The notes under the pieces are model-generated. The model did not search any database. It was not told the origin of the DNA and saw nothing but the letters and a program-made list of their open reading frames with translations. Shown here in pieces: positions 1 through 64,000 of a DNA stretch of 64,000 nt (position 1 is the stretch's first letter; each line of letters opens with the position of its first letter). The translations under genes were made by a program, and so were the position numbers. The stretch comes from Candidatus Latescibacterota bacterium. GTDB taxonomy: Bacteria; Latescibacterota; UBA2968; UBA8231. The DNA lies in contig OZ253462.1 in NCBI GenBank assembly GCA_965261395.1, positions 2,944,001 to 3,008,000 of the forward strand, read 5' to 3'.

Positions 1-772
1 CGCTGGCGATGCGGCAGTAATTTGGCTCTCCGTAGCTGTTGGTACGCTAGTCGCTGTCCTGCTTTGCGCGTACACTTGGTGGCAGGGCACACCGCCGACT
101 CTGTCGTGGCCAGGCGGCCTTTGCCTCGTGGCCACGGGCATTATTCACGGGCTGTACTTCACCCTGCTGGCCGAGGCTTACGAGCACGGCGAAATCTCCC
201 TCGTCTATCCGGTCGCACGTGGGTCGGGCGTGGGGCTAACGGCCCTAGCTGCGTGGCTGGCCTTGGGCGAAGACATTTCGCTGTTGGGTGCCAGCGGCAT
301 CGCCTTGGTCTTGGCGGGGATTTTCTGCTTGGGTGCCCCAGCCCTCAAGCACCAGACACGCGGCTTGCAGCTCGCCTTGGGCGTGGGGCTGACGATTACC
401 TGCTACTCGCTGGTGGATAAAATAGGCGTCGGCTATGTGCAACCGCTCCACTACATCACCGGCATGTGGCTGATCAGCACCCTCGTGTGCTCGCCTTGGG
501 TCGTGCGCCGGTACGGGGCAGGGTTGCTGACGACGGCCCGCGTCCGTTGGCAGACTATCGCCTTGATCGGCGTCGCCTCGTTGGGCACTTATTTCCTGAT
601 TCTCTACGCCTACACCCAAGGCCCAGTTGGCTACATCGTCGCTGTGCGCGAGTCCTCGGTGGTACTCGGGGCACTCCTTGGTTGGGTCTTTCTGCAAGAA
701 CGGCTCACTCTGCTCAAGGCGACCGGCATCCTCGCCATCGTCGGGGGTTTGGTGCTTATTAAGGCCAGTTGA
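1..772 (+). CDS. EamA/DMT family transporter (5'-partial, runs off window start)
   Basis: Multi-TM hydrophobic ORF with AYEHGEISLVYPVARG and RESSVVLGALLG motifs typical of EamA; frame open to the window edge. Confidence 0.85.
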   Translation, partial: AGDAAVIWLSVAVGTLVAVLLCAYTWWQGTPPTLSWPGGLCLVATGIIHGLYFTLLAEAYEHGEISLVYPVARGSGVGLTALAAWLALGEDISLLGASGIALVLAGIFCLGAPALKHQTRGLQLALGVGLTITCYSLVDKIGVGYVQPLHYITGMWLISTLVCSPWVVRRYGAGLLTTARVRWQTIALIGVASLGTYFLILYAYTQGPVGYIVAVRESSVVLGALLGWVFLQERLTLLKATGILAIVGGLVLIKAS

Positions 773-773
773 C

Positions 774-1346
774 ATGGAACCGCGCATTTTCCCCATCCAC
801 CCGCCATCCGCTGCCCTGTTCGGCAAAGTGCTGGCCGCATCTTTTGCTGTGATTACCGCCTTTTTCGCCGTGCTGACCCTCGCGCTCTACGCGGCCATTG
901 ACCCGGACGGCCCGGTCGCCCGCATCGCCGCGCCCGTGGCCTTGGGTTCGTCTTACACGCTGATGCTGTTCATATTTTTCTCGGTTTTCACTTGGTTTTA
1001 CTTGAGCGCCCGCCGCACGGATTTCGTCTTGATAGAGGGGCATCTGCTCATCCGCAACAGCGCCCACGGCAAGCACTTCACCTATGACGAGCTAAAGGTG
1101 GAGGAGGCCCGCGTCGTCGATTTGCCGGCCGCGCCCCAATACCGGCCTGGGACCAAAATTTTTGCCATCAGCGCGTTCTTTTTTTACGGCGGGGCGTTTT
1201 ATCTGCGGAGTGGGGAGAAGGGGCACGTGTTCTATACGGGTGCGCCGCGCGCTGTGTACATTCCAACGCACGGCTCCCATGCCCTCTTGCTCGGCCCAGC
1301 CGATCCAGCCGTCTTTTTGCACGCTTTGCAAGAAGCGGCGCAGTAG
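774..1346 (+). CDS. membrane protein with bacterial PH-like domain
   Basis: Two TM segments followed by GTKIFAI...GAFYLRSGEKG and LLLGPADP, as in bPH-domain proteins; ATG 2 nt after the upstream stop. Confidence 0.6.
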   Translation: MEPRIFPIHPPSAALFGKVLAASFAVITAFFAVLTLALYAAIDPDGPVARIAAPVALGSSYTLMLFIFFSVFTWFYLSARRTDFVLIEGHLLIRNSAHGKHFTYDELKVEEARVVDLPAAPQYRPGTKIFAISAFFFYGGAFYLRSGEKGHVFYTGAPRAVYIPTHGSHALLLGPADPAVFLHALQEAAQ

Positions 1347-1370
1347 GGGCGACCGGCCGGTCGCCCCTAC
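1343..1370. repeat. GTAG-type REP-like perfect palindrome
   Basis: GTAGGGGCGACCGGCCGGTCGCCCCTAC; further copies at 47565-47592 and 62580-62607. Confidence 0.85.
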
Positions 1371-1398
1371 CTTCTAACACCTTTTGGAGGAGATTTTC

Positions 1399-2415
1399 AT
1401 GGCCTATCACGTATATGTTTCAAACTCGGGCAGCAACTTTTTATCGCATTTCCTGATGGACGAAGACACCGGCGCGTTAGAGCCGCAGCCCAATGTCGAG
1501 TTGGAGGACTCCCCTGGGGCGGTGGCCACGCGCCCAGACGGGACTCAGATGTTCGTGGCCCTGCGCTCGGCCCAAAAACTGGCTAGCTATGCGGTTGATG
1601 GGGAGAAGGGGACGCTGGTCAAGCTGGCGGAGACGAGCCTAGAAGAAGGCCCGCCCTATCTGTTTTTGGACAACACCGGTGCCTTTTTGTTGTCGTCCTA
1701 TTATGGGTCAGGTCAGGTCGCCGTGCACGGCGTGGCTGCGGACGGCGCACTCTCGGCCGAGCCGCTGCAAACGATCCCCACCGCAGTACGCGCCCACAGC
1801 ATTCAAACCGACCGTGCGAACCGCTTTGCCTTTGTGCCGCACACCAACCCATCCAACGCGATATTTCAGTTTCGCTTTGACGAGCAAACCGGGCGGCTGA
1901 CGCCCAACGATCCGCCCAAGATACAACCAGCCACGCCCGAAGGCCCGCGCCACTTTGCCTTCCACCCGACCCGCGACCTGCTCTATTCAATCAACGAAAA
2001 CGGCAGCACGGCTTCGGCCCACCACTTCGACCCGGAGGCCGGGACGCTGTCGTCGTTTCAGGTTATCTCGACCTTGCCGGAGGGGTTTGACCGCGAGGAC
2101 AACACGACAGCGGAAATAAAGATCACGCCCGACGGCCAGTTTCTCTACGGGTCCAATCGCGGCCACGATTCCTTGGCCCTCTTTGCCATTGGCGACGATG
2201 GGCGGCTGACGGCCAAAGGACACTACCCGACTGAGGCCACGCCCCGCTTTTTCGAGCTGGATCCGAGTGGCCGCTTTGTCTGTTCGGCTGGTCAGGGATC
2301 GGGACGGATGACCTCGTACCGCATTGACGCCACTACTGGTGCGCTAACGCCCTTAGAGCAACATGACGTAGGCGACACCCCGCTGTGGATCACCTTCGTC
2401 AAACAGGGATCGTAG
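1399..2415 (+). CDS. lactonase family beta-propeller (6-phosphogluconolactonase-like)
   Basis: AHSIQTD, GPRHFAFHP, SNRGHDSLALF and TPRFF motifs; GGAG RBS upstream. Confidence 0.85.
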   Translation: MAYHVYVSNSGSNFLSHFLMDEDTGALEPQPNVELEDSPGAVATRPDGTQMFVALRSAQKLASYAVDGEKGTLVKLAETSLEEGPPYLFLDNTGAFLLSSYYGSGQVAVHGVAADGALSAEPLQTIPTAVRAHSIQTDRANRFAFVPHTNPSNAIFQFRFDEQTGRLTPNDPPKIQPATPEGPRHFAFHPTRDLLYSINENGSTASAHHFDPEAGTLSSFQVISTLPEGFDREDNTTAEIKITPDGQFLYGSNRGHDSLALFAIGDDGRLTAKGHYPTEATPRFFELDPSGRFVCSAGQGSGRMTSYRIDATTGALTPLEQHDVGDTPLWITFVKQGS

Positions 2416-2605
2416 GGGCGAGAGGAAGGCGACTGGGTAGAACAAGGCGATACACTAGTAGAGTTGTAAGATGGTCGCGGATTCCGAAAGATAGATTAGG
2501 GTACTGAGCCATCAATGCTTGCGAGTCGTCCAAGCAATGTTATCTTTACTAGTAAAGAATGTAAAGACCTTTGCTCTCCTTACCTCTACCCAAGCCAATC
2601 CACTT

Positions 2606-2827
2606 ATGGACCCGATCCGAATCAGCACGATCTCATCCAAAGGCCAAACCACGGTGCCCGTGGCCATTCGCCGTTCGCTGGATCTACATCCGGGGGACGC
2701 CATCGCCTATCGAGTAGAAGGCGATAAGGTCAGCATCCACAAAGCCGCAAAAATCGACTTAGAGTGGGTCAAGGCTCTCGAACAAACCCTGGCGGAGTGG
2801 CAGGACGAGGAAGACGATGATCTGTAG
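2606..2827 (+). CDS. AbrB/MazE-family antitoxin
   Basis: STISSKGQTTVPVAIRRSLDLHPGD swapped-hairpin motif; overlaps the toxin start. Confidence 0.85.
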   Translation: MDPIRISTISSKGQTTVPVAIRRSLDLHPGDAIAYRVEGDKVSIHKAAKIDLEWVKALEQTLAEWQDEEDDDL

Positions 2828-3152
2828 CCGCTTTGACATCGTTGATGTGCCTTTCCCGTTCAGCGATGTGCCCTACGCCAAACGCCGCAAGGCCCTGGTA
2901 CTGTCCGACGCTGTTTTTAACCAGAAAAACGCCTCCAGCCTGCTTATGATGCTCACCAGCGCCGCCCGCAGTGCTTGGCATCTCGATGTGTCGCTCGAGC
3001 AGTGGAACCAAGCCGGCTTGCGCAAACCCTGTCTCGCCCGGATGAAGCTGTTCACGTTGGACAACGGACTCATTCTCGGTACGGTGGGGCGCTTGACAGC
3101 GGAAGACCAGCGGAGGGTAACTCAGGCACTGCGAGCGGCACTGCCCTGCTGA
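2817..3152 (+). CDS. PemK/MazF-family toxin
   Basis: FDIVDVPFPFSD...KRRKALVLS...GLRKPC motif; operonic with the antitoxin. Confidence 0.85.
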   Translation: MICSRFDIVDVPFPFSDVPYAKRRKALVLSDAVFNQKNASSLLMMLTSAARSAWHLDVSLEQWNQAGLRKPCLARMKLFTLDNGLILGTVGRLTAEDQRRVTQALRAALPC

Positions 3153-3287
3153 CTTAGACCCCAGACCACCCAACCGCAGCGCCTTTTGCGGATTTGTTAA
3201 TCCTTTACGCCGGGTTTCAGCACCAATCCCATCTCGTGTCAGACGGCTGTCCGCACCGATGCTCACCCGGTGTCAGCCGGTCGCAGA

Positions 3288-3782
3288 TTATTGGTCCGCT
3301 AAAGGGCCGAGCAATTCGTCTAGTTTGGCCTTGAGCTTTTTCTCGTCGCCGGGCCGATATCCTTGGTGCTTGTACCACACCGTCCCGTCGGCTGCAATAA
3401 TCAGGGTCGCCGGGACGCCCGCTAGGTGGAACTGCTTGAGCACCTCGTTGGTCTTGTCGAGCAAGACCGGCAATTTGAGCTTGTGGCGCTGCATAAAGGG
3501 CCGCACCTTGGGCAGGTTTCTGGGGCCATCGACATTGATCGTCAGTACTTGGACGCCGCGCTTGGCGTATTCTTCGGATAGGGATTGGAGCTTGGGTAGG
3601 CTCTTGATACAGGGCTTGCACCAAGTCGCCCAGAAGTCGAAGACCACCGGCCCTTTTTTGAGCGTTTCCACCAGCGAAAAGGTTGAGCCGTCGAGATTTT
3701 CCAACACGAGTTGCGGTGCCTTTTCGGCGCGAGCCGCGCCGCCGAGTAGCAAGCAGGTTGCCAATGCGAAAATTGGTTTCAT
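3288..3782 (-). CDS. TlpA-like thiol:disulfide oxidoreductase
   Basis: Signal peptide; DFWATWCKPC thioredoxin motif; GVPAT. Confidence 0.9.
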   Translation of the reverse strand: MKPIFALATCLLLGGAARAEKAPQLVLENLDGSTFSLVETLKKGPVVFDFWATWCKPCIKSLPKLQSLSEEYAKRGVQVLTINVDGPRNLPKVRPFMQRHKLKLPVLLDKTNEVLKQFHLAGVPATLIIAADGTVWYKHQGYRPGDEKKLKAKLDELLGPLADQ

Positions 3783-3817
3783 TTTAAGGCTCCGTTCTCA
3801 GCTATAGGATCCAAGCC

Positions 3818-5341
3818 ATGCGTTCAGTTTTTGCATTTGTACTGCTGCTAGCAGCCCCCCTCCAAGCCGAGTTGCGTCTTTCGACCCTGACCGAAGCCCA
3901 AGTCGGCAATCTGCCCGGCGCACAGCCCAGCGATTTGCGGACGATCTACCATCAGTTCAGCCTCGACTATGCAGTCGCCGATCTCCAGTTCGGAGTTCGC
4001 GGCGAGACCTTCGGCGCTAGCGCCTCCAGCCGCAACTATGGCGAGCTTCTCCAGCGCTCCGCTGTCTATCGCCGGAGTGGCTTCGAGGCCACCGTCGGGA
4101 ATTTCTACACCATCGTCGGCAGCGGCCTGCTCCTCCACGCCTTTGAACTGCCCGGCGTCATCACCGAGGAGCGGGGTCGCCGTCGCCGCTACCAGATCGT
4201 GCGCGACCTCGATGGCGTTCAGGTGCGCTACCGCGCCAAGCGGGCCGAAGTGTTGCTGTTGCGCGGTGCGCCGATCAACAGTGCCCTGCCGCCCGGATTG
4301 GAGGGGATTGACCGTCGGCCGGACGCGCTCCACGCTGGCTCGCTCCAGCTCAAGCCGCACCCGCATTTCGACGTTGGTGTTAGCGCCATCCGCTACCCAG
4401 CCGGCAGGCGGCAAGAAACGAGCGCGGCCTTCAATGCCCGCTGGCGACTCGCGTCTGTGCTGGCTCGCCTCGGCCTCGCCGGAGTCTATGCCGATGTCCA
4501 AGGCGAGTACGCTCAGCGCGATGTGGCGCTCAAGCGCTTCTTTTCGCTCGACCGCAGTTTGGGCCGCGCCCTGTATCTGGCGGTCACCTTGGCATCTGGG
4601 CCGTGGGGATTGAGCTTGGAATACAAAGACTACGAGGATTTTGCCCTCGAACACATCAACAATCCGCCGCCCCTGATCCGCGAACACTCGGCCTATCTCC
4701 TCAACCGCATCACGCACGATGTGCTCGCCGACGACGAGCAGGGCTACCAAGCCGAACTGAGTTACGCCCTACCTAGCGGCCAAACCCTCACCACCAATGC
4801 GACTCGCGCCACGCGCCGCGGCGACCCAGGCGCAGCCGACGACAATATCCTGCGCGAATTCTTTGTGGAGGTGGAGTCGCCCTTGGGGCAACGCGCCGAT
4901 GTGCAGCTTTTTGCCGACTTTAGCCACAATCAGATTCTCCTCGACGACAAGAGCCGCCTCTTGGGCACGCACTGGGAGTGGTTTCCAGACGGGTCCTACA
5001 CCTTCGAGTTCGACGCCCAGTTCCAAGACGTCGATCGGCGGTTCGGCGACCTCGCGCTTCCTTACACCAATCACTACTATGCGCTAGCAGTCCACCGCGC
5101 CCCCAGTCTCTCCGCCGCCGTGCAGATTCAGCGCACCTCCGACGAATTGGAAACCGGGGCCGATCCCTCTGGCATCACTTGGTGGCGGGGCCTCAACATC
5201 GGTGCCGACATTGGCGAGGGCCACATCATCAATGTTTTCGCCGGCCAGCGCCGCTCGGGGCTAGCCTGCACGGCGGGTATCTGCTATGAGGTGCTAGGGT
5301 TCAAGGGCGTCGAAGTCCGGCTGCTCAACCGCTTCTTCTGA
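3818..5341 (+). CDS. putative outer-membrane beta-barrel (DUF6029-like)
   Basis: Signal peptide; VGNFYTIVGSGLLL motif; C-terminal GLACTAGIC and terminal Phe; adjacent to redoxin genes. Confidence 0.6.
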   Translation: MRSVFAFVLLLAAPLQAELRLSTLTEAQVGNLPGAQPSDLRTIYHQFSLDYAVADLQFGVRGETFGASASSRNYGELLQRSAVYRRSGFEATVGNFYTIVGSGLLLHAFELPGVITEERGRRRRYQIVRDLDGVQVRYRAKRAEVLLLRGAPINSALPPGLEGIDRRPDALHAGSLQLKPHPHFDVGVSAIRYPAGRRQETSAAFNARWRLASVLARLGLAGVYADVQGEYAQRDVALKRFFSLDRSLGRALYLAVTLASGPWGLSLEYKDYEDFALEHINNPPPLIREHSAYLLNRITHDVLADDEQGYQAELSYALPSGQTLTTNATRATRRGDPGAADDNILREFFVEVESPLGQRADVQLFADFSHNQILLDDKSRLLGTHWEWFPDGSYTFEFDAQFQDVDRRFGDLALPYTNHYYALAVHRAPSLSAAVQIQRTSDELETGADPSGITWWRGLNIGADIGEGHIINVFAGQRRSGLACTAGICYEVLGFKGVEVRLLNRFF

Positions 5342-5343
5342 TC

Positions 5344-6186
5344 TCACTGGAGCAGCAGCAGTTTGCGGACCTCTGTGTACTCGCCGGCTCGCAACTGGTA
5401 GAGGTACACTCCGCTGGTCACTGCTCGCCCTGTTTGGTCGCGGCCGTCCCAGCGCACGGAGAACGTCCCGGCCGCGCGAGGCCCCTGTACGAGCACGGCC
5501 ACCGGCTGGCCGAGCAAATTGTAGATCGTCAGCTCGACTTGGCTCGGCTGCGGCAGCGCGAAGCGGATCACCGTATTGCTGTTGAACGGATTGGGCGCGT
5601 TTTGCGCTAGCGAAAAGGCTTGGGGGACGGATGCCTGATTAGACGTCTCCACCGCCGTTTCCACCGTTTCCACCACTTCCTCCTCGATGGGAGGCAGATC
5701 GGCCAGCGCCAGCACCACCTCTTCGCGGAGTTCGTCCATGGGGATCAGGAAATTGGTTTTGAAGCGGATGAAACCCTCGTGGTCGATGATGGCAAAGGTC
5801 TGATAGGCTTGCCCATAGGCGTTTGCCATCTGGCTGGCGTTGAGCAGGAAGGGCATGGTCGCGCCCTTGCCTAAGCGCCAGCGGGTGTGGACCTGTTCAG
5901 CGGTGCCGTCCCACACATCCGCTCCCAAGGCGACAAAGCGCTCGTCGGCAAATTCCTGCCAAAGTTCTTCGAAGCTCTCGGCACGCGAGAGACAAACCCC
6001 TCAGCTATAGCCAAGAAAGAAAATCAGCACGACTTGACCCTCGAAGTCGCTCAAGGTCGCCTGGCCGCCGTCGAGCCGATCTAAGCGGAAATCTGGGGCC
6101 GAATCTCCTATTCGCGACGCTTGGGCATTTATAGCTGAAGCCCCCAACACCGCTAAAGTTGCCAAATGCAATAAAGGTTTGTTCAT
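5344..6186 (-). CDS. secreted AhpC/TSA redoxin with in-frame UGA (probable selenocysteine, UxxC) fused to a FlgD-Ig/Secretion C-terminal domain
   Basis: ORFs 6001-6186 and 5344-6000 are in one frame separated only by TGA (6001-6003): FFLGYS-U-GVC; hairpin CTCTCG-CGTGC-CGAGAG just downstream; C-terminal QNAPNPFNS...SGVYLYQL. Confidence 0.8.
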
Positions 6187-6197
6187 CACTAACCTCC

Positions 6198-7058
6198 TTA
6201 GTTTTGCCGCACGAATTTCTGAATGCGATGATCGGTTTGCACTTCCCCAACGTAGAGGTCGCCTCTTGAGTCCATCCAAATGCCGTGGGGGCAGCCGAGG
6301 AATTCCCCTGGTTGGTCAATGCGCTCGCCCGATCCCCACTGGGCGAGCCATTCGCCGTCGAGGTTGAGAATGCTCACTCGCTGGTCGAGTTCCGCAACAT
6401 AGACCGTATCTCCGTCGAGGAAAATGGTATCGGGATGGTGGAAGCCGCCCCACTCCTCTAGGTAGTTGCCGTCGAGGTCGAAGAACTGGATGCGGTTGTT
6501 GGCGCGGTCGGCCACCATCAGCCGTCCGCGCTGGTCCACGCGCACGCAGTGGGGCAGATCGAACTCCCCCGGGCCGGTGCCCGGACGGCCCCACGTCTTG
6601 ATGAATTCGCCGTCGGGTGAATACTTGTGGATACAGGCGTTGCCGTAGCCGTCAGACACGTAGATACAGCCATCGGCGTCGAGCGCCAAGTCGGTAGGTA
6701 GCCGGAAGGGCTGGCCCTCCGCGCCCTCTTGGTCTGGCGTTCCCAAGGTCATCAGCAGTTCGCCGTCGCGGGTGAACTGGCGCACGCAGTGGGTTTCGCG
6801 CTCGACGCACCAGATTTGGTCGCGGTCGTCGATAAAGATGCCGTGAGCGTCCTTCAGCACCTCTTCGCCCCACGAGGCGATGAAGCGCCCCTCGCGGTCG
6901 AAGACGACCATGGGATGCTCGCTGCGGCTGTACACATAGACCCGATCTGCGGAGTCGCAGGCCACGGCCGGAATCCAGCCAAAGTTCCAGCCCTCTGGCA
7001 ACTCAAACCAGTCTTGCTGTACTGCATAGGTGAATGCTCCGCTACCTACTAATGTCAT
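6198..7058 (-). CDS. NHL-repeat beta-propeller (peptidyl-alpha-hydroxyglycine lyase-like)
   Basis: VSDGYGN, GEFDLPH and VADRANNRIQFF NHL motifs. Confidence 0.85.
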   Translation of the reverse strand: MTLVGSGAFTYAVQQDWFELPEGWNFGWIPAVACDSADRVYVYSRSEHPMVVFDREGRFIASWGEEVLKDAHGIFIDDRDQIWCVERETHCVRQFTRDGELLMTLGTPDQEGAEGQPFRLPTDLALDADGCIYVSDGYGNACIHKYSPDGEFIKTWGRPGTGPGEFDLPHCVRVDQRGRLMVADRANNRIQFFDLDGNYLEEWGGFHHPDTIFLDGDTVYVAELDQRVSILNLDGEWLAQWGSGERIDQPGEFLGCPHGIWMDSRGDLYVGEVQTDHRIQKFVRQN

Positions 7059-7104
7059 GGGACTCTCCTCGTTACAATGGTCTGTGTGCTTCTGTTTAGA
7101 TAAC

Positions 7105-8028
7105 TCAAACCGCCCGCAACCTCTCCATTTCGTCGGCGGACAAAAGCCGCGCTCCGGCTGCGGCGTTGGCGCGGGCTTGGGCCGCCGACTTGGCACCGGG
7201 GATGGCCACGGGTGCGGCCGGTTGGGAAATGATGTACTGGAGGGCTTTTTCCACCATGGCCTCTCCGGGCGCGACGACCTCGGCGAGGCGCTCGACTTGC
7301 GCTAGCTTGGCCTCGAATGCGGCTCGTTGCGCTGCGCCCGCGTTGAAGGATTGTCGTATTTCGTCGGTAAAAACCGACTCCTTGGTGTAGCGCCCAGACA
7401 AAAGCCCCTTGGCCAGCGGCCCTCGCACCAGTACGGCAATGCCGTGCTCTTGGCAATAGGGCAAAAGCTCGGCTTCGGACTGGAGGTTGACCAGCGAATA
7501 GTCTATCTCCACCACTGAGCAGTCACCCCGGGCGTTGAAGCGCTGGAGCACTTCTAGGCTGTCAGTCGAAATGCCAAAGGCCCGCAGCCGCCCCTCCTCA
7601 ACGAGCGCGGCAAAGGCGTCCAAGTAGATCGATGGATCGGCGATGTTGCCTTCGTGGCACAGCAGTACGTCGTGCCAGTCCGTGCGCAGCCGGTGCAGGG
7701 ACGCGTGGGCGCACAGGCGGATCATATCGACCGTGGTTTTGGGCACGCCCTGCCCGGTGCGCGCCCCCCAATTGCCGATTTTGCTGACCACAAAAACTTG
7801 GTGCCGGATGCCGGCCAAGGCGCGCCCCAACCGCTCCTCCGACAGCCCGTTGGGCGTGCCGTAGGACTCAGCCGCGTCAAAGAGGTTGACGCCGCAATCA
7901 AAGGCTGTGTTCACGGTGTCCCAAGCTGTGGCTTCGTCTATGGCTCCCCATTGGTTGCCAATGTTCCAGGTTCCCAAACCGATGGCCGAGACCTGCCAGC
8001 CGGTCCGGCCAAATGCTCTGTACAACAT
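7105..8028 (-). CDS. aldo/keto reductase
   Basis: GRTGWQVSAIGLGTW, FDAAESYG, PLAKGLLSG, IPGAKS. Confidence 0.9.
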   Translation of the reverse strand: MLYRAFGRTGWQVSAIGLGTWNIGNQWGAIDEATAWDTVNTAFDCGVNLFDAAESYGTPNGLSEERLGRALAGIRHQVFVVSKIGNWGARTGQGVPKTTVDMIRLCAHASLHRLRTDWHDVLLCHEGNIADPSIYLDAFAALVEEGRLRAFGISTDSLEVLQRFNARGDCSVVEIDYSLVNLQSEAELLPYCQEHGIAVLVRGPLAKGLLSGRYTKESVFTDEIRQSFNAGAAQRAAFEAKLAQVERLAEVVAPGEAMVEKALQYIISQPAAPVAIPGAKSAAQARANAAAGARLLSADEMERLRAV

Positions 8029-8140
8029 GTGTTGTCTCCTTTCTGCGTTTCAAGGTAAGCGACTGCCTGCGTTGGTCAAGCGGTGCGCGTTGCTGGGGAT
8101 AGCCGAGGTTCCTACCTTAAATACATTAATGGAGGCTGCT

Positions 8141-8341
8141 ATGGAATATTTTGGCAAAGGGCTGTACCTAGTTTTCTTCGCGCTAATTTTCTGGTTCGTC
8201 CACCGGGCTCACGGTCGCGGCCTCGGCCGCCTTGTCGAGGACAACCACCGGGCACACGAGCGGGTCCACCACACCCTAAAAGAGCACCCGGAAGGCGGCA
8301 CGTGGCCCCAATACAAGCAATGGATGGAGGAGGCAGCATGA
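8141..8341 (+). CDS. small single-TM hypothetical protein
   Basis: GGAGG RBS, one TM helix, stop overlaps the msrA start (ATGA). Confidence 0.6.
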   Translation: MEYFGKGLYLVFFALIFWFVHRAHGRGLGRLVEDNHRAHERVHHTLKEHPEGGTWPQYKQWMEEAA

Positions 8342-8880
8342 CTTTGGAAACTACTACTTTGGGCGCGGGTTGCTTCTGGTGCGTCGAAGCCGTGTATCAA
8401 GACCTGCGGGGGGTCGCCAGCGCGGTCTCCGGCTATATGGGCGGTCCGTCGGAAAAACCCACGTACCAGGCCGTTTGCAGCGGCCAGACCGGCCACGCCG
8501 AGGTCTTACAACTGCAATTCGACCCCGAGGCCATTAGCTTTGATGACGTGCTCTATATCTTCTGGCGCACGCACGACCCCACCACGCTCAACCGCCAGGG
8601 CGCGGACTCCGGCACCCAGTACCGCTCGGTGATTTTCTACCACAGCCCCAAGCAGCAAGCGGCGGCTATCGCCTCTAGGGCCGCCACGGACGCGAGCGAT
8701 CTTTGGGCCGATCCGATTGTGACCGAGATCGCGCCCGCCAGCGCCTTTTGGCCGGCCGAGTCGTACCACCAAAACTACTACCGGCTCAATTCCAACCAGC
8801 CCTACTGCGCGATAGTTATCGATCCCAAGATGCGCAAGTTCCGCCGGGAGTTTGCCGACCGCCTCCAGCCGACTGCCTAG
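8338..8880 (+). CDS. msrA: peptide-methionine (S)-S-oxide reductase
   Basis: GAGCFWC, HDPTTLNRQG, AESYHQNYY motifs. Confidence 0.95.
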   Translation: MTLETTTLGAGCFWCVEAVYQDLRGVASAVSGYMGGPSEKPTYQAVCSGQTGHAEVLQLQFDPEAISFDDVLYIFWRTHDPTTLNRQGADSGTQYRSVIFYHSPKQQAAAIASRAATDASDLWADPIVTEIAPASAFWPAESYHQNYYRLNSNQPYCAIVIDPKMRKFRREFADRLQPTA

Positions 8881-8885
8881 GCGTC

Positions 8886-10037
8886 GTGTCCACTGCCATC
8901 AGCCGGCTGCACGCCGCAGACTTTGAAGAGGCCCTCGACGTCCTCAACCTCGCCTTTGGCAAAGCGCCGCCCCGGGATTTTGAGGCCATTTTGCCGGCTC
9001 TGTACCGGTGTGGGGAAGAGGAGATGAACTGGAACTTTGCCTTGCGCGAAAGCGGTCGCATCCGCGCCGTCGTCGGGCTGTTCCCCCTCGCTTACCGATG
9101 GGGAGGTGCGACTCTGCGCGTGGCTGGTATCGGCGGCGTTTCCTGCCATCCGCACGCCCGCGGCCGGGGCTACATGCAGCAGCTCATGGCCCATTGCGTC
9201 CAAGCCGCGCCCGCAGAGGGTTTTCACCTGTCTTGGCTGGGCGGACAGCGCCAGCGCTACGGCTATTTCGGCTACGAGAAGTGCGGCGTTTACTACCGGC
9301 TGACGCTGAGCCAAACCAATGTGCGCCACGTCTTGGGGGCCGCCGATTTTGGGATCGACTTTCACCCGCTCGCGCGCGAGGACCGCACGCACCTGCAAGG
9401 CGCGATTGGCCTGCACGACGCCCAGCCGTTTCGCGGGGTGCGCGATCCTCACCGCTTCTACGACCTGCTCTTGAGCTGGGGGCACCGACCCTATGTGGCC
9501 CGCTCGCGCGATGGCCGCATGATCGGCTACCTCGTGGCCCAAGCTGACCGGACGTGCGTCACCGAACTGTTAGCTGTCAATGAGGGCGAGCCTGAGTTGG
9601 ATATAGCCGCTGCTTGGGTGCAGCGCCACGGGAATACCTGCTTCGAGCTGCCGCCTTGGAGCCGCCTCCTGCCCAAGCTGGCTCAGCTCTGCGAAGGCGC
9701 GAGCGCGTCGAGTTCGGGCAACTGGCAGATTTTCGATTGGGCGACGACGCTCGACGCCTTGCTCAAGACGCGCGCCGCGCTAGTGCCGCTAATGGACGGC
9801 GCGGTCGTCGTGGAGATTGCGGGATACGGCCGGGTGGTGCTGGAGGTGCGAGGCAACGCCGCGCAGTGCGTCCGCACCGAGGCCGCGCCCGCGCTACAGA
9901 TGGATGCCTTCGCGGCCATGCGCCTGCTCTGCGGCCCCCTGCCGCCCTCGCTCGTGTTGCCCCTGCCTGCTGCGGCCGCCCCCCTCGAACAGTGGTGCCC
10001 CCTGCCGCTTTTTTTAGGCCGCCAAGACGCGGTCTAA
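8886..10037 (+). CDS. GNAT acetyltransferase (Eis-like)
   Basis: GIGGVSCHPHARGRGYM acetyl-CoA motif; RYGYFGYE. Confidence 0.8.
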   Translation: MSTAISRLHAADFEEALDVLNLAFGKAPPRDFEAILPALYRCGEEEMNWNFALRESGRIRAVVGLFPLAYRWGGATLRVAGIGGVSCHPHARGRGYMQQLMAHCVQAAPAEGFHLSWLGGQRQRYGYFGYEKCGVYYRLTLSQTNVRHVLGAADFGIDFHPLAREDRTHLQGAIGLHDAQPFRGVRDPHRFYDLLLSWGHRPYVARSRDGRMIGYLVAQADRTCVTELLAVNEGEPELDIAAAWVQRHGNTCFELPPWSRLLPKLAQLCEGASASSSGNWQIFDWATTLDALLKTRAALVPLMDGAVVVEIAGYGRVVLEVRGNAAQCVRTEAAPALQMDAFAAMRLLCGPLPPSLVLPLPAAAAPLEQWCPLPLFLGRQDAV

Positions 10038-10969
10038 TCCTGTAATACCCGCTCGGTGAATAGTTCGAGAAAACGCGCCTGATCCACGTCTATCGCACAG
10101 GCTACGGGCTGCCCTAGCCGCTCTTGGTCGCTTGCCAAGGTGCGCTGGTCAACTACCACCTGCCCGGCGGTTAGCTCGCCGGTGGTTTCCACATCCACCC
10201 ATAGTTGCTGCGTGCGAAAGAGCTGCGGCCACAGGGCCGCTCCCAAGGCCACGGGATCGTGCACGTGCATTCCGGCAAACCCGTAGTGCGCGGACTCAAA
10301 GGCGATCACCGGCTCACACGCTGCTTGGCAAAACGCAGCGCGCGTCCCTGTGCAAGCTTGCAAGGTGGCCTGCTTTAACCAGACCTGCTCAGTGCCGTCT
10401 AGCCCTACTAACACCAGCTCGGCCTCGGACGCGAGGACTTGGCGCGCTGCGTGCGGGTCGGCGTAGAAATTGAACTCGGCCGTTGGCGTGACATTGCCCG
10501 ACACTCGCATGGCTCCGCCCATGATCACCACTTGACGCGCCCGCCGCAGCACGCCCGGCACCTGCGCCTCGGCCTGCGCCAAGTTGGTCAACGGCCCGGT
10601 GGCGACGAGAGTCACCTCGCCGGGCCGCGCCTGCAAGGTACTCAGCAGAAATCCCACCCCATCGCCCGCTGGTGAGGTGCGCGCCTCGGGTAGTTGGGCC
10701 GCGCCTAGTCCCGTCACGCCGTGTACGTCGGCTGCGGCGACCGCGTCTCGCACCAAGGGCCGCTCTGCACCGACGTACACGGAAACGTCGGCCCGGCCCG
10801 CCCACTGCAACAGGCGCAGTGTGTTGTCGGTAGTCCGCAGTAGCGGCACATTGCCGGCCACTGTAGAGACGCCCACTAGCTCTACCTCGGGCGAGGACAG
10901 GGCCAAAAGCAGGGCGAGGGCATCGTCAACGCCCGTGTCGACGTCCATAATCAGGGGAGTTGCAGGCAA
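10034..10969 (-). CDS. nucleoside hydrolase (IUNH family)
   Basis: DVDTGVDDA, TGPLTN, AEFNFYADP, HDP motifs. Confidence 0.95.
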   Translation of the reverse strand: MPATPLIMDVDTGVDDALALLLALSSPEVELVGVSTVAGNVPLLRTTDNTLRLLQWAGRADVSVYVGAERPLVRDAVAAADVHGVTGLGAAQLPEARTSPAGDGVGFLLSTLQARPGEVTLVATGPLTNLAQAEAQVPGVLRRARQVVIMGGAMRVSGNVTPTAEFNFYADPHAARQVLASEAELVLVGLDGTEQVWLKQATLQACTGTRAAFCQAACEPVIAFESAHYGFAGMHVHDPVALGAALWPQLFRTQQLWVDVETTGELTAGQVVVDQRTLASDQERLGQPVACAIDVDQARFLELFTERVLQD

Positions 10970-10972
10970 CGC

Positions 10973-11338
10973 CTACTCTGCGACTTGGGCGCTGATGATC
11001 AAGTGCTCGACCCAGTCGTCCCCCGTGTTGGAAAGCTGGTGCTTGACCCTCGGCGGGATGTGTACCGCGTCGCCCTCGCGCACCTCGTACATCTCCCCGT
11101 CGATCTTCATCCGCCCCTGGCCGCTGAGGAAGTAGTACACTTGCTCGGTGGCCTCGTGTTCGTGGTAATCCCCATCCAGCCCCCCTTGTAGGCGATGGAG
11201 CGTCAGCCCGGAAAACCCTAGGAGTACTGACTCGTTATCGTCCAACCCCTCGGCGCTCTGAGCGCGGAAGATCGACCAGATCAGCTTGGATTCATGCCCG
11301 ACGACGGGCGTGACGTTGCGCCAATTGCGAATGACCAA
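10973..11338 (-). CDS. cupin domain protein
   Basis: HEHEATEQVYYFLSGQG...GDAVHIPPRVKH. Confidence 0.85.
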   Translation of the reverse strand: MVIRNWRNVTPVVGHESKLIWSIFRAQSAEGLDDNESVLLGFSGLTLHRLQGGLDGDYHEHEATEQVYYFLSGQGRMKIDGEMYEVREGDAVHIPPRVKHQLSNTGDDWVEHLIISAQVAE

Positions 11339-11492
11339 AATGTCCTCCTCGCGTTTTAAATCGTGTGGGTGAAATTCGTCGGCTTAACATACCAAACGGT
11401 AGGACGCGGGCAAAGCGCGCCCTGTTGCCAGCACACTGTTTGGTTAGATTTGTCCCGAACTTCTCGCACCCCAACCGAGGGAGTAGCTATTT

Positions 11493-12386
11493 ATGACTAC
11501 CGCCTCTATCGACACAGCCCCTCTGCCGCAAGCCACCTTCGGCAAGACCGGCGCACACGTTCCTTTGCTCGGCTTGGGCACGGCCCCCGGAGGCTTTGGC
11601 CTAGCAGACGCGGATGCCATCGCGCTTTTTGAACGGGCCATTGACCTCGGCGTTACCTACATCGACACAGCCCCTGGCTACGAGCGCGCCCAGAGCCAGC
11701 TCGCGCAGATTGTCCCTCATTGTCGGCGCGAGTTGTTCTTGGTTAGCAAAGCCCACACGGCCCACTACCAAGAGGCGCTCGATATCGTCGAAAAGAATTT
11801 GGACGCCTTGGGCACCGACCATTTGGATCTGATGTACGTCCACTCGCTGGGGCACTTAGACGTAGAACAAGTACTGGCCAAAGACGGTGCTCTCGCCGGC
11901 TTGCGCGAAGCGCAGCGTCGCGGTTGGACCCGCTATATCGGCATCACCGCTCACCACGCGCCCTGGAAATCCGCCAAGGTCCTGCGCGAGGTCGAGATCG
12001 ACGCCTGCATGTTCGCCCTCAACTTCGTCGACTGTCACGTTTACAACTTCGAGGAGGTGGTCCTGCCCTTGGCTCGCGCCCAGAACGCTGCCGTCGCTGC
12101 GATGAAGGTGTACGGTGGGGCCATCGACATGGAGTACGACAAGCCCCGGCCCTCGGAGCTGACCAACAGCGGCTTTGACGATCACGAGCGGGCGCTGCGC
12201 TACGCCTTGGGATTGCCGGGGGTGAGCTTGGCGGTCATTGGAGTGTATAACGAGGAAGAGCTGGTGCAGAATATCGAATGGGTGCGGCGCTACGCGGCGT
12301 TGGATGCTGGTGAACAGCAGGGACTGCTAGCGCAGGGACGGGATATGGCGCGTCAATGGGGGCCGCACTACGGGTCGGTGGAGTGA
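11493..12386 (+). CDS. aldo/keto reductase
   Basis: LGLGT, YIDTAPGY, LGTDHLDLMYVH, AMKVYGG. Confidence 0.9.
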   Translation: MTTASIDTAPLPQATFGKTGAHVPLLGLGTAPGGFGLADADAIALFERAIDLGVTYIDTAPGYERAQSQLAQIVPHCRRELFLVSKAHTAHYQEALDIVEKNLDALGTDHLDLMYVHSLGHLDVEQVLAKDGALAGLREAQRRGWTRYIGITAHHAPWKSAKVLREVEIDACMFALNFVDCHVYNFEEVVLPLARAQNAAVAAMKVYGGAIDMEYDKPRPSELTNSGFDDHERALRYALGLPGVSLAVIGVYNEEELVQNIEWVRRYAALDAGEQQGLLAQGRDMARQWGPHYGSVE

Positions 12387-12390
12387 GCCT
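12355..12390 (+). repeat. ~35-bp direct repeat (AKR gene 3' end), copy 1 of 3
   Basis: AATGGGGGCCGCACTACGGGTCGGTGGAGTGAGCCT; near-identical copies at 13563-13602 and 14060-14096. Confidence 0.85.
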
Positions 12391-12419
12391 CCGCAATACA
12401 AAATATTAATGGGGAATTT

Positions 12420-13553
12420 ATGAAAATCACCAAGGTCAAAGCCCTTGTTTCATCAAGCGGCCATTTTTTCGTGAAGGTAGAAACCGATGCTGGCATCTAC
12501 GGTCTCGGTGAAGGTGGCGTAAGACGACGTGCCCTCGCTCTAGCCGAAGTCGTTCGCTCTTTTGAACCGTTTCTCATTGGTGCAGACCCGTTCCAAATTG
12601 AACATCTGTGGCAAGTGATGTTCCGCGGTGGCTTCTTCCCCGGCGGGGTCGTCCAATCCGCCGCAGTGAGTGCCGTCGATATCGCACTTTGGGACATCAA
12701 AGGGAAAGCACTCAATGTTCCTGTGTACGAACTTTTAGGCGGACGCACGAGGGACAAAGTCGTCTGCTATCCGCACAACGGTGGCGGCACAATTGATGCC
12801 CTCGTTGAGAGTTGTCGAAAGACCCATGAAGCCGGTTGGAAATTCGTCCGCTGGGGCTTGGCTGATGGTGCAGACAAAGGGACGTTTGAACCCAGACGCG
12901 CTATTCAGCACGGTGTTGAGCAGGTGCAGGCCGTTCGCAATGCATTGGGCGATCAGGTCCACATATTAGTTGACGTGCATACCCGTCTCGATCCGGCGGA
13001 TAGCCTCGATTTCTGCAACAAGGTTGCTCCCTACAATCCGTTTTTCATTGAAGATCCGCTGCGGAGTGAAAACCCAGCCAGTCTCCGGCGGCTCCGCCAA
13101 CAGACCTCCGTCCCGCTCGCTGTCGGTGAACAATTTGACAGCAAGTGGACCTTCAGAGAAGTCATTGAGGAGGATCTGATGGATTACTGCCGCGTTGACG
13201 TGTGCATAGCCGGTGGATTGACAGAGGCGCGTAAAATTGCCGGGTGGTGCGAAACGCATTACATCCATCTGGCACCGCACAACCCGCTCGGTCCGGTTTC
13301 CACCGCCGCCTGTCTGCATCTCTGTTTAGCATCCTCACTCGTGGGTGTTCAGGAGCTTCCACGGGCACCGATGTCTTCACTGACCGATGAGTTTCCGGTG
13401 CAGGTGCCGTTTGAATCTGGTTACCTCTTACCTCCCGCAGCCCCCGGCCTCGGTATTGAATTCAACGAGGCAGCATTCACCAACGTGTCAACACAGGACT
13501 ACGGACCACCCGCCGGCTATCAGCGCGATGACGGGTCCTATACAAATTGGTAG
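12420..13553 (+). CDS. mandelate racemase/galactonate dehydratase-like enolase superfamily protein
   Basis: SAVDIALWDIKGKALNVPVYELLGG, DVH, FIEDP, VGE, APHNP; visibly lower GC than neighbours. Confidence 0.9.
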   Translation: MKITKVKALVSSSGHFFVKVETDAGIYGLGEGGVRRRALALAEVVRSFEPFLIGADPFQIEHLWQVMFRGGFFPGGVVQSAAVSAVDIALWDIKGKALNVPVYELLGGRTRDKVVCYPHNGGGTIDALVESCRKTHEAGWKFVRWGLADGADKGTFEPRRAIQHGVEQVQAVRNALGDQVHILVDVHTRLDPADSLDFCNKVAPYNPFFIEDPLRSENPASLRRLRQQTSVPLAVGEQFDSKWTFREVIEEDLMDYCRVDVCIAGGLTEARKIAGWCETHYIHLAPHNPLGPVSTAACLHLCLASSLVGVQELPRAPMSSLTDEFPVQVPFESGYLLPPAAPGLGIEFNEAAFTNVSTQDYGPPAGYQRDDGSYTNW

Positions 13554-13620
13554 GGATTAAAGAATGGGGGCGCGCTACGGGCCGGTGGAGTGAGCCTTTT
13601 ATCCTTGAGGAGGCGATATA

Positions 13621-13923
13621 ATGGTAAGCCAAGATGTAGATTTACCTATAGAGTCAATCAATATATTATGTCGGCGCTATCAGGTGCGAGAGCTTGCACT
13701 TTTCGGATCGGCTCTCGGGGATAGTTTTGGGCCGGACAGTGATCTCGATTTTCTGGTGGAGTTTCAACCAGAAGCACAGGTAGGCTTTATGAAGCTGGCT
13801 AGGATGCAGAGAGAATTTTCGGCTATACTTAATCGCAAGGTAGATTTAGTACCCAAGGGAGGACTGAAGCCAAAAATACGCCAAGCAATACTTTCCGGTG
13901 CAGAAGTACTCTATGCGTCGTGA
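13621..13923 (+). CDS. minimal nucleotidyltransferase (MNT antitoxin)
   Basis: LALFGS...DSDLDFLVEF...RKVDLV motif. Confidence 0.9.
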   Translation: MVSQDVDLPIESINILCRRYQVRELALFGSALGDSFGPDSDLDFLVEFQPEAQVGFMKLARMQREFSAILNRKVDLVPKGGLKPKIRQAILSGAEVLYAS

Positions 13924-14065
13924 AGAACTATATCTTACCGACATGGTAGAGGCTGCAGATGCCATAGGTCAATTTCTCCTTGGTGTCGAGCAGGATGCCT
14001 TTTTTCAGAACGACCTCGTACGTAGTGCTGTCCTACAAAAGTTAATAATCATTGGTGAAGGGGCC
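13913..14065 (+). pseudogene. truncated HEPN/DUF86 toxin
   Basis: LYLTDMVEA...SAVLQKLIIIGE N-terminus, then homology ends at direct-repeat copy 3; no RxxxxH motif. Confidence 0.75.
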
Positions 14066-14092
14066 GCACTACGGGCCGATGGAGTGAGCCTT

Positions 14093-14473
14093 TTATTCTT
14101 CGTCCAGAGCGATAGGCAAAGGCCGAACGCGTATTCGGTCTTCCTCCAGAATCACAATACTGCCCTGTACAAGCGCCTCCTTAAAGCGATCCATATTGTT
14201 GAGTAGAAGCAGAAGCTGCTGTTCTGGTCGGCGGGTCGTATTTCGGCGGAATAAGATGACAGAAGGTTGGGCTGCACGGCGCATAGCTAGTAGGGTGCCA
14301 AAGTCCGTATCAGCCGAGATCACGACTTGCCCCTCCCGAGCTGCACAATCGAAGATGGCGGTATCGGCGGCATCCTTTAGGCCCCGGTCGCGTACATGTT
14401 CGGCCCGATAGCCGGCCTGCCGCAGTCCCTCTGCTAGTCCAGGCGATAGGGCGTTATCCACCAGGAATTTCAT
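14093..14473 (-). CDS. DUF5615 PIN-like toxin
   Basis: [10 protein letters not shown]...D...ISADTDFG motif. Confidence 0.9.
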
Positions 14474-14700
14474 CCTGTGCCTGTCAAAGGCAGCACCTGC
14501 TCGCGTAGCGCTTCCGCCGCATAGTGCAGCGCTTCGCGGATATCTTCCGGTTCAAGGTCGGGATAGGCTTGGAGGATCTCCTGCTGGCTCATGTCTTCGG
14601 CGACCATCCCCACAATGGTTGCCACCGGGATACGCATCCCCCGAATGCAGGGAGTGCCTCCCATTTGAGCTGGGTCTACTGTAATGCGTCTATATCTCAT
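14470..14700 (-). CDS. DUF433 antitoxin-like protein
   Basis: [21 protein letters not shown]...[13 protein letters not shown]. Confidence 0.9.
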
Positions 14701-14715
14701 AAAATGAAAGATGTC

Positions 14716-14799
14716 GAAGAGGCGATGTAATGACAAACCGCAATATAAATACCCCTATAGAGCCAATCAATGTATTATGTCGGTGCTATCAGGTGCGAG
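14716..14799 (+). pseudogene. 5' remnant (RBS plus ~23 codons) of a second MNT gene
   Basis: Homologous to 13607-13690; encodes MTNRNINTPIEPINVLCRCYQVR versus MVSQDVDLPIESINILCRRYQVR. Confidence 0.75.
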
Positions 14800-15676
14800 C
14801 CTTCGTCCCCCTTTGCTGGTAGAGCAGGCCGGCGACGATGAGCACAAGTCCCGCTAAGGTCGCCCAGCGAATCGCCTCTCCCAGCGCGAAGTGAATCAGC
14901 ACTAGGGAGCAGAACGGGGAAATAAAGATTAGGTTGCCGACCTTGGCGGTATTTTCCGCGTAGCGCAGCGCCCATTGCCACAGGACATACGCAATCCCCA
15001 TTTCGAAAAGGCCGATGTACACCGCCCCCAACAAACCCGGCCAAGCAGGTGCCCGCCACTGGCCCATCAGCAGGACACAGCCGAACGCCAGCGGCAGCGA
15101 CAGAGCGAAATTGAGGAAGAGCCGCACCACGGGATCGCGCTCGTCGCGGGTATTGTAGATCCAATAAAAGGCCCATACCACTGTGCTACCCAGCGCCAGA
15201 GCCACTCCGAGCGGATCGGAAAAGCGCAAGGTCCAGATTTCGCCGCGAGTGGAGATGACCAGTACGCCCGCATAACAAATCAAGCCTGCGGCCAGATCGC
15301 GTCGGCCAATCCGCTGTCCCAAGAGCGGGATCGAGAGCCAAGTCAGGGTGAGAGCCCAAGTATAATTGAGTGCCTGCGCCTCTTGGGCGGGCAGAAGCTG
15401 GTAGGCTTTGAAGAGGATCAGATAGTAGAGCAGGGGATTTAACGCCCCTAGCGTCAGCGAGCGGGCGTAATCAGTCGGCCGGCTGCTGAGTACTTGTCCC
15501 ACCTTCCCCTGCGCGACGACCAGCACCCCCAGCGCCCCGGTCGAAGCGCAGCTAGCCCAGAACAGCAGCTCGGCGTAGTCCATATAGCGGAGGGTGATCT
15601 TGAACGCCGACGCCACGGTGGACCACAGCAACACCGCGGCCAACCCGCAGAGATAAGCCCTTTTTCGATTGTGCAT
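14789..15676 (-). CDS. EamA/DMT family transporter
   Basis: 10-TM pattern; LLWSTVASAFK, LPAQEAQALNYTW. Confidence 0.9.
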   Translation of the reverse strand: MHNRKRAYLCGLAAVLLWSTVASAFKITLRYMDYAELLFWASCASTGALGVLVVAQGKVGQVLSSRPTDYARSLTLGALNPLLYYLILFKAYQLLPAQEAQALNYTWALTLTWLSIPLLGQRIGRRDLAAGLICYAGVLVISTRGEIWTLRFSDPLGVALALGSTVVWAFYWIYNTRDERDPVVRLFLNFALSLPLAFGCVLLMGQWRAPAWPGLLGAVYIGLFEMGIAYVLWQWALRYAENTAKVGNLIFISPFCSLVLIHFALGEAIRWATLAGLVLIVAGLLYQQRGTKART

Positions 15677-15690
15677 AAGAAAAATGTATC

Positions 15691-15716
15691 CGCAGATGAA
15701 CGCAGATGAACGCAGA
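15691..15716. repeat. short 10-bp tandem repeat (CGCAGATGAA)
   Basis: CGCAGATGAA CGCAGATGAA CGCAGA in an intergenic gap. Confidence 0.6.
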
Positions 15717-15759
15717 GGCGGGGAATGTTAAGACGGCCTCTATGGCAACCGCCACCCCG

Positions 15760-17145
15760 CTAAAACTGCGTAACCTGCTTGGGGCCAATGTCCACGGCTT
15801 GGGCCAGCGCGTCGAAGTTCTGTTTCAGCAGCGCGAAGCGCACGTCTGCGTAGGCGGGGTCGTCCCAGCGGTTGTCGAACTCGCTTGGGTCTTCCTCTAG
15901 GTCAAATAGCTCTCCCAAGGCGCGGTCGTGGTAGCAGACTAGTTTGTAGCGCTGGTCGCGGATCATCGTGCCGTAGGTGCCTTGGAGATGCTCCCGACCC
16001 GGCGCGTCTGGGTTTAAGGCGCGGTAGTACTCGCTGCGGACGTAGGCGCGGTGCGTCTGGGCTTGGCCGGTTAGCAGCGGCCACAGCGAGCGCCCCTGCA
16101 TCCTCTCGGGCGCGGCGACCCCAGCTAGTTCCAGCAAGGTCGGGGCAATGTCCATCAGCTCGACCAGCGCATCGCAGACGCTTCCTTCGCGCACGTGCCC
16201 CGGCCAGGAGCAAATCAAGGGCACCCGCACTAAGCACTCGTAAAATCGGCACCCCTTGCCCACGAGCTGGTGATCGCCCAACAGCTCGCCGTGATCCGAA
16301 GTGAAAATCACTAGGGTATTCTCGCGCTGGCCGCTTTCTTCTAGGGCTTGGATCATGCGCCCTACATTGTCGTCGATCAATTCGATCATCGCGTAGTACG
16401 CCGCCATAACTTCCTTGGCATGAGCCAAGCCAATGGACGCGGCTCCGTCCACCGGCCCCAGCTTCGCATGGGCTTGGGGGTCCTTTGCGCTCCACAGCGG
16501 ATCGGGTAATGCTGCCGGATCGTAGCGGTCTAAGTACTCTTGCGGCGGATCGAAGGGCGCGTGCGGGTCGAACATGTTGACGCTCATCAGCCAAGGCGTG
16601 GTGCGCTCCTCGCGCATAAATTCGATGGCCTTGTCCGCACACCAAGTCGTCTGGTGCAGCGCGGGCGGCATCTGGGCTGGGTCCTCGCGTAGCTCGGCTA
16701 AGGTGCGGCCCTGGGAGCGGATCCAATCGGCGTACGCGTGGCCTGCGGGCCACTGGTCGCGCGAGTCGTGGCTCCAGTGGAAGACGCGATAGCCGTCGTC
16801 GCCGCGCGGCTCGATCCGGCCATGGGCACCGGCTAGGTGCAGCTTGCCGGCCAATCCGCAGTCGTAAGATGCGGCGTCGGTTAGCAGCTTGGTGACCAGC
16901 GGGGCCGCGCCCGACCAGTGGGCATTGCCATTGGTGCAGCCGTGGACGCTGCTCGGGTACATGCCGGTGAGGAAGCTGGCGCGGCTGGGGGTGCAGATCG
17001 GGCTTTGGCAAAAGGTGTGGGTAAACGCGGTGCCCTCGCCGGCTAGGCGGTCGATGTGCGGGGTGCGGATGTGCTCGTTGCCCAGCGCGCCAATTGTATC
17101 GTAGCGCTGTTGATCGGTGCAGATCCAGAGAATGTTCGGACGCAT
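15760..17145 (-). CDS. Cys-type sulfatase
   Basis: PNILWICTDQQR, CTPSRASFLTG, GKLH, SDHG. Confidence 0.95.
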   Translation of the reverse strand: MRPNILWICTDQQRYDTIGALGNEHIRTPHIDRLAGEGTAFTHTFCQSPICTPSRASFLTGMYPSSVHGCTNGNAHWSGAAPLVTKLLTDAASYDCGLAGKLHLAGAHGRIEPRGDDGYRVFHWSHDSRDQWPAGHAYADWIRSQGRTLAELREDPAQMPPALHQTTWCADKAIEFMREERTTPWLMSVNMFDPHAPFDPPQEYLDRYDPAALPDPLWSAKDPQAHAKLGPVDGAASIGLAHAKEVMAAYYAMIELIDDNVGRMIQALEESGQRENTLVIFTSDHGELLGDHQLVGKGCRFYECLVRVPLICSWPGHVREGSVCDALVELMDIAPTLLELAGVAAPERMQGRSLWPLLTGQAQTHRAYVRSEYYRALNPDAPGREHLQGTYGTMIRDQRYKLVCYHDRALGELFDLEEDPSEFDNRWDDPAYADVRFALLKQNFDALAQAVDIGPKQVTQF

Positions 17146-17195
17146 GGTTGGGTCTCCCATCGTGTCTAGGCGTGGTTGCGTATATTTACCCTATT

Positions 17196-18191
17196 ATGCC
17201 CAATGCTATCAACGCCCTTGTGCTCGCCCTTGTGCTCGCCGGATCGACCTTGGCCGACGACGCCGAGGTCCGCGGCATCACCATTTCCACCCACGGCATC
17301 GGCCGCGACTGGGGCACCGACGCCATCGTGCCGACGCTAGAGGATATTCGCGCCGTCGGTGCCAACTGGGTGGCGATCCATCCCTACGCCAGAATCAGTG
17401 CCGACGGCACACTCCGGTGGTCGGACATCGATCCGGCCGATCCGCCAGCCCATATCGTCCGCCCCATTCGCGAGGCTCACCGCTTGGGATTGCGCATCTA
17501 TATCAAGCCCCATATTGCCTATTGGCGCTCGCCCTTCTCCTGGCGGGGCGAGATCGCCTTTACACGCGATGAGGATTGGCAGCGGTTTTGGCGGGACTAT
17601 CGGGAGTGGATCGCGCTGTTGGCCACTGTCTGCCGGGAGGCCGATGGCTTCGTCGTCGGCACGGAGCTCGACCGCATGTTGGCCTTTGAGGAAGAATGGC
17701 GCGCACTCATCGCCGAGGTGCGCCAGCGCACCGACGCGCCCCTGACCTATGCGGCCAATTGGACCGATTATCGCCAAGTGCCCTTCTGGGACGCTCTCGA
17801 CGTCATCGGCATCCAGGCCTATTTCCCCCTCACCGATGATCCCGCGTACGACGAGGAAGACATCCGCGCTGGTTGGGCGGAGCGCATGAGGGAACTGCGG
17901 GCCTTTGGCGAGCAACACAACCGCAATATCCTCTTCACTGAACTGGGCTACAACCAGTCGCACCAAGCGCCGATCGCGCCGTGGACGTATCCGGTGGATG
18001 GCGAGGATGCGCTCCCCGTTCAGGTGGCCTGTCTGCGCACTGCGCTCGACGCCATCTCCAAGGAGCCGCGCGTCGTTGGTGCCTTGCTGTGGAAGTGGTT
18101 CCCGCATCCGCGCCCGGTCGGTCGCAACTTTCAGCTGGCGATCCCGCCGATCAAGCGCGTCATTGCCGAGGCATGGCTTAGCCCGCAATAA
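17196..18191 (+). CDS. secreted glycoside hydrolase (GH113-like TIM barrel)
   Basis: Signal peptide; IKPH, GTEL, TYAANW, FWDALDVIGIQAYFPL, FTELGY. Confidence 0.75.
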   Translation: MPNAINALVLALVLAGSTLADDAEVRGITISTHGIGRDWGTDAIVPTLEDIRAVGANWVAIHPYARISADGTLRWSDIDPADPPAHIVRPIREAHRLGLRIYIKPHIAYWRSPFSWRGEIAFTRDEDWQRFWRDYREWIALLATVCREADGFVVGTELDRMLAFEEEWRALIAEVRQRTDAPLTYAANWTDYRQVPFWDALDVIGIQAYFPLTDDPAYDEEDIRAGWAERMRELRAFGEQHNRNILFTELGYNQSHQAPIAPWTYPVDGEDALPVQVACLRTALDAISKEPRVVGALLWKWFPHPRPVGRNFQLAIPPIKRVIAEAWLSPQ

Positions 18192-19173
18192 GCCCGGTCC
18201 CGCGCAGCAAGGTTTCCTGCACTAAAAGCTCGTGGTCGAGTGAGCGGTCTGGCCCGTGCTCGCCCTTGAGCACTCGTACAAGGGACGCCAATTCGAGTTC
18301 GTAGAGTCCCTGCCGCGAAATTCCTTCAAAAGGCACCATTTGCATGCCTTCTGCATAGCCGTCGGCTGCCTCGGTCAGGCAGAGCCGGATGGTGTGGCCC
18401 GGCTCAAAAGGCTCTAGCAAAATCGCGCTGCCGCGCTCGCCATAGACTTCAAAGCGCCGGGCCATCGGCTGTGGCTCCATCGCCGCAATATCGACCCAGG
18501 CCATGGCCCGCTCGTATTCAAAAACGCCGAGCGTGTTGTCTTGAAACGCAGGCACGATTCCGGTGTCGTTGCGCAGGAAGGTCGTCACCTTGTCCGGCCG
18601 CCCCAGAATCCACACCACTTGGTCGAGCATGTGCCCGGCCAGATCGTAGAAGATGCCGCCGTGGTGACCGGCGGCGATTACTTCGCGCCCGGCTGTGGTA
18701 ATGTTGGTGGACATGTGGGCGCGCACCGAATAGACATTGCCCAAAACCCCCGACCGCGCCCACGCCGCGATCTGGCTGAAGCCAGGATGGTAGCGCAGCA
18801 TAAAGCCCATTTGCACTTGTAGATCGGCGGCCTGCGCCTCCGCTACGACCCGCTGCCACTGCGCCCAATCGTCCCCGGCGGGCTTGTCGTACCACACGTG
18901 CTTGCCGGCTTGGACGATGCGCCCGGTTTGGTCCAGGCTCTCGTCGTTGCGGCCCTCGGAGGCGACGGCGACAATGGAGCTATCGCCGAGCAGCTCTTCT
19001 TCACTGTCCAAGAAGCGGACCTGTCGATAGGGTTCGTCGTCGGCAACTTGTCGGCGGCGCTCGTCGTCGGGTTCGTACAGGCCGACGACTTCGACTTCGG
19101 GGTTGTCGAGCATTGCCTTGAGTTTGCCGGCGGCGTGCCCGTGCTTGGTGCCGTATTGCGCCATGCGGATCAT
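18178..19173 (-). CDS. Gfo/Idh/MocA oxidoreductase
   Basis: AGKHVWYDKP, GGIFYDLAGHMLD. Confidence 0.9.
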   Translation of the reverse strand: MIRMAQYGTKHGHAAGKLKAMLDNPEVEVVGLYEPDDERRRQVADDEPYRQVRFLDSEEELLGDSSIVAVASEGRNDESLDQTGRIVQAGKHVWYDKPAGDDWAQWQRVVAEAQAADLQVQMGFMLRYHPGFSQIAAWARSGVLGNVYSVRAHMSTNITTAGREVIAAGHHGGIFYDLAGHMLDQVVWILGRPDKVTTFLRNDTGIVPAFQDNTLGVFEYERAMAWVDIAAMEPQPMARRFEVYGERGSAILLEPFEPGHTIRLCLTEAADGYAEGMQMVPFEGISRQGLYELELASLVRVLKGEHGPDRSLDHELLVQETLLRGTGLIAG

Positions 19174-19327
19174 GGGATCTCCTCGTTGTAAAGGGGGAAG
19201 CAAAACCCGAGCAAACGTTGAAAATTGTCGTAAGATACTGTTTTTACAAGATATTTTAACATCCGAGACATCCGCTTATCGCCCAAAATCAAAACCCGAT
19301 CAAACGTTGGCCTCTCACGCCCAAAAC
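19139..19327. repeat. ~180-190 bp imperfect direct repeat, copy 1
   Basis: Matches 20818-20993, including CAAACGTTGAAAAT.GTCGTAAGATACTGTTTTTACAAGA and TCACGCCCAAAAC. Confidence 0.85.
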
Positions 19328-20778
19328 GGCACGTAGCCCGATTGCGGACGCTCGGGGTCGGCGACTTTGATGAGTTGCCGGTCTCGCGCTCGTCGGATCA
19401 CCTGCGACACTTGTGCGGCATTTCGCGTATCTATACCTAAACGTGCTCGCAGGCTGCTGTTTTTCATCAATTCTCCATTCACGAACTTCAATACGGCGTG
19501 CTGATAGCACGCCCGGATGCGCTCTTCGACCGTCATCGCGGCAAATCGGCGCGGCGCAAAAAGAACCGCACAAGTCGCCTCTATCCCGCCTTCCTGGACG
19601 CGAAAATCCGGTGGCGGCAACTGATAGAGCTCCACAGCCGCCACGACCTTGTCGATACCTGTACCTTGCTCCTCGCACAACTTCATGCGCCGCATGAAAG
19701 CGGCAAGTGCTTCGTTTCTCGAGCGCGGCGGGGAGTCGATAAACCGATTGGGGCTGATCAGAGGCTTGCCCGGATTGGTGACCTCCAGCCGATTGCTGAA
19801 GAGTTCAATCGACGGTCCGGCTCCGGTAATAGTCATGTCTTGGTGAATAAGCGCATTGGCGATCAACTCGCGGAGGGCAATCGGCGGGAACAGCGGCTGC
19901 TCGATTCGGAAAACTTGGTCAATTTGCTCGTTCCTCGGTAACAGCCGGTCGATAAACTCAACAAGCTTGGCAAAGCCAACGGCATAACCGCGTGGTTCGT
20001 CGTGCCGGTGGGTTACCACATCCGCGCGTCCCATTCCATTGTAGGCCGTGAAGCGCACCGCCTTACGCGCAATCCGCGAGTCGAACTCATCGAGGCGATT
20101 GGCAAACAGAATCGCGCCCAGATTGGTGATATTCCAGCGGCCACCGACATCCGGGGTGATGATTCGGTCTTGGTTCAATCGCTCCAAGATTGCTTGCGGA
20201 TTGGCCATCAGTGATTGGTCCATAAGCGCGAAATAGCTCGCATAGTCAATGCGGGCCAGTACGTCATCGTCTGTGAGGAACTGTGCGGCGATGCCGCTTT
20301 CCCAGAGGTATGGCTGGAGTTTGTTCCAGAGAGTTTTCTGACGGTCAGGATAATCGGATAAGCGCGGTGTCGCCGAACCGATTCGGCAATATGCAGTGCG
20401 CTCAAACTCCACCGGACTTGTGGTTGCGGAGGGAATCTCAAGCAGAACCAGCCTTCCCTCTGGATGCGCCACAATCTGAAATGTGAAGGCGACATCTGGG
20501 CTGAGCCGCTGCGCCAGCCAAAACGCCAGCGGCTGGCCATGGCGTTTGACGGCATCCGGATCAAAGTGCGTCCCGGTTATGGCGCGATCAGAATCCCGCA
20601 CCCCCCAAAGCAGATAGGCGAAATCTCGCTCTGCCAGCGCAGCGGCATTGGAAAGAGCCGAGATGTATTTGCCGATCACGGGGGGCGCAAAGTTGTTTTC
20701 CTTGAACTCAACACAGGTGGTTTCGGCAGACGCCGCCAGCAAATCGTCGATCAGCGCGAGGGTGCGGGTGTCGTTCAT
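19315..20778 (-). CDS. Schlafen/AlbA_2 domain protein with HATPase_c_4 domain (RecG-C-like)
   Basis: ETTCVEFKEN, ISALSN, LLWGVRD; ALRELIANALIHQD, RLEVTNPG, SRNEALA, EEQGTGI. Confidence 0.85.
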   Translation of the reverse strand: MNDTRTLALIDDLLAASAETTCVEFKENNFAPPVIGKYISALSNAAALAERDFAYLLWGVRDSDRAITGTHFDPDAVKRHGQPLAFWLAQRLSPDVAFTFQIVAHPEGRLVLLEIPSATTSPVEFERTAYCRIGSATPRLSDYPDRQKTLWNKLQPYLWESGIAAQFLTDDDVLARIDYASYFALMDQSLMANPQAILERLNQDRIITPDVGGRWNITNLGAILFANRLDEFDSRIARKAVRFTAYNGMGRADVVTHRHDEPRGYAVGFAKLVEFIDRLLPRNEQIDQVFRIEQPLFPPIALRELIANALIHQDMTITGAGPSIELFSNRLEVTNPGKPLISPNRFIDSPPRSRNEALAAFMRRMKLCEEQGTGIDKVVAAVELYQLPPPDFRVQEGGIEATCAVLFAPRRFAAMTVEERIRACYQHAVLKFVNGELMKNSSLRARLGIDTRNAAQVSQVIRRARDRQLIKVADPERPQSGYVPFWA

Positions 20779-20817
20779 GCGTTCATCCCCCTGCGGTCCC
20801 GTCTAGTCGGCAGTGCG

Positions 20818-20993
20818 CCGTGCTTGGTGCCGCTTTGCGCCATACGGTCTCGCGGAAAGGTGGAATCAAAACCTGATCAAACGTTGAAAATCGTCGTAAG
20901 ATACTGTTTTTACAAGAGACTTTAACATCCGAGACATCGGCTTTGCGCCCAAAATCAAAACCCGATCAAACGTTGGCCTTTCACGCCCAAAAC
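20818..20993. repeat. ~180 bp imperfect direct repeat, copy 2
   Basis: Copy of 19139-19327 with an internal deletion. Confidence 0.85.
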
Positions 20994-21003
20994 ATTGGTG
21001 AAT

Positions 21004-21084
21004 CGGTTTGGGGCGGGTCGTCGTTTCCTCGGACAGGCGCGTATCCAAGCCGCCCGCGGGAATCAGGGCCTTCGTAATATGCAC
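21004..21084 (-). pseudogene. N-terminal fragment of a sugar-1-phosphate nucleotidylyltransferase (RfbF/GalU-like)
   Basis: KALIPAGGLDTRLSEETTTRPKP matches the GGLGTRLSEET...PKP signature, then runs into the direct repeat. Confidence 0.7.
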
Positions 21085-21316
21085 TTACTTTTAAATAAAC
21101 AAATCATTGTTTTTTAAGGACATTTGCCTTCGTTGAGCGGCGGGATGCACGTTGCAATAAAATAAAGTTTGCGCCAAAAGTCCAAATCGCCCTGCCGGTA
21201 GCCGAGCGTTTTGTGGATGGCTGCGGCTTGGCACGACAACTCGGATCACACTGCGACCAAGCCGTTATAAAATGCGGAGAAAATCAATTGTCAAACGAAA
21301 GAATGATTTTGCCACC

Positions 21317-24300
21317 CGGCTCATCCCCGCGTGTGCGGGAACATATTGCAGAGAGTCGCGGCGTAACAACTTCACCCGGCTCATCCCCGCGTGTGCGGGG
21401 AACATTTAATAGTTTGCCACATAATGTGGTTAACTAGCGGCTCATCCCCGCGTGTGCGGGGAACATACAATGTGAAATCTACGCTGGGGCACCGCATCCG
21501 GTTCATCCCCGCGTGTGCGGGGAACATCACCATTCGCAGATCGTAGTCGTTCACGCTAACGGTTCATCCCCGCGTGTGCGGGGAACATCAGGTTCATCGG
21601 ATATAGAGCGCCAGCGGCGACGGTTCATCCCCGCGTGTGCGGGGAACATTTGGTAGGCAACCCCCCATCATTGGACCAGGCCGGTTCATCCCCGCGTGTG
21701 CGGGGAACATATGCTGATGCTGGCGAGGGCGAAGGGGTTCATCCCCGCGTGTGCGGGGAACATCTCGACAAGGCCCGCGACCGGTCAGCCAAGACCGGTT
21801 CATCCCCGCGTGTGCGGGGAACATATGGTGGAGGTCATAGTCACCCTCTCCAAGCTCGGTTCATCCCCGCGTGTGCGGGGAACATTTGCAGATGTTGACG
21901 GGTGCATAATGCGTATCCGGTTCATCCCCGCGTGTGCGGGGAACATGATGTAAATTTCCTGTGTCGCGCGCCGTCTGCCGGTTCATCCCCGCGTGTGCGG
22001 GGAACATTTCACGCAGGCGGCCAAAGAAGGCAACGTCCGCGGTTCATCCCCGCGTGTGCGGGGAACATTCCCTGGTCTGCCGAACCGAATCGCTAAAATC
22101 CGGTTCATCCCCGCGTGTGCGGGGAACATATTAACGCTCATAGCATCCAGCCCCACCACGCCGGTTCATCCCCGCGTGTGCGGGGAACATGGGGTCAGAA
22201 TACCCATCAGGATATTTCCTTTCGGTTCATCCCCGCGTGTGCGGGGAACATCGCCCCAAGTGGTGCATCATGCACACCAAGGTCGGTTCATCCCCGCGTG
22301 TGCGGGGAACATTGCTCAATCCAAGTCGAACCCGATCTTTCGAGCGGTTCATCCCCGCGTGTGCGGGGAACATCGGCCTCAGTCCCTCTACAATAACATG
22401 ACCATCGGTTCATCCCCGCGTGTGCGGGGAACATCAACAGCTCGAAGACCTCATCGTCAGACAACTCGGTTCATCCCCGCGTGTGCGGGGAACATTGGTG
22501 GTGGTGGCCCTCCGCCGCCGATGTAAACGGTTCATCCCCGCGTGTGCGGGGAACATAGATTATGTATATATCGGCGCAACATCTACGCCGGTTCATCCCC
22601 GCGTGTGCGGGGAACATACCATGGCAACGCAAAACGTATTTCAGATCATCGGTTCATCCCCGCGTGTGCGGGGAACATCCACTTCGGTTTTTTTGAACGC
22701 GAAGGCTTCCCGGTTCATCCCCGCGTGTGCGGGGAACATCCACTTCGGTTTCTTCGAACGCGAGGGTTTTCCGGTTCATCCCCGCGTGTGCGGGGAACAT
22801 ACGACCTAGGATACAATTACAACTCAGCCGGCCGGTTCATCCCCGCGTGTGCGGGGAACATCAAGTCTCAGCCGAGCCCCATTTCTTCTCAGACGGTTCA
22901 TCCCCGCGTGTGCGGGGAACATAAAAACTCGCCTTTTTTGATCGCGTTGAACGCCGGTTCATCCCCGCGTGTGCGGGGAACATAAGCTCGGCCCCATGAC
23001 GTTGCGGTACTCTAACGGTTCATCCCCGCGTGTGCGGGGAACATCTGGGGCTTGAGCCTATGTCGGGGTCGCTTATCGGTTCATCCCCGCGTGTGCGGGG
23101 AACATTCGCAATGCCTTATTGCTTTGCGCGTCAACGTCGGTTCATCCCCGCGTGTGCGGGGAACATCTCCCTGTCGTCAAGGTGAAACAAGGTGCGACCG
23201 GTTCATCCCCGCGTGTGCGGGGAACATTTCGCGCAAGCCCTTTGCCGCTTCTGCGATCTCGGTTCATCCCCGCGTGTGCGGGGAACATTTCGTCAAAGCC
23301 TTTATGCTCGCCCGCAAAGCCGGTTCATCCCCGCGTGTGCGGGGAACATATGCTTGTAACCTTCTGAATGAGGTTGCAAGGCGGTTCATCCCCGCGTGTG
23401 CGGGGAACATTTCCCTATCGAGCAACAGCAGAGAATCAAAGTCGGTTCATCCCCGCGTGTGCGGGGAACATATCTCCTTCTTGACCGCGCTCGCGTCGAT
23501 GTCCGGTTCATCCCCGCGTGTGCGGGGAACATTTCGCATCTGAGCGCGTCCAGCACAAATTTCCCGGTTCATCCCCGCGTGTGCGGGGAACATTTTCGTC
23601 AAAGCCTTTATGCTCGCGTCGATGTCCGGTTCATCCCCGCGTGTGCGGGGAACATATGCAAGCAACCTGCTGAATGAGGTTGCAAGGCGGTTCATCCCCG
23701 CGTGTGCGGGGAACATCTATTGTATTGATTGTATTGAAACGCGAAACACGGTTCATCCCCGCGTGTGCGGGGAACATTAGGGTCAGTATCCTGCGAAGCG
23801 ATGCAATCCTGGTTCATCCCCGCGTGTGCGGGGAACATAAGCAACTGACGTATTGTATTGACGCGAAACACGGTTCATCCCCGCGTGTGCGGGGAACATT
23901 GTAAAGGAATCGCTCGCCGACTCGCTGCCGACGGTTCATCCCCGCGTGTGCGGGGAACATATCGCCAGTCAATGCAGTCCGGTAGAGTCAAGCGGTTCAT
24001 CCCCGCGTGTGCGGGGAACATACGGCGAAACTGCTCGACACCTATGTCGATAGCGGTTCATCCCCGCGTGTGCGGGGAACATACGCCGGGACAATCCGGC
24101 AAAACGCTTTACCACGGTTCATCCCCGCGTGTGCGGGGAACATATACAGATCAGATCAGATCAGATCAGATCAGCCGGTTCATCCCCGCGTGTGCGGGGA
24201 ACATTTTAAAATAGTGGTGGAAAGTGCTTGACAATGCGGTTCATCCCCGCGTGTGCGGGGAACATAAAAGGCCAGCGGTTAAAATTTAACTATTGACCGG

Positions 24301-25424
24301 TTCATCCCCGCGTGTGCGGGGAACATGTTTAACTCCCCTCACGGGAGGAGCCTATCACCGGTTCATCCCCGCGTGTGCGGGGAACATGCGCGCTCGGGGC
24401 TTTTCTCGATGCGCGTTTTCGGTTCATCCCCGCGTGTGCGGGGAACATAGGTAGGCCGTGTACGGCCCGGTTGCCGATACCGGTTCATCCCCGCGTGTGC
24501 GGGGAACATCGGTTTAACTGCCATTGCTGGCAGCCCATCACCGGTTCATCCCCGCGTGTGCGGGGAACATTGCGATAGGGAGCGCGTTTATTGTGCGTGT
24601 TACGGTTCATCCCCGCGTGTGCGGGGAACATTCTCAATTATTGCTTGTGTTGGTATCGGCTACCGGTTCATCCCCGCGTGTGCGGGGAACATCGGTTTAA
24701 CTCCCGTCGCCGGGAGCCCATCACCGGTTCATCCCCGCGTGTGCGGGGAACATTTCTGCAAAGCCTTTATGCTCGTCCTCAGGGCCGGTTCATCCCCGCG
24801 TGTGCGGGGAACATTGTAAAGGAAACGCCCGCCGGCTCGTCGCCGACGGTTCATCCCCGCGTGTGCGGGGAACATTCCGGTTGGAACAAGGTAGGTTTTT
24901 CCTGCTACGGTTCATCCCCGCGTGTGCGGGGAACATGTGTGGGCTGAACTTTGGATCAGCCCGTGCGGCGGTTCATCCCCGCGTGTGCGGGGAACATCCT
25001 TGTGAGTGTGCTGCGTTTCCTGGGCTGAGCGGTTCATCCCCGCGTGTGCGGGGAACATAATATCGGCCAGCTTGGCCGATACAATGTTCGCGGTTCATCC
25101 CCGCGTGTGCGGGGAACATTGAGCAACTTCGGCAATCAGCAAGGCAAGGGCCGGTTCATCCCCGCGTGTGCGGGGAACATCCTCTATCGTCAAGTATCTC
25201 TGGGTGCTGCGTCGGTTCATCCCCGCGTGTGCGGGGAACATCGGGTGCTAATGGCGTTGAATAGTGCGAGTAGCGGTTCATCCCCGCGTGTGCGGGGAAC
25301 ATCTGGTATTCTTCGTCCAGGTGTTTGCGAGCATCGGTTCATCCCCGCGTGTGCGGGGAACATAATACCCGCACTCACATGAGGTAAATTTCAATCGGTT
25401 CATCCCCGCGTGTGCGGGGAACAT
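21317..25424 (-). CRISPR. type I-E CRISPR array, 68 repeats / 67 spacers
   Basis: 29-bp repeat CGGTTCATCCCCGCGTGTGCGGGGAACAT (+) = ATGTTCCCCGCACACGCGGGGATGAACCG (-), 61-bp period, mostly 32-nt spacers (one 24 nt, one 33 nt). Degenerate CGGCTC repeats at the 21317 end mark the trailer. Confidence 0.99.
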
Positions 25425-25529
25425 ACTTAATCGTAACTGCTTGCTACAGTTTAGGTTATATGCCATGCAAAATAGCTACCGACTATTTGACCCCCGATTC
25501 ACCCACTCCACATATGCCGAGAACATACT
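25425..25529 (-). promoter_or_regulatory. CRISPR leader
   Basis: AT-rich non-coding segment between the cas2 stop and the conserved end of the array. Confidence 0.8.
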
Positions 25530-25808
25530 TCACTCAGGCAAAAAAGATACGAGTCGAAGACCGTCAAAATCCACAGGTATCCGGCGGTTTGTGCCAAAGG
25601 TTTCAAACTCAAACCCCGCGTCATTGGGGGCGGCCCAAGCAATCACAGCATCACCGTCGCCGATGAGCTCGCACACATTGTCGCGGATCATAGCGCGGGT
25701 CTTTGCCGAGTAGTTGCCGATATAGACACCGGCTCGAAGTTCCAGAAGCCAAACCGCGAGCCGGCCCCGCAGGCGCGGCGGCACATTATTAGTCACCACT
25801 ATCATCAT
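25530..25808 (-). CDS. cas2: type I-E Cas2
   Basis: PPRLRGRLAVWLLELRAGVYIG...VDFDGLRLVSF. Confidence 0.97.
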   Translation of the reverse strand: MMIVVTNNVPPRLRGRLAVWLLELRAGVYIGNYSAKTRAMIRDNVCELIGDGDAVIAWAAPNDAGFEFETFGTNRRIPVDFDGLRLVSFLPE

Positions 25809-26752
25809 CCTCGATGGCCCTCATCTCCGCTTGAAGGTGGATCGGCAAAGGCCGGGCCTACCGCATCATCTGGCATTTTCGGCGGCGGCAACTCGCCCGC
25901 TGCGAGCACTTCTCCGATGGTTGGAATCAGTCGCCTGAGCAGCTTGGTTCTGCGGAACGTGTCCCGACACGCCAAGCGCACTTCGCGCACAGGCTCGGCA
26001 GAACGCCCCTTCGCGTGCTGTCCCGCAATGCGAAACGCTGTCGGCACCGCCGTCTCAAATTTGAATAAATCGGCAATGTCGTACACAAAGGAGAGGGGTT
26101 TACCAGTATGCAAGAAGCCGACTGCTGGGGCATATCCAGCCGCGAGCACGGCGGCTTCCGTAATGCCGTAGAGGCAGGCAGTTGCTGCCGAGAGGCAGCG
26201 GTTGGGCACATCGGAGAAGTTCCAATCCGAAGGATCGTAGCTGCGCCTTTTCCACTGTACTCCAAACTGCCGCGCCAAATTCTCATAAAGCGCACGTACA
26301 CGCGCCCCCTCAATTCCGCGAAGCTGTTCGACAGAACGGCGTTGCGGCGCTCGCTCGTCAAATCGGATTTGATACATCCGCCGCACGATCTTCAGCCGAG
26401 CGTCGGGGTCAAGCGCGAGGCGGCACTGCCACAGAAGCCTGTCGGACCGGGCACCTCCCGGCTGACCAGCCGCGTATAGGCGCACCCCGGCTTCACCGAC
26501 CCATATCAGCAAAGTACCGACCCGTGCGGCGAGTGCCACTGCAGCATGACTGACCCGCGCACCAGGTTCGAGCATGATGCAAGCCAACCCGCCAACGGGG
26601 ATGTGCGTCCGCACCCCCTTTACATCTACGAGCACAAAAGCTCCATCGAGTACGTCGAGTTGGCCCTTCTCCACAAAAACGATAGAGGTGCGGTCCTTTA
26701 TGGGGATCGGCTTGGGGGGCGGAGCACCCGGCATTCTGTCAGGGCTAGCCAT
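25805..26752 (-). CDS. cas1: type I-E Cas1
   Basis: LEPGARVSHAA, VGEAGVRLYA, QLRGIEGARVR, GFLHTGKPLSFVYDIAD. Confidence 0.98.
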   Translation of the reverse strand: MASPDRMPGAPPPKPIPIKDRTSIVFVEKGQLDVLDGAFVLVDVKGVRTHIPVGGLACIMLEPGARVSHAAVALAARVGTLLIWVGEAGVRLYAAGQPGGARSDRLLWQCRLALDPDARLKIVRRMYQIRFDERAPQRRSVEQLRGIEGARVRALYENLARQFGVQWKRRSYDPSDWNFSDVPNRCLSAATACLYGITEAAVLAAGYAPAVGFLHTGKPLSFVYDIADLFKFETAVPTAFRIAGQHAKGRSAEPVREVRLACRDTFRRTKLLRRLIPTIGEVLAAGELPPPKMPDDAVGPAFADPPSSGDEGHRG

Positions 26753-26775
26753 CAAGCGATCCTGCGTATAAGCGA

Positions 26776-26865
26776 TGGTTCATCCCCGCATGTGCGGGGA
26801 ACACAGAGGTAGTCATCAGGCGATCCTGCGCATGAGTGGGTCATCCTCGCGTGTGCGGGGAACAT
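26776..26865 (-). CRISPR. mini-array (degenerate repeat-32 nt spacer-degenerate repeat) at the cas6e/cas1 junction
   Basis: Repeats 26776-26804 and 26837-26865; spacer 26805-26836 matches 26741-26772 at 26/32. Confidence 0.9.
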
Positions 26866-27608
26866 CTGCGTATAAGCATCAGGCCGCAGCCAAATGCCTT
26901 GCCGCGCCCGAATCCCTGCCGAAGGCGGGCGAGAAACGAGTTAGGCTCGGTTATGGTCAAAGCACCTTTGAGGTCGAATATGCCCAAAGTGCCGAATTTC
27001 CCACCGCGCCGTGCGAAACGCTCGGCTCGATAGCCTTCGAGCATCAGTGCGTCAAGGCAGAATCCGTATGCTTCGGCCCGCGCCGCTAGCCAGTCGTAGG
27101 CCGCCTTTTTGGCAAACTGCATCCGATACTTGGCGCGGTTGAGGGATTCATCCCCGCGTGTGCGGGGAACATTCTTGAGCAAGTCCATGGCCACATCGCA
27201 GCGTTGCCGTATGGCCGGTTCATTCCCGTGTGTGCGAGAAACTTTCCGATCGACCGTGGCGTTAAGGCGCAGATCGAACGCCAGCCGGTCTCCTGGCGAG
27301 AGTGTCGGCTCGAAGGGCTTCGTCTCGATAGCGAAGAAGGGAGAGTCTTCCAAAGGCTTGGGGCCGAGAAGATAGTACCGCCCGCGCTGGCGGTCGGCCC
27401 GCCAAAGAAACGCGGATTTCGGCGTACCGGCAGTCCGGCTCTGCTCTACCTCAGTACGCACATTTGGCGGGATGACCGTCCAGATCAGCCGGTGATCTAC
27501 CGCGAGGCGGTCAGACGACTTTGATGGCTGAAGGACCTGTAGCAGGGGAGCTATGTCTGCGGCGTCGCGCCGGAGCGTAAGACGCGAAAAGTGGAGTGGC
27601 TCACTCAT
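26841..27608 (-). CDS. cas6e: Cas6e (Cse3/CasE) with repeat-derived insertions
   Basis: HRLIW, LAFDLRLNAT, GFGRGKAFGCGLML Gly-rich loop. Confidence 0.95.
   Translation of the reverse strand: MSEPLHFSRLTLRRDAADIAPLLQVLQPSKSSDRLAVDHRLIWTVIPPNVRTEVEQSRTAGTPKSAFLWRADRQRGRYYLLGPKPLEDSPFFAIETKPFEPTLSPGDRLAFDLRLNATVDRKVSRTHGNEPAIRQRCDVAMDLLKNVPRTRGDESLNRAKYRMQFAKKAAYDWLAARAEAYGFCLDALMLEGYRAERFARRGGKFGTLGIFDLKGALTITEPNSFLARLRQGFGRGKAFGCGLMLIRRCSPHTRG
27144..27244 (-). CRISPR. two CRISPR repeats embedded in frame in the cas6e CDS, 43 nt apart
   Basis: 27144-27172 matches consensus at 27/29; 27216-27244 at 24/29. Confidence 0.85.
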
Positions 27609-28321
27609 TGCGAAGCCTCCTCTTGGTCAGTGGGAACGTATTCGTATTCGCGCCGTTGCCCGAACTGCCAGCTCGTGCGGTCGCCCGGCTCGTCCATCCG
27701 CAGTCGCATCCGCAAGGAAGCATCGAGAGGACCGAGGTCCGCCCGATCCTCCACGGCGATTAGGCCATTCGGCCCATCGCTATGGCGCTTGAACGCATCA
27801 ACGACCGTTTGTGCTTCAATGATCTCCGGCGCGAGTGGGTGGGACAGTGGGCAGGACTTGCGCCCTAAATACAATGTATAAGCTGGCTTCTCAAACCCAG
27901 CTTTGAGGTCCCGCAACGAGTATCGTCCGCCCGATATGGCTCGGTAAGCCGCCTGATAGCGCACATCTGTGCGGTACTCTCGGTGGGTGATACTCGTCGC
28001 AAGGTCCAAGGGATGGGAAAGTGCCTCCGCTCTAGTTCGGGGATGTCCCTTGGCCGAAGGCAGCGACTGGTAAGTGTGAAAATCCGTCACCAACGTCCCG
28101 GCGCACAGGGTGCGAGTAGCGACGCGGAAAGAGGCAGCAAGCGCCCGCTGCCCTTCCGCATCGGCGCGATCAATACCCAGCGCCGCGCCCGCCATCCCCA
28201 AAAGGGCAGATCGCGTTGGACGGTCGGCCGTGCCACGCCGCACATTGCCTGCCTCTTCGCCGAAGCTGGCAAAGGGTGCGGCCAAGGTAATAATTAACCA
28301 TTTCCTCGGTTCACCATTCAT
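27605..28321 (-). CDS. cas5: Cas5e (CasD)
   Basis: LAAPFASFGE...PTRSALLGMAGAALG, DFHT, REY, LYLGRKSCP. Confidence 0.96.
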   Translation of the reverse strand: MNGEPRKWLIITLAAPFASFGEEAGNVRRGTADRPTRSALLGMAGAALGIDRADAEGQRALAASFRVATRTLCAGTLVTDFHTYQSLPSAKGHPRTRAEALSHPLDLATSITHREYRTDVRYQAAYRAISGGRYSLRDLKAGFEKPAYTLYLGRKSCPLSHPLAPEIIEAQTVVDAFKRHSDGPNGLIAVEDRADLGPLDASLRMRLRMDEPGDRTSWQFGQRREYEYVPTDQEEASQ

Positions 28322-28353
28322 TTTAGTCCCTTCGGGAATATATGTGGTTCGTG

Positions 28354-28443
28354 CGGTTCGTCCCCGCGGATACGGGGAACATCCTACGTGTAGTTGGATG
28401 TCGTCGCTTCAATCCGGTTCATCCCCGCAGGTGCGGGGAACGT
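28354..28443 (-). CRISPR. mini-array (repeat-32 nt spacer-repeat) between cas7 and cas5
   Basis: CGGTTCGTCCCCGCGGATACGGGGAACAT (28354-28382), spacer 28383-28414, CGGTTCATCCCCGCAGGTGCGGGGAACGT (28415-28443). Confidence 0.9.
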
Positions 28444-28462
28444 TTTGCCAAATAGCAAATTG

Positions 28463-29521
28463 CTACAGTTCCTCCGCTGCGAAGGCGGCTAGCTCCTCCA
28501 ACATGGCACTATCCTCTTCACCTACATGGAGTTCGCTGGCTTCCCAATCGTCGTCGTAGGTCTTCGCAAAGGCGGTACGCTGCTTCTTGAGTACCTTTAC
28601 GGACTCCCCGAGTTGGTCTTCCGATTTTACCGGCTTGGTGAAGGCACTAGCCAAGCTGCGAGGTTGGCTATCCCCGCGCTCTAACAACATGTATTCGGCG
28701 CGTACGTGATTGGCGAAGCTGTTTTTCTTACCGGAAGGCGATGCGGTCGCCGCAGCGCGTACTAGCGCGGAGAGCGCACGGCCTGCCAGTTCTGTATCGC
28801 TCGCAAGATTTTCCAGCAGCAGGACCCTATTTACGCAGATGTAGAGATAGAAGACGCCAGCGCCGAAACCCGCCTCTCCGATGAAACCCGCGCCCGCATC
28901 CTCTTCTGGGGTCTTCAGATCGTCAACAGCCGTGTAGTAGTCATCTTCAATATCGACTCGGTTGGTGGTAAAGGCATGAGCCACTTGCACGGCGGCATCG
29001 CGGTTGAAGTCGGGGTTGTCAGCCAACATGCGCCCGAACATAGCAATGTCCACGGCACCGTCGGCAGTGCTTAGGACCTGTTTCGCCAGTTCCTTTTCCT
29101 TCGGTAAGGTTTCCCCGCTCAGTGCCTTTTCTGCCAAATCGAATGCAGCAGCGCGTTCCTCCGGCGAGATGAAGGCTAGCTGTTCGGTATAGGCCGGATT
29201 TGGGTCTTTCTCATTCTTTACTTTACCGAACAGAGCAGCGATGGTCCGGGCGATTTCGAGCGCCTTGTCCTCCGAAGCACCCTTTTCTAGCAGATGCTCT
29301 CGCACCTTGTCGCCCATACGCTGCGTGCGCTCGCCTAGCTTTCCCGTTAGGGCGGACCGGAAAGCGTCGTCCGTGCGGATGGCGCGTTTGAGGGCTTGGC
29401 TGGAAATGCGCATCCGCGACACACCGCCGATGAAAGCGGTCTTGGGACGGCCGAGGTCGTCTCGGTTGGGGTTAGACGGTGGATAGGCTGTCAGAACGTG
29501 CATTTGCACAAAGCGGCTCAT
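28463..29521 (-). CDS. cas7: Cas7e (Cse4/CasC)
   Basis: YPPSNPNRDDLGRPK, RISSQALKRAIR, DIAMFGRM, DYYTAVDD, PSGKKNSFA. Confidence 0.97.
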   Translation of the reverse strand: MSRFVQMHVLTAYPPSNPNRDDLGRPKTAFIGGVSRMRISSQALKRAIRTDDAFRSALTGKLGERTQRMGDKVREHLLEKGASEDKALEIARTIAALFGKVKNEKDPNPAYTEQLAFISPEERAAAFDLAEKALSGETLPKEKELAKQVLSTADGAVDIAMFGRMLADNPDFNRDAAVQVAHAFTTNRVDIEDDYYTAVDDLKTPEEDAGAGFIGEAGFGAGVFYLYICVNRVLLLENLASDTELAGRALSALVRAAATASPSGKKNSFANHVRAEYMLLERGDSQPRSLASAFTKPVKSEDQLGESVKVLKKQRTAFAKTYDDDWEASELHVGEEDSAMLEELAAFAAEEL

Positions 29522-30090
29522 AGTTGAGTCTCCTCTTGGGGTTGGGTGTTCTCTGCGGCATCGGTCCGCCGCGTGTGATAGTAATCAAAGGTCCATTTCT
29601 GCCGAGTCTGGTCGTTAAAGAAAAGCACATCGCCGATAAAGCGAGGAACGTCGAATGGCGCATCGCCCAAAATAGCAAGGGTCCGGCGCAGTGCCCGTGC
29701 GAACATGTCCACATCAGTGCCATCCTTGAGCAGGTTGCTGAAGCGCATGGGCGACAGGCGTGGACGGGCGTCGCCTTTGGGGATGGAACCATCCCACGTG
29801 AGGCCCAAGGCGTCAGCGAAGGGGGGGAGATGGGCGGTCCTCTCGGAGGGTTTAACCCGCGCAAGGGCCATAGCCAGCACGGCGAGGCGCTGCTCAAGCG
29901 CGTGGCCGGCGGTAGCCTTTTCATGCACACTGGCGATCAACCTGTGGGTTTCTGGCTCTAAGAGGGCGTCGAATACGCTTTCGCAGCGCTTCAGCCGCGC
30001 CCGTGCACCCCGGTCTCCGTGGTCCGCGTGAAGCGATACCCACCAGTTCACCACTGCATTGACGGTAGGGTTATTTCGGTTGAGCTGCAT
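29518..30090 (-). CDS. cas11: Cas11e (Cse2/CasB)
   Basis: DRGARARLKRC, LSPMRFSNLL, WTFDYY; position between cas8e and cas7. Confidence 0.92.
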   Translation of the reverse strand: MQLNRNNPTVNAVVNWWVSLHADHGDRGARARLKRCESVFDALLEPETHRLIASVHEKATAGHALEQRLAVLAMALARVKPSERTAHLPPFADALGLTWDGSIPKGDARPRLSPMRFSNLLKDGTDVDMFARALRRTLAILGDAPFDVPRFIGDVLFFNDQTRQKWTFDYYHTRRTDAAENTQPQEETQL

Positions 30091-31748
30091 TAAGCGGTCT
30101 CCTTTTTGGTTTTGGATTTTTTCTCTGGCAAAGGAAGTTCGAGCTTGTCGTAAAGCGACTTGCTCTGCTTGGTCCAGCCAGCAAAGGTTGCGTTCAAGAT
30201 GCCGTAGGCATTGACGATTGTCTTGGCCTTCTCGGCGTCTTGCAAGGGCACGGGTGCCAGTCGGTCAAAAGTCGCAAGGGCTGCGCGGCGCATGATACCT
30301 AGCCAGTGCCGTGCGAGAGCGGTCTGGTCGAAGCCCCCATCTTCGGGCATTTCTTGGAGCAGATCGTCGAGCAGGTGGTGGAATTGGTCCTCGGTTGCGT
30401 CGAAGAAATCAGCCCGCGCTTGGTCGAGAATCCCCTTATCGTTTGAGGCATTCTTCTGGCCGCTGAAAAGTGCCTTTTTCAAGGCTGTTAACAACTGAGA
30501 AACCGCTTGATCGGCGGCTTCGGAGAAATGTCGGGCGAGATCGTCGAGAGCCTGTTGTTGATCGGATGTATTCGCCAGATGCAAAGGCTCCTCGGCGATG
30601 AGATAGGCGATTGCTTCCATGTTGTTCATGGCCCAACCGCCAACGCGGATGCGAGCATCGGCCGCTTGTTTATTCTGGCTAAGGGAATGGGAGCGATTAT
30701 TCTTGGAGAGCTTGATATTTGTGGGCTGTTCAGCCAGCTTGCCATCCTTGCTCCCTACCGTGACGGCAACCCAGTCTCGATAGCCAAAGCGTCCTGATTT
30801 TGGCTTGGCCGAATACGGCTCCCCTGCCTCTTTCAGGCGGCGGTAGGGCGTCAGCGGATGCTGCCATAGCCCATAATTTGTGCCGTAGGGCCTCTGGATA
30901 AATCCGGTGACCAGCGGTTCTTTTCTGCCGGTCATGGAGCAGATGCCCGGCTCGCTGGAAAAGACTAGCTGGATGCGGCGCGGCATACCGAAATACGCCT
31001 GCAAGGGGTGGGCGTCTGCTAGAGATACAGTACGACTTTTTTCCGATGTGAGTGTCGGGGCCATCCAAGGCAGGGCCTTGGGCAACTCATCTATTGGGAG
31101 TCGTTTATCGCAAGGCACCACATTGGCGAAAATTTTGTGCCACAAAGGCACGGGCGTTGCATCGTCATTAGTCGCCGGAACGACCAGTGCCGTCAAAGGC
31201 CCGCCTCCACGCATGGAAGTGCGGTTCCCGGCACCGCCGGCCGGCGCGTAGGCTTGCAGGGTGTACAGCGTCATGGCCGCAGCCGGTAGGCCAAGGGCAG
31301 CATAGCGGTTGCGGTGAGTCAATAGGTCCGAGTTTTTGCGCTGGCCGTTTTGCCCTGGTGTGTCGATGAGCAGTAGTTCAATAGGAGTTTCGTTGCCTTG
31401 CAGGGGCTCATAGTCCTGTAGGAAGCGCGGCCCTTCGCCGTTGAGATAGAAGGCAGAAACAAGAGGGGCGAGCTTTTCGGCGAGCGCGTCTCTATCCGGC
31501 GGATTGGTCCAAAAAGGACGCCAGTCGTCCTCTTCGCGGATATCGAAGGCCAACGAAATCACGCCGATGCAGAACTCGAAGCTCGCCATGTTGAAATCCG
31601 GGCGCGGCCAGTTAAACTCGACCGGGTAGTCTTCATCCAAGCCGTTGCTTTTGGGTCCAGCCACTAGTTCGGGAAAGGCAAGCCATCTCTGTGCTCCAGA
31701 TCGCATGACGACCGGGAGAAAGGGATCACTGAGCAGATTAAAAGTCAT
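30090..31748 (-). CDS. cas8e: Cas8e (Cse1/CasA)
   Basis: FNLLSDPFLPV, PRFLQD, APAGGAGNRTSMRGGGPLT, MPRRIQL, HPLTPY; AAGGAG RBS. Confidence 0.96.
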   Translation of the reverse strand: MTFNLLSDPFLPVVMRSGAQRWLAFPELVAGPKSNGLDEDYPVEFNWPRPDFNMASFEFCIGVISLAFDIREEDDWRPFWTNPPDRDALAEKLAPLVSAFYLNGEGPRFLQDYEPLQGNETPIELLLIDTPGQNGQRKNSDLLTHRNRYAALGLPAAAMTLYTLQAYAPAGGAGNRTSMRGGGPLTALVVPATNDDATPVPLWHKIFANVVPCDKRLPIDELPKALPWMAPTLTSEKSRTVSLADAHPLQAYFGMPRRIQLVFSSEPGICSMTGRKEPLVTGFIQRPYGTNYGLWQHPLTPYRRLKEAGEPYSAKPKSGRFGYRDWVAVTVGSKDGKLAEQPTNIKLSKNNRSHSLSQNKQAADARIRVGGWAMNNMEAIAYLIAEEPLHLANTSDQQQALDDLARHFSEAADQAVSQLLTALKKALFSGQKNASNDKGILDQARADFFDATEDQFHHLLDDLLQEMPEDGGFDQTALARHWLGIMRRAALATFDRLAPVPLQDAEKAKTIVNAYGILNATFAGWTKQSKSLYDKLELPLPEKKSKTKKETA

Positions 31749-31770
31749 TGATATCTCCTTAAAATATATA

Positions 31771-31821
31771 ACTAACCAACAGCTTACTACATACTCTAAA
31801 GAGGCAATCGTACCTTGTCAA
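31771..31821 (-). promoter_or_regulatory. sigma70-type promoter of cas8e with adjacent ATG PAM and crRNA-like RNA target
   Basis: TTGACA (31821-31816), 17 bp, TAGAGT (31798-31793), then ATG (31792-31790) and TAGTAAGCTGTTGGTTAGT (31789-31771). Confidence 0.8.
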
Positions 31822-31842
31822 GGGCAAGTTGCGGTCCATCAT

Positions 31843-31919
31843 TAATTAATCCCCGTGTGTACGGGGAACACGTTAGCCGACAGCATACTACGGCTCATTC
31901 CCGCGTCTGCGGGACAACA
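31843..31919 (-). ncRNA. CreR/CreA-like crRNA-like regulatory RNA (degenerate repeats with a 19-nt spacer)
   Basis: Repeats 31891-31919 (overlaps the cas3 stop) and 31843-31871 with compensated stems; spacer TAGTATGCTGTCGGCTAAC matches the cas8e promoter region. Confidence 0.85.
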
Positions 31920-34633
31920 AATCTAAAGCCCAGTCGGGCACAGTACATAAAATAACCGTCATCCTTCGCCCCTTCCAATCGCACCCTACTGCCCCCTTCT
32001 ACCACGGCTATCAATATTTCGCGTTCCCACTCCGGCCAGTCGCTTTTGGCCTGCTCTTGAAGGGCTTGGTCCTCGGGCGATGGCGAGGCTCCAGCGAGAA
32101 AATTCTCCCGTACCCGGATTTCAGACAAGGCCCAAGCCCTGTTGGGATCGTCGTCGGGTACCGTGCACCAAGGAATAAGACGATCTTCCTCTATACGAGC
32201 CAAACGCAACATAACGGTCGGCTCTCCCAGCCGAGTGCCAATATCTTCTGTGCCGCTCAATTCCGTCGGCAGGCTACCGTAGCCCTCTTCTAGGCTGACG
32301 ACGTTAAATCGGCCCAGCGAGCGACTGCCCATTTCCTTCCCTTCGTCTTCGATTTGCTTTTCTTCAAGGGCTGGCGGCACATCCCCATTGGCGTAAACGT
32401 ATTCAATCAACGGGCGAAAACTTTCCGGCGTGTCAATACATCCAGCGTCGGACAGGGCCTTCGCGCTGCGCCACATCACGCCGGCATTTTGATAGACAAA
32501 CGCTGCCTTGCCGAGTGCCGGCTCAAGCCAGTTTTGGTCTTCTACCTGATCCGGGTCCGGCGAGACTATGAGGGTATGCGGACTCTCTACAGGGCGGCTT
32601 TCCGGTGGACGCTTGTCCAAATGACGCCACATCCGACCAGCGCGCTGGATGATAAGATCCACTGGCGCGAGGTCCGAAATGACGAGATCAAAGTCGAGGT
32701 CGAGGCTTTGCTCAACCACCTGCGTGGCTACAAGGATATGGCCGGCCCGGCCTGTCGCTTTGGCGTCGCGCCCGAATCGGCGCAATACATCATTTTCTAT
32801 GACCTGCCTATCGCTTTGGGCAAACCGAGCGTGGAAGAGGTGAATGTGATCTGGGTTGTCCATTTGGCCCACAAGCGATTCATATACAGCGATGGCCTCA
32901 TCTACTGCGTTGCAGATGACCAGCACGGCCGCTTCCTCTTTTGCTGCGGAGAGAGCTCGTGTCTCGGCGGTTATTCGGTCGGGCAGGCGTTCTACCGTTA
33001 CGCTACGACGCAACGCAGAATCGAATCCCGACTCGCATTCCTGTACTCCGCCGATTGTGGCCGAGGTGAGCAGCGGGTACGCCTCACTGCATAGTTGATC
33101 GCTCAGATCTTCTGGGTCGCGCAAGCCGAGACCCTTGGCAAACGCCTCTGCCATATCGCGACGTTGCTGCAGAGATAAGGTCGCAGAGAGCACTATGGCG
33201 GAGCCGCCGTTTTGGGCGTGAAGTTCCAGCAGCGCGGAAAGTTCCTCGCCCATATAGGCATCAAAGCAATGGGCTTCATCAACTATGAGGATGCGGCCAG
33301 CCAGCCCGTATTGACGCAAGGTTAGATGTCTTTTAGGGAGGATCGAGAGAAAGGCTTGGTCAATGGTCCCCGCTCCGACATCTGCGTAAAAGGCTTTTCT
33401 TCGGTCGTCTGCAATCCATTGGGCGCAAAAGGCGGATGCGGTTTCATCCTCGCTGCCATTGGCCATGTCAGTGGAGTTGACGATGGCGCGGAACGCCTCG
33501 GACAGGTTCGACCTGCCGTGTGCCAAGACGAGTGAGAGGTCTTCGGAGGCTGAAGTTTCAAACAGCTTCTGGTAAGTCACCGCCAGCCGCTCGTACATAG
33601 CGTTGGCCGTTGCCATAGTCGGCAGCGCAAAGTACAGACCCTCGCCTTTGCCCGCCGCCATCATCCGGGCTGCGAGCATGATGGCCGCTTCTGTTTTACC
33701 GGCCCCTGTGGTGTCTTCTAAGATGAACAACTGCGCTCCGTCCTTGAGCGGTGCTTCTTCCGCCAGTTTCTGCATGGGTCTTGGATGAGGGGCAGCTTGT
33801 GGAGCAAAACTAGCATAACTCGGACGGGACTCCGGGGACTGGGCCAGTAACCCCTTTCCCACTAGGGCTTTTTCGGCCTGAGTAAGCGCCCACTCCCAAT
33901 AGTCCTCCAGCCTCGTATCGACCGATTCAAAAGAGAAGTAATCGGAGTCTGAACCGACCCAGTCGGCCAGTGTGACAAGCCCTGACAAGCGCCAAGACCA
34001 CTGCGCCGTCTGCTTCTGCTTTTCGAGAGACGATAGAGGCAGAGGCTCTATCAGGTTCCGGAGCATACAAAAGGCAGTATGAGCCGCGTCCACGCATTCC
34101 TCACCAAGCTGCTGGTCGCGCCGAGCTTTGCCTGGATCGGCATTTACTTCATCCTGTCCCTCGGGTGGTCGTCCATGGTGCCCCGCAATGGCAGCAATGA
34201 TCGGTGCTATATCATAAGGGATGCTAGGGAATAAGCTGGCGAACTCTTGGGATATTGGCTCGGCCCTGAGAAGGATAGCCGTGTTGCGCCAATGACCACG
34301 GTCGGCGATTTCTCTCTTCGGGCCAAGGACCTGCTCTGGCCACAATTGGGGTACCTTCGCCTGAAAGCTGCGTGAAAATTTGCCAAGATCGTGTATGCCA
34401 GCCAGAAAAGCAGTGATCTTGGATAAGCACTCTGGACTCGCTTTCAACAAAGCGGCCTCGCGCTCAAGACGGGCAGGATTCAATTGCTGCCATCGCAGGG
34501 CGACAGCAGCGACATCCATCAAATGATGTAAGACAGGCTTATAGCTACGTGTATCATTGAATACAGTTTCCGAGGAATTGCCAGCACTACGAAGCGTCTT
34601 GCCCCAAAATTCCAAGAGGCGGGCGGCTTCCAT
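31895..34633 (-). CDS. cas3: Cas3 HD nuclease-helicase
   Basis: HLMDVAAV, HDLGK, HHG, DWVGS, TTGAGKTE, DEAH, LSAT, ATQVVEQSLDLDFD, QRAGR; likely start MEAARLL 1 nt after the upstream stop. Confidence 0.97.
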   Translation of the reverse strand: MEAARLLEFWGKTLRSAGNSSETVFNDTRSYKPVLHHLMDVAAVALRWQQLNPARLEREAALLKASPECLSKITAFLAGIHDLGKFSRSFQAKVPQLWPEQVLGPKREIADRGHWRNTAILLRAEPISQEFASLFPSIPYDIAPIIAAIAGHHGRPPEGQDEVNADPGKARRDQQLGEECVDAAHTAFCMLRNLIEPLPLSSLEKQKQTAQWSWRLSGLVTLADWVGSDSDYFSFESVDTRLEDYWEWALTQAEKALVGKGLLAQSPESRPSYASFAPQAAPHPRPMQKLAEEAPLKDGAQLFILEDTTGAGKTEAAIMLAARMMAAGKGEGLYFALPTMATANAMYERLAVTYQKLFETSASEDLSLVLAHGRSNLSEAFRAIVNSTDMANGSEDETASAFCAQWIADDRRKAFYADVGAGTIDQAFLSILPKRHLTLRQYGLAGRILIVDEAHCFDAYMGEELSALLELHAQNGGSAIVLSATLSLQQRRDMAEAFAKGLGLRDPEDLSDQLCSEAYPLLTSATIGGVQECESGFDSALRRSVTVERLPDRITAETRALSAAKEEAAVLVICNAVDEAIAVYESLVGQMDNPDHIHLFHARFAQSDRQVIENDVLRRFGRDAKATGRAGHILVATQVVEQSLDLDFDLVISDLAPVDLIIQRAGRMWRHLDKRPPESRPVESPHTLIVSPDPDQVEDQNWLEPALGKAAFVYQNAGVMWRSAKALSDAGCIDTPESFRPLIEYVYANGDVPPALEEKQIEDEGKEMGSRSLGRFNVVSLEEGYGSLPTELSGTEDIGTRLGEPTVMLRLARIEEDRLIPWCTVPDDDPNRAWALSEIRVRENFLAGASPSPEDQALQEQAKSDWPEWEREILIAVVEGGSRVRLEGAKDDGYFMYCARLGFRFVVPQTRE

Positions 34634-34634
34634 C

Positions 34635-35402
34635 TCAGCGGCCCATCCACCCGCCATCGACGATTGCGATGGTCCCATGGACGTAGTCGGCTGCTCGCGA
34701 CGACAGCCACACCACCGCGCCTTTTAAGTCGTCCGGCGTGCCCCACCGGCCCGCTGGAATCCTCACCAGTAGTTGCTCGTTGCGCACGGGGTCGTCGCGC
34801 AGGGCCTGATTGTTGTCGGTGGCGATATAGCCGGGGGCAATGGCATTGACGTTGACCCCGCGACCGGCCCATTCGTTGGCCAGCGCCATCGTCAACTGCC
34901 CGATCCCGCCCTTGGCCGCGGCATAGCCCGGCACTGTGATCCCGCCTTGGAAGGTCAGCACCGAAGCGGTAAAGACGATCTTGCCCCGGCCGCGGGAGAG
35001 CATCTGCTTGCCGAATTCCCGCGCCAGCACGAACTGCGCGTTTAAGTTGACCTCGATGACGTGATCCCAGTCTTCGTCTCCATGTTCCTCAGCCGGGGCG
35101 CGCCGAATGGTACCGGCATTGTTGATGAGGATGTCGATTGGGCCGACCTCGGTGTTGACCTGCTCGACGAAGGCGCGGACCGCTGCCCGGTCGCTGAAAT
35201 CGCAAGCGTATCCTTTGAAGCGCTTGCCGCGCTTGGCAATGTCTTTGCCGACCTCGGAGTCTACTTCCAGCGAGGCGCTGACGCCGACGATATCTGCGCC
35301 CGCCTCGGCCAATGCTTGCGCGAACCCGCGTCCGATGCCTCGACGGCATCCGGTGACCAGCGCCGTTTGGCCGTCGAGCTTAAAGAGATCCAAAATCCCC
35401 AT
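34635..35402 (-). CDS. SDR oxidoreductase (2-dehydro-3-deoxy-D-gluconate 5-dehydrogenase KduD-like)
   Basis: TGCRRGIG, NNAGTIRR, FQGGITVPGYAAAK, DGGWMGR. Confidence 0.85.
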   Translation of the reverse strand: MGILDLFKLDGQTALVTGCRRGIGRGFAQALAEAGADIVGVSASLEVDSEVGKDIAKRGKRFKGYACDFSDRAAVRAFVEQVNTEVGPIDILINNAGTIRRAPAEEHGDEDWDHVIEVNLNAQFVLAREFGKQMLSRGRGKIVFTASVLTFQGGITVPGYAAAKGGIGQLTMALANEWAGRGVNVNAIAPGYIATDNNQALRDDPVRNEQLLVRIPAGRWGTPDDLKGAVVWLSSRAADYVHGTIAIVDGGWMGR

Positions 35403-35403
35403 G

Positions 35404-35778
35404 CTATTCTCCTTGGTTCTGTCCTTGAAGAACGGTCAATGCATCCCACGTCGCCGGAAATCCGCCGAAAGCGCTCATCTGCAACATGACCTCCTCAATC
35501 TCCGTCCTTGTGGCTCCACAACCAAGGGCTCGGTCGATGTGAACAGCAAGCTGTTCCGGCCTGCCGAGAACCGTCAAGGCCGCGATCGTACACAGCAGAC
35601 GGGTCTTGATGTCCAGCCCGTCCCGTCCGTACAGGTCATGCATCACGTGCTCCATCACGAGTCGCTCGAACTCGGGATGAAGTGTGCGCATCTTCTTGGC
35701 AGCGGCCTCTGCAGCGGCCTCTCCGAGCATCGTCGAGAGAACTCTGCGCCCTGCTTCGTAGCGTTGACTTTCAGTCAT
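35404..35778 (-). CDS. carboxymuconolactone decarboxylase family protein
   Basis: RDGLDIKTRLLCTIAAL...H...GATRTEIEEV...GFPA. Confidence 0.85.
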   Translation of the reverse strand: MTESQRYEAGRRVLSTMLGEAAAEAAAKKMRTLHPEFERLVMEHVMHDLYGRDGLDIKTRLLCTIAALTVLGRPEQLAVHIDRALGCGATRTEIEEVMLQMSAFGGFPATWDALTVLQGQNQGE

Positions 35779-36805
35779 ACATCCTCCCCCCTTGGGTGTC
35801 GATTAAAATTTTGACCGCGTCGGTGCCCGCAGTCAGCCGGGCAAAGGCGTCGGGCAGTGCGTCTAGGGGAAGGTGCTCGGTAATCAGCTCGTTGAGCGGC
35901 AGCGCGCCGCTGGCCGCTAGCTCGATGGCGCGGTCGTAGTCTTCGGGTTCGTACACGCGCACGCCGCACATTTTTAACTCGCGCCAGAAGAACTGAAAGA
36001 GATCGACTTTAGGCGCGTCAGTGAAGATCGCCACTACCACAATCCGCCCTCGGACCTTGGCGAGTTTAGTCATCACCTCGGCTCCGGCCGGCGAGCCAGA
36101 GACCTCGAAGACTGCGTCGGCCCCGCCGCCTCCGGTCCAAGCTTCGATGTGGGCGACCAAGTCCTCCTCCAGTGGGTGGACGGTTTCCAGCCCCAGCGCA
36201 TGCGCTGCCTTCAGCCGATAGGCATTGACCTCGGCCACCCGCACCTCGGCTCCCGCGTGCTGCGCCACCAGCGCATTGAGCAGGCCGATCGGGCCGCCGC
36301 CGATTACCACCACTCTCTCGCCCGGTGCCACCCCGCCCAAGCGCACGTCGTGGCAGGCGACTGCCAGCGGCTCGACTAGGGCACCCAGTGTCAGGGACAT
36401 GTCGTCCGGCAGGCGATGCAGTGTATGGGCCGGCACCGTCCACGACCCCTGAAAGGCCCCCGGACTGTCGATGCCGATGAAGTTTAGGTTCTGGCAGATA
36501 TGGCCATTGCCGGCGTTGCAGGCCGGGCACGCGCCGCAAGCCTCTAAGGGACGCACTACGACCGGATCGCCCACGGCCCAGCCTTCGACATCGGCCCCGA
36601 CTTCCGCGATCCGCCCCGACATCTCGTGCCCAATGACTTGGGGCATGTCGATCCGGCGGTCCTGATGGCCCAGGTAAATGTGAATATCCGTGCCGCACAC
36701 CCCGCAATAGGCCACTTCGATTCGCACCTGACCCGCGCTAGGGGATTGCACTCGACACTCGCCGATTTCGACCGTGCGGTCGCCGCAGTAGTAGGCCGCC
36801 TTCAT
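35771..36805 (-). CDS. Zn-dependent sugar/sugar-acid dehydrogenase
   Basis: GVCGTD, GHEMSG, CGACPAC...C, GGGPIG. Confidence 0.92.
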   Translation of the reverse strand: MKAAYYCGDRTVEIGECRVQSPSAGQVRIEVAYCGVCGTDIHIYLGHQDRRIDMPQVIGHEMSGRIAEVGADVEGWAVGDPVVVRPLEACGACPACNAGNGHICQNLNFIGIDSPGAFQGSWTVPAHTLHRLPDDMSLTLGALVEPLAVACHDVRLGGVAPGERVVVIGGGPIGLLNALVAQHAGAEVRVAEVNAYRLKAAHALGLETVHPLEEDLVAHIEAWTGGGGADAVFEVSGSPAGAEVMTKLAKVRGRIVVVAIFTDAPKVDLFQFFWRELKMCGVRVYEPEDYDRAIELAASGALPLNELITEHLPLDALPDAFARLTAGTDAVKILIDTQGGRMYD

Positions 36806-38700
36806 CGCAGGTGCCAGTCTGCGTCTTCGAGTGCCTCGTAGACCACGCCGCCCTCCACCTGCTTGGGCATGGGGATGCCCAGCAAATAGCACAGCGTCGG
36901 CGCGACATCCACCGCCCGCACCTGCCGCCTGAGTGCCAGCCCTTGCTTTACGCCGGCACCGGCTAGCACGAACGTGCAGTGCTGCCCACCGATACCGAGG
37001 GTGGCCGAGGGTAGCTGCTTGCCGTGTGCTCCGTCGTATTCGGGCCGCAGCGCATAGACCACGTCGCCGACAAGTTCGCCCGACAGATTGACCATTTCCG
37101 CGTCTTCCCTGGTCAGCGCGAGGGCAAAAGGACAGCGCTCGGTCTGCGGATGGCTATAGGCGTGGAGGGCTTCGATGAGGTCGAGCCGCGTCTGCTCGTA
37201 GTCGCTGGGCTCGACGATCCCCGTAGGCTCGCGTCCCTTGAGATTGATGAAGATGTGTACCAGCCCCACATTGGCCGCCAGCGTTCGCTGCCAGTCGATT
37301 TGTTTTTTCTCTGCGTCTGCATAGACCAAAAAGCCCGCCTGTTCCAGCACCTCGGCGATATCGACCGGTCGGTGCTGGTTGGGGGTGCCGCCGTGGTCGG
37401 AGACGACCACGACGACCGTGTCGTCGTCGGCCAGCGCGGCGATGCGGCCGATCATGCGATCTATGGAGGCGTAGGTCTCGGCCACGCCCGCTTGGCAGCG
37501 CGCAAGGGTGTGCGGGTCGGCTCCGCTGCACTCGTCGGCCTGCGAGAGGAAGAAGTGGCTGGTGTAATCCGAGGCGTGGGTTTCGATGAACAGCACGTCC
37601 CAGTCGTTGCTCTCCGTCAGGTAGTCAGCCACATCGGCCAACCGCTGGTGGTGGAAGTCCAATAGCTCGAAATAGGTCGCGTCATCGACTACGCCCAAAG
37701 CGTCGCGCCCTGGATTCTGCAGGAAATTGCCGACGTGTTCGTCGATCTGCTGCGCCACTTCCTCCGGCTGGGTGTAGCCGGTCGCTGGCCAGACCTGCGG
37801 CACAAAAAGCTCAAAGACATCGCCTGCTGCGCTCAGACTGACGAGTTTCATGCGCACGTAGCCTGCCAGTGCTTGGCCATCGATTTCAAAGCCGTCCTTC
37901 CACCACTCGGTCCACTGGCCCACGGCCAGCTCGGCGACCCGATCATTCGCATCGCGGCTGCGGCAAACGAGCAGCCGGTCGTAGCCGTTGTCGGCCGAGG
38001 CGTATATCAGGCCGTAGAAATGCTTAGGCGGCCCCCCTCGGCCTGGGTGCATATCCGATCGCCCGCGCTTGAGCGGTTCGATGACTAGCTCCACTTCTTT
38101 TGGCGGTAGCGCGGATGCGGGCGCATCTTGCCACCCTTCCGCCGGGACGATCTCCACCGGATCGACGCTGCGCACCTTTTGCAGGGCGCTCGGGTCCAAA
38201 GTCTCAGGATCGCGCGGCCCGCCGATCGGCCGGGGCGTCCAGCCGCCGCCGACAAAGAGATGGTAGCCGGTGATCTGATGGACATTGGACACGCCCGGGC
38301 CGGTGCCCTCGACTTGGATGCCGGTCTCCACAGTCGGCGGCCACGACATCTCCCACTTGACCAAGATCGGCTTTTTGCCAACTCGCTCGAAGGTGTTCCA
38401 CAAGTACTCGGCCTGCGAGAGCTGGGTGTTGATCCCCCACACGGTCTCGTCGAGACGCCCACCTAACTTGCGGATATTAAAGTCCATGACCTGATGGGTT
38501 CCCGGCCAAGCCCCGGTCGAAGTCGCCGTCCAGCCGGGTGGCGTCAGGGTTGGAAAGACGCCGATCATGGGTCGTTTGACGCCCTGCGCCATGAGTTGAC
38601 CCAAGTGGGGCATGTGACCTTGATCCACCATGTGTTGCACCAACTCCATGGCGGCTCCGTCCATGCCGATGACGATGGCTTTTTGTGCCGGACTCTGCAT
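36802..38700 (-). CDS. alkaline phosphatase superfamily (nucleotide pyrophosphatase-like)
   Basis: IGMDGA, PTLTPPGWT, VSDHG, DVAPT. Confidence 0.85.
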   Translation of the reverse strand: MQSPAQKAIVIGMDGAAMELVQHMVDQGHMPHLGQLMAQGVKRPMIGVFPTLTPPGWTATSTGAWPGTHQVMDFNIRKLGGRLDETVWGINTQLSQAEYLWNTFERVGKKPILVKWEMSWPPTVETGIQVEGTGPGVSNVHQITGYHLFVGGGWTPRPIGGPRDPETLDPSALQKVRSVDPVEIVPAEGWQDAPASALPPKEVELVIEPLKRGRSDMHPGRGGPPKHFYGLIYASADNGYDRLLVCRSRDANDRVAELAVGQWTEWWKDGFEIDGQALAGYVRMKLVSLSAAGDVFELFVPQVWPATGYTQPEEVAQQIDEHVGNFLQNPGRDALGVVDDATYFELLDFHHQRLADVADYLTESNDWDVLFIETHASDYTSHFFLSQADECSGADPHTLARCQAGVAETYASIDRMIGRIAALADDDTVVVVVSDHGGTPNQHRPVDIAEVLEQAGFLVYADAEKKQIDWQRTLAANVGLVHIFINLKGREPTGIVEPSDYEQTRLDLIEALHAYSHPQTERCPFALALTREDAEMVNLSGELVGDVVYALRPEYDGAHGKQLPSATLGIGGQHCTFVLAGAGVKQGLALRRQVRAVDVAPTLCYLLGIPMPKQVEGGVVYEALEDADWHLR

Positions 38701-38714
38701 AGTGTTCTCCTGTG

Positions 38715-40190
38715 TTAGATTCCCAAGCGTTCGTACTGCTCCGGTGGAGCTTCACACTCTTCCATGACCCCGCGCAACAATTGCTGCATCCGCTGCTCCA
38801 ACGCCGCGTCGGCGAGCGGGGCCTCCTGTCGTGGGTCTTGCTCTAGGTCAAAGAGCAGGGTCCCGTACTCGTGCTGTTTGCTCCGCGTATGTCCTTGCGT
38901 CCGCAGCAGTCGGCAGCCCTTGCTAAAACCAAACGGCTCGGCTAGCTCCACGCCGGCAAATTCATCGACTGAGAATAGGTCGCGCATGTGCGAGGGCATG
39001 AGCGTGTAGTTGTACAGGGGCTGGTTGTCGGGCCGGGTGGGCGCGCGCATGTACACGTAGCGGCCATCGGTGACGTTGACCTGCCCGCCGTGGTTGCCGA
39101 AAATCGCGGCCTCGCGCACGGGTGAGTCGCTCGCGCAAACGTCGCGCAGGCTCTGGCCGAGCATGTCCGCGGTCGGCTCCACCCCAAAGAGGTCCAGCAA
39201 GGTCGGTCCTAGGTCGATCGACGGTTGCACCAAGCTCTGCCGCCGCTGGCCGGCTTGGCCGCAGCGAGGATCCCAGACGAAGAACGGCGTGTTGGACAGC
39301 TCGCGGTACCAAGGCATTTGTATCTTGGCCCACAGGTCGTGCTCGCTGAGCAGGAAGCCGTGGTCGGTCCACACGATGAGCATGGTGTCGTCCCACAGCG
39401 CGAGGCGGTCCATTTCGTCGAGGATGTCGCCGAGACGGGCGTCGCACATGCTCAGCAGCGATGCGTAGTGGCCCCGGCATTGATCGACGAGTGATTGTTC
39501 TTCGGTTACTTGGCCGTAGGTCGGCCAGTCGAACAGCAGGGACGAGCGATTTTTAAAAAGCTCTGGGTAGAGGTCTTGGTATTGACGCTGGGTGAAAAAT
39601 GGCTCGTGCGGATCAAAGGTCTCGATCTGCAAAAACCAGTCGTCTTCCGCGTGGTTGCGGCGGATGAACTCGACGCCGGCCTTGAAGGTCTGGGTTTGGG
39701 GCTGGTCCTCCTCGCGGCGCATGTATTGCCGATTGACGCGGTCTTGGCGATGCCACATGCTGCGGCCTGCATTGCTCGCGTGCGCCTCTACGGGCGGTGG
39801 GTCGGCCACCTGCCCGATCCACGGATCGCCCTCTTGGCCGCGGAAAAACTGCCAAGTGCTGTACTGGGTGTGGTAGGTGGCTCCGCCGGCCTCCCAATAG
39901 TGGTAGTGGTCGCTGATGAGGTGCGACGAAACCCCGGCGTCGCGCAGCATCCTCGGCGTGGAGTCGTCGAAAGGCTCCAGCGGCCCCCAGGAGCGGTGGA
40001 GAAAGTTGGGTCGCCCGGTGTGCAAATCGCGGCGAGCCGGCATGCACGGCATGGAGCAGACGTAGCTGGTATCGAATGTCAGCGTCCGCTCGGCGAGCCG
40101 CTGGAAATTGGGCGCGTGCGTCCAATCGCAGCCGTAGGGCGGCAACATGTGCCGGTTGAGCGAGTCGAACATGACCATAATTACCTTCAT
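38715..40190 (-). CDS. sulfatase
   Basis: MFDSLNR, CMPARRDLHTGR, FDPHEPF, TDHG. Confidence 0.92.
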   Translation of the reverse strand: MKVIMVMFDSLNRHMLPPYGCDWTHAPNFQRLAERTLTFDTSYVCSMPCMPARRDLHTGRPNFLHRSWGPLEPFDDSTPRMLRDAGVSSHLISDHYHYWEAGGATYHTQYSTWQFFRGQEGDPWIGQVADPPPVEAHASNAGRSMWHRQDRVNRQYMRREEDQPQTQTFKAGVEFIRRNHAEDDWFLQIETFDPHEPFFTQRQYQDLYPELFKNRSSLLFDWPTYGQVTEEQSLVDQCRGHYASLLSMCDARLGDILDEMDRLALWDDTMLIVWTDHGFLLSEHDLWAKIQMPWYRELSNTPFFVWDPRCGQAGQRRQSLVQPSIDLGPTLLDLFGVEPTADMLGQSLRDVCASDSPVREAAIFGNHGGQVNVTDGRYVYMRAPTRPDNQPLYNYTLMPSHMRDLFSVDEFAGVELAEPFGFSKGCRLLRTQGHTRSKQHEYGTLLFDLEQDPRQEAPLADAALEQRMQQLLRGVMEECEAPPEQYERLGI

Positions 40191-41233
40191 ACATTCACCT
40201 CGTGTAGGAGTTGGAGAGCCTGCTGCCCGCGCTCGGACTCAGGATCGCGCCGCGCAATGCGCCGCAATTGGTACAAGGCCCGCTGGTCGCCGTCGCGCGC
40301 TAGGGACAGGGCCTCGGCAAACCCTTGATCTCCCCAGCGGGACAACTGCGGCACTACCTCTAGGTCTAGATCCTGCCAATAGTATTGCAATGCTTTGCTT
40401 TGCCAGCCCGCGTAGCAGGTTTCCCAGTTAAAGTCGGTGACGCCAGTCAGGTGCGGCTCCAGCATGTGCCGCGCAATCGGCTCGCCTTGTGCCTGATAGC
40501 GGTTGTCGAGCGAAATGCGCAGGCGATCTTCGGTGTAGTTGGGCAGGGCTTGGTGGACGGTCAGGCTCGGAAAGATCAGCGCGTCCCCCGCTTCGTAATT
40601 CGCGCTGAGCCAGTGCCCGGCCAGTTCGGATTCGTCCACGGCTAAGCCGCCGGCCCCCAACGAGAAGTGGTGCTCCCGCACCTTGCCGATTTTGTGCGAC
40701 CCTGGCAGCACCGCCAACCCCCCCAACTCCAGCGGACAATCGCCCACGGGTGCCCAGAAGGTGTAGGTGTTGAAACTGCCTTGGAAGTGGACGAAGTCTT
40801 GGTGCATGGGCGTGGTGTGCTCGGTGTATTGGGGAAACCACAGCCGGGCGATCTTTTGGGGATGCGGCAGCACCGGGCCACCGACGACTTGCTCCATCAC
40901 GGCTAAGACCTCCGGCCAATGACCGGCCTGGTGAAAGGCCTCCAAGCGGTACACTTGGTGATACACCTCGGCGTATTCGGGGTCGCCTTCGGTACACTGC
41001 GCGCTGATCTGCGCAATACCTTCCATGGGATCCGTGCCGGCGACCAACCACCCGGCCTCCATCAACACTTCCGTCATCTCTTGCCGCAGGGATAGCAGCT
41101 TGTCTTTGGCCATGATCTGCCGCAAAAAGATGTACCCTTGTTCGTCCAAGCGCCGCCGCAGCTCGGCGCTGTCTCCGAGAGCATCGTTGGCTTCTTGCAG
41201 CAGGCCGACTGCACTCGCGTCTTTTGCTGTCAT
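40187..41233 (-). CDS. phytanoyl-CoA dioxygenase (PhyH) family
   Basis: TPMHQD, LAVLPGSH, GDALIF...H. Confidence 0.9.
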   Translation of the reverse strand: MTAKDASAVGLLQEANDALGDSAELRRRLDEQGYIFLRQIMAKDKLLSLRQEMTEVLMEAGWLVAGTDPMEGIAQISAQCTEGDPEYAEVYHQVYRLEAFHQAGHWPEVLAVMEQVVGGPVLPHPQKIARLWFPQYTEHTTPMHQDFVHFQGSFNTYTFWAPVGDCPLELGGLAVLPGSHKIGKVREHHFSLGAGGLAVDESELAGHWLSANYEAGDALIFPSLTVHQALPNYTEDRLRISLDNRYQAQGEPIARHMLEPHLTGVTDFNWETCYAGWQSKALQYYWQDLDLEVVPQLSRWGDQGFAEALSLARDGDQRALYQLRRIARRDPESERGQQALQLLHEVNV

Positions 41234-41255
41234 CAGGCTCGTCCTTGGTGCGGGG

Positions 41256-42068
41256 TTAGCTGGCCGCTGCCTCCATTTCGTTGTCCCGAAATCCGGCCAC
41301 GACGATGTTGTTGTTGCGCTCCAGCACGTTGTCTTGGTCGATGCGATGCGGGTTGTCCTCAGCGCGTCCCACCGGCCGTAGCTCCGTGCTGTGATAGCCA
41401 AAGCGCACGGATTTGCGCCAAGAGTCCGTGCGGTTGCAATCCGACCAGTGGATCGTCTGGTAGCTGAAGAAGATCATGTCGCCGCGCTGCGCTGGCACGG
41501 CGACGCTGTCGAGGTGGTCGGGATGGAATCGCTCCGGCGGCAGATGCGGGGCTGTATCCGGCCCTAGCACGTGCTCTAGCGGCCCCTGCTTGTGGCTGCC
41601 CGGCACGACCATCAGCGCACCGCTCTCCAGCGGCGTGTCGTCTAGGTGCAGCAAGCAGTCGACGAAATCCGGGCCGTCGTGCGGGTAGAACGGATAGTCT
41701 TGGTGCATGGGGAAGGGCGTGCCTTTCTCCGGCGGCTTGGCGTGCAGGACTGTGTGATGCCACTGCACTGGACCGTCGATGAGCTGCCGCACGCAGGTGA
41801 TCATCGCCTCGTGGAAGAGGACGCGGCCCCAAGCGGCCGAGTAAAAGTGCGGGTTGTGCATGAAGACCGCCCGCGTGTTGAGCCGGTCTTCTTCGTCGAG
41901 GTAGCGATCGCGCCAGGGGCCGACCCAGCCGATAGACTCCTGTCCCCATTGTTCGATCACTCGCACCATCTCCGAGGCCAGCTCTGCGGTTTCCTCGGGT
42001 GTGAAGAGTTGGGGGATCTTGAGATAGCCTTTTTCGCGATATTGCGTCACCTGTTCATTACTCAGCAT
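41256..42068 (-). CDS. phytanoyl-CoA dioxygenase (PhyH) family
   Basis: KPP...PMHQD, VVPGSHK, GDMIFF...HWS. Confidence 0.9.
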   Translation of the reverse strand: MLSNEQVTQYREKGYLKIPQLFTPEETAELASEMVRVIEQWGQESIGWVGPWRDRYLDEEDRLNTRAVFMHNPHFYSAAWGRVLFHEAMITCVRQLIDGPVQWHHTVLHAKPPEKGTPFPMHQDYPFYPHDGPDFVDCLLHLDDTPLESGALMVVPGSHKQGPLEHVLGPDTAPHLPPERFHPDHLDSVAVPAQRGDMIFFSYQTIHWSDCNRTDSWRKSVRFGYHSTELRPVGRAEDNPHRIDQDNVLERNNNIVVAGFRDNEMEAAAS

Positions 42069-42070
42069 GT

Positions 42071-43081
42071 CTAGCTCCTTTCTTCTTCGGCCCTTTTTTG
42101 TAGGGCGCGCATGTAAGCCAATGTATAAGCCGTGCCCAGCCGCCCGTCGTCGCCCATCTGCGGGATGTGATCTGGGATCAAGGTGCCGTCGTACCCGACT
42201 TCGGCCAGCGTGCGCATGGCCTGATACATGTCGAAGTATCCGTCATCGACAAAGGTCTCGACAAAGTGCGGCAGCGGCTTATCTACGTTGCGGTAGTGGA
42301 CCTTGAATATTTTGCCCTGCCCGCCGAAGTAGCGGATCGTCTCCACTACGTCGCGGCCCATGGCCTCGCCGCCCTCCAGCCAGCAGCCGATGCACAAGCA
42401 CATTCCCACGTTGGGGCTGTCGGCGATTTCGAGGGCGCGTTTGTACCCCTCAAAACTGCTGAAAATGGGGCGCGGCACTCCGCCCAACGGCACTCCGGGC
42501 GGGTCGTCCGGGTGAATGCCAATGCGGACGCCGGCTTCCTCGGCGACCGGTGCGATTTCCCTGGCAAAGGAGGCGAAGTTGTCCCACAGCTCTTCCTCAG
42601 TGTATTCGCGGCCGTGCGTCAGTCCCTCGCCGGTAAAGCCGCCGCCGGCCGCCTCGGCGAGCCGCGCCATGTCAAAGGCCCGCGCCCTAGAGCCGCCCCG
42701 GCTCTGCTCCGGCGGCGTGCTCCACACGCTGTTGGCCATGTGGGCATAGGTCGTATAGGGAATGTCGGCTTGGCCCAAGTTGCGGATGTGCGCCTTGTAC
42801 TCGGCGACTTTCTCGTCGCGGTTGGGCAGGTTGAGGGTGATGGCATCGACGTTGTGGACGCTGCCATTGCCCAAGCCGTAGAGCTGGATGCCGCCGCGGG
42901 CAAAGTGCTCTCGGCGACTGCGATAGTACTCGGGGCTGGCCTTGGCTGCACCGACCCAAGCCACTGCGTATTCGACGCCCATCTGCCGCACAAAGGCCAT
43001 TTCCTCCTCGCTCGGCTCTGGGGACATCTGGGCCGCGACCTTGAGGCCGGGCGCTATTTCAATGTGGCTTTTGACGGCCAT
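42071..43081 (-). CDS. mannonate dehydratase (UxuA)-like protein
   Basis: HPDDPP, VHYRNV, IPDHIP motifs. Confidence 0.8.
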   Translation of the reverse strand: MAVKSHIEIAPGLKVAAQMSPEPSEEEMAFVRQMGVEYAVAWVGAAKASPEYYRSRREHFARGGIQLYGLGNGSVHNVDAITLNLPNRDEKVAEYKAHIRNLGQADIPYTTYAHMANSVWSTPPEQSRGGSRARAFDMARLAEAAGGGFTGEGLTHGREYTEEELWDNFASFAREIAPVAEEAGVRIGIHPDDPPGVPLGGVPRPIFSSFEGYKRALEIADSPNVGMCLCIGCWLEGGEAMGRDVVETIRYFGGQGKIFKVHYRNVDKPLPHFVETFVDDGYFDMYQAMRTLAEVGYDGTLIPDHIPQMGDDGRLGTAYTLAYMRALQKRAEEERS

Positions 43082-43238
43082 GGCGATCTTCCTTTCGCTG
43101 CAAAGGGCAGGGGTGGGATTGCGCCGCAAATCTAAGGCTCGAGCCGTGCGCTATCAACAGAGAAACGCAGGCGATAAATCAAATATGTCGCTATACTTTG
43201 AGAGCGGAAGTGATACGTGTAAAATGCAGAATAAACTC

Positions 43239-44027
43239 ATGCGGAGTCCGACCCCAATCGTCACGTTGACGACGGATTTCGGCTGTGGCGACTACTATGT
43301 CGGCGCGATGAAGGGAGCCATCCTACGCATCGCACCGGAGGCCCAGCTCGTGGATATCTCCCACCAGATTCCGCCCCAAGACGTGCTCGCCGCCGCTTTT
43401 GTTCTGCGCCACGCCGCGCGCGAATTCCCGCCCGGCACCGTGCACCTGGCCGTTGTCGATCCCGGCGTAGGTACCCGCCGCCGCCCCCTCGCCCTGCAAA
43501 GTAGCGGCCACTTGTGGGTGGGGCCGGACAACGGCCTCTTCAGCTTCGTCCTCGACCGCGCCGACAGCCGGGCGTACGAGATCGCCCGGCGCGACCTCGG
43601 TCGGCCCAACCCGAGCAGTACCTTCCACGGCCGCGATCTGTTCGCTCCGCTGGCCGCTCACCTCTGTCGCGGCTTGGACCTCGCGGCGGTCGGCCCACCG
43701 GTTGCCGATCCGGTGCGCTTGGCCGAATCCGCACCTTGTAAATCTGCTGGCCGCATCGACGGCCACATCGTCCATATCGACGGCTTTGGCAACTTGGTAA
43801 GCAATATTGCGGCCGCCGATATTGCGCCGTGGGGCTCCGCGCTGCGCATCCGCCTCGGTGCGAACGTACTGACGGAACTTTGCCGCACGTACGAGGATGT
43901 CGAGCCGGGTACGCCGCTTGCTTTGATCGGCAGCGCCGGTCTGTTGGAGGTTGCGATCAACGGTGGCAATGCCGCCCGCCAACTGGGCGTGCAACGCCGC
44001 GCAACCCTTGTCGTCGAAAAGCTTTGA
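43239..44027 (+). CDS. SAM hydroxide adenosyltransferase (DUF62 family)
   Basis: LTTDFG, VVDPGVG, GPDNG, TFHGRD, IDGFGN. Confidence 0.9.
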   Translation: MRSPTPIVTLTTDFGCGDYYVGAMKGAILRIAPEAQLVDISHQIPPQDVLAAAFVLRHAAREFPPGTVHLAVVDPGVGTRRRPLALQSSGHLWVGPDNGLFSFVLDRADSRAYEIARRDLGRPNPSSTFHGRDLFAPLAAHLCRGLDLAAVGPPVADPVRLAESAPCKSAGRIDGHIVHIDGFGNLVSNIAAADIAPWGSALRIRLGANVLTELCRTYEDVEPGTPLALIGSAGLLEVAINGGNAARQLGVQRRATLVVEKL

Positions 44028-44042
44028 GAAAGAAATAAAGTT

Positions 44043-45401
44043 ATGTCTAGTGCTCCGCTCATTGTCAGTATTTCTGGGATTCGCGGTCTCGTCGGCCAGT
44101 CGCTCACCGACGAGGTGGTCGCTCGCTTTGCCGCGGCCTTTGGCACCACCTTGACGCCGGGTGCTACCGTCGTCCTCGCCCGCGACACGCGCCCGTCTGG
44201 AGCGGCTTTTGCCCAAGCTGCGGCTGCCGCCCTGTGCCAGACGGGCTGCCGCGTCGTCGATGTGGGTATGTGCTCCACGCCCGGGGCCAAGCTGATGGTC
44301 GCCGCGCTCAATGCCCAGGGCGCGATCATCATCACCGCCAGTCACAACCCGGCTCCTTGGAACGGTCTCAAGCTGGTGCGCGGCGACGGCGTCTTCCTCA
44401 ATGCGGAAGAGGGTGCGCGCGTCGAGGCCCTCTTCCACGCGGGCCAGTTTCGCTGCGCTGCGTCCGGCGTGTTAGAAACGCGCGATTCAGACGCCGTGGT
44501 GGCGCACCACGTCCAGCAGATTGTGGACTATGTCGATGCCGATGCCATTCGCCGGGCCGGGTTCAAGGTGGCCGTCGATCCCTGCAATGGCACGGGGGCC
44601 TTGGTGGTTCCGAGCCTGCTGGACGCCTTGGGCGTCGAAGCCACCTTCATCAACGCGCGGCCCGACGGCGATTTTGCCCACAACCCAGAGCCTGTGCCCG
44701 CCAACCTCGGCCAGCTCGGCCAGGCCGTGCGCGACAACGGTTGCGCCATCGGCTTTGCCATTGACCCGGACGCCGACCGCGTCGCGTTGGTCGATTCGAG
44801 CGGCGCGCCGGTGGGTGAAGACTACACGCTCGCGCTTGCAGTTCAAGCGGCGGCGGCGCGTCAGCCCGGCCCGGTCGTCACCACCCTCTCCACCTCGCAG
44901 GCCGTTACCGACGCGGCCACGGCCCACAACTGTCCGGTTTTTCTTACGGCGGTCGGCGAGGTCCATGTGGTGGAGAAGATGATGGCCGAACGCGCTGCCA
45001 TCGGCGGCGAGGGCAACGGCGGCGTCATCGTCGCCCAAGTCGGCCCCAGCCGCGACGCGGCCGTCGGCTTGGCCCTAGTGCTGGAGGCTATGGCATGTAC
45101 CGGTCGATCTCTTGAGGAACTGATCGCCGCCCTACCCAGCTACGCCATCGACAAGCGCAAAATTACTTGTACCCCAGAGCAGCTAGCCACCGCCCTCGCC
45201 GCGCTGCGCGAACGCTATCCCCAAGCGTATGTCCACCCGGTGCGCGATGGTTCCAAGCTCTATCTGAGCGGGCAGCTCGAATGCCCTTGGATCCACCTCC
45301 GCGCCTCCAATACCGAACCCATTGTCCGCGTCATCGCCGAGAGCGCGAGCGCCGCAGAAGCCGCTCTGCTCTGCGACGAGGTGGAAGGGTTGTTTGGGTA
45401 G
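44043..45401 (+). CDS. phosphohexomutase (phosphoglucosamine/phosphomannomutase)
   Basis: SISGIRG, TASHNP, DPDADR, GGEGNGG, RASNTEP. Confidence 0.9.
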   Translation: MSSAPLIVSISGIRGLVGQSLTDEVVARFAAAFGTTLTPGATVVLARDTRPSGAAFAQAAAAALCQTGCRVVDVGMCSTPGAKLMVAALNAQGAIIITASHNPAPWNGLKLVRGDGVFLNAEEGARVEALFHAGQFRCAASGVLETRDSDAVVAHHVQQIVDYVDADAIRRAGFKVAVDPCNGTGALVVPSLLDALGVEATFINARPDGDFAHNPEPVPANLGQLGQAVRDNGCAIGFAIDPDADRVALVDSSGAPVGEDYTLALAVQAAAARQPGPVVTTLSTSQAVTDAATAHNCPVFLTAVGEVHVVEKMMAERAAIGGEGNGGVIVAQVGPSRDAAVGLALVLEAMACTGRSLEELIAALPSYAIDKRKITCTPEQLATALAALRERYPQAYVHPVRDGSKLYLSGQLECPWIHLRASNTEPIVRVIAESASAAEAALLCDEVEGLFG

Positions 45402-45426
45402 GGGAAGGGACGATATACACCCATTG

Positions 45427-46329
45427 ATAATACGACGTCCTACATTATATCAGCTCGTCCAAGAGGATTGCTTCGCGTGGATGGAGCATCGTCCTCCCAA
45501 TAGTGTCCACGCCATCGTCACCGACCCGCCTTACGGCCTGAAAGAGTACACTACCCAAGAAAAGGACAAACTCCGGCGCGGACGGGGTGGTGTCTGGCGC
45601 ATCCCCCCAGCTTTGGACGGCTGCGTCCGCCAGCCCCTGCCTCGCTTTACTGTCCTCAGCAACGGCGATAAGCAGCAGCTTTCCACGTTCTTTGGGCAAT
45701 GGGGCGAGCGGGCACTGCGAGTGCTCGTGCCGGGGGGGCACGTTTTCATTGCCGCCAATCCCCTACTGTCGCACTTGGTCTATGCGGCCCTTGTCGAAAG
45801 CGGCTTTGAGAAACGCGGCGAGATCATCCGCCTAGTGCAGACGCTGCGGGGCGGCGACCGCCCCAAGAATGCACACGACGAATTTGCGGACGTCACTGTT
45901 ATGCCCCGCTCTGGCTGGGAGCCTTGGGGCCTGTTTCGCAAGCCGTGCGAGGGCCGCGTGCAGGACAATCTGCGCGTGTGGAAGACGGGCGGACTGAAGC
46001 GGATCAGCGCCGAGCGTCCTTTCGGCGATGTCATTCGCAGTGCGCCTACCCGGCCGGCGGAACGCGACATCGCGCCGCATCCCTCCCTCAAGCCACAGAG
46101 CTTTATGCGCCAAGTCGTGCGCGCGGCCTTGCCGCTGGGCGAGGGGATCGTGCTCGACCCGTTCATGGGCGGGGGTTCGACCATCGCTGCCGCGTGTGCA
46201 GTGGGTTATGAGAGTATTGGCGTTGAGAGCGATCCCGCGTTTTTCGATATCGCAAAAGCCGCAATTCCGCAATTGGCCACGCTGGAGGTCAACGGAGAAG
46301 GCAAGCCGGCACCGACAGCCGGGACATAG
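45427..46329 (+). CDS. beta-class N4-C/N6-A DNA methyltransferase (start uncertain)
   Basis: TDPPY before HPSLKP and DPFMGGGST. Confidence 0.85.
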   Translation: MIRRPTLYQLVQEDCFAWMEHRPPNSVHAIVTDPPYGLKEYTTQEKDKLRRGRGGVWRIPPALDGCVRQPLPRFTVLSNGDKQQLSTFFGQWGERALRVLVPGGHVFIAANPLLSHLVYAALVESGFEKRGEIIRLVQTLRGGDRPKNAHDEFADVTVMPRSGWEPWGLFRKPCEGRVQDNLRVWKTGGLKRISAERPFGDVIRSAPTRPAERDIAPHPSLKPQSFMRQVVRAALPLGEGIVLDPFMGGGSTIAAACAVGYESIGVESDPAFFDIAKAAIPQLATLEVNGEGKPAPTAGT

Positions 46330-46580
46330 GAGGAACCCCTCGGGCTCGAAGACACCCCGCTTGGCTTTCCTTGACGAAATATCCGTTGGCATTAGTCTTT
46401 TTAGGCAACAAGTACCTATCCGGGAACCTGACCGTCGGTCCGAAAGCCAGCTAGAAGGCAGGGCAAGGCCAGCCTCTCCTTCTCAGCCGCTCGGATTCCT
46501 GGGAAGTTTTCAGAGAGTTTTTATACCTATGTGACAGAAGACACTCCTGCCGGGGTGCCCACTCAGAAAAAGGAGAGACA

Positions 46581-47492
46581 ATGTACAGAATCATCTTCGT
46601 TTCGCTTGCAGCGTTGTTGGCTTGCACCGATCCAGAAGGCCCACAAGGCCCTGTAGGTCCCGTAGGCCCCCAAGGCGAACAAGGCCCGCAGGGCGAACAA
46701 GGCGAACAGGGCGAACAGGGCGAACAAGGGCCACGAGGCCCGCAAGGTGAACAGGGTGAACAAGGCGAACAAGGCGAACAAGGCGAACAAGGGCCACGAG
46801 GCCCGCAAGGTGAACAGGGTGAACAAGGCGAACAAGGCGAACAAGGGCCACAAGGGTCACGAGGTCCGCAAGGTGAACAGGGCGAACAAGGCCCGCAAGG
46901 TCCCGCAGGCCCGCAAGAAGCTATAGGAACAGATGTCTTTAGTCTCTTTACGTTCTTTAGGGAGGACTTCAGCAATACAGATCCACTGGGGGATTGGACC
47001 AAACGAGGTACTGGAACTTGGCGAGTACAAGGCGGGAGACTAATTGGACTGGGTAGTGATAACCGTTATTTAACGAGTCTGACCGCAGACCCCGACTTTA
47101 AAGGACCACTCTACGTCACAGTCACGACCCAATGGCTTAGTGGTGTTAAGTACTCTATGTACGGTATCCGGTTTTATTCTGAGAGTAGGGATTTCTACGG
47201 ATTTAGTATAAGTGCCAATGGGAGTTTTGTATTAAGTCGATGGGATGACGGAGGCGACCCCATATCACTGGTTGATTGGACTTATAGCTCATCCATCAAT
47301 CAAGAGGGAACCAATGAGCTAAGTGTTTTTATTGAAGAAAGCTGGATAGAAGCATACATCAACGGAATTCTCGTCGCTGGGGTCTTTAACAACGCCTACA
47401 CCAAAGGAAGCGTAGGTGTCCTAATAGGAGGAGACCAAACAGTGGCCTTCGACGATCTGACCGTAGGGGCGACCATTCCTTTGTCAGACTAG
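46581..47492 (+). CDS. collagen-like lipoprotein with C-terminal beta-sandwich (DUF1080/concanavalin-like)
   Basis: LLAC lipobox, ~31 Gly-X-Y triplets (46638-46916), AGGAG RBS, lower GC. Confidence 0.85.
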
Positions 47493-47564
47493 GTCGAATC
47501 TGTAGCCCGTTAGGCCACACCAGCCGACTTAGCGAATGGCCTCTTGTATTTTGCTTGAAATAGG

Positions 47565-47592
47565 GTAGGGGCGACCGGCCGGTCGCCCCTAC
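47565..47592. repeat. GTAG-type REP-like palindrome
   Basis: Identical to 1343-1370. Confidence 0.85.
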
Positions 47593-47645
47593 ATTTATGC
47601 AAACAACCCTTCCACCTCGTCGCCGACGTCGGGCCTAGAGAAGGG

Positions 47646-48152
47646 TCAACTAGCGGCGACGATATCCCCGTAGGAGCCTGTGACTAGCTGGTCGCTGGTG
47701 ATTTCCAATGCCCGCATCAGGGCCTCGACGCGTCGGTGCGACTCTTCAATGCCCTTTTCTTCGGTCACGGCCTCTAGCTCGACGAACTGGCCGAGGCCCT
47801 TTACGTCGTCGAGATGGATGCGCACGTTTTCCCACAGCCAGACCTGGCGCGTCTTCTCCACCTCGACCCAGATGCCGTGGATGACGCTGAGGATGTTGCG
47901 CAGGCCCTCGGGGTCTTCGGTCTTGGCAATCTCGTAGTCGCTGCGCTTGGGGCCGGCTAGGTCCTCGCGCTGGTAGAAAATCAGATGACCTTCGTCGGTT
48001 CCAAGCTCGCGCAGCTTGAGCCGTCCTTGGGCGACGTTGAAATAGGTATCCTTCTGGTGGAAGGTCCCCGCCAGCCCCGCGCCGAGGGCGTTGAGGTTTT
48101 CTTCGGCGCGCTCGCCGTCGTGACAGTGTGCCTTGATCTCGATATTGGTCAT
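47646..48152 (-). CDS. CYTH domain protein (class IV adenylate cyclase-like)
   Basis: NIEIKA, QKDTYF, RLKLRE, HLDDVKGLGQFVELE. Confidence 0.9.
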   Translation of the reverse strand: MTNIEIKAHCHDGERAEENLNALGAGLAGTFHQKDTYFNVAQGRLKLRELGTDEGHLIFYQREDLAGPKRSDYEIAKTEDPEGLRNILSVIHGIWVEVEKTRQVWLWENVRIHLDDVKGLGQFVELEAVTEEKGIEESHRRVEALMRALEITSDQLVTGSYGDIVAAS

Positions 48153-48249
48153 GTTGGACGCGTTTCGTTAAATGCGGATTGAAAATTTACGCCCGTCCCT
48201 CGATTCGTCAAGCTTGCGCTTCACTTTCCGATACATCAAAGTATAGGCC

Positions 48250-49224
48250 ATGAAAGCTATAACCGTAGCCACCGACGCTGGCCACTCGCTCTGCTGGCAA
48301 GAAGTCCCAGACCCCACCTGCGGTCCGGGCGAGGTCCTCGTCGATGTCCATGCCACAGCCGTCAATCGCGCCGATCTCCTCCAACGCGCTGGCAACTACC
48401 CGCCGCCCCCGGGCGCGTCCCCCTATATGGGCTTGGAAATGGCCGGCATGGTCGCCGCCACTGGCGCGGCCGTAACGCAGTGGCAGCCCGGCGACCGCGT
48501 CCTCGGCCTGCTCTCCGGCGGCGGGTACGCCGAGCGCGTGGCCGTTCCCGCCACCCATTTGCTGCCCCTGCCCGGCGACCGCGACTTCACGTGGGGCGCT
48601 GCCATCTGCGAGGTTTTTCTTACGGCTTTTGTCAACTTGTTCCGCGAAGCTGGCTTGCGCGCCGGCGAGACCGCCCTTATCCACGGCGGGGGTAGCGGCG
48701 TCGGCACGGCCGCTGTGCAGCTATGCCGCCAAGCTGCCGCCAAGGCGATCGTCACGGCTGGTAGAGATGACAAGGTGGCGTGCTGCCTAGCGCTGGGCGC
48801 GGAGTTTGGGGTCAACTACAAGGAGCAAGACTTTGCCGAGGCCATTCTCGCCCACACCGACGGAGTCGATGTGATCCTCGACATCGCGGGGGCCGACTAT
48901 TTGGCGCGCAATATGCGGCTGCTCAAGTCCGGTGGCCGCCTCGTGATCATCGCCGTCCTTACCGGTGCTGAGGCTCAGATCAACCTCTTGGAACTACAGA
49001 GAAAGCGGCTGCGCCTGATCGGCTCGGTTTTGCGCAGCCGCTCGGACGCGGAGAAAACCGCGATCGTCGCGGCCTTCCAAGAGCGCTTCTGGCCGCTGCT
49101 AGTCGACGGGCGCATGCGAGCCGTGATCGAGGACGTGCTGCCCATTGAGCGCGCGGCCGAAGCCCAGGACATCCTGCGGCAAAACCGCAATATCGGCAAG
49201 GTCGTCCTGCAAGTTAGGAACTGA
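48250..49224 (+). CDS. NAD(P)H-quinone oxidoreductase (PIG3 family)
   Basis: VNRADLLQRAGNYPPPPGAS, HGGGSGVG, GSVLRSR, GKVVL. Confidence 0.92.
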   Translation: MKAITVATDAGHSLCWQEVPDPTCGPGEVLVDVHATAVNRADLLQRAGNYPPPPGASPYMGLEMAGMVAATGAAVTQWQPGDRVLGLLSGGGYAERVAVPATHLLPLPGDRDFTWGAAICEVFLTAFVNLFREAGLRAGETALIHGGGSGVGTAAVQLCRQAAAKAIVTAGRDDKVACCLALGAEFGVNYKEQDFAEAILAHTDGVDVILDIAGADYLARNMRLLKSGGRLVIIAVLTGAEAQINLLELQRKRLRLIGSVLRSRSDAEKTAIVAAFQERFWPLLVDGRMRAVIEDVLPIERAAEAQDILRQNRNIGKVVLQVRN

Positions 49225-49365
49225 CATTACGCACGGCACCTAGGTATGAGATGCTTCGACTCCGCTCCGCTCCGCTCAGCATGACAGAGGCTGACGCGCT
49301 TCTTCCTTGTCATGCTGAGCGTAAGCGATGCATCCCATACCTAAGAAGTCGGTGCGTAACATCAC
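49221..49365. mobile_element. 145-bp MITE-like palindromic element
   Basis: Ends TGACATTACGCAC / GTGCGTAACATCA; internal inverted repeats CGCTCAGCATGACA / TGTCATGCTGAGCG; flanking TTAGGAA direct repeats. Confidence 0.7.
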
Positions 49366-49385
49366 TTAGGAATTAGGAGTTTTCT

Positions 49386-50435
49386 ATGAGTACTCGTTAT
49401 CGCCACATTGAAGTCAGCGGCCCACCGCGCGAGTTGGGTCGCCAGATCGGGGAGGCCGCCCGCGACGAAATTCGCGGCTTTGCCGCCATCGCCTTAGAGC
49501 GCGTCAACAAGACGGTGCGCATCTCGCGCGCCCGCGCCATGGACATAAGCCGCCGGAGCATGGATTGCACGGCTGCGTACGCGCCCGACATGCTGGATGA
49601 GTTGCGCGGCATGAGCGAGGGCGCTGGCGTCGCGCTCGACGAACTGATGCTTTTGCAGGTGCGCAATCAGCTTTGCCCGGAGGAGGACGCGGCCTGCACG
49701 GGTTTTGCCATCGCTCCCCAGCGCAGCGCCGAGGGTTGGGCGATTGCAGCGCAGAACTGGGACAACGACCCCGCGTTGGACCCCTTCACCATCGTGCTGA
49801 CGCGCCGCCCGGCCGGCAAGCCCGCGCTGATGAACGTCACCCAAGCGGGCCTGATCGCCTACATCGGCTGCAACGACGCTGGCATGGGCGTCTGCATGAA
49901 CACCCTGCCGGCCCCCAGCCGCCCGGTCGGCGTCCCACACTACTTTGCCGTGCGCGCCATCTACGAACAGACCTCGCTCAGCGACGCGGTTGCCGCGGTG
50001 CGCCGGGCCGATCGCGCCATTCCCGGCAACGTCCTCCTCGCCACCCCGCAGGGGCCGGCCGATCTCGAACTCACCTTGGGCCAGGTCCACGTCTTGCGCG
50101 ACGACGAGTTCGTCGTCCACACCAACCACTGCCTGCACCCGGAGCTGGTGCCGATCAATCGCGACTTTCCCGAGCTGATTGAGTCCGGCCCGCGCCAGCG
50201 CCGCATCGAACAGTTGCTTGGCCCCGAGCAGCTCGTGAGCATGGCGCAGGTGCAAGAGGCCCTGCGCGACCACGACCGGCACCCGCACTCCATTTGCCGC
50301 CACGTCAACGACCACCCGCAGACCGGCTTTTGGGCAAGCGTGTTTTCGGTGGTGATCGAGGCCGATCAAGGCCGCATGCACATCAGCCGCGGCAATCCCT
50401 GCGCGGCTCCGTACGAAACGTATTCGCTCAACTGA
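49386..50435 (+). CDS. C45 family peptidase / acyl-CoA:6-APA acyltransferase-like (Ntn hydrolase)
   Basis: AACTGF, AQNWD, GCNDAG, HTNHC. Confidence 0.85.
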   Translation: MSTRYRHIEVSGPPRELGRQIGEAARDEIRGFAAIALERVNKTVRISRARAMDISRRSMDCTAAYAPDMLDELRGMSEGAGVALDELMLLQVRNQLCPEEDAACTGFAIAPQRSAEGWAIAAQNWDNDPALDPFTIVLTRRPAGKPALMNVTQAGLIAYIGCNDAGMGVCMNTLPAPSRPVGVPHYFAVRAIYEQTSLSDAVAAVRRADRAIPGNVLLATPQGPADLELTLGQVHVLRDDEFVVHTNHCLHPELVPINRDFPELIESGPRQRRIEQLLGPEQLVSMAQVQEALRDHDRHPHSICRHVNDHPQTGFWASVFSVVIEADQGRMHISRGNPCAAPYETYSLN

Positions 50436-50447
50436 CAGGAGGGAGCT

Positions 50448-51893
50448 ATGGGTACTCTGCACGGCACGATTATCGACGCAGTCACCGGCGAATCGCTCGA
50501 CGCCAAAGTCCACGTACTCAACGCCACAGGCACCTTTTCCCAGCCGCCGAACACCATGCTGAAGCGCGGCCCGGGCACGCCGTTTTTCTTTTGCGATGGC
50601 GCGTTTGTCGCTGAGGGCAGCCGGGGTCGCACGGATGTGCTGGTCGAGCGCGGCACCGAGTACGAACCCTATCGCACGACCGTCGAATTGCCCGCCAAGG
50701 GCCGCGTCGATTTGGAGATTCCGCTGCGCCGTTGGTACCGCCCCCAAGAGGATGCTTGGTATCCGGGCAACACGCACATCCACTACGACGAAAAGGAGAC
50801 CCGGCCCGACGAGCGGCTCGGGATCGATTGCAGCGTCGAGGGATACAACGTCACCTGCGTCAGCGTGCTCGACCGCCGCCAACTGCCCTACGCATCCAAC
50901 AAGTATCCCCTCGGCGTGATGAACGAGTTTACGACCGCCCATCACGTCCTCGATATCGGCGAGGAAAACCGCCACTACGGAGATAACTCGCCGTGGGGCT
51001 TTGGCTACGGCCACGTGATGTTGCTCAACATCCGCAACCTCGTGCAGCCCGTCAGCCGCGGCCACACTCTCGCCGGGCAATTCGACCCGGACTACCCGCC
51101 GTTGTGCTTTTGCTGCGACGACGCCCGCGAGCAGGGCGGCTTGGTCATCTGGTGCCACAACGGCCGCGGCATGGAGGCTCCGGTGGCCGCAGCGCTCGGC
51201 AAGCTCGACGCCTTCAACCTGTTCGACCCCTTTTGGATGGATCCAGAATACGACCTCTGGTACAAGCTGCTCAACTGCGGTCTGCGGCTGCCAGCCTCGA
51301 CCGGCACGGACTGGTTTGTGTGCTCCAACAACCGCGTGTACGTCCAAGTAGATGGGGAATTTTCGTATGCGAACTGGATCGAAGGCATGAAACAGGGGCG
51401 GACCTTCATAACCAACGGCCCGGCCCTCCAGCTCACACTCAACGAGCGTCCGATGGGCGAGACCGTGGAATGCGAAAGCGGCGCGGAGTTAGAGGCCGAA
51501 GTGAACTTTAGCTCGTTTTATCCCATTGAACGCGCCGAGTTGGTGGTCAACGGCTCGGTAGTCCAGCGCTGGGAATGGCTAGGTGGTCGGCGCGAGGGCA
51601 CATTGCGCCACGGCTTCAGGGCCGAGCGCGACGGCTGGGTTGCCGCCCGCCTGTGGGGCGACTCGCGCGACAGCTTCGGCCAGTCCATGTACGCGCATTC
51701 GAGCCCGAGCTATTTCCGCGGCGGCGCGCCGTCGGCTGAGCGCGACGCGGCCGCGAGCTTCTTCCTCCGCTCGATCGACGAATCGCTCAAGTGGATCGGC
51801 ACCTATGGTCGCTACAACAACAACCAGCAGCGCGAGGACGTGCGGGAATTGTTCAGGAGGGGGCGCGAGGTGTACGCGGGGTTAGCTGGCTAA
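50448..51893 (+). CDS. CehA/McbA-like PHP metallohydrolase
   Basis: VERGTEY, GNTHIH, WYKLLNCG, TGTD, GRTFITNGP, AHSSP. Confidence 0.8.
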   Translation: MGTLHGTIIDAVTGESLDAKVHVLNATGTFSQPPNTMLKRGPGTPFFFCDGAFVAEGSRGRTDVLVERGTEYEPYRTTVELPAKGRVDLEIPLRRWYRPQEDAWYPGNTHIHYDEKETRPDERLGIDCSVEGYNVTCVSVLDRRQLPYASNKYPLGVMNEFTTAHHVLDIGEENRHYGDNSPWGFGYGHVMLLNIRNLVQPVSRGHTLAGQFDPDYPPLCFCCDDAREQGGLVIWCHNGRGMEAPVAAALGKLDAFNLFDPFWMDPEYDLWYKLLNCGLRLPASTGTDWFVCSNNRVYVQVDGEFSYANWIEGMKQGRTFITNGPALQLTLNERPMGETVECESGAELEAEVNFSSFYPIERAELVVNGSVVQRWEWLGGRREGTLRHGFRAERDGWVAARLWGDSRDSFGQSMYAHSSPSYFRGGAPSAERDAAASFFLRSIDESLKWIGTYGRYNNNQQREDVRELFRRGREVYAGLAG

Positions 51894-52650
51894 GCGGCCA
51901 CCAAGCGCGGGTGATTTCGCCGAACTCGCGCGGTGTGACCGTGTACACGGGTTTGTTCTTGATCTTCTTGCTCAGGTTGGCGGCTGCGGGGACGATCTGC
52001 TGGACGCGCTCTTGGCGGCGGGCAAAGAGGCTTTCCAAGACCTGCCTAAAGAAATCTTCGGACGGCACGGCGAACTTGGGCTTGGTGCGCTTGATGAGTA
52101 CCAGCGCGCTCTCGACCTCGGGGCGGGGAGAAAAGGCGTCTTTGCCTACCTGCTCGATCCACTCTACTTGGGCCAGCCGCCCCACGGCGACTCCTAGCCG
52201 ACCATAGCCCTTTTGGCCGACGGTGGCGCACAGCCGCTGGGCCAGCCGCTTGGGCAACATGAGCACGGCCCGCTCGAAGCGCTGGTTTAACAGCTTGAAT
52301 ACAATCGGCAGGGCCACTTGATACGGCAGGTTGGCCACCGCCTTGTCAAAGGGCGGAAAATCCACGGCCAACGCATCGCCCCATAATACCTTGAGATGCC
52401 CGTGCCGCCGCTGTAAGTCCTTGAGACACGGGGCGAACTGGCTATCTTGCTCCACTGCCACGACCTGCCCGGCTCGCTCTAGCAGCAACTGCGTCAGATT
52501 GCCGATTCCAGCCCCGATCTCCAGCACCGTATCCCCGGCCGCAATGTCGGCGCAAGCCACTTCCCGGCGCAGGATTGCGGTGTTGGTGAGGAAGTTCTGG
52601 CCGAGACTTTTCTTGGGGCGGATGGGGTAGTTACGCCAAAACTCACTCAA
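51853..52650 (-). CDS. rsmA: 16S rRNA dimethyladenosine transferase
   Basis: KKSLGQNFL, LEIGAGIG, ANLPYQ, FSPRPEVES. Confidence 0.88.
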   Translation of the reverse strand: MSEFWRNYPIRPKKSLGQNFLTNTAILRREVACADIAAGDTVLEIGAGIGNLTQLLLERAGQVVAVEQDSQFAPCLKDLQRRHGHLKVLWGDALAVDFPPFDKAVANLPYQVALPIVFKLLNQRFERAVLMLPKRLAQRLCATVGQKGYGRLGVAVGRLAQVEWIEQVGKDAFSPRPEVESALVLIKRTKPKFAVPSEDFFRQVLESLFARRQERVQQIVPAAANLSKKIKNKPVYTVTPREFGEITRAWWPLSQLTPRTPRAPS

Positions 52651-52663
52651 ATCACAGTCCAGA

Positions 52664-53599
52664 CTAATGCGCTAAAAATCGCTCGGCCTCGATCGCCGCC
52701 ATACACCCAGTGCCGGCTGCGGTGACGGCTTGTCGGTACACGGAGTCCTGCACGTCGCCGCAGGCAAAAACTCCGGGGATGGCGGTCGCGGTCGAATCCG
52801 GGTTGGTGAGGATGTAGCCTTGCTCGTTCATGGCCAATGCGCCCGCGAAAAGCTGGGAGTTGGGCACGTGGCCGATGGCCATAAAGACCCCCTCGCAGGG
52901 AAATTCGCGCGTCTGACCCGTTTGGGTGTCGCGCAGCAGCACCCCGCGCACGGCTAGCTCGCCCTCGGTCTGCAAAATTTCGTCGATTGTGGCGTTGATC
53001 ACGAAGTCGATCTTGTCGTTGTCCTGCGCGCGCTTGAGCATGATTTTGGAGGCGCGAAACTCGTCGCGGCGGTGGACGATGGTGACCTTGGAGGCGAATT
53101 TCGTCAGGTAGGTCCCTTCCTCCATGGCGGAGTCGCCGCCGCCGCCGACGACTAGCTCCTTGTCGCGGAAGAAAAAGCCGTCGCAGGTGGCACAAGCCGA
53201 GACCCCATGTCCCATGAGCCGCGTCTCGGACTCTAGGCCGAGCAGGCGCGCCGACGCGCCGGTGGCGATGATCAGCGCGTCGCAAGTGTAGGAGGCGTCG
53301 TCGCTTTTGACGGCAAAGGGCCGCTTGGATAGATCGACTTCGGTCGCAATTTTGAATTGGCACTCGGCCCCAAAGCGCTGTGACTGCTGGCGCATCAGAT
53401 CGACGAGTTCTGGCCCCATGATGCCGTCGGGGAAGCCTGGGTAATTCTCTACGTCTGTGGTAATGGTTAGCTGGCCGCCCGGCTGCAAGCCCTCTAGGAC
53501 GAGCGGGGCGAGGTCGGCTCTGGCCGCGTACAGGGCGGCGGTCAGCCCGGCCGGCCCCGAGCCGATGATGACGACCTTGTAGTGATGATTCTCGCTCAT
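52664..53599 (-). CDS. trxB: thioredoxin-disulfide reductase
   Basis: [39 protein letters not shown]. Confidence 0.97.
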
Positions 53600-53611
53600 T
53601 GTTCTCCTTTT

Positions 53612-54568
53612 TCAGACGATGCGGCTCAAAAGTTCTCGGCTCTCCAACCCGGCCAGCAGATTGCCGACCGACCGCTCGGCCATGGCTTGGCGCGTCTGGT
53701 GCGTTGCGCTGCCTAGGTGGGGTATGATGACGACGTTGTCCAGCGCTAGGAGGGGATGGTCGCGGGGCAGGGGTTCGGGTTCGGTTACGTCGAGGGCGGC
53801 TGCGTGGAGGCCGTTGCTTTGCAGGGTTTCTAACAGCGCGTCGTGATCAACGACGCCTCCGCGCGCGGCGTTGACCAGTACGGCCGACTTCTTCATCAGA
53901 CCCAACTCGCGTCGGCCGATCATGCCCCGCGTCTGAGCGGTCAGTGGCATGTTCAAGGTCACGAAATCCGCCTGCTGGAGCAGTTCGTCCAGCCCGACGT
54001 AGCGCGCTCCGAGGTCGGCTTCGGCCTTGGGGTTGCGATGGCGATTGTGGTACAAGATGGTCATGTCGAAGGCCAGCCCGCGGCGCGCTACTTGGTAGCC
54101 GATGCTGCCCAGCCCGATGATGCCGAGGACTTGGTGGTGGACCTCCTGCCCCAGCATGAAGCTCGGATCGTAGGCCACAAAATCCGGGCCGCGGGCAAAG
54201 TGTTCGCCTTGGATGAGGTTGCGCGCTGCGGCCAAGAGCAGGGCGAAGGTTATATCGGCCGTCGCGCCGTCGAGGACGTTGGGGGTGTTGCCTACGGGGA
54301 TGCCGCGCTCTTGAGCAGCTTGGAGGTCGATGTGATCGACGCCCACGCCGTAGTTGCTGATGACGCGGAGGTCGGGCATGAGATCCATGTATGCGGCGGT
54401 GAAGGCGTAGTGGCCGTAGTTGTACACGCCTTCGATGGTGCGGAGGCGTTCGGTCGGGGGCTGCGGGTGCAGCGGATTCCAGCGCACGATCTCGGCGTGT
54501 TCCTCGATCATGGGAATGATGGTGTGATACGGTTCGATTTCCGAGCGGATTAGGACTTTGTAGGGCAT
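53612..54568 (-). CDS. D-2-hydroxyacid dehydrogenase (glyoxylate reductase-like)
   Basis: GVGVDHID, GIIGLGSIG, NAARG, LDVTEPEP, PHLGSAT. Confidence 0.92.
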   Translation of the reverse strand: MPYKVLIRSEIEPYHTIIPMIEEHAEIVRWNPLHPQPPTERLRTIEGVYNYGHYAFTAAYMDLMPDLRVISNYGVGVDHIDLQAAQERGIPVGNTPNVLDGATADITFALLLAAARNLIQGEHFARGPDFVAYDPSFMLGQEVHHQVLGIIGLGSIGYQVARRGLAFDMTILYHNRHRNPKAEADLGARYVGLDELLQQADFVTLNMPLTAQTRGMIGRRELGLMKKSAVLVNAARGGVVDHDALLETLQSNGLHAAALDVTEPEPLPRDHPLLALDNVVIIPHLGSATHQTRQAMAERSVGNLLAGLESRELLSRIV

Positions 54569-54678
54569 CGGGCAATTGGGGATTAGGGATTGGGTTCCAA
54601 AGGGAGGGAATATAAAGAAGGCGTCCGTTTCAGCAAGAGACCTTGACGCCTAGGATGGTGTGCGCGACCTTGAGCTTC

Positions 54679-55428
54679 ATGCTGATTGCACACCCCAAAG
54701 GACACTATCGCTTTCTCCAGGGCATTGACCCCTATTCCTGTGGCGTCGTCGCCGAGCCGGGCTGGGAGATTGTCCGCGTCGTGCTCGCCGAGCCGCTGCC
54801 GTGGCGAGAGGGTTTTGAGCGCGTGGATGCGTATCTGGCGGCGGAAGGGTGTGACCGCGTCGCGCTCTGTGCGATGGAATTGCGCTCGCCCGCGCCCTTT
54901 ACCATGCAGGGATTCATCGACTTCAACCGCGAGTACTGCGCCGTCCTGCGGGCGTGGGGTTTGTACGTGGACGAGCTCAATCCGGTGGCCCGCACGAACG
55001 TTGCGCCGGCGTGCGACCCGCCGTCTGTGCCTTCGCTGTATGCCTTTTCCTACGCGGTTCCCAATGACCGGATCGACCGCAAAACCCTGATCGTGGCTGG
55101 GGCCGGCGAGTTGCGGGGTGGTCGCCTCGTGGCCGAGGGGATTATTCGCTCCGGTGACACGTCGCCCGCTGCCATGCGTGAGAAGGCCGCTTATGTGGCG
55201 CAGGTTATGGGCGAGCGGCTCGCGGGCCTCGGCGGGACTTGGGATCTGATCGACGCGGTTGACGTGTACACCATCTATCCCTTAGCGGAAATCTTCGAAG
55301 AAATTCTCCTGCCGACGATGGGTGCGGCGCGGCGCGGCGGCGTCTGTTGGCACTACGCTCGGCCGCCGGTTGTGGACATCGACTTTGAGATGGATCTGCA
55401 CGGCGTGGTGACGCAGCGGATCGTCTAA
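54679..55428 (+). CDS. CnbZ-like (2-amino-5-chloromuconate deaminase-like) protein
   Basis: PYSCGV, ELRSPAPFT...F..FN, NPVARTNVAP, RPPVVDIDFEMD. Confidence 0.7.
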   Translation: MLIAHPKGHYRFLQGIDPYSCGVVAEPGWEIVRVVLAEPLPWREGFERVDAYLAAEGCDRVALCAMELRSPAPFTMQGFIDFNREYCAVLRAWGLYVDELNPVARTNVAPACDPPSVPSLYAFSYAVPNDRIDRKTLIVAGAGELRGGRLVAEGIIRSGDTSPAAMREKAAYVAQVMGERLAGLGGTWDLIDAVDVYTIYPLAEIFEEILLPTMGAARRGGVCWHYARPPVVDIDFEMDLHGVVTQRIV

Positions 55429-55730
55429 GGCCGCCAGCGCCAGCCCCGCATCCTAAAAAATCCGATTTTTTTCTGCAACGAACATTCCCTGTCCGCTTAG
55501 AGCTTATCTTTATAACTGCTCCCAAAGGAGATGACGGTATGAAAGCTGCAAACGTATGGCTCATCGGACTCTTTTTCGTCGTCTCCGCGTCGGCGGAGCC
55601 GCTGTTTGGGTAGTGGTCTATTTTGAAATTCAGGCCGCAGACCGTTTGCGATAGGTCTTGGGGCGGCGCGGCTTGGGTTCGAGCGCGGCGACGTGATCTA
55701 CTATCCAGCCTATATCGTAGAGGTGATCGG

Positions 55731-56320
55731 TTATCCCTGTTCAACCGATTGCGGGAGAAAATAAAGGAGACGAAAATCGAAATCGCCGAGCTGAAAGCAA
55801 AGGTTCAGCAAATGGAAAAGGTCGAGGCGTATCTGGTGGAGAAGCACTCAGACCCCACGCTTGAGTTCCTTGTGGACTTCTGGGCTAAGAAGCCGTCTGA
55901 AAATTCCGGTTGCCGTCCCTTGCGTGCAGAAAAAGGCCTAGGCTCCAGCGTGTCTCGCCCTATGAAAAACGCTTGACGCACAGATCGCTTGGACGACCCT
56001 TGAGGTGGTCCGCAGGGGGTTTTCAGACAGCTTCTAATGAATTTACTGTGGTTATTGAAGGGGCACAGCAAGTGCCGCGCGTGGGACCGACCGAAGCGGT
56101 TCGTCAACTATTCGCCGAGGCTGATACACCTATGACCGCGGCCCAGGTGCGAGACATTCTAGAGGATATGCGTCAGCAGGGGCAGATTGAGACACAAGTA
56201 AAGCTGTTCGATTCCGATAAGACGAATAAAATCTTGCGAAACTTGGCCAAGCAAAAATTCCTTTTGAAACAGGTCAAAGAAGAAGGAAATCGCCGTATTA
56301 GCCTCTACGTCAAACGTTAA
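55731..56320 (+). pseudogene. coiled-coil plus wHTH-like protein disrupted by a MITE (start uncertain)
   Basis: Removing 55889-56037 joins ...LVDFWA to NEFTVVIEG... in frame. Confidence 0.7.
55889..56034. mobile_element. 146-bp MITE (IS5-like ends)
   Basis: TIRs GAAGCCGTCTGAAAA / TTTTCAGACAGCTTC (14/15), TAA target duplication, no transposase. Confidence 0.85.
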
Positions 56321-56377
56321 GAAGGGTGATTTTGAAATTGACCCTTCGGCCTGGCCTGCGTATCAGCAGGGCGTCCA

Positions 56378-56940
56378 TGTTGGGGCAACCACTACCCAGA
56401 AACGGAAGGATTTTCGTGGAGGCAGAAGGCTACTCGTCGCGCGAACAGATCATGGCGCACATCTTTGAAACCGCTGAACGCGAGGCCTGGTCGGACGGAA
56501 AACTTACGCTCCGGCTTGAGGAGCTCAGAATCACGGCCAGCTCTCTCAAGCAGATAATGAGGGTGTATCGGGAACACAAGAAGGTTTACGGGAAAATAAC
56601 GGAGGCCCAGTGGCGTGAAGTGCTAAACGCTTGGCGTGACGAAAAAGAAACGATGACGGGCCCGTATAACGCATTGCGTTGCTACGAGGTTGCCAAGGAA
56701 GTTGAAGGAGAGCTACGACACTACGAGGGCATATCTGTACGGTGGAAAACGGGTGGTTATGATCATACCGTCAAGTCCGAGGAAGAATACCTGGAACTGG
56801 AGATAGGGTGCGGTGCGGACCTTGTCGCTATTATCGAAGAGATTTACGAGAGGGGTTGGTACGGACTCTCCGGCAGAGCGCAAAACTTTCTAGAAAAGCT
56901 GTGCAGGAGGGAGAAATATCGCCGCAGCCTATTCGATTGA
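56378..56940 (+). CDS. hypothetical protein (start uncertain)
   Basis: Long ORF with protein-like composition, followed by a terminator. Confidence 0.55.
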
Positions 56941-56965
56941 GCTTGCGGACCTTTGGCCTGGTAGA

Positions 56966-57002
56966 GGGGCGATCCAGTCAGGTGGATCGCCCCCGTTTTT
57001 TT
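56966..57002 (+). terminator. intrinsic terminator
   Basis: GGGGCGATCCA-loop-TGGATCGCCCC followed by a T7 tract. Confidence 0.75.
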
Positions 57003-57214
57003 GGGGGAGACTTGCACGGCTTGCTTGGAGGCGGCAAGATTGAGCGCTGTTCCAGTCGGTCAATCGCCTCGTGGACCACCGTGTGAGCTAGTTGATTTGG
57101 GTCGCGTGGTCGTTTGGGCTTGCTCTTGGACATGCTATAAATATGGGGAGTGGCCCAACGCCAAGCAAGCAGATTTCAAAACTGGGTCAATCATCTCAAA
57201 CCGGGGGTAATGCA

Positions 57215-57772
57215 ATGAAGATCGCCAGTTACGTCCTGTTGGGCCTTTTATCTTGCGTTGAGGTCTTGGCCGGAGAGACCGCCTTTGACAAAGCCGTAGA
57301 GGCATATCGGATCTACAAGAAAGCCCGGCACGCCTATTTTGAAGCCATTGACGTCCACGAGGAAATAAGACTGGCCTGGGATGCTGCTTGGGCCGCAGAT
57401 CGCGCTGATAAAGAAGCCCACAAGAAAGCCTGGGCGGCCTTTAATAAAGCCAGAGACGCAAATAAAGAAGTTAAAGGTGCCTATGCGATTTATCGTATAA
57501 GGGCAAAAGCCTATAACGAAGCCCAGCACGCGATTGAAGAAGTCCGGCTAGCCTTTGCCGCTTTGGAGGAAGCCCAGCGTGCCCTCGATGAAGCCAACCA
57601 TGTCATCGATGAAGCCCATCGTGCTGGCCGACCAGCCAGCACCAAAGCCTTTCGTGTTGCCGATGAAGCCCTCGCCGCCTTTGATGAAGCCAACGACACC
57701 TACTTGACTGTCCTTGAAGTCTTTGATGAAGCCATCAAAAAAGCCTACGAGAGGGGCGAAAAAAACCATTGA
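57215..57772 (+). CDS. secreted Ala-rich alpha-helical protein
   Basis: Signal peptide MKIASYVLLGLLSCVEVLA; repetitive helical AFDEA/AYNEA pattern. Confidence 0.65.
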   Translation: MKIASYVLLGLLSCVEVLAGETAFDKAVEAYRIYKKARHAYFEAIDVHEEIRLAWDAAWAADRADKEAHKKAWAAFNKARDANKEVKGAYAIYRIRAKAYNEAQHAIEEVRLAFAALEEAQRALDEANHVIDEAHRAGRPASTKAFRVADEALAAFDEANDTYLTVLEVFDEAIKKAYERGEKNH

Positions 57773-59421
57773 TTCAGTTTCAAAATAGACCACTACCGCT
57801 GTTTGAGGGGCAGGTGCGGTTGGAGTCTGGCGAACCGGTCGCGGATGCGCAGGTGCGGCTGTTTGATTTGACCGATCTGCGCCGATTCGTCGGCACGACC
57901 ACGGACGAGACCGGGCATTTTGTGCTGCCACTGCAAGCCTTTTCTACGGACAGGGGCACGGCTCTGCCGACCGATTTTGCGCTAGGGGAGAATTACCCCA
58001 ATCCGTTTAATCCTTCCACTATGAAAGCAGATGGTTCGGTCTATGGGTTGACCGTTTCGGGCGAGGGGTTGGTCGCGTATGTGAACCCGGCTTTTCGGGT
58101 CGGGGTTGGTGAGGTGGACATTGTGGTTGAAGAGCACGGCGGCATCCCGCGGATGAAGCGCGCTGCAGGTGGGATTTTGGGGGATGTGGACGGCAATGGC
58201 CAAGTCGATGTCTTCGATGTGCTGTATGTGCTGCTGTATAGCGTGGATCCGTCCATTGTGCTCCCCAACAACGGCGATATTTCCCGTGGCGATGTGAACG
58301 GTGATGGCATGGTCGAGGTAGCTGACGCGGTGCTCCTTCTCCGCTACCTCAGCAATCCGTCCGATCCCGCATTGCCTCTAGGCATCGGCCAGGATTCCGA
58401 CGACACCCTTGCTGGGGCGACTGAGGTGTCTTTAGGGAGCATGGATGGTGATTATCGGACGTGGCATCTACCTGACGGCGCGATGGCTCGCCTAGGAAAA
58501 GGAACCATTCGCGACATAGCCTTCTCACCGGTGGGTCCATACCTCGCGGTGGCCAGTAGCATCGGCGTGTGGATATACGAAGTGGCGACGTCTCGTGCCC
58601 TGATGCTGCTACCGACTGCAAGTGGGGTCTATTCGGTATCGTTTTCGCCGGATGGGGCGACCCTTGCTTCCGGGTCATTAGATGGCACGGTTCGGCTGTG
58701 GGCTGTGGCGACCGGCGAGCCTATCGCCCCCCTTGAAGGGCCTACGGGTGGGGTCTATTCGGTATCGTTTTCGCCGGATGGGGCGACCCTTGCTTCCGGG
58801 TCATGGGATGGCACGGTTCGGCTGTGGGCTGTGGCGACCGGCGAGCCTATCGCCCCCCTTGAAGGGCCTACGGGTGGGGTCTATTCGGTATCGTTTTCGC
58901 CGGATGGGGCGACCCTTGCTTCCGGGTCATGGGATGGCACGGTTCGGCTGTGGGCTGTGGCGACCGGCGAGCCTATCGCCCCCCTTGAAGGGCCTACGGG
59001 TGGGGTCTATTCGGTATCGTTTTCGCCGGATGGGGCGACCCTTGCTTCCGGGTCATGGGATGGCACGATTCTGTTGTGGGACGTGGCCGAATGGACGAAC
59101 TCGGGGACTGCCGTCGCGGCGAATAAGTTGATCGGTCTGCCGGATGAACTTCAGTTGCAGCAAAACGCGCCCAACCCGTTCAATAGCCAGACGATCCTCT
59201 CCTACTTCCTGCCGAAATCGGGTCCGGTGCGCCTAGAACTGTTTTCGGTGACCGGGCAGCGGGTGGCGGTCCTGCGCCAAGGGCCGCAGCAGGCGGGCTA
59301 CCACCGGCTCGCCTGGGAAGCCCAAGACGACGCAGGTCGCCCCTTGGCCAGCGGCATCTACTTTTACCGGCTGAAGACAACTAACGGCATCTTGACGCGT
59401 AAATTCACCCTGCTACGCTGA
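57769..59421 (+). CDS. dockerin + WD40-repeat + FlgD-Ig/Secretion C-terminal domain protein (possibly 5'-truncated)
   Basis: GDVDGNGQVD...GDVNGDG dockerin, SVSFSPDGATLASGSWDGTVRLW repeats, QNAPNPFNS...SGIYFYRL. Confidence 0.8.
   Translation: MIQFQNRPLPLFEGQVRLESGEPVADAQVRLFDLTDLRRFVGTTTDETGHFVLPLQAFSTDRGTALPTDFALGENYPNPFNPSTMKADGSVYGLTVSGEGLVAYVNPAFRVGVGEVDIVVEEHGGIPRMKRAAGGILGDVDGNGQVDVFDVLYVLLYSVDPSIVLPNNGDISRGDVNGDGMVEVADAVLLLRYLSNPSDPALPLGIGQDSDDTLAGATEVSLGSMDGDYRTWHLPDGAMARLGKGTIRDIAFSPVGPYLAVASSIGVWIYEVATSRALMLLPTASGVYSVSFSPDGATLASGSLDGTVRLWAVATGEPIAPLEGPTGGVYSVSFSPDGATLASGSWDGTVRLWAVATGEPIAPLEGPTGGVYSVSFSPDGATLASGSWDGTVRLWAVATGEPIAPLEGPTGGVYSVSFSPDGATLASGSWDGTILLWDVAEWTNSGTAVAANKLIGLPDELQLQQNAPNPFNSQTILSYFLPKSGPVRLELFSVTGQRVAVLRQGPQQAGYHRLAWEAQDDAGRPLASGIYFYRLKTTNGILTRKFTLLR
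58622..59067. repeat. 126-bp near-perfect tandem repeat (~3.5 copies) encoding WD40 blades
   Basis: Units start at 58622, 58748, 58874, 59000. Confidence 0.92.
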
Positions 59422-60148
59422 GCGTACCGTGCGCCAAGCGCCAGCCCCGCATCCGCCAATCCACGCCAGCCCCGCACAAAGCCGCCACGTATCCGTCCGC
59501 CGGTTCCAAAGCCATCAACTTCCACCGCTCCACCTCCTCCCTCCCCTCGTCCGAGCGCAAAAGCGCCGCCTCCGCTCCCAGCGACACCGCAAAGGTGCCG
59601 AGGCCAGCGGCTATACCGTCGCCTCGCGCCTTGACATAGGCTTCCTTGCGCGTCCAGATATTGTAAAAAGCCGCCCGCCGCGCCTCGTCCGGCACCTGCG
59701 CCAGCGCCTCCTGCTCCTCCAGCGAAAAGAAGCGCGCGGCAATTTGCTCGTGCGCGACTTGGGGCCGCGGCCATTCGACATCAATGCCGACCTCGCGGTT
59801 ACGCGCTATCGCGTACAGAGCCAGTTCGTGGGTATGAGACACGTTGAAATGCAGCCCGCCCTTTTGCAGAAAGGGCTTGCCGTGCGCGCCGCGCGCAAAA
59901 GCTACCGCGCCGGGATCTTGGTCGAGGTATAGCCCCAAGAGCTGGCGCAGCATCCCCCGCGCCACCACAAAGCGTCGCTGATGGGTGCCGGAGAGCAAAC
60001 CGCTCGCTCGCTCACTCTCTTCCGCGCTAAGACAAGCCGCGAGCACGGCTACCTCACCGGCCGCGTCCAACTCGACGCACCAGACGTGGATTTCATCGTC
60101 GCTGAGCAGAGGCCAGCTCGACGGGGTTGCCCAAGCAATAGTCATCAA
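59405..60148 (-). CDS. Sfp-type 4'-phosphopantetheinyl transferase
   Basis: GKP, FNVSHT, VGIDVE, WTRKEAYVKARG. Confidence 0.92.
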   Translation of the reverse strand: MMTIAWATPSSWPLLSDDEIHVWCVELDAAGEVAVLAACLSAEESERASGLLSGTHQRRFVVARGMLRQLLGLYLDQDPGAVAFARGAHGKPFLQKGGLHFNVSHTHELALYAIARNREVGIDVEWPRPQVAHEQIAARFFSLEEQEALAQVPDEARRAAFYNIWTRKEAYVKARGDGIAAGLGTFAVSLGAEAALLRSDEGREEVERWKLMALEPADGYVAALCGAGVDWRMRGWRLAHGTLSVAG

Positions 60149-60238
60149 AGGTTCACTTGACGCCGTGGTTTATCGCATTCAGATTAGGAATTGCGAATTT
60201 TCTGAAAACACTTAATCCATATATAAAAAGGAGTGCCC

Positions 60239-62548
60239 ATGGCTGCCTTTTCCAGCAAAGATTATCCCAACTACACGTCCGACGGCAAGTACAAAGTCAT
60301 CGGCACCCGCCCCATTCGCCACGACGGCGTCGATAAGGTCACCGGTGCCGCCGTGTACGGGGCCGATGTGCGCCTGCCGGGCCTGCTCTACGGCAAGGTC
60401 CTGCGCAGCCCGCATCCCCACGCCGAGATTATCTCAATCGACACCTCCAAGGCCCTCGCGCTCGACGGAGTGCGCGCCGTGGCCACGGCCGACGATTTGG
60501 TCGAGACCGTAGATAAGCTGTCGCACATTGGCGAGACGATGGTCAATGTGCGCGAGATCGCCAAAAACTCGCTGGCCTCGGACAAGGTGCTCTATACAGG
60601 CCACGCGGTCGCGGCCGTCTGCGCGGTCAGCCCCCACATCGCCGAAGAGGCCCTCGACCTAATCGAGGTCGAGTACAAGGTCTTGGAGCCGGTCGTCGAT
60701 GTCCGCGAGGCCATGCGCGACGACGCCCCGCTTCTCGACGAAGAGCGCACCACGCGCGCCCTCGGCGAGGACACGGGCAAGAAGAGCAATATCGCCTCCC
60801 ACAATCAGCACGCCATGGGCGACCTCACAGCGGGCTTTGCCGAGGCCGACGTGATCGTCGAGCGCGAATTTCACACGGCGACCATTCACCAGGGCTACAT
60901 TGAGCCGCACAACACGACCGTGTGGTGGAAGAAGGACGGCAGCGTCACCGTGTGGGTGAGCACGCAAGGGCCTTTTGAGATCCGCTCGCAGGTCTCGGAA
61001 GTCCTCAACATTCCGGTCTCCAAGGTCAAGGTTATCCCCTGCGAAATCGGCGGCGGCTTCGGCGGCAAGTTCCCCATCTATATGGAGCCCGCCGCAGCCA
61101 TTATGTCGCACAAAACCGGCCAGCCGGTCAAAATGATTATGAGCCGCACTGAGGTCTTTCAGGGGACTGGCCCGGCTCCTGGCTCCTATATAAAGGTTAA
61201 GATGGGGGCCAAAAACGACGGCACCATCACGGCGGCCCACTGCTACATGGCCTACGAGGCCGGGGCCTATCCCGGCTCGGCCGTGGGGGCGGGAGCGCAG
61301 TGCATTCTCGCGCCTTATAACATCGCCAACGTCACCATCGACGCGTACGACGTGGTCGTCAACAAGCCCAAGTCTTCGGCCTACCGCGCTCCTGGGGCAC
61401 CCAACGCGGCCTTTGCCTCGGAGAGCGTCATCGACGAGCTAGCCGAAAAGATCGGCATCGATCCGCTGGAGATGCGGTTACAGAACGCTGCCAAAGAAGG
61501 GACGCGCCGCGCCGACGGCACGGTGTACAGGCAGATTGGCTGCGAGCAAACCGCGCAAGCTGCCAAGGACTCGGAGCACTACCAGAGCAAGCTCGAAGGC
61601 CCTTGGCGTGGCCGCGGCGTGGCCGGTGGTTTTTGGTTCAACGGCGGCGGCATGTCTTCGGCCGCCATTGCCGTCAACGACAACGGCACGATCAATCTCA
61701 CTGAAGGCTCAGTTGACATCGGCGGCAGCCGCGCCGCGATGGCGATGATCGTCGCCGAGACCTTGGGGCTGCGGGCCGAGGACATCAATCCCTCCATCCC
61801 GGACACCAGCTCGATTGGCTTCACCGGCGGCACCGGCGGCAGCCGCGTGTGCTATGCCACCGGCCATGCCTGCTACAACGCGGCCGAGGACGTCAAGGCC
61901 GAGATGTGTGGGCGCGCTGCGCGGCAGCTAGAGGTCGCCGAGGACGACATCGAGTTCGAGGACGGCAGCTTTGTCTGCAAATCCGATCCCGCGCAGCGGC
62001 TCACCTTTGCGGAGGTCACCGCCAACCAGGGCAGCACCGGTGGCCCGATCACCGGCAAGGGCACGATCAACGCCGGTGGCGCGGGCAACGCCTTCGCCGT
62101 GCACGTCGTCGATGTGGAGATCGATCCAGACACCGGCAAGGTCGAGATTTTGCGCTACACCGCGGTGCAAGACGTGGGCAAGGCCATTCATCCCTCGTAT
62201 GTCGAGGGCCAGATCCAGGGTGGGGCCGTGCAGGGCATTGGCTGGGCGCTCACGGAGGGCTACTTCTACACGGCCGATGGCCAGATGGCCAACCCGACCT
62301 TCCTCGACTATCGGATGCCGACCACCTTTGACATTCCCTTGATCGAGACGATTTTGGTCGAAGTGCCCAATCCGGCCAGCCCGCACGGGATCCGCGGCGT
62401 CGGCGAAGTGCCCTTGGTGCCGCCGATGGCCGCTATTGCCAACGCCATCTACGACGCCATGGGTAGTCGCTTAGGCGAGTTGCCCATGAGTCCGGATCGG
62501 GTCGTCGCCGCCTTGCAGGAGCATCAGCTCGGGGAGGCGGCTGGCTGA
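60239..62548 (+). CDS. xanthine dehydrogenase family molybdopterin-binding subunit
   Basis: DKVTGAAVY, IGGGFGGK, YRAPG, GQIQGGAVQGIG, GVGE. Confidence 0.92.
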   Translation: MAAFSSKDYPNYTSDGKYKVIGTRPIRHDGVDKVTGAAVYGADVRLPGLLYGKVLRSPHPHAEIISIDTSKALALDGVRAVATADDLVETVDKLSHIGETMVNVREIAKNSLASDKVLYTGHAVAAVCAVSPHIAEEALDLIEVEYKVLEPVVDVREAMRDDAPLLDEERTTRALGEDTGKKSNIASHNQHAMGDLTAGFAEADVIVEREFHTATIHQGYIEPHNTTVWWKKDGSVTVWVSTQGPFEIRSQVSEVLNIPVSKVKVIPCEIGGGFGGKFPIYMEPAAAIMSHKTGQPVKMIMSRTEVFQGTGPAPGSYIKVKMGAKNDGTITAAHCYMAYEAGAYPGSAVGAGAQCILAPYNIANVTIDAYDVVVNKPKSSAYRAPGAPNAAFASESVIDELAEKIGIDPLEMRLQNAAKEGTRRADGTVYRQIGCEQTAQAAKDSEHYQSKLEGPWRGRGVAGGFWFNGGGMSSAAIAVNDNGTINLTEGSVDIGGSRAAMAMIVAETLGLRAEDINPSIPDTSSIGFTGGTGGSRVCYATGHACYNAAEDVKAEMCGRAARQLEVAEDDIEFEDGSFVCKSDPAQRLTFAEVTANQGSTGGPITGKGTINAGGAGNAFAVHVVDVEIDPDTGKVEILRYTAVQDVGKAIHPSYVEGQIQGGAVQGIGWALTEGYFYTADGQMANPTFLDYRMPTTFDIPLIETILVEVPNPASPHGIRGVGEVPLVPPMAAIANAIYDAMGSRLGELPMSPDRVVAALQEHQLGEAAG

Positions 62549-62579
62549 GGAACAGCGCTCTTAGCATTAGTGCCCGGTT

Positions 62580-62607
62580 GTAGGGGCGAGCGGCCGCTCG
62601 CCCCTAC
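62580..62607. repeat. GTAG-type REP-like palindrome (compensated variant)
   Basis: GTAGGGGCGAGCGGCCGCTCGCCCCTAC. Confidence 0.85.
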
Positions 62608-62625
62608 AGGTCCGGGTTTTGTATT

Positions 62626-63474
62626 ATGGCCGAAAATATCGCCCCCGACGACTTTATCGACGCGCTACTCCCGGTCGTCGGTCAGTGTGCCCGCGCCTCG
62701 CTGATTTTCTACGGCCAAGTTGCCGACATTGGCAAGGCCGCGGACAAGAGCCTCACCGGTAGCAAGGCGCAGGACGCCTGCACGGCCTTCACGGTACTCG
62801 ACGCGGCCGTGCAGGACATCCTCCTCGCGGCCGTGCTGCAGCACTTTCCGTTTGTGCGCTGCATCGCCGAAGAGCGCACGCCGCTCAAAAAGCGGTTTGC
62901 CGGCAATGCCTCGCCCTACGCGGTCATCCTCGATCCCATTGACGGCACCTTGCACTTCAAGCGGGGCGACGCTCCCTATCACATCTCCATAGGCTTGGCC
63001 TGCGACGGCCAGATGCGGGCCGCGATTGTCGCGCGGCCCGCAGAGGATAAAATATTCACGGCCATCAAGGGCGAGGGTGCTTTCGTGCGCGTCGGCAATG
63101 GCCGCCCTCGTCGCTTGCAGCTACCTAGCACGCCGCGCACGAACAAAGTCTTCATTTCCTCCAAGGCCCGCCCCTATCAGGCCCTCGCCCGCCCCGCGTT
63201 GGATCCGCGCGAGAGCCCCATTGGTGCGGCATTGGTCCTGACGGAGATCGCCGAGGGCGCACTGTGCGCCTATCTGACGCGCCAAGTAGAAATCTATGAC
63301 GTTGGCCCGCCGTCGCTGATTGCCGAAGAAGCCGGAGCGCGCTGCTACATTGGGGAACATCGTCGCCCGACTTATACTCAGCGCCGCAAATTCGGGCACT
63401 TCTTGGCGGCGGCCAACGACGAAATCGCCGAACACCTCTTTGCCATCCTGCGCCGCGCGCGCCGAGGCCAATGA
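62626..63474 (+). CDS. inositol monophosphatase family protein
   Basis: IAEE, LDPIDGT, YD...LIAEEAG. Confidence 0.85.
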   Translation: MAENIAPDDFIDALLPVVGQCARASLIFYGQVADIGKAADKSLTGSKAQDACTAFTVLDAAVQDILLAAVLQHFPFVRCIAEERTPLKKRFAGNASPYAVILDPIDGTLHFKRGDAPYHISIGLACDGQMRAAIVARPAEDKIFTAIKGEGAFVRVGNGRPRRLQLPSTPRTNKVFISSKARPYQALARPALDPRESPIGAALVLTEIAEGALCAYLTRQVEIYDVGPPSLIAEEAGARCYIGEHRRPTYTQRRKFGHFLAAANDEIAEHLFAILRRARRGQ

Positions 63475-64000
63475 CTATGAGCCACGAAATCAAAGACGTC
63501 CTGCCGGTCGTTCACATGCCGTACACCGACGACCAAGCCATTGATTACGCCGTATTGGCAGACGAAGTCGATTACCTTTTCGAGACGGGGGCGCATGGGC
63601 TGTGCCTCGCCTTGGTATCCGACCTGTTGCGCCTGACGGCTGCCGAGCGGCTGGCGCTGCCGGCCCGGCTAGTGGAGTTTGCCCGCGGGCGCGGCCCAGT
63701 CATCATCGGCGTTGGGGCCGAAGGCACGGCCCAGGCCCGGCTCTACGCCCGCGCCGCTGAAGACGGTGGTGCGGCGGCCGTCATGGCCATTCCGCCGATT
63801 TCCCGCTCCTTGGGCGAGAGCGAGCTGCGCGCTTATTTTACCGCCCTGCTCGCCGAGGTCTCCATCCCGGTCATGATCCAAGACGCCAGCTCGTATGTCG
63901 GCAACCCCATGAGCATTGAATTTCAAGCGTCGCTTTTCCGCGACTGCGGCGAGCGCATCCTCTTCAAACCCGAGGCTACTCCTTTGGGGCCTTGCATCTC
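63471..64000 (+). CDS. dihydrodipicolinate synthase (DapA) family protein, 3'-partial
   Basis: Read directly: VLPVVHMPY...GAHGL...VIIGVGAE...AVMAIPP...IPVMIQDA...FKPE. Confidence 0.8.
   Translation, partial: MTMSHEIKDVLPVVHMPYTDDQAIDYAVLADEVDYLFETGAHGLCLALVSDLLRLTAAERLALPARLVEFARGRGPVIIGVGAEGTAQARLYARAAEDGGAAAVMAIPPISRSLGESELRAYFTALLAEVSIPVMIQDASSYVGNPMSIEFQASLFRDCGERILFKPEATPLGPCI

Follow-up and report, generated by a model that had tools for sequence, protein, structure and literature searches.

CRISPR repeat copies in frame within a type I-E cas6e gene of a Latescibacterota bacterium and the probable cleavage of the cas6e message by its own product

[quoted passage not shown] The reading favoured here, with somewhat more confidence than doubt, is that these are ectopic copies of the array repeat which overwrote the loops, that the resulting mRNA is cut by Cas6e itself, and that the arrangement is young or transient rather than a conserved device. 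The window, i.e., the whole stretch of DNA analysed, comprises 64,000 nucleotides and harbours the following features of the array and of cas6e:

25530–34633, minus strand: type I-E cas operon with cas3, cse1, cse2, cas7, cas5, cas6e, cas1 and cas2, assigned by Pfam matches
21317–25424 (about), minus strand: main CRISPR array of 68 repeats, from which the consensus repeat was derived
26841–27608, minus strand: cas6e coding sequence (CDS), 255 amino acids, intact, type I-E
27216–27244, minus strand: upstream repeat copy within the CDS (Cas6e loop 1), 24/29 identical to the consensus
27173–27215, minus strand: segment enclosed by the two copies, 43 nt of conserved cas6e coding sequence, AIRQRCDVAMDLLK
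27144–27172, minus strand: downstream repeat copy within the CDS (Cas6e loop 2), 27/29 identical to the consensus
26837–26865, minus strand: third copy within the CDS and first repeat of a cas6e/cas1 mini-array, 3 mismatches, including one C·A within the stem

The consensus repeat derived from the main array (68 repeats, 61-nt period, minus strand) measures 29 nt. The upstream copy deviates from it at repeat positions 2, 6, 8, 16 and 21; its last 8 nt, the part providing the 5′ handle, agree at 8/8 positions, and it is the hairpin part that is degenerate. The downstream copy deviates at positions 27 and 29 only, its positions 1–26, comprising hairpin and cut site, being those of the array repeat (21/21 in the hairpin part). 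An earlier note on this DNA had claimed two array-repeat copies in frame in cas6e, and the matches of 27/29 (27172–27144) and 24/29 (27244–27216) within a preserved 255-amino-acid reading frame bear this out. Their translations, KVSRTHGNEP and NVPRTRGDES, flank ...RQRCDVAMDLLK as had been read, and the compensated pair of the upstream copy (C-G to U-A, positions 6 and 21) is likewise present. Overlooked at the time were two features of the upstream copy, a U·G wobble at position 8 and a C·A mismatch in the pair that closes the loop (position 16), as well as the third copy in the CDS (26865–26837), which encodes the C-terminal seven residues of Cas6e (CSPHTRG) together with the stop codon. After shuffling the window 20 times, 0–2 matches (mean 0.3) with at most 9 mismatches were retrieved, compared to the 8 observed outside the array, all of which locate on the minus strand. 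Across both strands of the 6.55-Mb genome, 79 matches with at most 8 mismatches were detected; the array accounts for 68 and the cas operon for 8, and the 3 located outside both have 8 mismatches each.

That an assembly or sequencing artefact placed array repeats in cas6e has a probability close to nil. Short-read assembly graphs do break at repeats, and the contigs of run X7 end at the downstream copy, which is what an artefact would predict. However, contigs of four runs from four studies support the DNA of the cas6e repeats, and in the three other runs, from three studies, the contigs bridge the copies with 0 differences (X2, 2274-nt contig across 26700–27670; X8, 546 nt across 26958–27503; X12, 388 nt across 26994–27381). 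The same motifs moreover occur in homologous proteins from other assemblies, and the reading frame is kept.

The encoded protein looks functional, which counters the possibility of a defective Cas6e raised earlier. It matches Pfam family PF08798 with 117.2 bits (cut-off 25) over residues 6–248, and its AlphaFold2 model (mean pLDDT 87.2) displays the Cas6e fold, with Cse3-RNA complexes of T. thermophilus (E 7.7e-15) and CasE of E. coli as top Foldseek matches. Residue His39, presumably the equivalent of the catalytic histidine in the solved enzymes, and the C-terminal glycine-rich loop G232–G242 are invariant across 27 sequences. The enzyme is probably active. In the AlphaFold2 model, repeat block 1 forms the tip of a β-hairpin between strands 118–124 and 133–138, and repeat block 2 the loop 146–155 between two helices (pLDDT of the blocks, 62–75); family alignments reveal variability at the same spots, in agreement with the proposed location of the repeats in variable surface loops. 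Two insertions, as the earlier note had it, are not what a codon alignment with homologues indicates: the repeat sequence overwrote loop codons and was not cleanly inserted. Loop 1 comprises 24 nt in place of 21 nt (+1 codon), and loop 2 comprises 33 nt in place of 15 nt (+6 codons) relative to the closest repeat-less alleles, its length being equal (+0 codons) to that of more distant homologues.

Judged by sequence, the downstream copy alone makes a convincing substrate for Cas6e. Its hairpin is predicted at −14.3 kcal/mol, the value of the array repeat, and the cut by Cas6e is predicted between 27152 and 27151. For the upstream copy, the predicted hairpin energy is −5.3 kcal/mol (z = −1.2), with A in place of G at position 21, directly before the cut; a variant in run X7 (27229 T>C) regains the C-G closing pair of this copy. 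When the 191-nt context is folded, both hairpins occur in the MFE as well as in the centroid structure. Hairpins of this kind are bound very tightly by enzymes of the Cas6e family. Given the identity of the downstream copy to the array repeat at positions 1–26, the cas6e mRNA is expected on physical grounds to be cleaved by its own product, and Cas6e probably cuts its own message. According to a further proposal, cleavage at both copies would release an RNA with a 43-nt spacer; such release is uncertain because the upstream hairpin is weak and an A precedes its cut. The self CCG, contributed by the repeat, adjoins the 43-nt segment in the gene as previously noted.

Within 25400–32000, the only promoter-like site on the minus strand is located at 31821–31793. 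One promoter upstream of cse1 would drive the operon, such that all repeat copies would be transcribed within the cas mRNA. Free Cas6e would bind the downstream copy and cut at 27152/27151, leaving a 5′ fragment devoid of a stop codon and ending the message; Cas6e output would thereby be self-limiting, the limitation being relieved once the 68-repeat pre-crRNA titrates the enzyme. As the upstream copy combines an intact 8-nt 5′ handle with a weak hairpin, a mature crRNA-like RNA of 8+43+21 nt would perhaps form only inefficiently. Coupled translation possibly unwinds the hairpin, which would lessen access of Cas6e. In the upstream copy, the 5 mismatches fall without exception in the part discarded from the crRNA; in the downstream copy, the 2 mismatches fall in the discarded tail. 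This placement may hint at selection for a mature RNA (product p about 0.012, post hoc). The stop codons of cas3 and cas6e both lie within the A-TGA of the repeat, directly 3′ of the predicted cut.

Overall, the coding strand of the cas operon harbours eight 29-mers resembling the repeat, arranged as four pairs: at cas3/cse1 (CreR-type), at cas7/cas5, within cas6e and across the cas6e stop (cas6e/cas1). Apart from the cas6e copies, these comprise:

31843–31919, minus strand: CreR-type mini-array at cas3/cse1 with degenerate repeats 31919–31891 and 31871–31843 and a 19-nt spacer, 31890–31872
31771–31821, minus strand: cse1 promoter-like site (31821–31793) and ATG-flanked partial target of the CreR-type spacer (31789–31771)
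28354–28443, minus strand: cas7/cas5 mini-array with repeat 28443–28415, 32-nt spacer 28414–28383 and repeat 28382–28354
26805–26836, minus strand: spacer of the cas6e/cas1 mini-array, 32 nt, 26/32 identical to the native junction of cas6e end and cas1 start downstream
26776–26804, minus strand: second repeat of the cas6e/cas1 mini-array, 3 mismatches, hairpin intact
26741–26772, minus strand: native junction copy with the end of the ancestral cas6e frame and the cas1 ATG, matched by the cas6e/cas1 spacer

Repeat 31919–31891 of the CreR-type pair contains the cas3 stop, and the partial target of its spacer is located 3 nt past the −10 element of the cse1 promoter-like site; the pair is kept in 8/11 loci, where spacer and target co-vary. 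The cas7/cas5 spacer matches an AAG-flanked site at the 3′ end of cas7 in alleles without the mini-array and, in the window's own genome, has no target beyond itself. The 32 nt following this mini-array were rejected as a second spacer, their length being due to a 9-nt tandem duplication absent from loci L021, L022 and L026, with no other match found. The cas6e/cas1 spacer deviates from the native junction at positions 3, 6, 18, 24, 28 and 30; the trinucleotide ahead of the junction copy is TCG in the window and ATG in every other allele. The 43-nt cas6e segment directly follows AAG or AAA (AAA in four alleles) in alleles devoid of the copies. All four enclosed segments thus match cas-operon sequence of the window or of related alleles after AAG, ATG or, for the cas6e segment in four alleles, AAA. 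For comparison, 0/942 main-array spacers matched the 11 cas operons of the loci compared beyond 14–19 nt. A genome-wide search with the cas6e segment revealed, besides the segment itself, no site better than 13 paired mismatches and no promoter-proximal target.

Among 98 related I-E loci, none displayed a repeat-like match (at most 6 mismatches) in or at cas6e. The 40 closest homologues possess the repeat-derived loop 1 in 6 cases, loop 2 in 5 (3 of these decayed or remnant) and the C-terminus in 4, in mosaic combinations; the copies are decayed in L020, P0003 and P0010 and partial in P0002. Private changes, polarised with seven outgroup alleles, amount to 3 (window) versus 13 (L020) in the repeat segments and to 14 versus 67 gene-wide (Fisher p = 1.0); the heavier decay in L020 was therefore discarded as evidence for conservation, the gene-wide ratio being the same. 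Homologue P0037 (173 amino acids, 97 % identical) continues from the downstream copy into 33 nt, a further repeat in the +1 frame and a stop. These 33 nt correspond to genome positions C1:5778861–5778893, with AAG preceding their reverse complement, and P0037-type sequence recurs in run X7 as a loose end at 27145. From this one protein and the 30-nt loose end, the in-gene repeat of a sister strain appears to have taken up a spacer-repeat unit, which broke cas6e.

Recombination or ectopic adaptation would have brought the copies from the array into the operon, where they would be costly as substrates for further ectopic spacer uptake. Neo-CRISPRs can form spontaneously. The second copy in cas6e lies 43 nt, not 32 nt, past the first. 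A gene-conversion model for this pair accounts for the upstream copy abutting the AAG boundary, but not for the 43-nt (versus 32-nt) spacing. At cas6e/cas1, 11 nt of native tail are followed by a repeat, 32 nt, the second repeat, 3 nt and finally the full native junction; this order is generated neither by tandem 61-nt duplication nor by integration of a spacer-repeat circle nor by unequal exchange with the array.

A dedicated and selected negative feedback, in which Cas6e is tuned to the crRNA load by cleavage of its own mRNA and the product with the 43-nt spacer acts as an inert decoy for Cascade, is considered unlikely. The perfect hairpin and cut site of the downstream copy, the perfect upstream 5′ handle with mismatches limited to discarded parts, and the strengthening of the upstream stem by the X7 population variant would all fit such a circuit, as would the cas3 and cas6e stops just 3′ of the predicted cut, by which these messages would also become stop-less. 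It is at odds, however, with the 0/98 related loci carrying the feature, its decay in L020, P0003 and P0010 and partial state in P0002, the absence of excess conservation (3 versus 13 against 14 versus 67, Fisher p = 1.0), the weak upstream hairpin and the hazard seen in P0037 and X7. The mosaic, decaying distribution and the lack of excess conservation would suit inert scars, i.e., recombination debris tolerated in the loops, which ribosomes or local structure mask, which is hardly cut and which leaves expression unaffected; the position of the hairpin in a translated region would also agree. This view is very improbable: over positions 1–26 the downstream copy cannot be told apart from an array repeat, and it folds in its context; Cas6e-family enzymes bind such hairpins very tightly, and the sister strain apparently treated the in-gene repeat as a repeat.

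Quite improbable, too, are in-situ guide genes, with the cas7/cas5, cas6e and cas6e/cas1 pairs giving rise to crRNAs against PAM-flanked sites in other cas alleles. The carrier's own copies would be spared because PAM or seed is altered or because repeat sequence flanks them (in the PAM's place), and the outcome would be allele exclusion, addiction or a homing-like drive linking guide and immune allele; a working piece of cas6e would then be its own spacer and Cas6e self-cleavage a built-in brake. Comparator alleles were picked post hoc, and among them the cas7/cas5 spacer matches the AAG-flanked cas7 site of L024 with mismatches only at positions 6, 19 and 24, that of L023 and L027 with 5, of L020 with 6 and of L028 with 8 mismatches. 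The cas6e segment matches AAG-flanked sequence of L027 with mismatches at 6, 27, 34 and 43, yet seed position 3 or 4 is mismatched in most rival cas6e alleles, and its length of 43 nt does not exceed 32 by a multiple of 6. In every other allele, the junction spacer has an ATG-flanked match. Mismatches fall on every-sixth positions, unpaired in Cascade, in 6/9 cases for cas7/cas5 and cas6e/cas1 (p about 2e-4) and in 9/14 with the CreR-type pair included, but this signal is confounded by third-codon positions, with 5/6 junction mismatches at multiples of 3 (p = 0.006). At a tolerance of 9 mismatches, the spacer has no match in the cas7 of any of the 4 loci that carry the mini-array; the difference in intact cas7 sites (0/4 carriers versus 5/7 others), however, yields a Fisher p of 0.06 with phylogeny ignored, L025 and L100 lack the cas7 site as well as the mini-array, and the carrier cas7 window is but moderately diverged (9–12/35, within the top 18–21 % of windows).

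RNase III and RNase E exert autogenous control by cutting their own mRNAs at conserved sites in the leaders. The cas6e gene resembles these cases in that, by its sequence, a recognition element resides in the endoribonuclease's own transcript, and differs in that this element is a captured CRISPR repeat within codons. Among guide-type RNAs, the closest functional analogy is the omega-RNA, which TnpB reportedly processes from its own mRNA (PMC10278001), such that the message is destroyed as the RNA is made; protein family and RNA are different, and the overlap is conserved and defining there but sporadic here. CreR and crlRNA are regulatory mini-arrays of type I systems, in I-E typically located between cas3 and cas8e, and a survey reports a depletion of repeat-like sequences within cas genes (Shmakov et al., bioRxiv 10.1101/2023.03.03.530964; for mini-arrays also Liu et al., bioRxiv 10.1101/2023.03.10.532045). 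The pairs described here resemble CreR in having two repeat-like units around a short segment on the cas strand, transcribed with or beside the cas genes, and in conserving the 5′ handle upstream as well as the hairpin downstream. The cas3/cse1 pair, with its target at the promoter, is a textbook CreR and of a known kind. Unlike CreR as portrayed there, the cas6e pair is in frame within a CDS instead of intergenic, its "spacer" consists of 43 nt of functional cas6e codons and is longer than usual, and it is without a second, promoter-proximal target in the genome. In CreTA (CreA), degenerate flanking repeats reportedly still give rise to a processed guide (PMC8501985), but no toxin partner was seen here and the cas6e pair is not intergenic. 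Solitary viral repeat units (PMC10651486) and ectopic spacer integration are related in that a repeat outside an array is usable by the adaptation machinery, which the form of P0037 and X7 fits; here, the receiving repeat lies within cas6e and uptake breaks the gene. A literature search for Cas6e cutting its own mRNA or for mini-arrays aimed at cas coding regions found neither among the papers listed.

The gene described here represents a natural case of the substrate of a processing enzyme residing in frame in the enzyme's own gene, and offers a directly testable feedback loop. If cleavage indeed occurs, it would be a natural counterpart of engineered operons processed by Cas6 or Csy4. The locus as a whole is a snapshot of ectopic repeats arising, taking up spacers and decaying. 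It indicates that spacers of mini-arrays can derive from cas genes, which bears on the origins of CreR-type elements and on a possible competition of CRISPR loci at the level of alleles.

A complete type I-E CRISPR-Cas locus was detected on the minus strand of the window. A genome-wide repeat scan revealed its main array to be the sole such array in the 6.55-Mb genome. The locus comprises the following features:

31895-34633, minus strand, cas3
30090-31748, minus strand, cse1
29518-30090, minus strand, cse2
28463-29521, minus strand, cas7
27605-28321, minus strand, cas5
26841-27608, minus strand, cas6e
25805-26752, minus strand, cas1
25530-25808, minus strand, cas2
~21317-25424, minus strand, main array behind a leader (68 repeats, 61-nt period)

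Spacing in the main array departs from strict 61 nt at 21685-21761 and 23568-23653 (minus strand), where single periods of 53 nt (24-nt spacer) and 62 nt occur. Six mismatches separate the terminal repeat (21345-21317) from the consensus. At the distal leader end (~25494-25526, minus strand), just past the cas2 stop, a sequence judged by eye to resemble a strongly decayed repeat starts and finishes like a repeat and contains an insertion; most related loci have similar sequence in their leaders. Same-genus relatives are recorded as uncultured Candidatus Latescibacterota MAGs.

Besides the main array, eight 29-mers resembling the repeat occur in the operon; each lies on the coding strand, and together they form four pairs:

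31919-31891 and 31871-31843, minus strand, pair a, 19 nt between, at the cas3 end
28443-28415 and 28382-28354, minus strand, pair b, 32 nt between, in the cas7-cas5 gap
27244-27216 and 27172-27144, minus strand, pair c, 43 nt between, within cas6e
26865-26837 and 26804-26776, minus strand, pair d, 32 nt between, across the cas6e stop

The repeats within cas6e are real and rare. Both lie in frame in the 255-aa ORF and encode the peptides quoted in the earlier note. Of the 29 positions of the array consensus, two (27 and 29) are mismatched in the downstream copy (27172-27144) and five (2, 6, 8, 16 and 21) in the upstream copy (27244-27216). Chance is excluded as their source, since shuffled windows yielded a mean of 0.3 repeat matches at ≤9 mismatches and the whole genome holds only 3 matches beyond the cas locus, each at 8 mismatches. 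Contigs from three runs of three studies span both copies with zero differences. The contigs of a fourth run (X7) break off where the downstream copy lies; this run has the variant 27229 T>C, which restores the pair closing the upstream stem.

Apart from the repeat-derived stretches, Cas6e appears normal, with a Pfam match of 117 bits, His39 and the glycine-rich loop invariant across 27 homologues, and an AlphaFold2 model (pLDDT 87.2) whose top structural matches are Cse3/CasE. In this model, the repeat-derived stretches form the region of lowest confidence and are placed at a β-hairpin tip and in an inter-helix loop, which agrees with the variable loops proposed before. The copies are not clean insertions, as a codon alignment of the window with ten related loci shows loop codons to be replaced: loop 1 (upstream copy) spans 24 nt in the window vs 21 nt in relatives, and loop 2 (downstream copy) 33 nt vs 15 nt in the closest relatives. 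A loop 2 of the window's length is present in an outgroup locus (L028) and in more distant homologues. At the third copy in the gene (26865-26837), seven new codons and the cas6e stop stand where the ancestral frame had its final two codons.

The cas3 stop codon falls within the first degenerate repeat of pair a. The spacer of this pair matches 31789-31771 with mismatches at positions 6, 12, 15, 18 and 19; the matched site has ATG in front and starts 3 nt past the -10 of a promoter-like site of cse1 (31821-31793). The arrangement is found in 8 of 11 loci, and spacer and target co-vary in L020 and L100. Mini-arrays of the CreR/crlRNA type are described in two preprints between cas3 and cas8e (bioRxiv 10.1101/2023.03.03.530964; bioRxiv 10.1101/2023.03.10.532045); pair a shows all features listed and is by its sequence a member of this class.

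Of 11 loci, 4 carry pair b, and their spacers are nearly identical. Its first repeat is preceded at 17 nt by a 10-nt motif that the main leader has at the same distance. A genome-wide search retrieved no match to this spacer in the window's own genome. It corresponds to an AAG-flanked site at the cas7 3' end in five mini-array-free alleles (3-8 mismatches). In the cas7 of each of the four carriers, this site (~28530-28570) is altered in the seed, or in PAM and seed together with a 3-nt deletion, so that no match remains at ≤9 mismatches. Just past the second repeat, a 9-nt tandem duplication (28322-28362, minus strand) is absent in L021, L022 and L026. The first cas5 codons of carriers are unlike those of non-carriers and bear a faint likeness to the repeat tail.

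Among the alleles without the repeats, four have AAG and four others AAA in front of the segment enclosed by pair c; in the window, this place is taken by the CCG of the repeat, in line with the self CCG reported earlier. The pair d spacer is identical at 26 of 32 positions to the native cas6e-end/cas1-start junction 3 nt downstream, which is preceded by ATG in all other alleles. Within 26741-26865 (minus strand), the native cas6e tail (11 nt) is followed by a repeat, a junction copy of 32 nt, a second repeat, 3 nt, and the complete native junction, which includes the cas1 ATG; models of simple duplication or crossover failed to give this order. Spacers derived from the cas operon are, as judged from these comparisons, a property of the embedded pairs, since none of the 942 main-array spacers of the 11 loci matched the cas operons over more than 14-19 nt.

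The cas6e pair resembles the CreR/crlRNA class in that it would work as a mini-CRISPR, but it is not placed there because two defining features, the intergenic location and the promoter-proximal partial target, are missing. It is a variant of ectopic CRISPR repeats and mini-arrays that is embedded in coding sequence. Functionally, it appears closest to nucleases processing their own message, as TnpB does with its ωRNA, and to the autogenous control of RNases. A literature search confined to publications without their supplements retrieved no description of a Cas6-family enzyme whose own CDS contains its repeat.

Self-cleavage of the cas6e mRNA is to be expected. As 31821-31793 is the only promoter-like site on the minus strand within 25400-32000, pairs b, c and d should be transcribed inside the cse1-to-cas2 message. 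Cas6e binds its hairpin tightly and specifically and cleaves at the 3' base of the stem. The downstream copy equals the array repeat at positions 1-26 and in folding energy (-14.3 kcal/mol), and its hairpin is retained in the fold of a 191-nt context. Given the behaviour of the enzyme and this intact hairpin, free Cas6e would cut between 27152 and 27151, leaving a stop-less cas5-cas6e 5' fragment. Cas6e would thereby limit itself in a loop relieved by competition from the 68-repeat precursor. The upstream copy has a perfect 8-nt handle (the end of the repeat forming the crRNA 5' handle); a 72-nt crRNA-like product from the pair is possible but doubtful, owing to the weak upstream hairpin (-5.3 kcal/mol, z = -1.2) and the A that directly precedes the cut site. 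For cas3 as for cas6e, the stop codon is part of the A-TGA of a repeat and comes directly past the predicted cut; cutting at those repeats would strip both genes of their stop codons.

The cas6e copies are probably transient and, by the comparisons that follow, not a conserved device. A scan of 98 array-bearing related I-E loci found no repeat-like match (≤6 mismatches) in or at cas6e. Of the 40 closest homologues at the protein level, six have a repeat-derived loop 1 (P0002, P0003, P0004, P0010, P0037, P0041), five a repeat-derived loop 2 (an intact copy in P0037, one read in a different frame in P0041, decayed copies in P0003 and P0004, and only a remnant in P0010) and four a repeat-derived C-terminus (P0002, P0005, P0015, P0037), these states occurring in mosaic combinations. 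The P0041 gene, on a 44-kb contig, has several frame shifts and is either a pseudogene or affected by assembly indels. Locus L020 carries decayed copies at both cas6e sites (10 and 8 mismatches); its stronger decay reflects only a longer branch, as the private changes of L020 and of the window number 13 vs 3 within the repeat segments and 67 vs 14 across the remaining gene (Fisher p = 1.0). A survey found repeat-like sequences to be depleted in cas genes (bioRxiv 10.1101/2023.03.03.530964).

Continued selection of the embedded guides for pairing is hinted at and considered improbable. The guide of pair a would pair with the window's own promoter, that of pair d with the junction of the window or of other alleles, and that of pair b with the cas7 of other alleles. 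Every sixth spacer position is left unpaired by Cascade. Such positions account for 9 of 14 spacer mismatches in pairs a, b and d and for 6 of 9 in pairs b and d alone (p ~2e-4); for both counts the comparators were chosen post hoc, and codon periodicity confounds d. Position 6 of the pair b spacer is an A that would create a stop codon in cas7 and is therefore not a shared synonymous polymorphism. A weak link may exist between mini-array b and the changed cas7 site, the intact site being found in 0 of 4 carriers vs 5 of 7 others (p = 0.06, uncorrected for phylogeny).

The Cas6e of a sister strain (P0037) is 97% identical to that of the window as far as the downstream copy, past which it continues with 11 foreign residues and then, in the +1 frame, another repeat with a stop. 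The 33 foreign nt equal genome positions C1:5778861-5778893, where on the opposite strand an AAG precedes them. The loose end of the X7 contigs at 27145 has the same letters as this segment, and the 27229 variant of X7 is also encoded by P0037. In the simplest reading, a spacer was taken up ectopically at the in-gene repeat, which would have duplicated the repeat and broken cas6e. Less probably, the P0037 form may stem from a deletion into the array; the in-gene copy keeps its non-consensus tail, however, which speaks against crossover within the repeat. Ectopic uptake of one spacer at a solitary repeat would yield a repeat-spacer-repeat pair and could be the source of pairs b and d. The sister strain would then display both the cost of in-gene repeats and a likely origin of the pairs.

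Follow-up and report, generated by a model that had tools for sequence, protein, structure and literature searches.

A degenerate mini-CRISPR array located between cas3 and cas8e of a CRISPR-Cas system belonging to type I-E in Candidatus Latescibacterota is very probably a functional autoregulatory guide of the CreR (cr-like RNA) type. Its 19-nt spacer-like segment matches a PAM-flanked site that abuts the predicted promoter of cas8e. The class of element is already known, and the instance described here is in an uncultured bacterial lineage.

On its minus strand the window, i.e., the whole 64-kb stretch of DNA that was analysed, carries a type I-E CRISPR-Cas locus that is complete, as identified with NCBIfam. 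The genes are as follows.

34678..31895, minus strand: cas3, a 927-aa open reading frame with the NCBIfam Cas3 core and HD domains and the C-terminus ...GFRFVVPQTRE*
31748..30090, minus strand: cas8e (NCBIfam)
30090..29518, minus strand: cse2 (NCBIfam)
29521..28463, minus strand: cas7 (NCBIfam)
28321..27605, minus strand: cas5 (NCBIfam)
27608..26841, minus strand: cas6e (NCBIfam)
26755..25805, minus strand: cas1 (NCBIfam)
25808..25530, minus strand: cas2 (NCBIfam)

The distance between cas3 and cas8e is 146 nt. Downstream of cas2 comes a leader and then the array, in which ~68 repeats alternate with spacers of 32 nt (25418..21326). A search of Rfam at gathering thresholds with the region 20000..36000 gave no match, the array included. 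The nearest Cas8e relatives in the genome collection are 75-90% identical and come from metagenome-assembled genomes, eight of them labelled Candidatus Latescibacterota and one Gemmatimonadota. Cas8e relatives at 92-94% identity exist, and the comparison at the DNA level covered the relatives in the genome collection, the nearest of which are those at 75-90%. Nineteen Cas8e relatives were aligned, and eighty loci were fetched, which are referred to by L numbers.

The mini-array consists of two degenerate repeats (psiR1 and psiR2) that enclose the spacer-like segment (psiS).

31919..31891, minus strand: psiR1, first degenerate repeat, 21/29 to the array repeat, with 6/6 stem pairs and a predicted hairpin
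31890..31872, minus strand: psiS, 19-nt spacer-like guide segment, from a reading of the sequence and a script
31871..31843, minus strand: psiR2, second degenerate repeat, 22/29 to the array repeat, with 6/6 stem pairs and a predicted hairpin
31898..31851, minus strand: predicted mature CreR RNA of 48 nt, deduced from the repeat register on the assumption of a canonical I-E Cas6e cut

In comparison with the array repeat, the stem of psiR1 is kept by a paired change at the stem base and that of psiR2 by a compensatory change in an inner pair, both being C-G to U-A. The last 8 nt of psiR1, ATGAGCCG, correspond to the predicted crRNA 5′ handle, which is retained. The handle differs from the array repeat at one position, and L008 and L023 have this same variant as the ordinary end of their repeats. 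In psiR2 the hairpin is retained and the 3′ 8 nt have decayed to ATTAATTA. The two repeats are thus asymmetric, with the handle kept in psiR1 and the hairpin in psiR2. Cas6e cleaves at the 3′ base of each repeat hairpin. Cleavage at these two positions would yield an RNA composed of an 8-nt handle, the 19-nt guide and a 21-nt 3′ hairpin, i.e., 48 nt. RNA folding of the mini-array predicts both hairpins (-32 kcal/mol, z = -2.2). In the fold of minimum energy, some of the handle is paired with the guide, and this pairing could compete with loading.

The cas3 stop codon TGA (31897..31895) falls within the psiR1 handle. No sigma-70-like promoter for the mini-array was predicted anywhere in 31850..35500 of the minus strand, and transcription of the mini-array would therefore rest on read-through from cas3. 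A terminator scan detected no terminator at the decayed 3′ end of psiR2. The possibility that psiR2 ends in a U-rich terminator was also considered and rejected, as psiR2 tails are A/T-rich and often carry a PAM, and are without U-tracts.

The sequences between the mini-array and cas8e contain the following features.

31821..31793, minus strand: predicted promoter of cas8e (Cascade operon), TTGACA-17-TAGAGT, from a promoter scan, 10/12 to the consensus; −35 TTGACA at 31821..31816, a 17-nt spacer and −10 TAGAGT at 31798..31793
31792..31790, minus strand: PAM ATG on the non-target strand, directly 3′ of the −10 hexamer, from the sequence
31789..31771, minus strand: target (protospacer-like site), which pairs at positions 1-5, 7-11, 13-14 and 16-17
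31760..31755, minus strand: ribosome-binding site AAGGAG of cas8e, from the sequence and invariant in the alignment

Alignment of psiS with the target at 31789..31771 shows identity at 14/19 positions, the mismatches being at 6, 12, 15, 18 and 19. With positions 6, 12 and 18 set aside the match is 14/16, with a perfect seed, and it ends at position 17. A sequence-only reading of the same DNA had proposed this match of 31890-31872 to 31789-31771 with the same five mismatches, and also an ATG in front of the target directly after a TTGACA-17-TAGAGT promoter. Both were reproduced, the former by rereading the sequence and with a script, the latter from the sequence and the promoter scan. The promoter is the only promoter-like site on the minus strand in 31000..32600, it begins 21 nt after psiR2, and the target abuts its −10 hexamer; it should be noted that it was called only by an E. 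coli-type consensus and that the −10 TAGAGT is modest. Judged from the −10 box only, the target would cover the expected transcription start. Between the target and the start codon of cas8e are 22 nt that hold the ribosome-binding site and nothing else, and thus there is no coupled toxin gene of the kind that distinguishes CreA from CreR.

ATG is a working PAM in E. coli type I-E, and it is taken as such here by analogy. A derivation of the PAM from spacers, in which 2057 spacers from the window and the fetched loci were compared with the analysed DNA set, gave two matches, both at chance level. Position 15 is a conserved C-A mismatch. This mismatch, and the presence of ATG rather than AAG as PAM, may each weaken binding. 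A second CreR target in the vicinity of cas3 (34500..35500) was not found at 12/15 or better; the best match there is 11/15 and has ACG at the PAM position.

The match between guide and target is far above chance. When the two strands of the window are searched with psiS, the promoter site is the best match other than psiS itself, with 14/16 informative positions. The runner-up is a single site at 12/16, and there are no other matches of at least 13/16 in the window. The combination of PAM and seed (AWG, positions 1-5 and 7-8) occurs once in the window against an expectation of 0.04. When psiS was shuffled, none of 3000 shuffled sequences reached 14/15 in the 760 nt upstream of cas8e; the maximum was 13/15, seen five times among the 3000.

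The close clade comprises ten loci, i.e., the window, L001-L008 and L016. The mini-array and its target are common to seven of these (window, L002-L006 and L016), and the PAM is ATG in all seven loci that keep the guide. The predicted 48-nt RNA is identical to that of the window in L002 and L003 (48/48) and differs at one position in L004, L005 and L016 (47/48), while third codon positions of cas8e are 80% (L002), 81% (L003), 78% (L004), 83% (L005) and 75% (L016) identical to the window. In the more diverged L006 the RNA is 41/48 and the third codon positions are 67%. The guide is thus under strong purifying selection.

The changes that do occur also show a pattern. psiS is identical in L002, L003, L005 and L016 and has a single change, at position 6, in L004; position 6 varies freely within the close clade, in guide and target alike. 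At position 9, guide and target are T/T in most loci and C/C in L006, and the T/C of L004 would give a U-G wobble, intermediate between the two. Position 12 in L006 is A/A. The TTGACA element is invariant across six aligned loci, and L006 displays TTGACA-17-TATTAT at the promoter position. At a greater distance, L031 (Cas8e 60% identical) has a diverged 33-nt guide of which the first 17 nt match its own site 17/17, and this site begins directly after a TTGACA-17-TTTAAA element, 39 nt before cas8e. The aligned sequences thus show conservation together with co-variation, guide and target changing together in the relatives. Pairing is lost in three of the ten close-clade loci, L001, L007 and L008, and the element is therefore dispensable. 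The best remaining matches are 9/15 in L001 and 11/15 in L008, and the TTGACA element is also lost in L007 and L008.

Some of the related loci display arrangements of their own. L006 (7764..7901) has a less decayed regulatory mini-array with three repeats, in which the 19-nt guide comes first and the second spacer is ordinary-looking, 32 nt long and without a local match (10/15). The third repeat is followed by TTGACA-17-TATTAT and then by the ATG-flanked target. This three-repeat version may represent an earlier evolutionary state. L001 and L016 are two contigs of one metagenome-assembled genome, so that the bin has two I-E loci. The guide/target pair is intact in L016; in L001 the pair is decayed and the promoter degenerate.

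A wider set of 79 sources, consisting of the window and 78 loci (L028 and L029, without upstream sequence, were left out), was scanned for pairs of repeat-like sequences that lie in the 700 nt upstream of cas8e and are separated by 14-45 nt. At least one repeat pair is present in 33 of the 79 sources, with 56 pairs in total. In 26 of the 79 loci the spacer matches a downstream site on the same strand at 13/15 or better, and all 26 sites are flanked by a PAM (AAG in 16, ATG in eight and AAA in two). The other 30 pairs score mostly 9-12; one reaches 13 and is an array spacer that matches the opposite strand. Most of these 30 are ordinary array spacers from arrays upstream of cas8e (L030, L065 and L077). 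The 26 guides measure 32-34 nt (n=13), 26 nt (n=3), 21 nt (n=3) and 19 nt (n=7). Complementarity stops sharply at position 17-18, and mismatches past 18 are as frequent as in unrelated sequence. In many of the alphaproteobacterial loci of this set the target is at the −35 or upstream of it, whereas in the window it abuts the −10.

An unbiased rescoring used the first 17 positions with none excluded and a threshold of 13/17. It retained 30 pairs, 27 of the regulatory type and three array spacers on the opposite strand. Mismatches in the retained pairs affect positions 6 and 12 in 43/60 instances, and the other positions from 1 to 17 in 36/450 (Fisher p = 6e-27). The mismatch pattern at positions 6 and 12 is a signature of Cascade pairing. 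Free variation at every sixth position, a stop at 17-18 and a PAM of the subtype are together what selection for Cascade binding without a full R-loop should be expected to leave in these sequences. The proposal of the sequence-only reading, a CreR-like guide at the cas8e promoter, is thus supported by the anatomy of the mini-array, the PAM, the ~17-nt match, the purifying selection, the co-variation and the mismatch pattern, and the element has all the features by which the CreR family is recognised in sequences.

Two further observations concern the origin of the targets. In 11 of the 26 pairs (L020, L030, L041, L043, L046, L048, L049, L054, L056, L075 and L079) the start of the target falls within the decayed 3′ end of psiR2 or follows it directly. 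The end of psiR2 supplies the PAM in these loci, AAG in ten and AAA in L030. The layout resembles a repeat-spacer-repeat-spacer copy, with a TTGAC motif 3′ of the target in several, and it suggests that guides can arise by local spacer duplication with conversion of the repeat end to a PAM. In addition, a core resembling GCCGTAGGC is common to the targets of L004, L006, L030 and L031, which are distant loci (in L031 it reads GCCGTAAGGC), although its register to the PAM differs. The shared core could mean that the promoter/guide pair descended in common with the I-E locus, or that an operator-like inverted repeat is conserved.

Repeat-like sequences are also found inside the operon. Intra-operon repeats are present in 4 of 76 loci scanned, and the window has three such pairs in addition to the mini-array described above, which makes them the more unusual feature of this genome. 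One is a mini-array between cas7 and cas5 (28443..28354, minus strand), with repeats of 26/29 and 25/29 and a 32-nt spacer at 28414..28383. It is kept in L001, L002 and L003 with 1-3 spacer changes and is absent from the other close relatives. No seed-anchored match of at least 13/15 to this spacer was detected in the window or in L001-L003. The best ungapped similarity is to the same site at the 3′ end of cas7 in all four loci, ~110 nt upstream, at 20-21/32. In L001-L003 this site has AAG and a 5-nt seed match; the similarity is weak. The cas7 3′ end was therefore rejected as a target of the cas7-cas5 mini-array, since a weak 20-21/32 similarity without a seed-anchored match of at least 13/15 is all that was found. 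This mini-array could serve for processing, with cas7 being uncoupled from cas5 as a result.

The second pair lies within the cas6e open reading frame (27244..27144, minus strand) and consists of two in-frame repeat-like sequences, 24/29 and 27/29, that are 43 nt apart. The second of these forms a perfect hairpin, and the pair encodes VSRTHGNEP and NVPRTRGDES. A decayed version is found in L006, and other relatives have different, shorter loops. From its sequence, the cas6e mRNA would carry its own recognition hairpin, and Cas6e may thus limit itself.

The third pair is at the cas6e-cas1 junction (26865..26741, minus strand), where the window has a 104-nt insertion relative to nine of nine relatives compared. 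The insertion consists of a repeat, a 32-nt spacer, a repeat, 3 nt and an 11-nt duplication. It is found in the window only, replaces the last residues of Cas6e and separates cas6e from cas1. Its spacer matches the start region of cas1 just downstream at 26/32, or at 25/27 when every sixth position is left out, and it resembles the junction allele of other relatives, in which ATG precedes the site. The spacer looks like one taken from a related cas locus that landed beside the homologous site. Its mismatches to the neighbouring copy are at positions 3, 6, 18, 24, 28 and 30 (hypergeometric estimate ~0.002). A Cascade periodicity was rejected as the explanation for these, on the grounds that the site is codon-aligned, so that multiples of 3 are third codon positions, and that the spacer resembles the allele of other relatives.

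Elsewhere in the window, 46664..46917 is a tandem array with 9/18/27-nt periodicity; its units, CAAGGCGAA among them, would encode collagen-like Gly-X-Y triplets. A tandem-repeat finder also located 3.7 copies of a 126-nt unit at 58622..59087, with 97% identity. The length of this unit suggests protein repeats of 42 residues.

The hairpins at the cas3 end could be mainly RNA processing or 3′-end signals, whereby Cas6e cleavage separates or stabilises the cas3 message, uncoupling it from the Cascade operon, and the similarity between guide and target is secondary. The overlap of psiR1 with the cas3 stop codon, the lack of a predicted separate promoter for the mini-array, and the three more repeat pairs in the operon, for which processing is the simplest reading, all agree with such a role. 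However it leaves unexplained an invariant 19-nt segment that matches a PAM-flanked promoter site, and it likewise does not account for guide/target co-variation and the 6/12 mismatch periodicity in 26 loci. As the main function, processing is therefore improbable; as a role it is compatible with the CreR reading and not exclusive of it. A functionless, decaying remnant of a CRISPR array, with a promoter similarity derived from local duplication, would be in keeping with the degenerate repeats, with the three close relatives that lack pairing, and with the less decayed three-repeat version in L006. Decay does not fit an RNA that is conserved at 47-48/48 where third codon positions of cas8e are at 75-83%, nor stem pairing that is maintained by compensatory changes, nor mismatches that are confined to non-pairing positions across the family. 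Moreover duplication would not put a PAM beside the copy in 26 of 26 cases, and a remnant of this kind is very unlikely.

The guide might instead target its own locus for low-level interference or primed adaptation, and not for repression. It has a functional-type PAM and a perfect seed, and in the available parts of the literature shortened spacers are reported to prime in E. coli. But the spacer has only 19 nt, of which ~17 are paired, and shortened St-Cascade complexes do not lock R-loops according to the same literature; the long conservation of the target beside an intact system also argues against damage. Self-targeting is thus considered extremely unlikely. An antitoxin of the CreA type, which represses a small toxin gene (creT) and makes the cell addicted to Cascade, has the same architecture as CreR, and toxin-antitoxin genes are enriched near mini-arrays, as far as the available portions of the sources describe them. 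A toxin RNA gene of the CreTA kind would be located directly 3′ of the repressed promoter, and there is no space for one there, as the 22 nt between target and cas8e start already include the ribosome-binding site. Neither an open reading frame nor spare sequence is available there on the minus strand, and the promoter drives cas8e directly. An antitoxin role is hardly credible here.

Under the CreR reading, transcription, processing, Cascade binding, repression and sensing are proposed by analogy. Most likely the psiR1-psiS-psiR2 unit would form the 3′ end of the cas3 transcript, and cuts by Cas6e at the two hairpins would give an RNA of ~48 nt for loading into Cascade. Release of the guide from the cas3 transcript 3′ end is a best guess. 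The guide is in the sense of the cas8e mRNA and would thus pair with the template strand, over ~17 of its 19 nt, at the ATG-flanked site on the cas8e promoter. A transcription start ~7 nt past the −10 would fall near target position 4, so that bound Cascade would occlude the −10/+1 region. RNA polymerase would be blocked, and less cas8e, cse2, cas7, cas5 and cas6e would be transcribed.

The guide is short and only partly complementary, which should mean that the R-loop cannot lock and that Cas3 is not licensed to cut, the outcome being repression without self-destruction. Repression that depends on Cascade and proceeds without Cas3 cleavage is what experiments in Salmonella and E. coli and the limits on R-loop locking would lead one to expect. 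In the parts of the published work that were available, a 5-nt seed together with AAG already suffices for binding by E. coli Cascade, interference needs extensive pairing, and maximal affinity is attained with a PAM-proximal match of 18 bp or less. Locking of St-Cascade needs a 28-bp R-loop, and complexes in which the spacer was cut back by 6, 12 or 18 nt fail to lock. E. coli crRNAs need a spacer of more than 20 nt for interference, and shortened ones assemble fewer Cas7 subunits. E. coli spacers of 14 nt are still able to trigger primed adaptation, and a short guide is therefore not automatically harmless. Thus repression without cleavage is the expected outcome, and some residual priming is possible. 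CreR would also compete with ~67 array crRNAs for Cas proteins. Through this competition, excess crRNA or Cascade inactivated by an anti-CRISPR should relieve repression, which would amount to negative feedback.

A more extended reading combines three proposals, namely a guide that is the processed 3′ end of the cas3 mRNA, a small Cascade that only represses, and a multi-node network of repeats over the operon. As a combination it is rather doubtful. psiR1 is written into the last codons of cas3, and for this reason the guide is perhaps not an independent gene; if so, Cas6e cleavage would tie the transcript of the nuclease (cas3) to repression of the Cascade operon. If the second proposal is true, a small Cascade that lacks two Cas7 would be assembled on the 19-nt guide, dedicated to repression only. 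If the third is true, the mini-array and the three intra-operon repeat pairs would give Cas6e and Cascade control over their own operon's stoichiometry, on the RNA as well as the DNA level.

The CreR reading in itself provides a clean, evolutionarily supported case in which a degenerate crRNA brings about Cas autorepression; the phylum concerned is known from metagenome-assembled genomes only. The 26 guide/target pairs offer a sequence-only read-out of the pairing that selection allows in a regulatory Cascade guide. In annotation, such mini-arrays should not be confused with decayed arrays or self-targeting spacers. For engineering, a short guide with a target that abuts the −10 is a compact natural design for Cascade-based repression. 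Specialists will expect elements of the CreR kind in I-E loci, and the present one does not open a new question. The sequence-only reading had called the class known, and this is borne out by the Salmonella CreR and by a survey of mini-arrays in I-E loci, as described in the available parts of these sources. The CreR study of Liu et al. has reportedly also appeared in a journal version in Cell Host & Microbe. In the mini-array literature that was searched, without a focus on lineage, no description of the present lineage was met, and supplementary survey tables may list related loci.

The comparisons that follow refer to the available parts of the respective sources. CreA of the CreTA modules (type I-B of Haloarcula hispanica and others) is similar in that a degenerate crRNA with partial complementarity makes Cascade a transcriptional repressor. 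However CreA represses a toxin RNA gene, and the regulated gene here is cas8e, with no room for a toxin. Autorepression of cas9 by tracr-L (Workman et al. 2021) likewise involves a non-canonical guide with a partial match, by which an effector represses its own promoter, but tracr-L belongs to class 2, with a single effector, is derived from the tracrRNA and is without a mini-array. Viral Cracr RNAs have a short psiS of 17-24 nt and guide Cas effectors to cas or creT promoters, and short guides were shown, for I-F regulatory RNAs and viral mimics, to give complexes with fewer backbone subunits (bioRxiv 10.1101/2024.10.29.618823). Cracr RNAs are phage- or plasmid-borne mimics that silence host immunity, whereas the element described here is chromosomal and lies inside its own cas locus. 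A blastn search with 31765..31925 as a possible viral mimic gave no match in 50,697 phage records.

Mini-arrays were found in 19% of 3741 I-E loci and are concentrated beside cas3, and their predicted targets are cas8 promoters with canonical PAMs, mismatches at sixth positions being noted (Shmakov et al., PMC10120712). The Latescibacterota mini-array shares with these the two repeats, the location between cas3 and cas8 and a PAM-flanked target at the cas8 promoter (PMC10120712). In the E. coli example of Shmakov et al. the mini-array is reported to be transcribed opposite to cas3, and its target is upstream of Pcas at the H-NS site (PMC10120712); here, in contrast, the mini-array runs in the direction of cas3 and cas8e, and its target lies downstream of the −10.

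In Salmonella enterica a degenerate mini-CRISPR of the I-E system makes CreR (Liu et al., bioRxiv 10.1101/2023.03.10.532045). An uninterrupted stretch of 15 nt is common to CreR and a site flanked by AAG that lies ~140 bp upstream of casA. Together with E. coli Cascade, CreR gave ~8.6-fold repression of a casA-promoter reporter, and this repression was relieved by over-production of crRNA and by AcrIE8 (10.1101/2023.03.10.532045). The asymmetry of the repeats, with the 5′ handle in psiR1 and the 3′ hairpin in psiR2, was also described for CreR (10.1101/2023.03.10.532045). Both elements are degenerate mini-CRISPRs between cas3 and casA/cas8e without a toxin partner, and both have a partial PAM-proximal match to the casA promoter region, ~17 nt here versus 15 in Salmonella. 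They differ in the PAM, ATG here and AAG in Salmonella, and in the location of the target, which here touches the −10, 22 nt before the start codon, and in Salmonella is ~140 bp upstream of casA. Also unlike the Salmonella element, the present one has a 19-nt guide and a psiR1 that extends over the cas3 stop codon, and it is known from sequence alone, in an uncultured Candidatus Latescibacterota.
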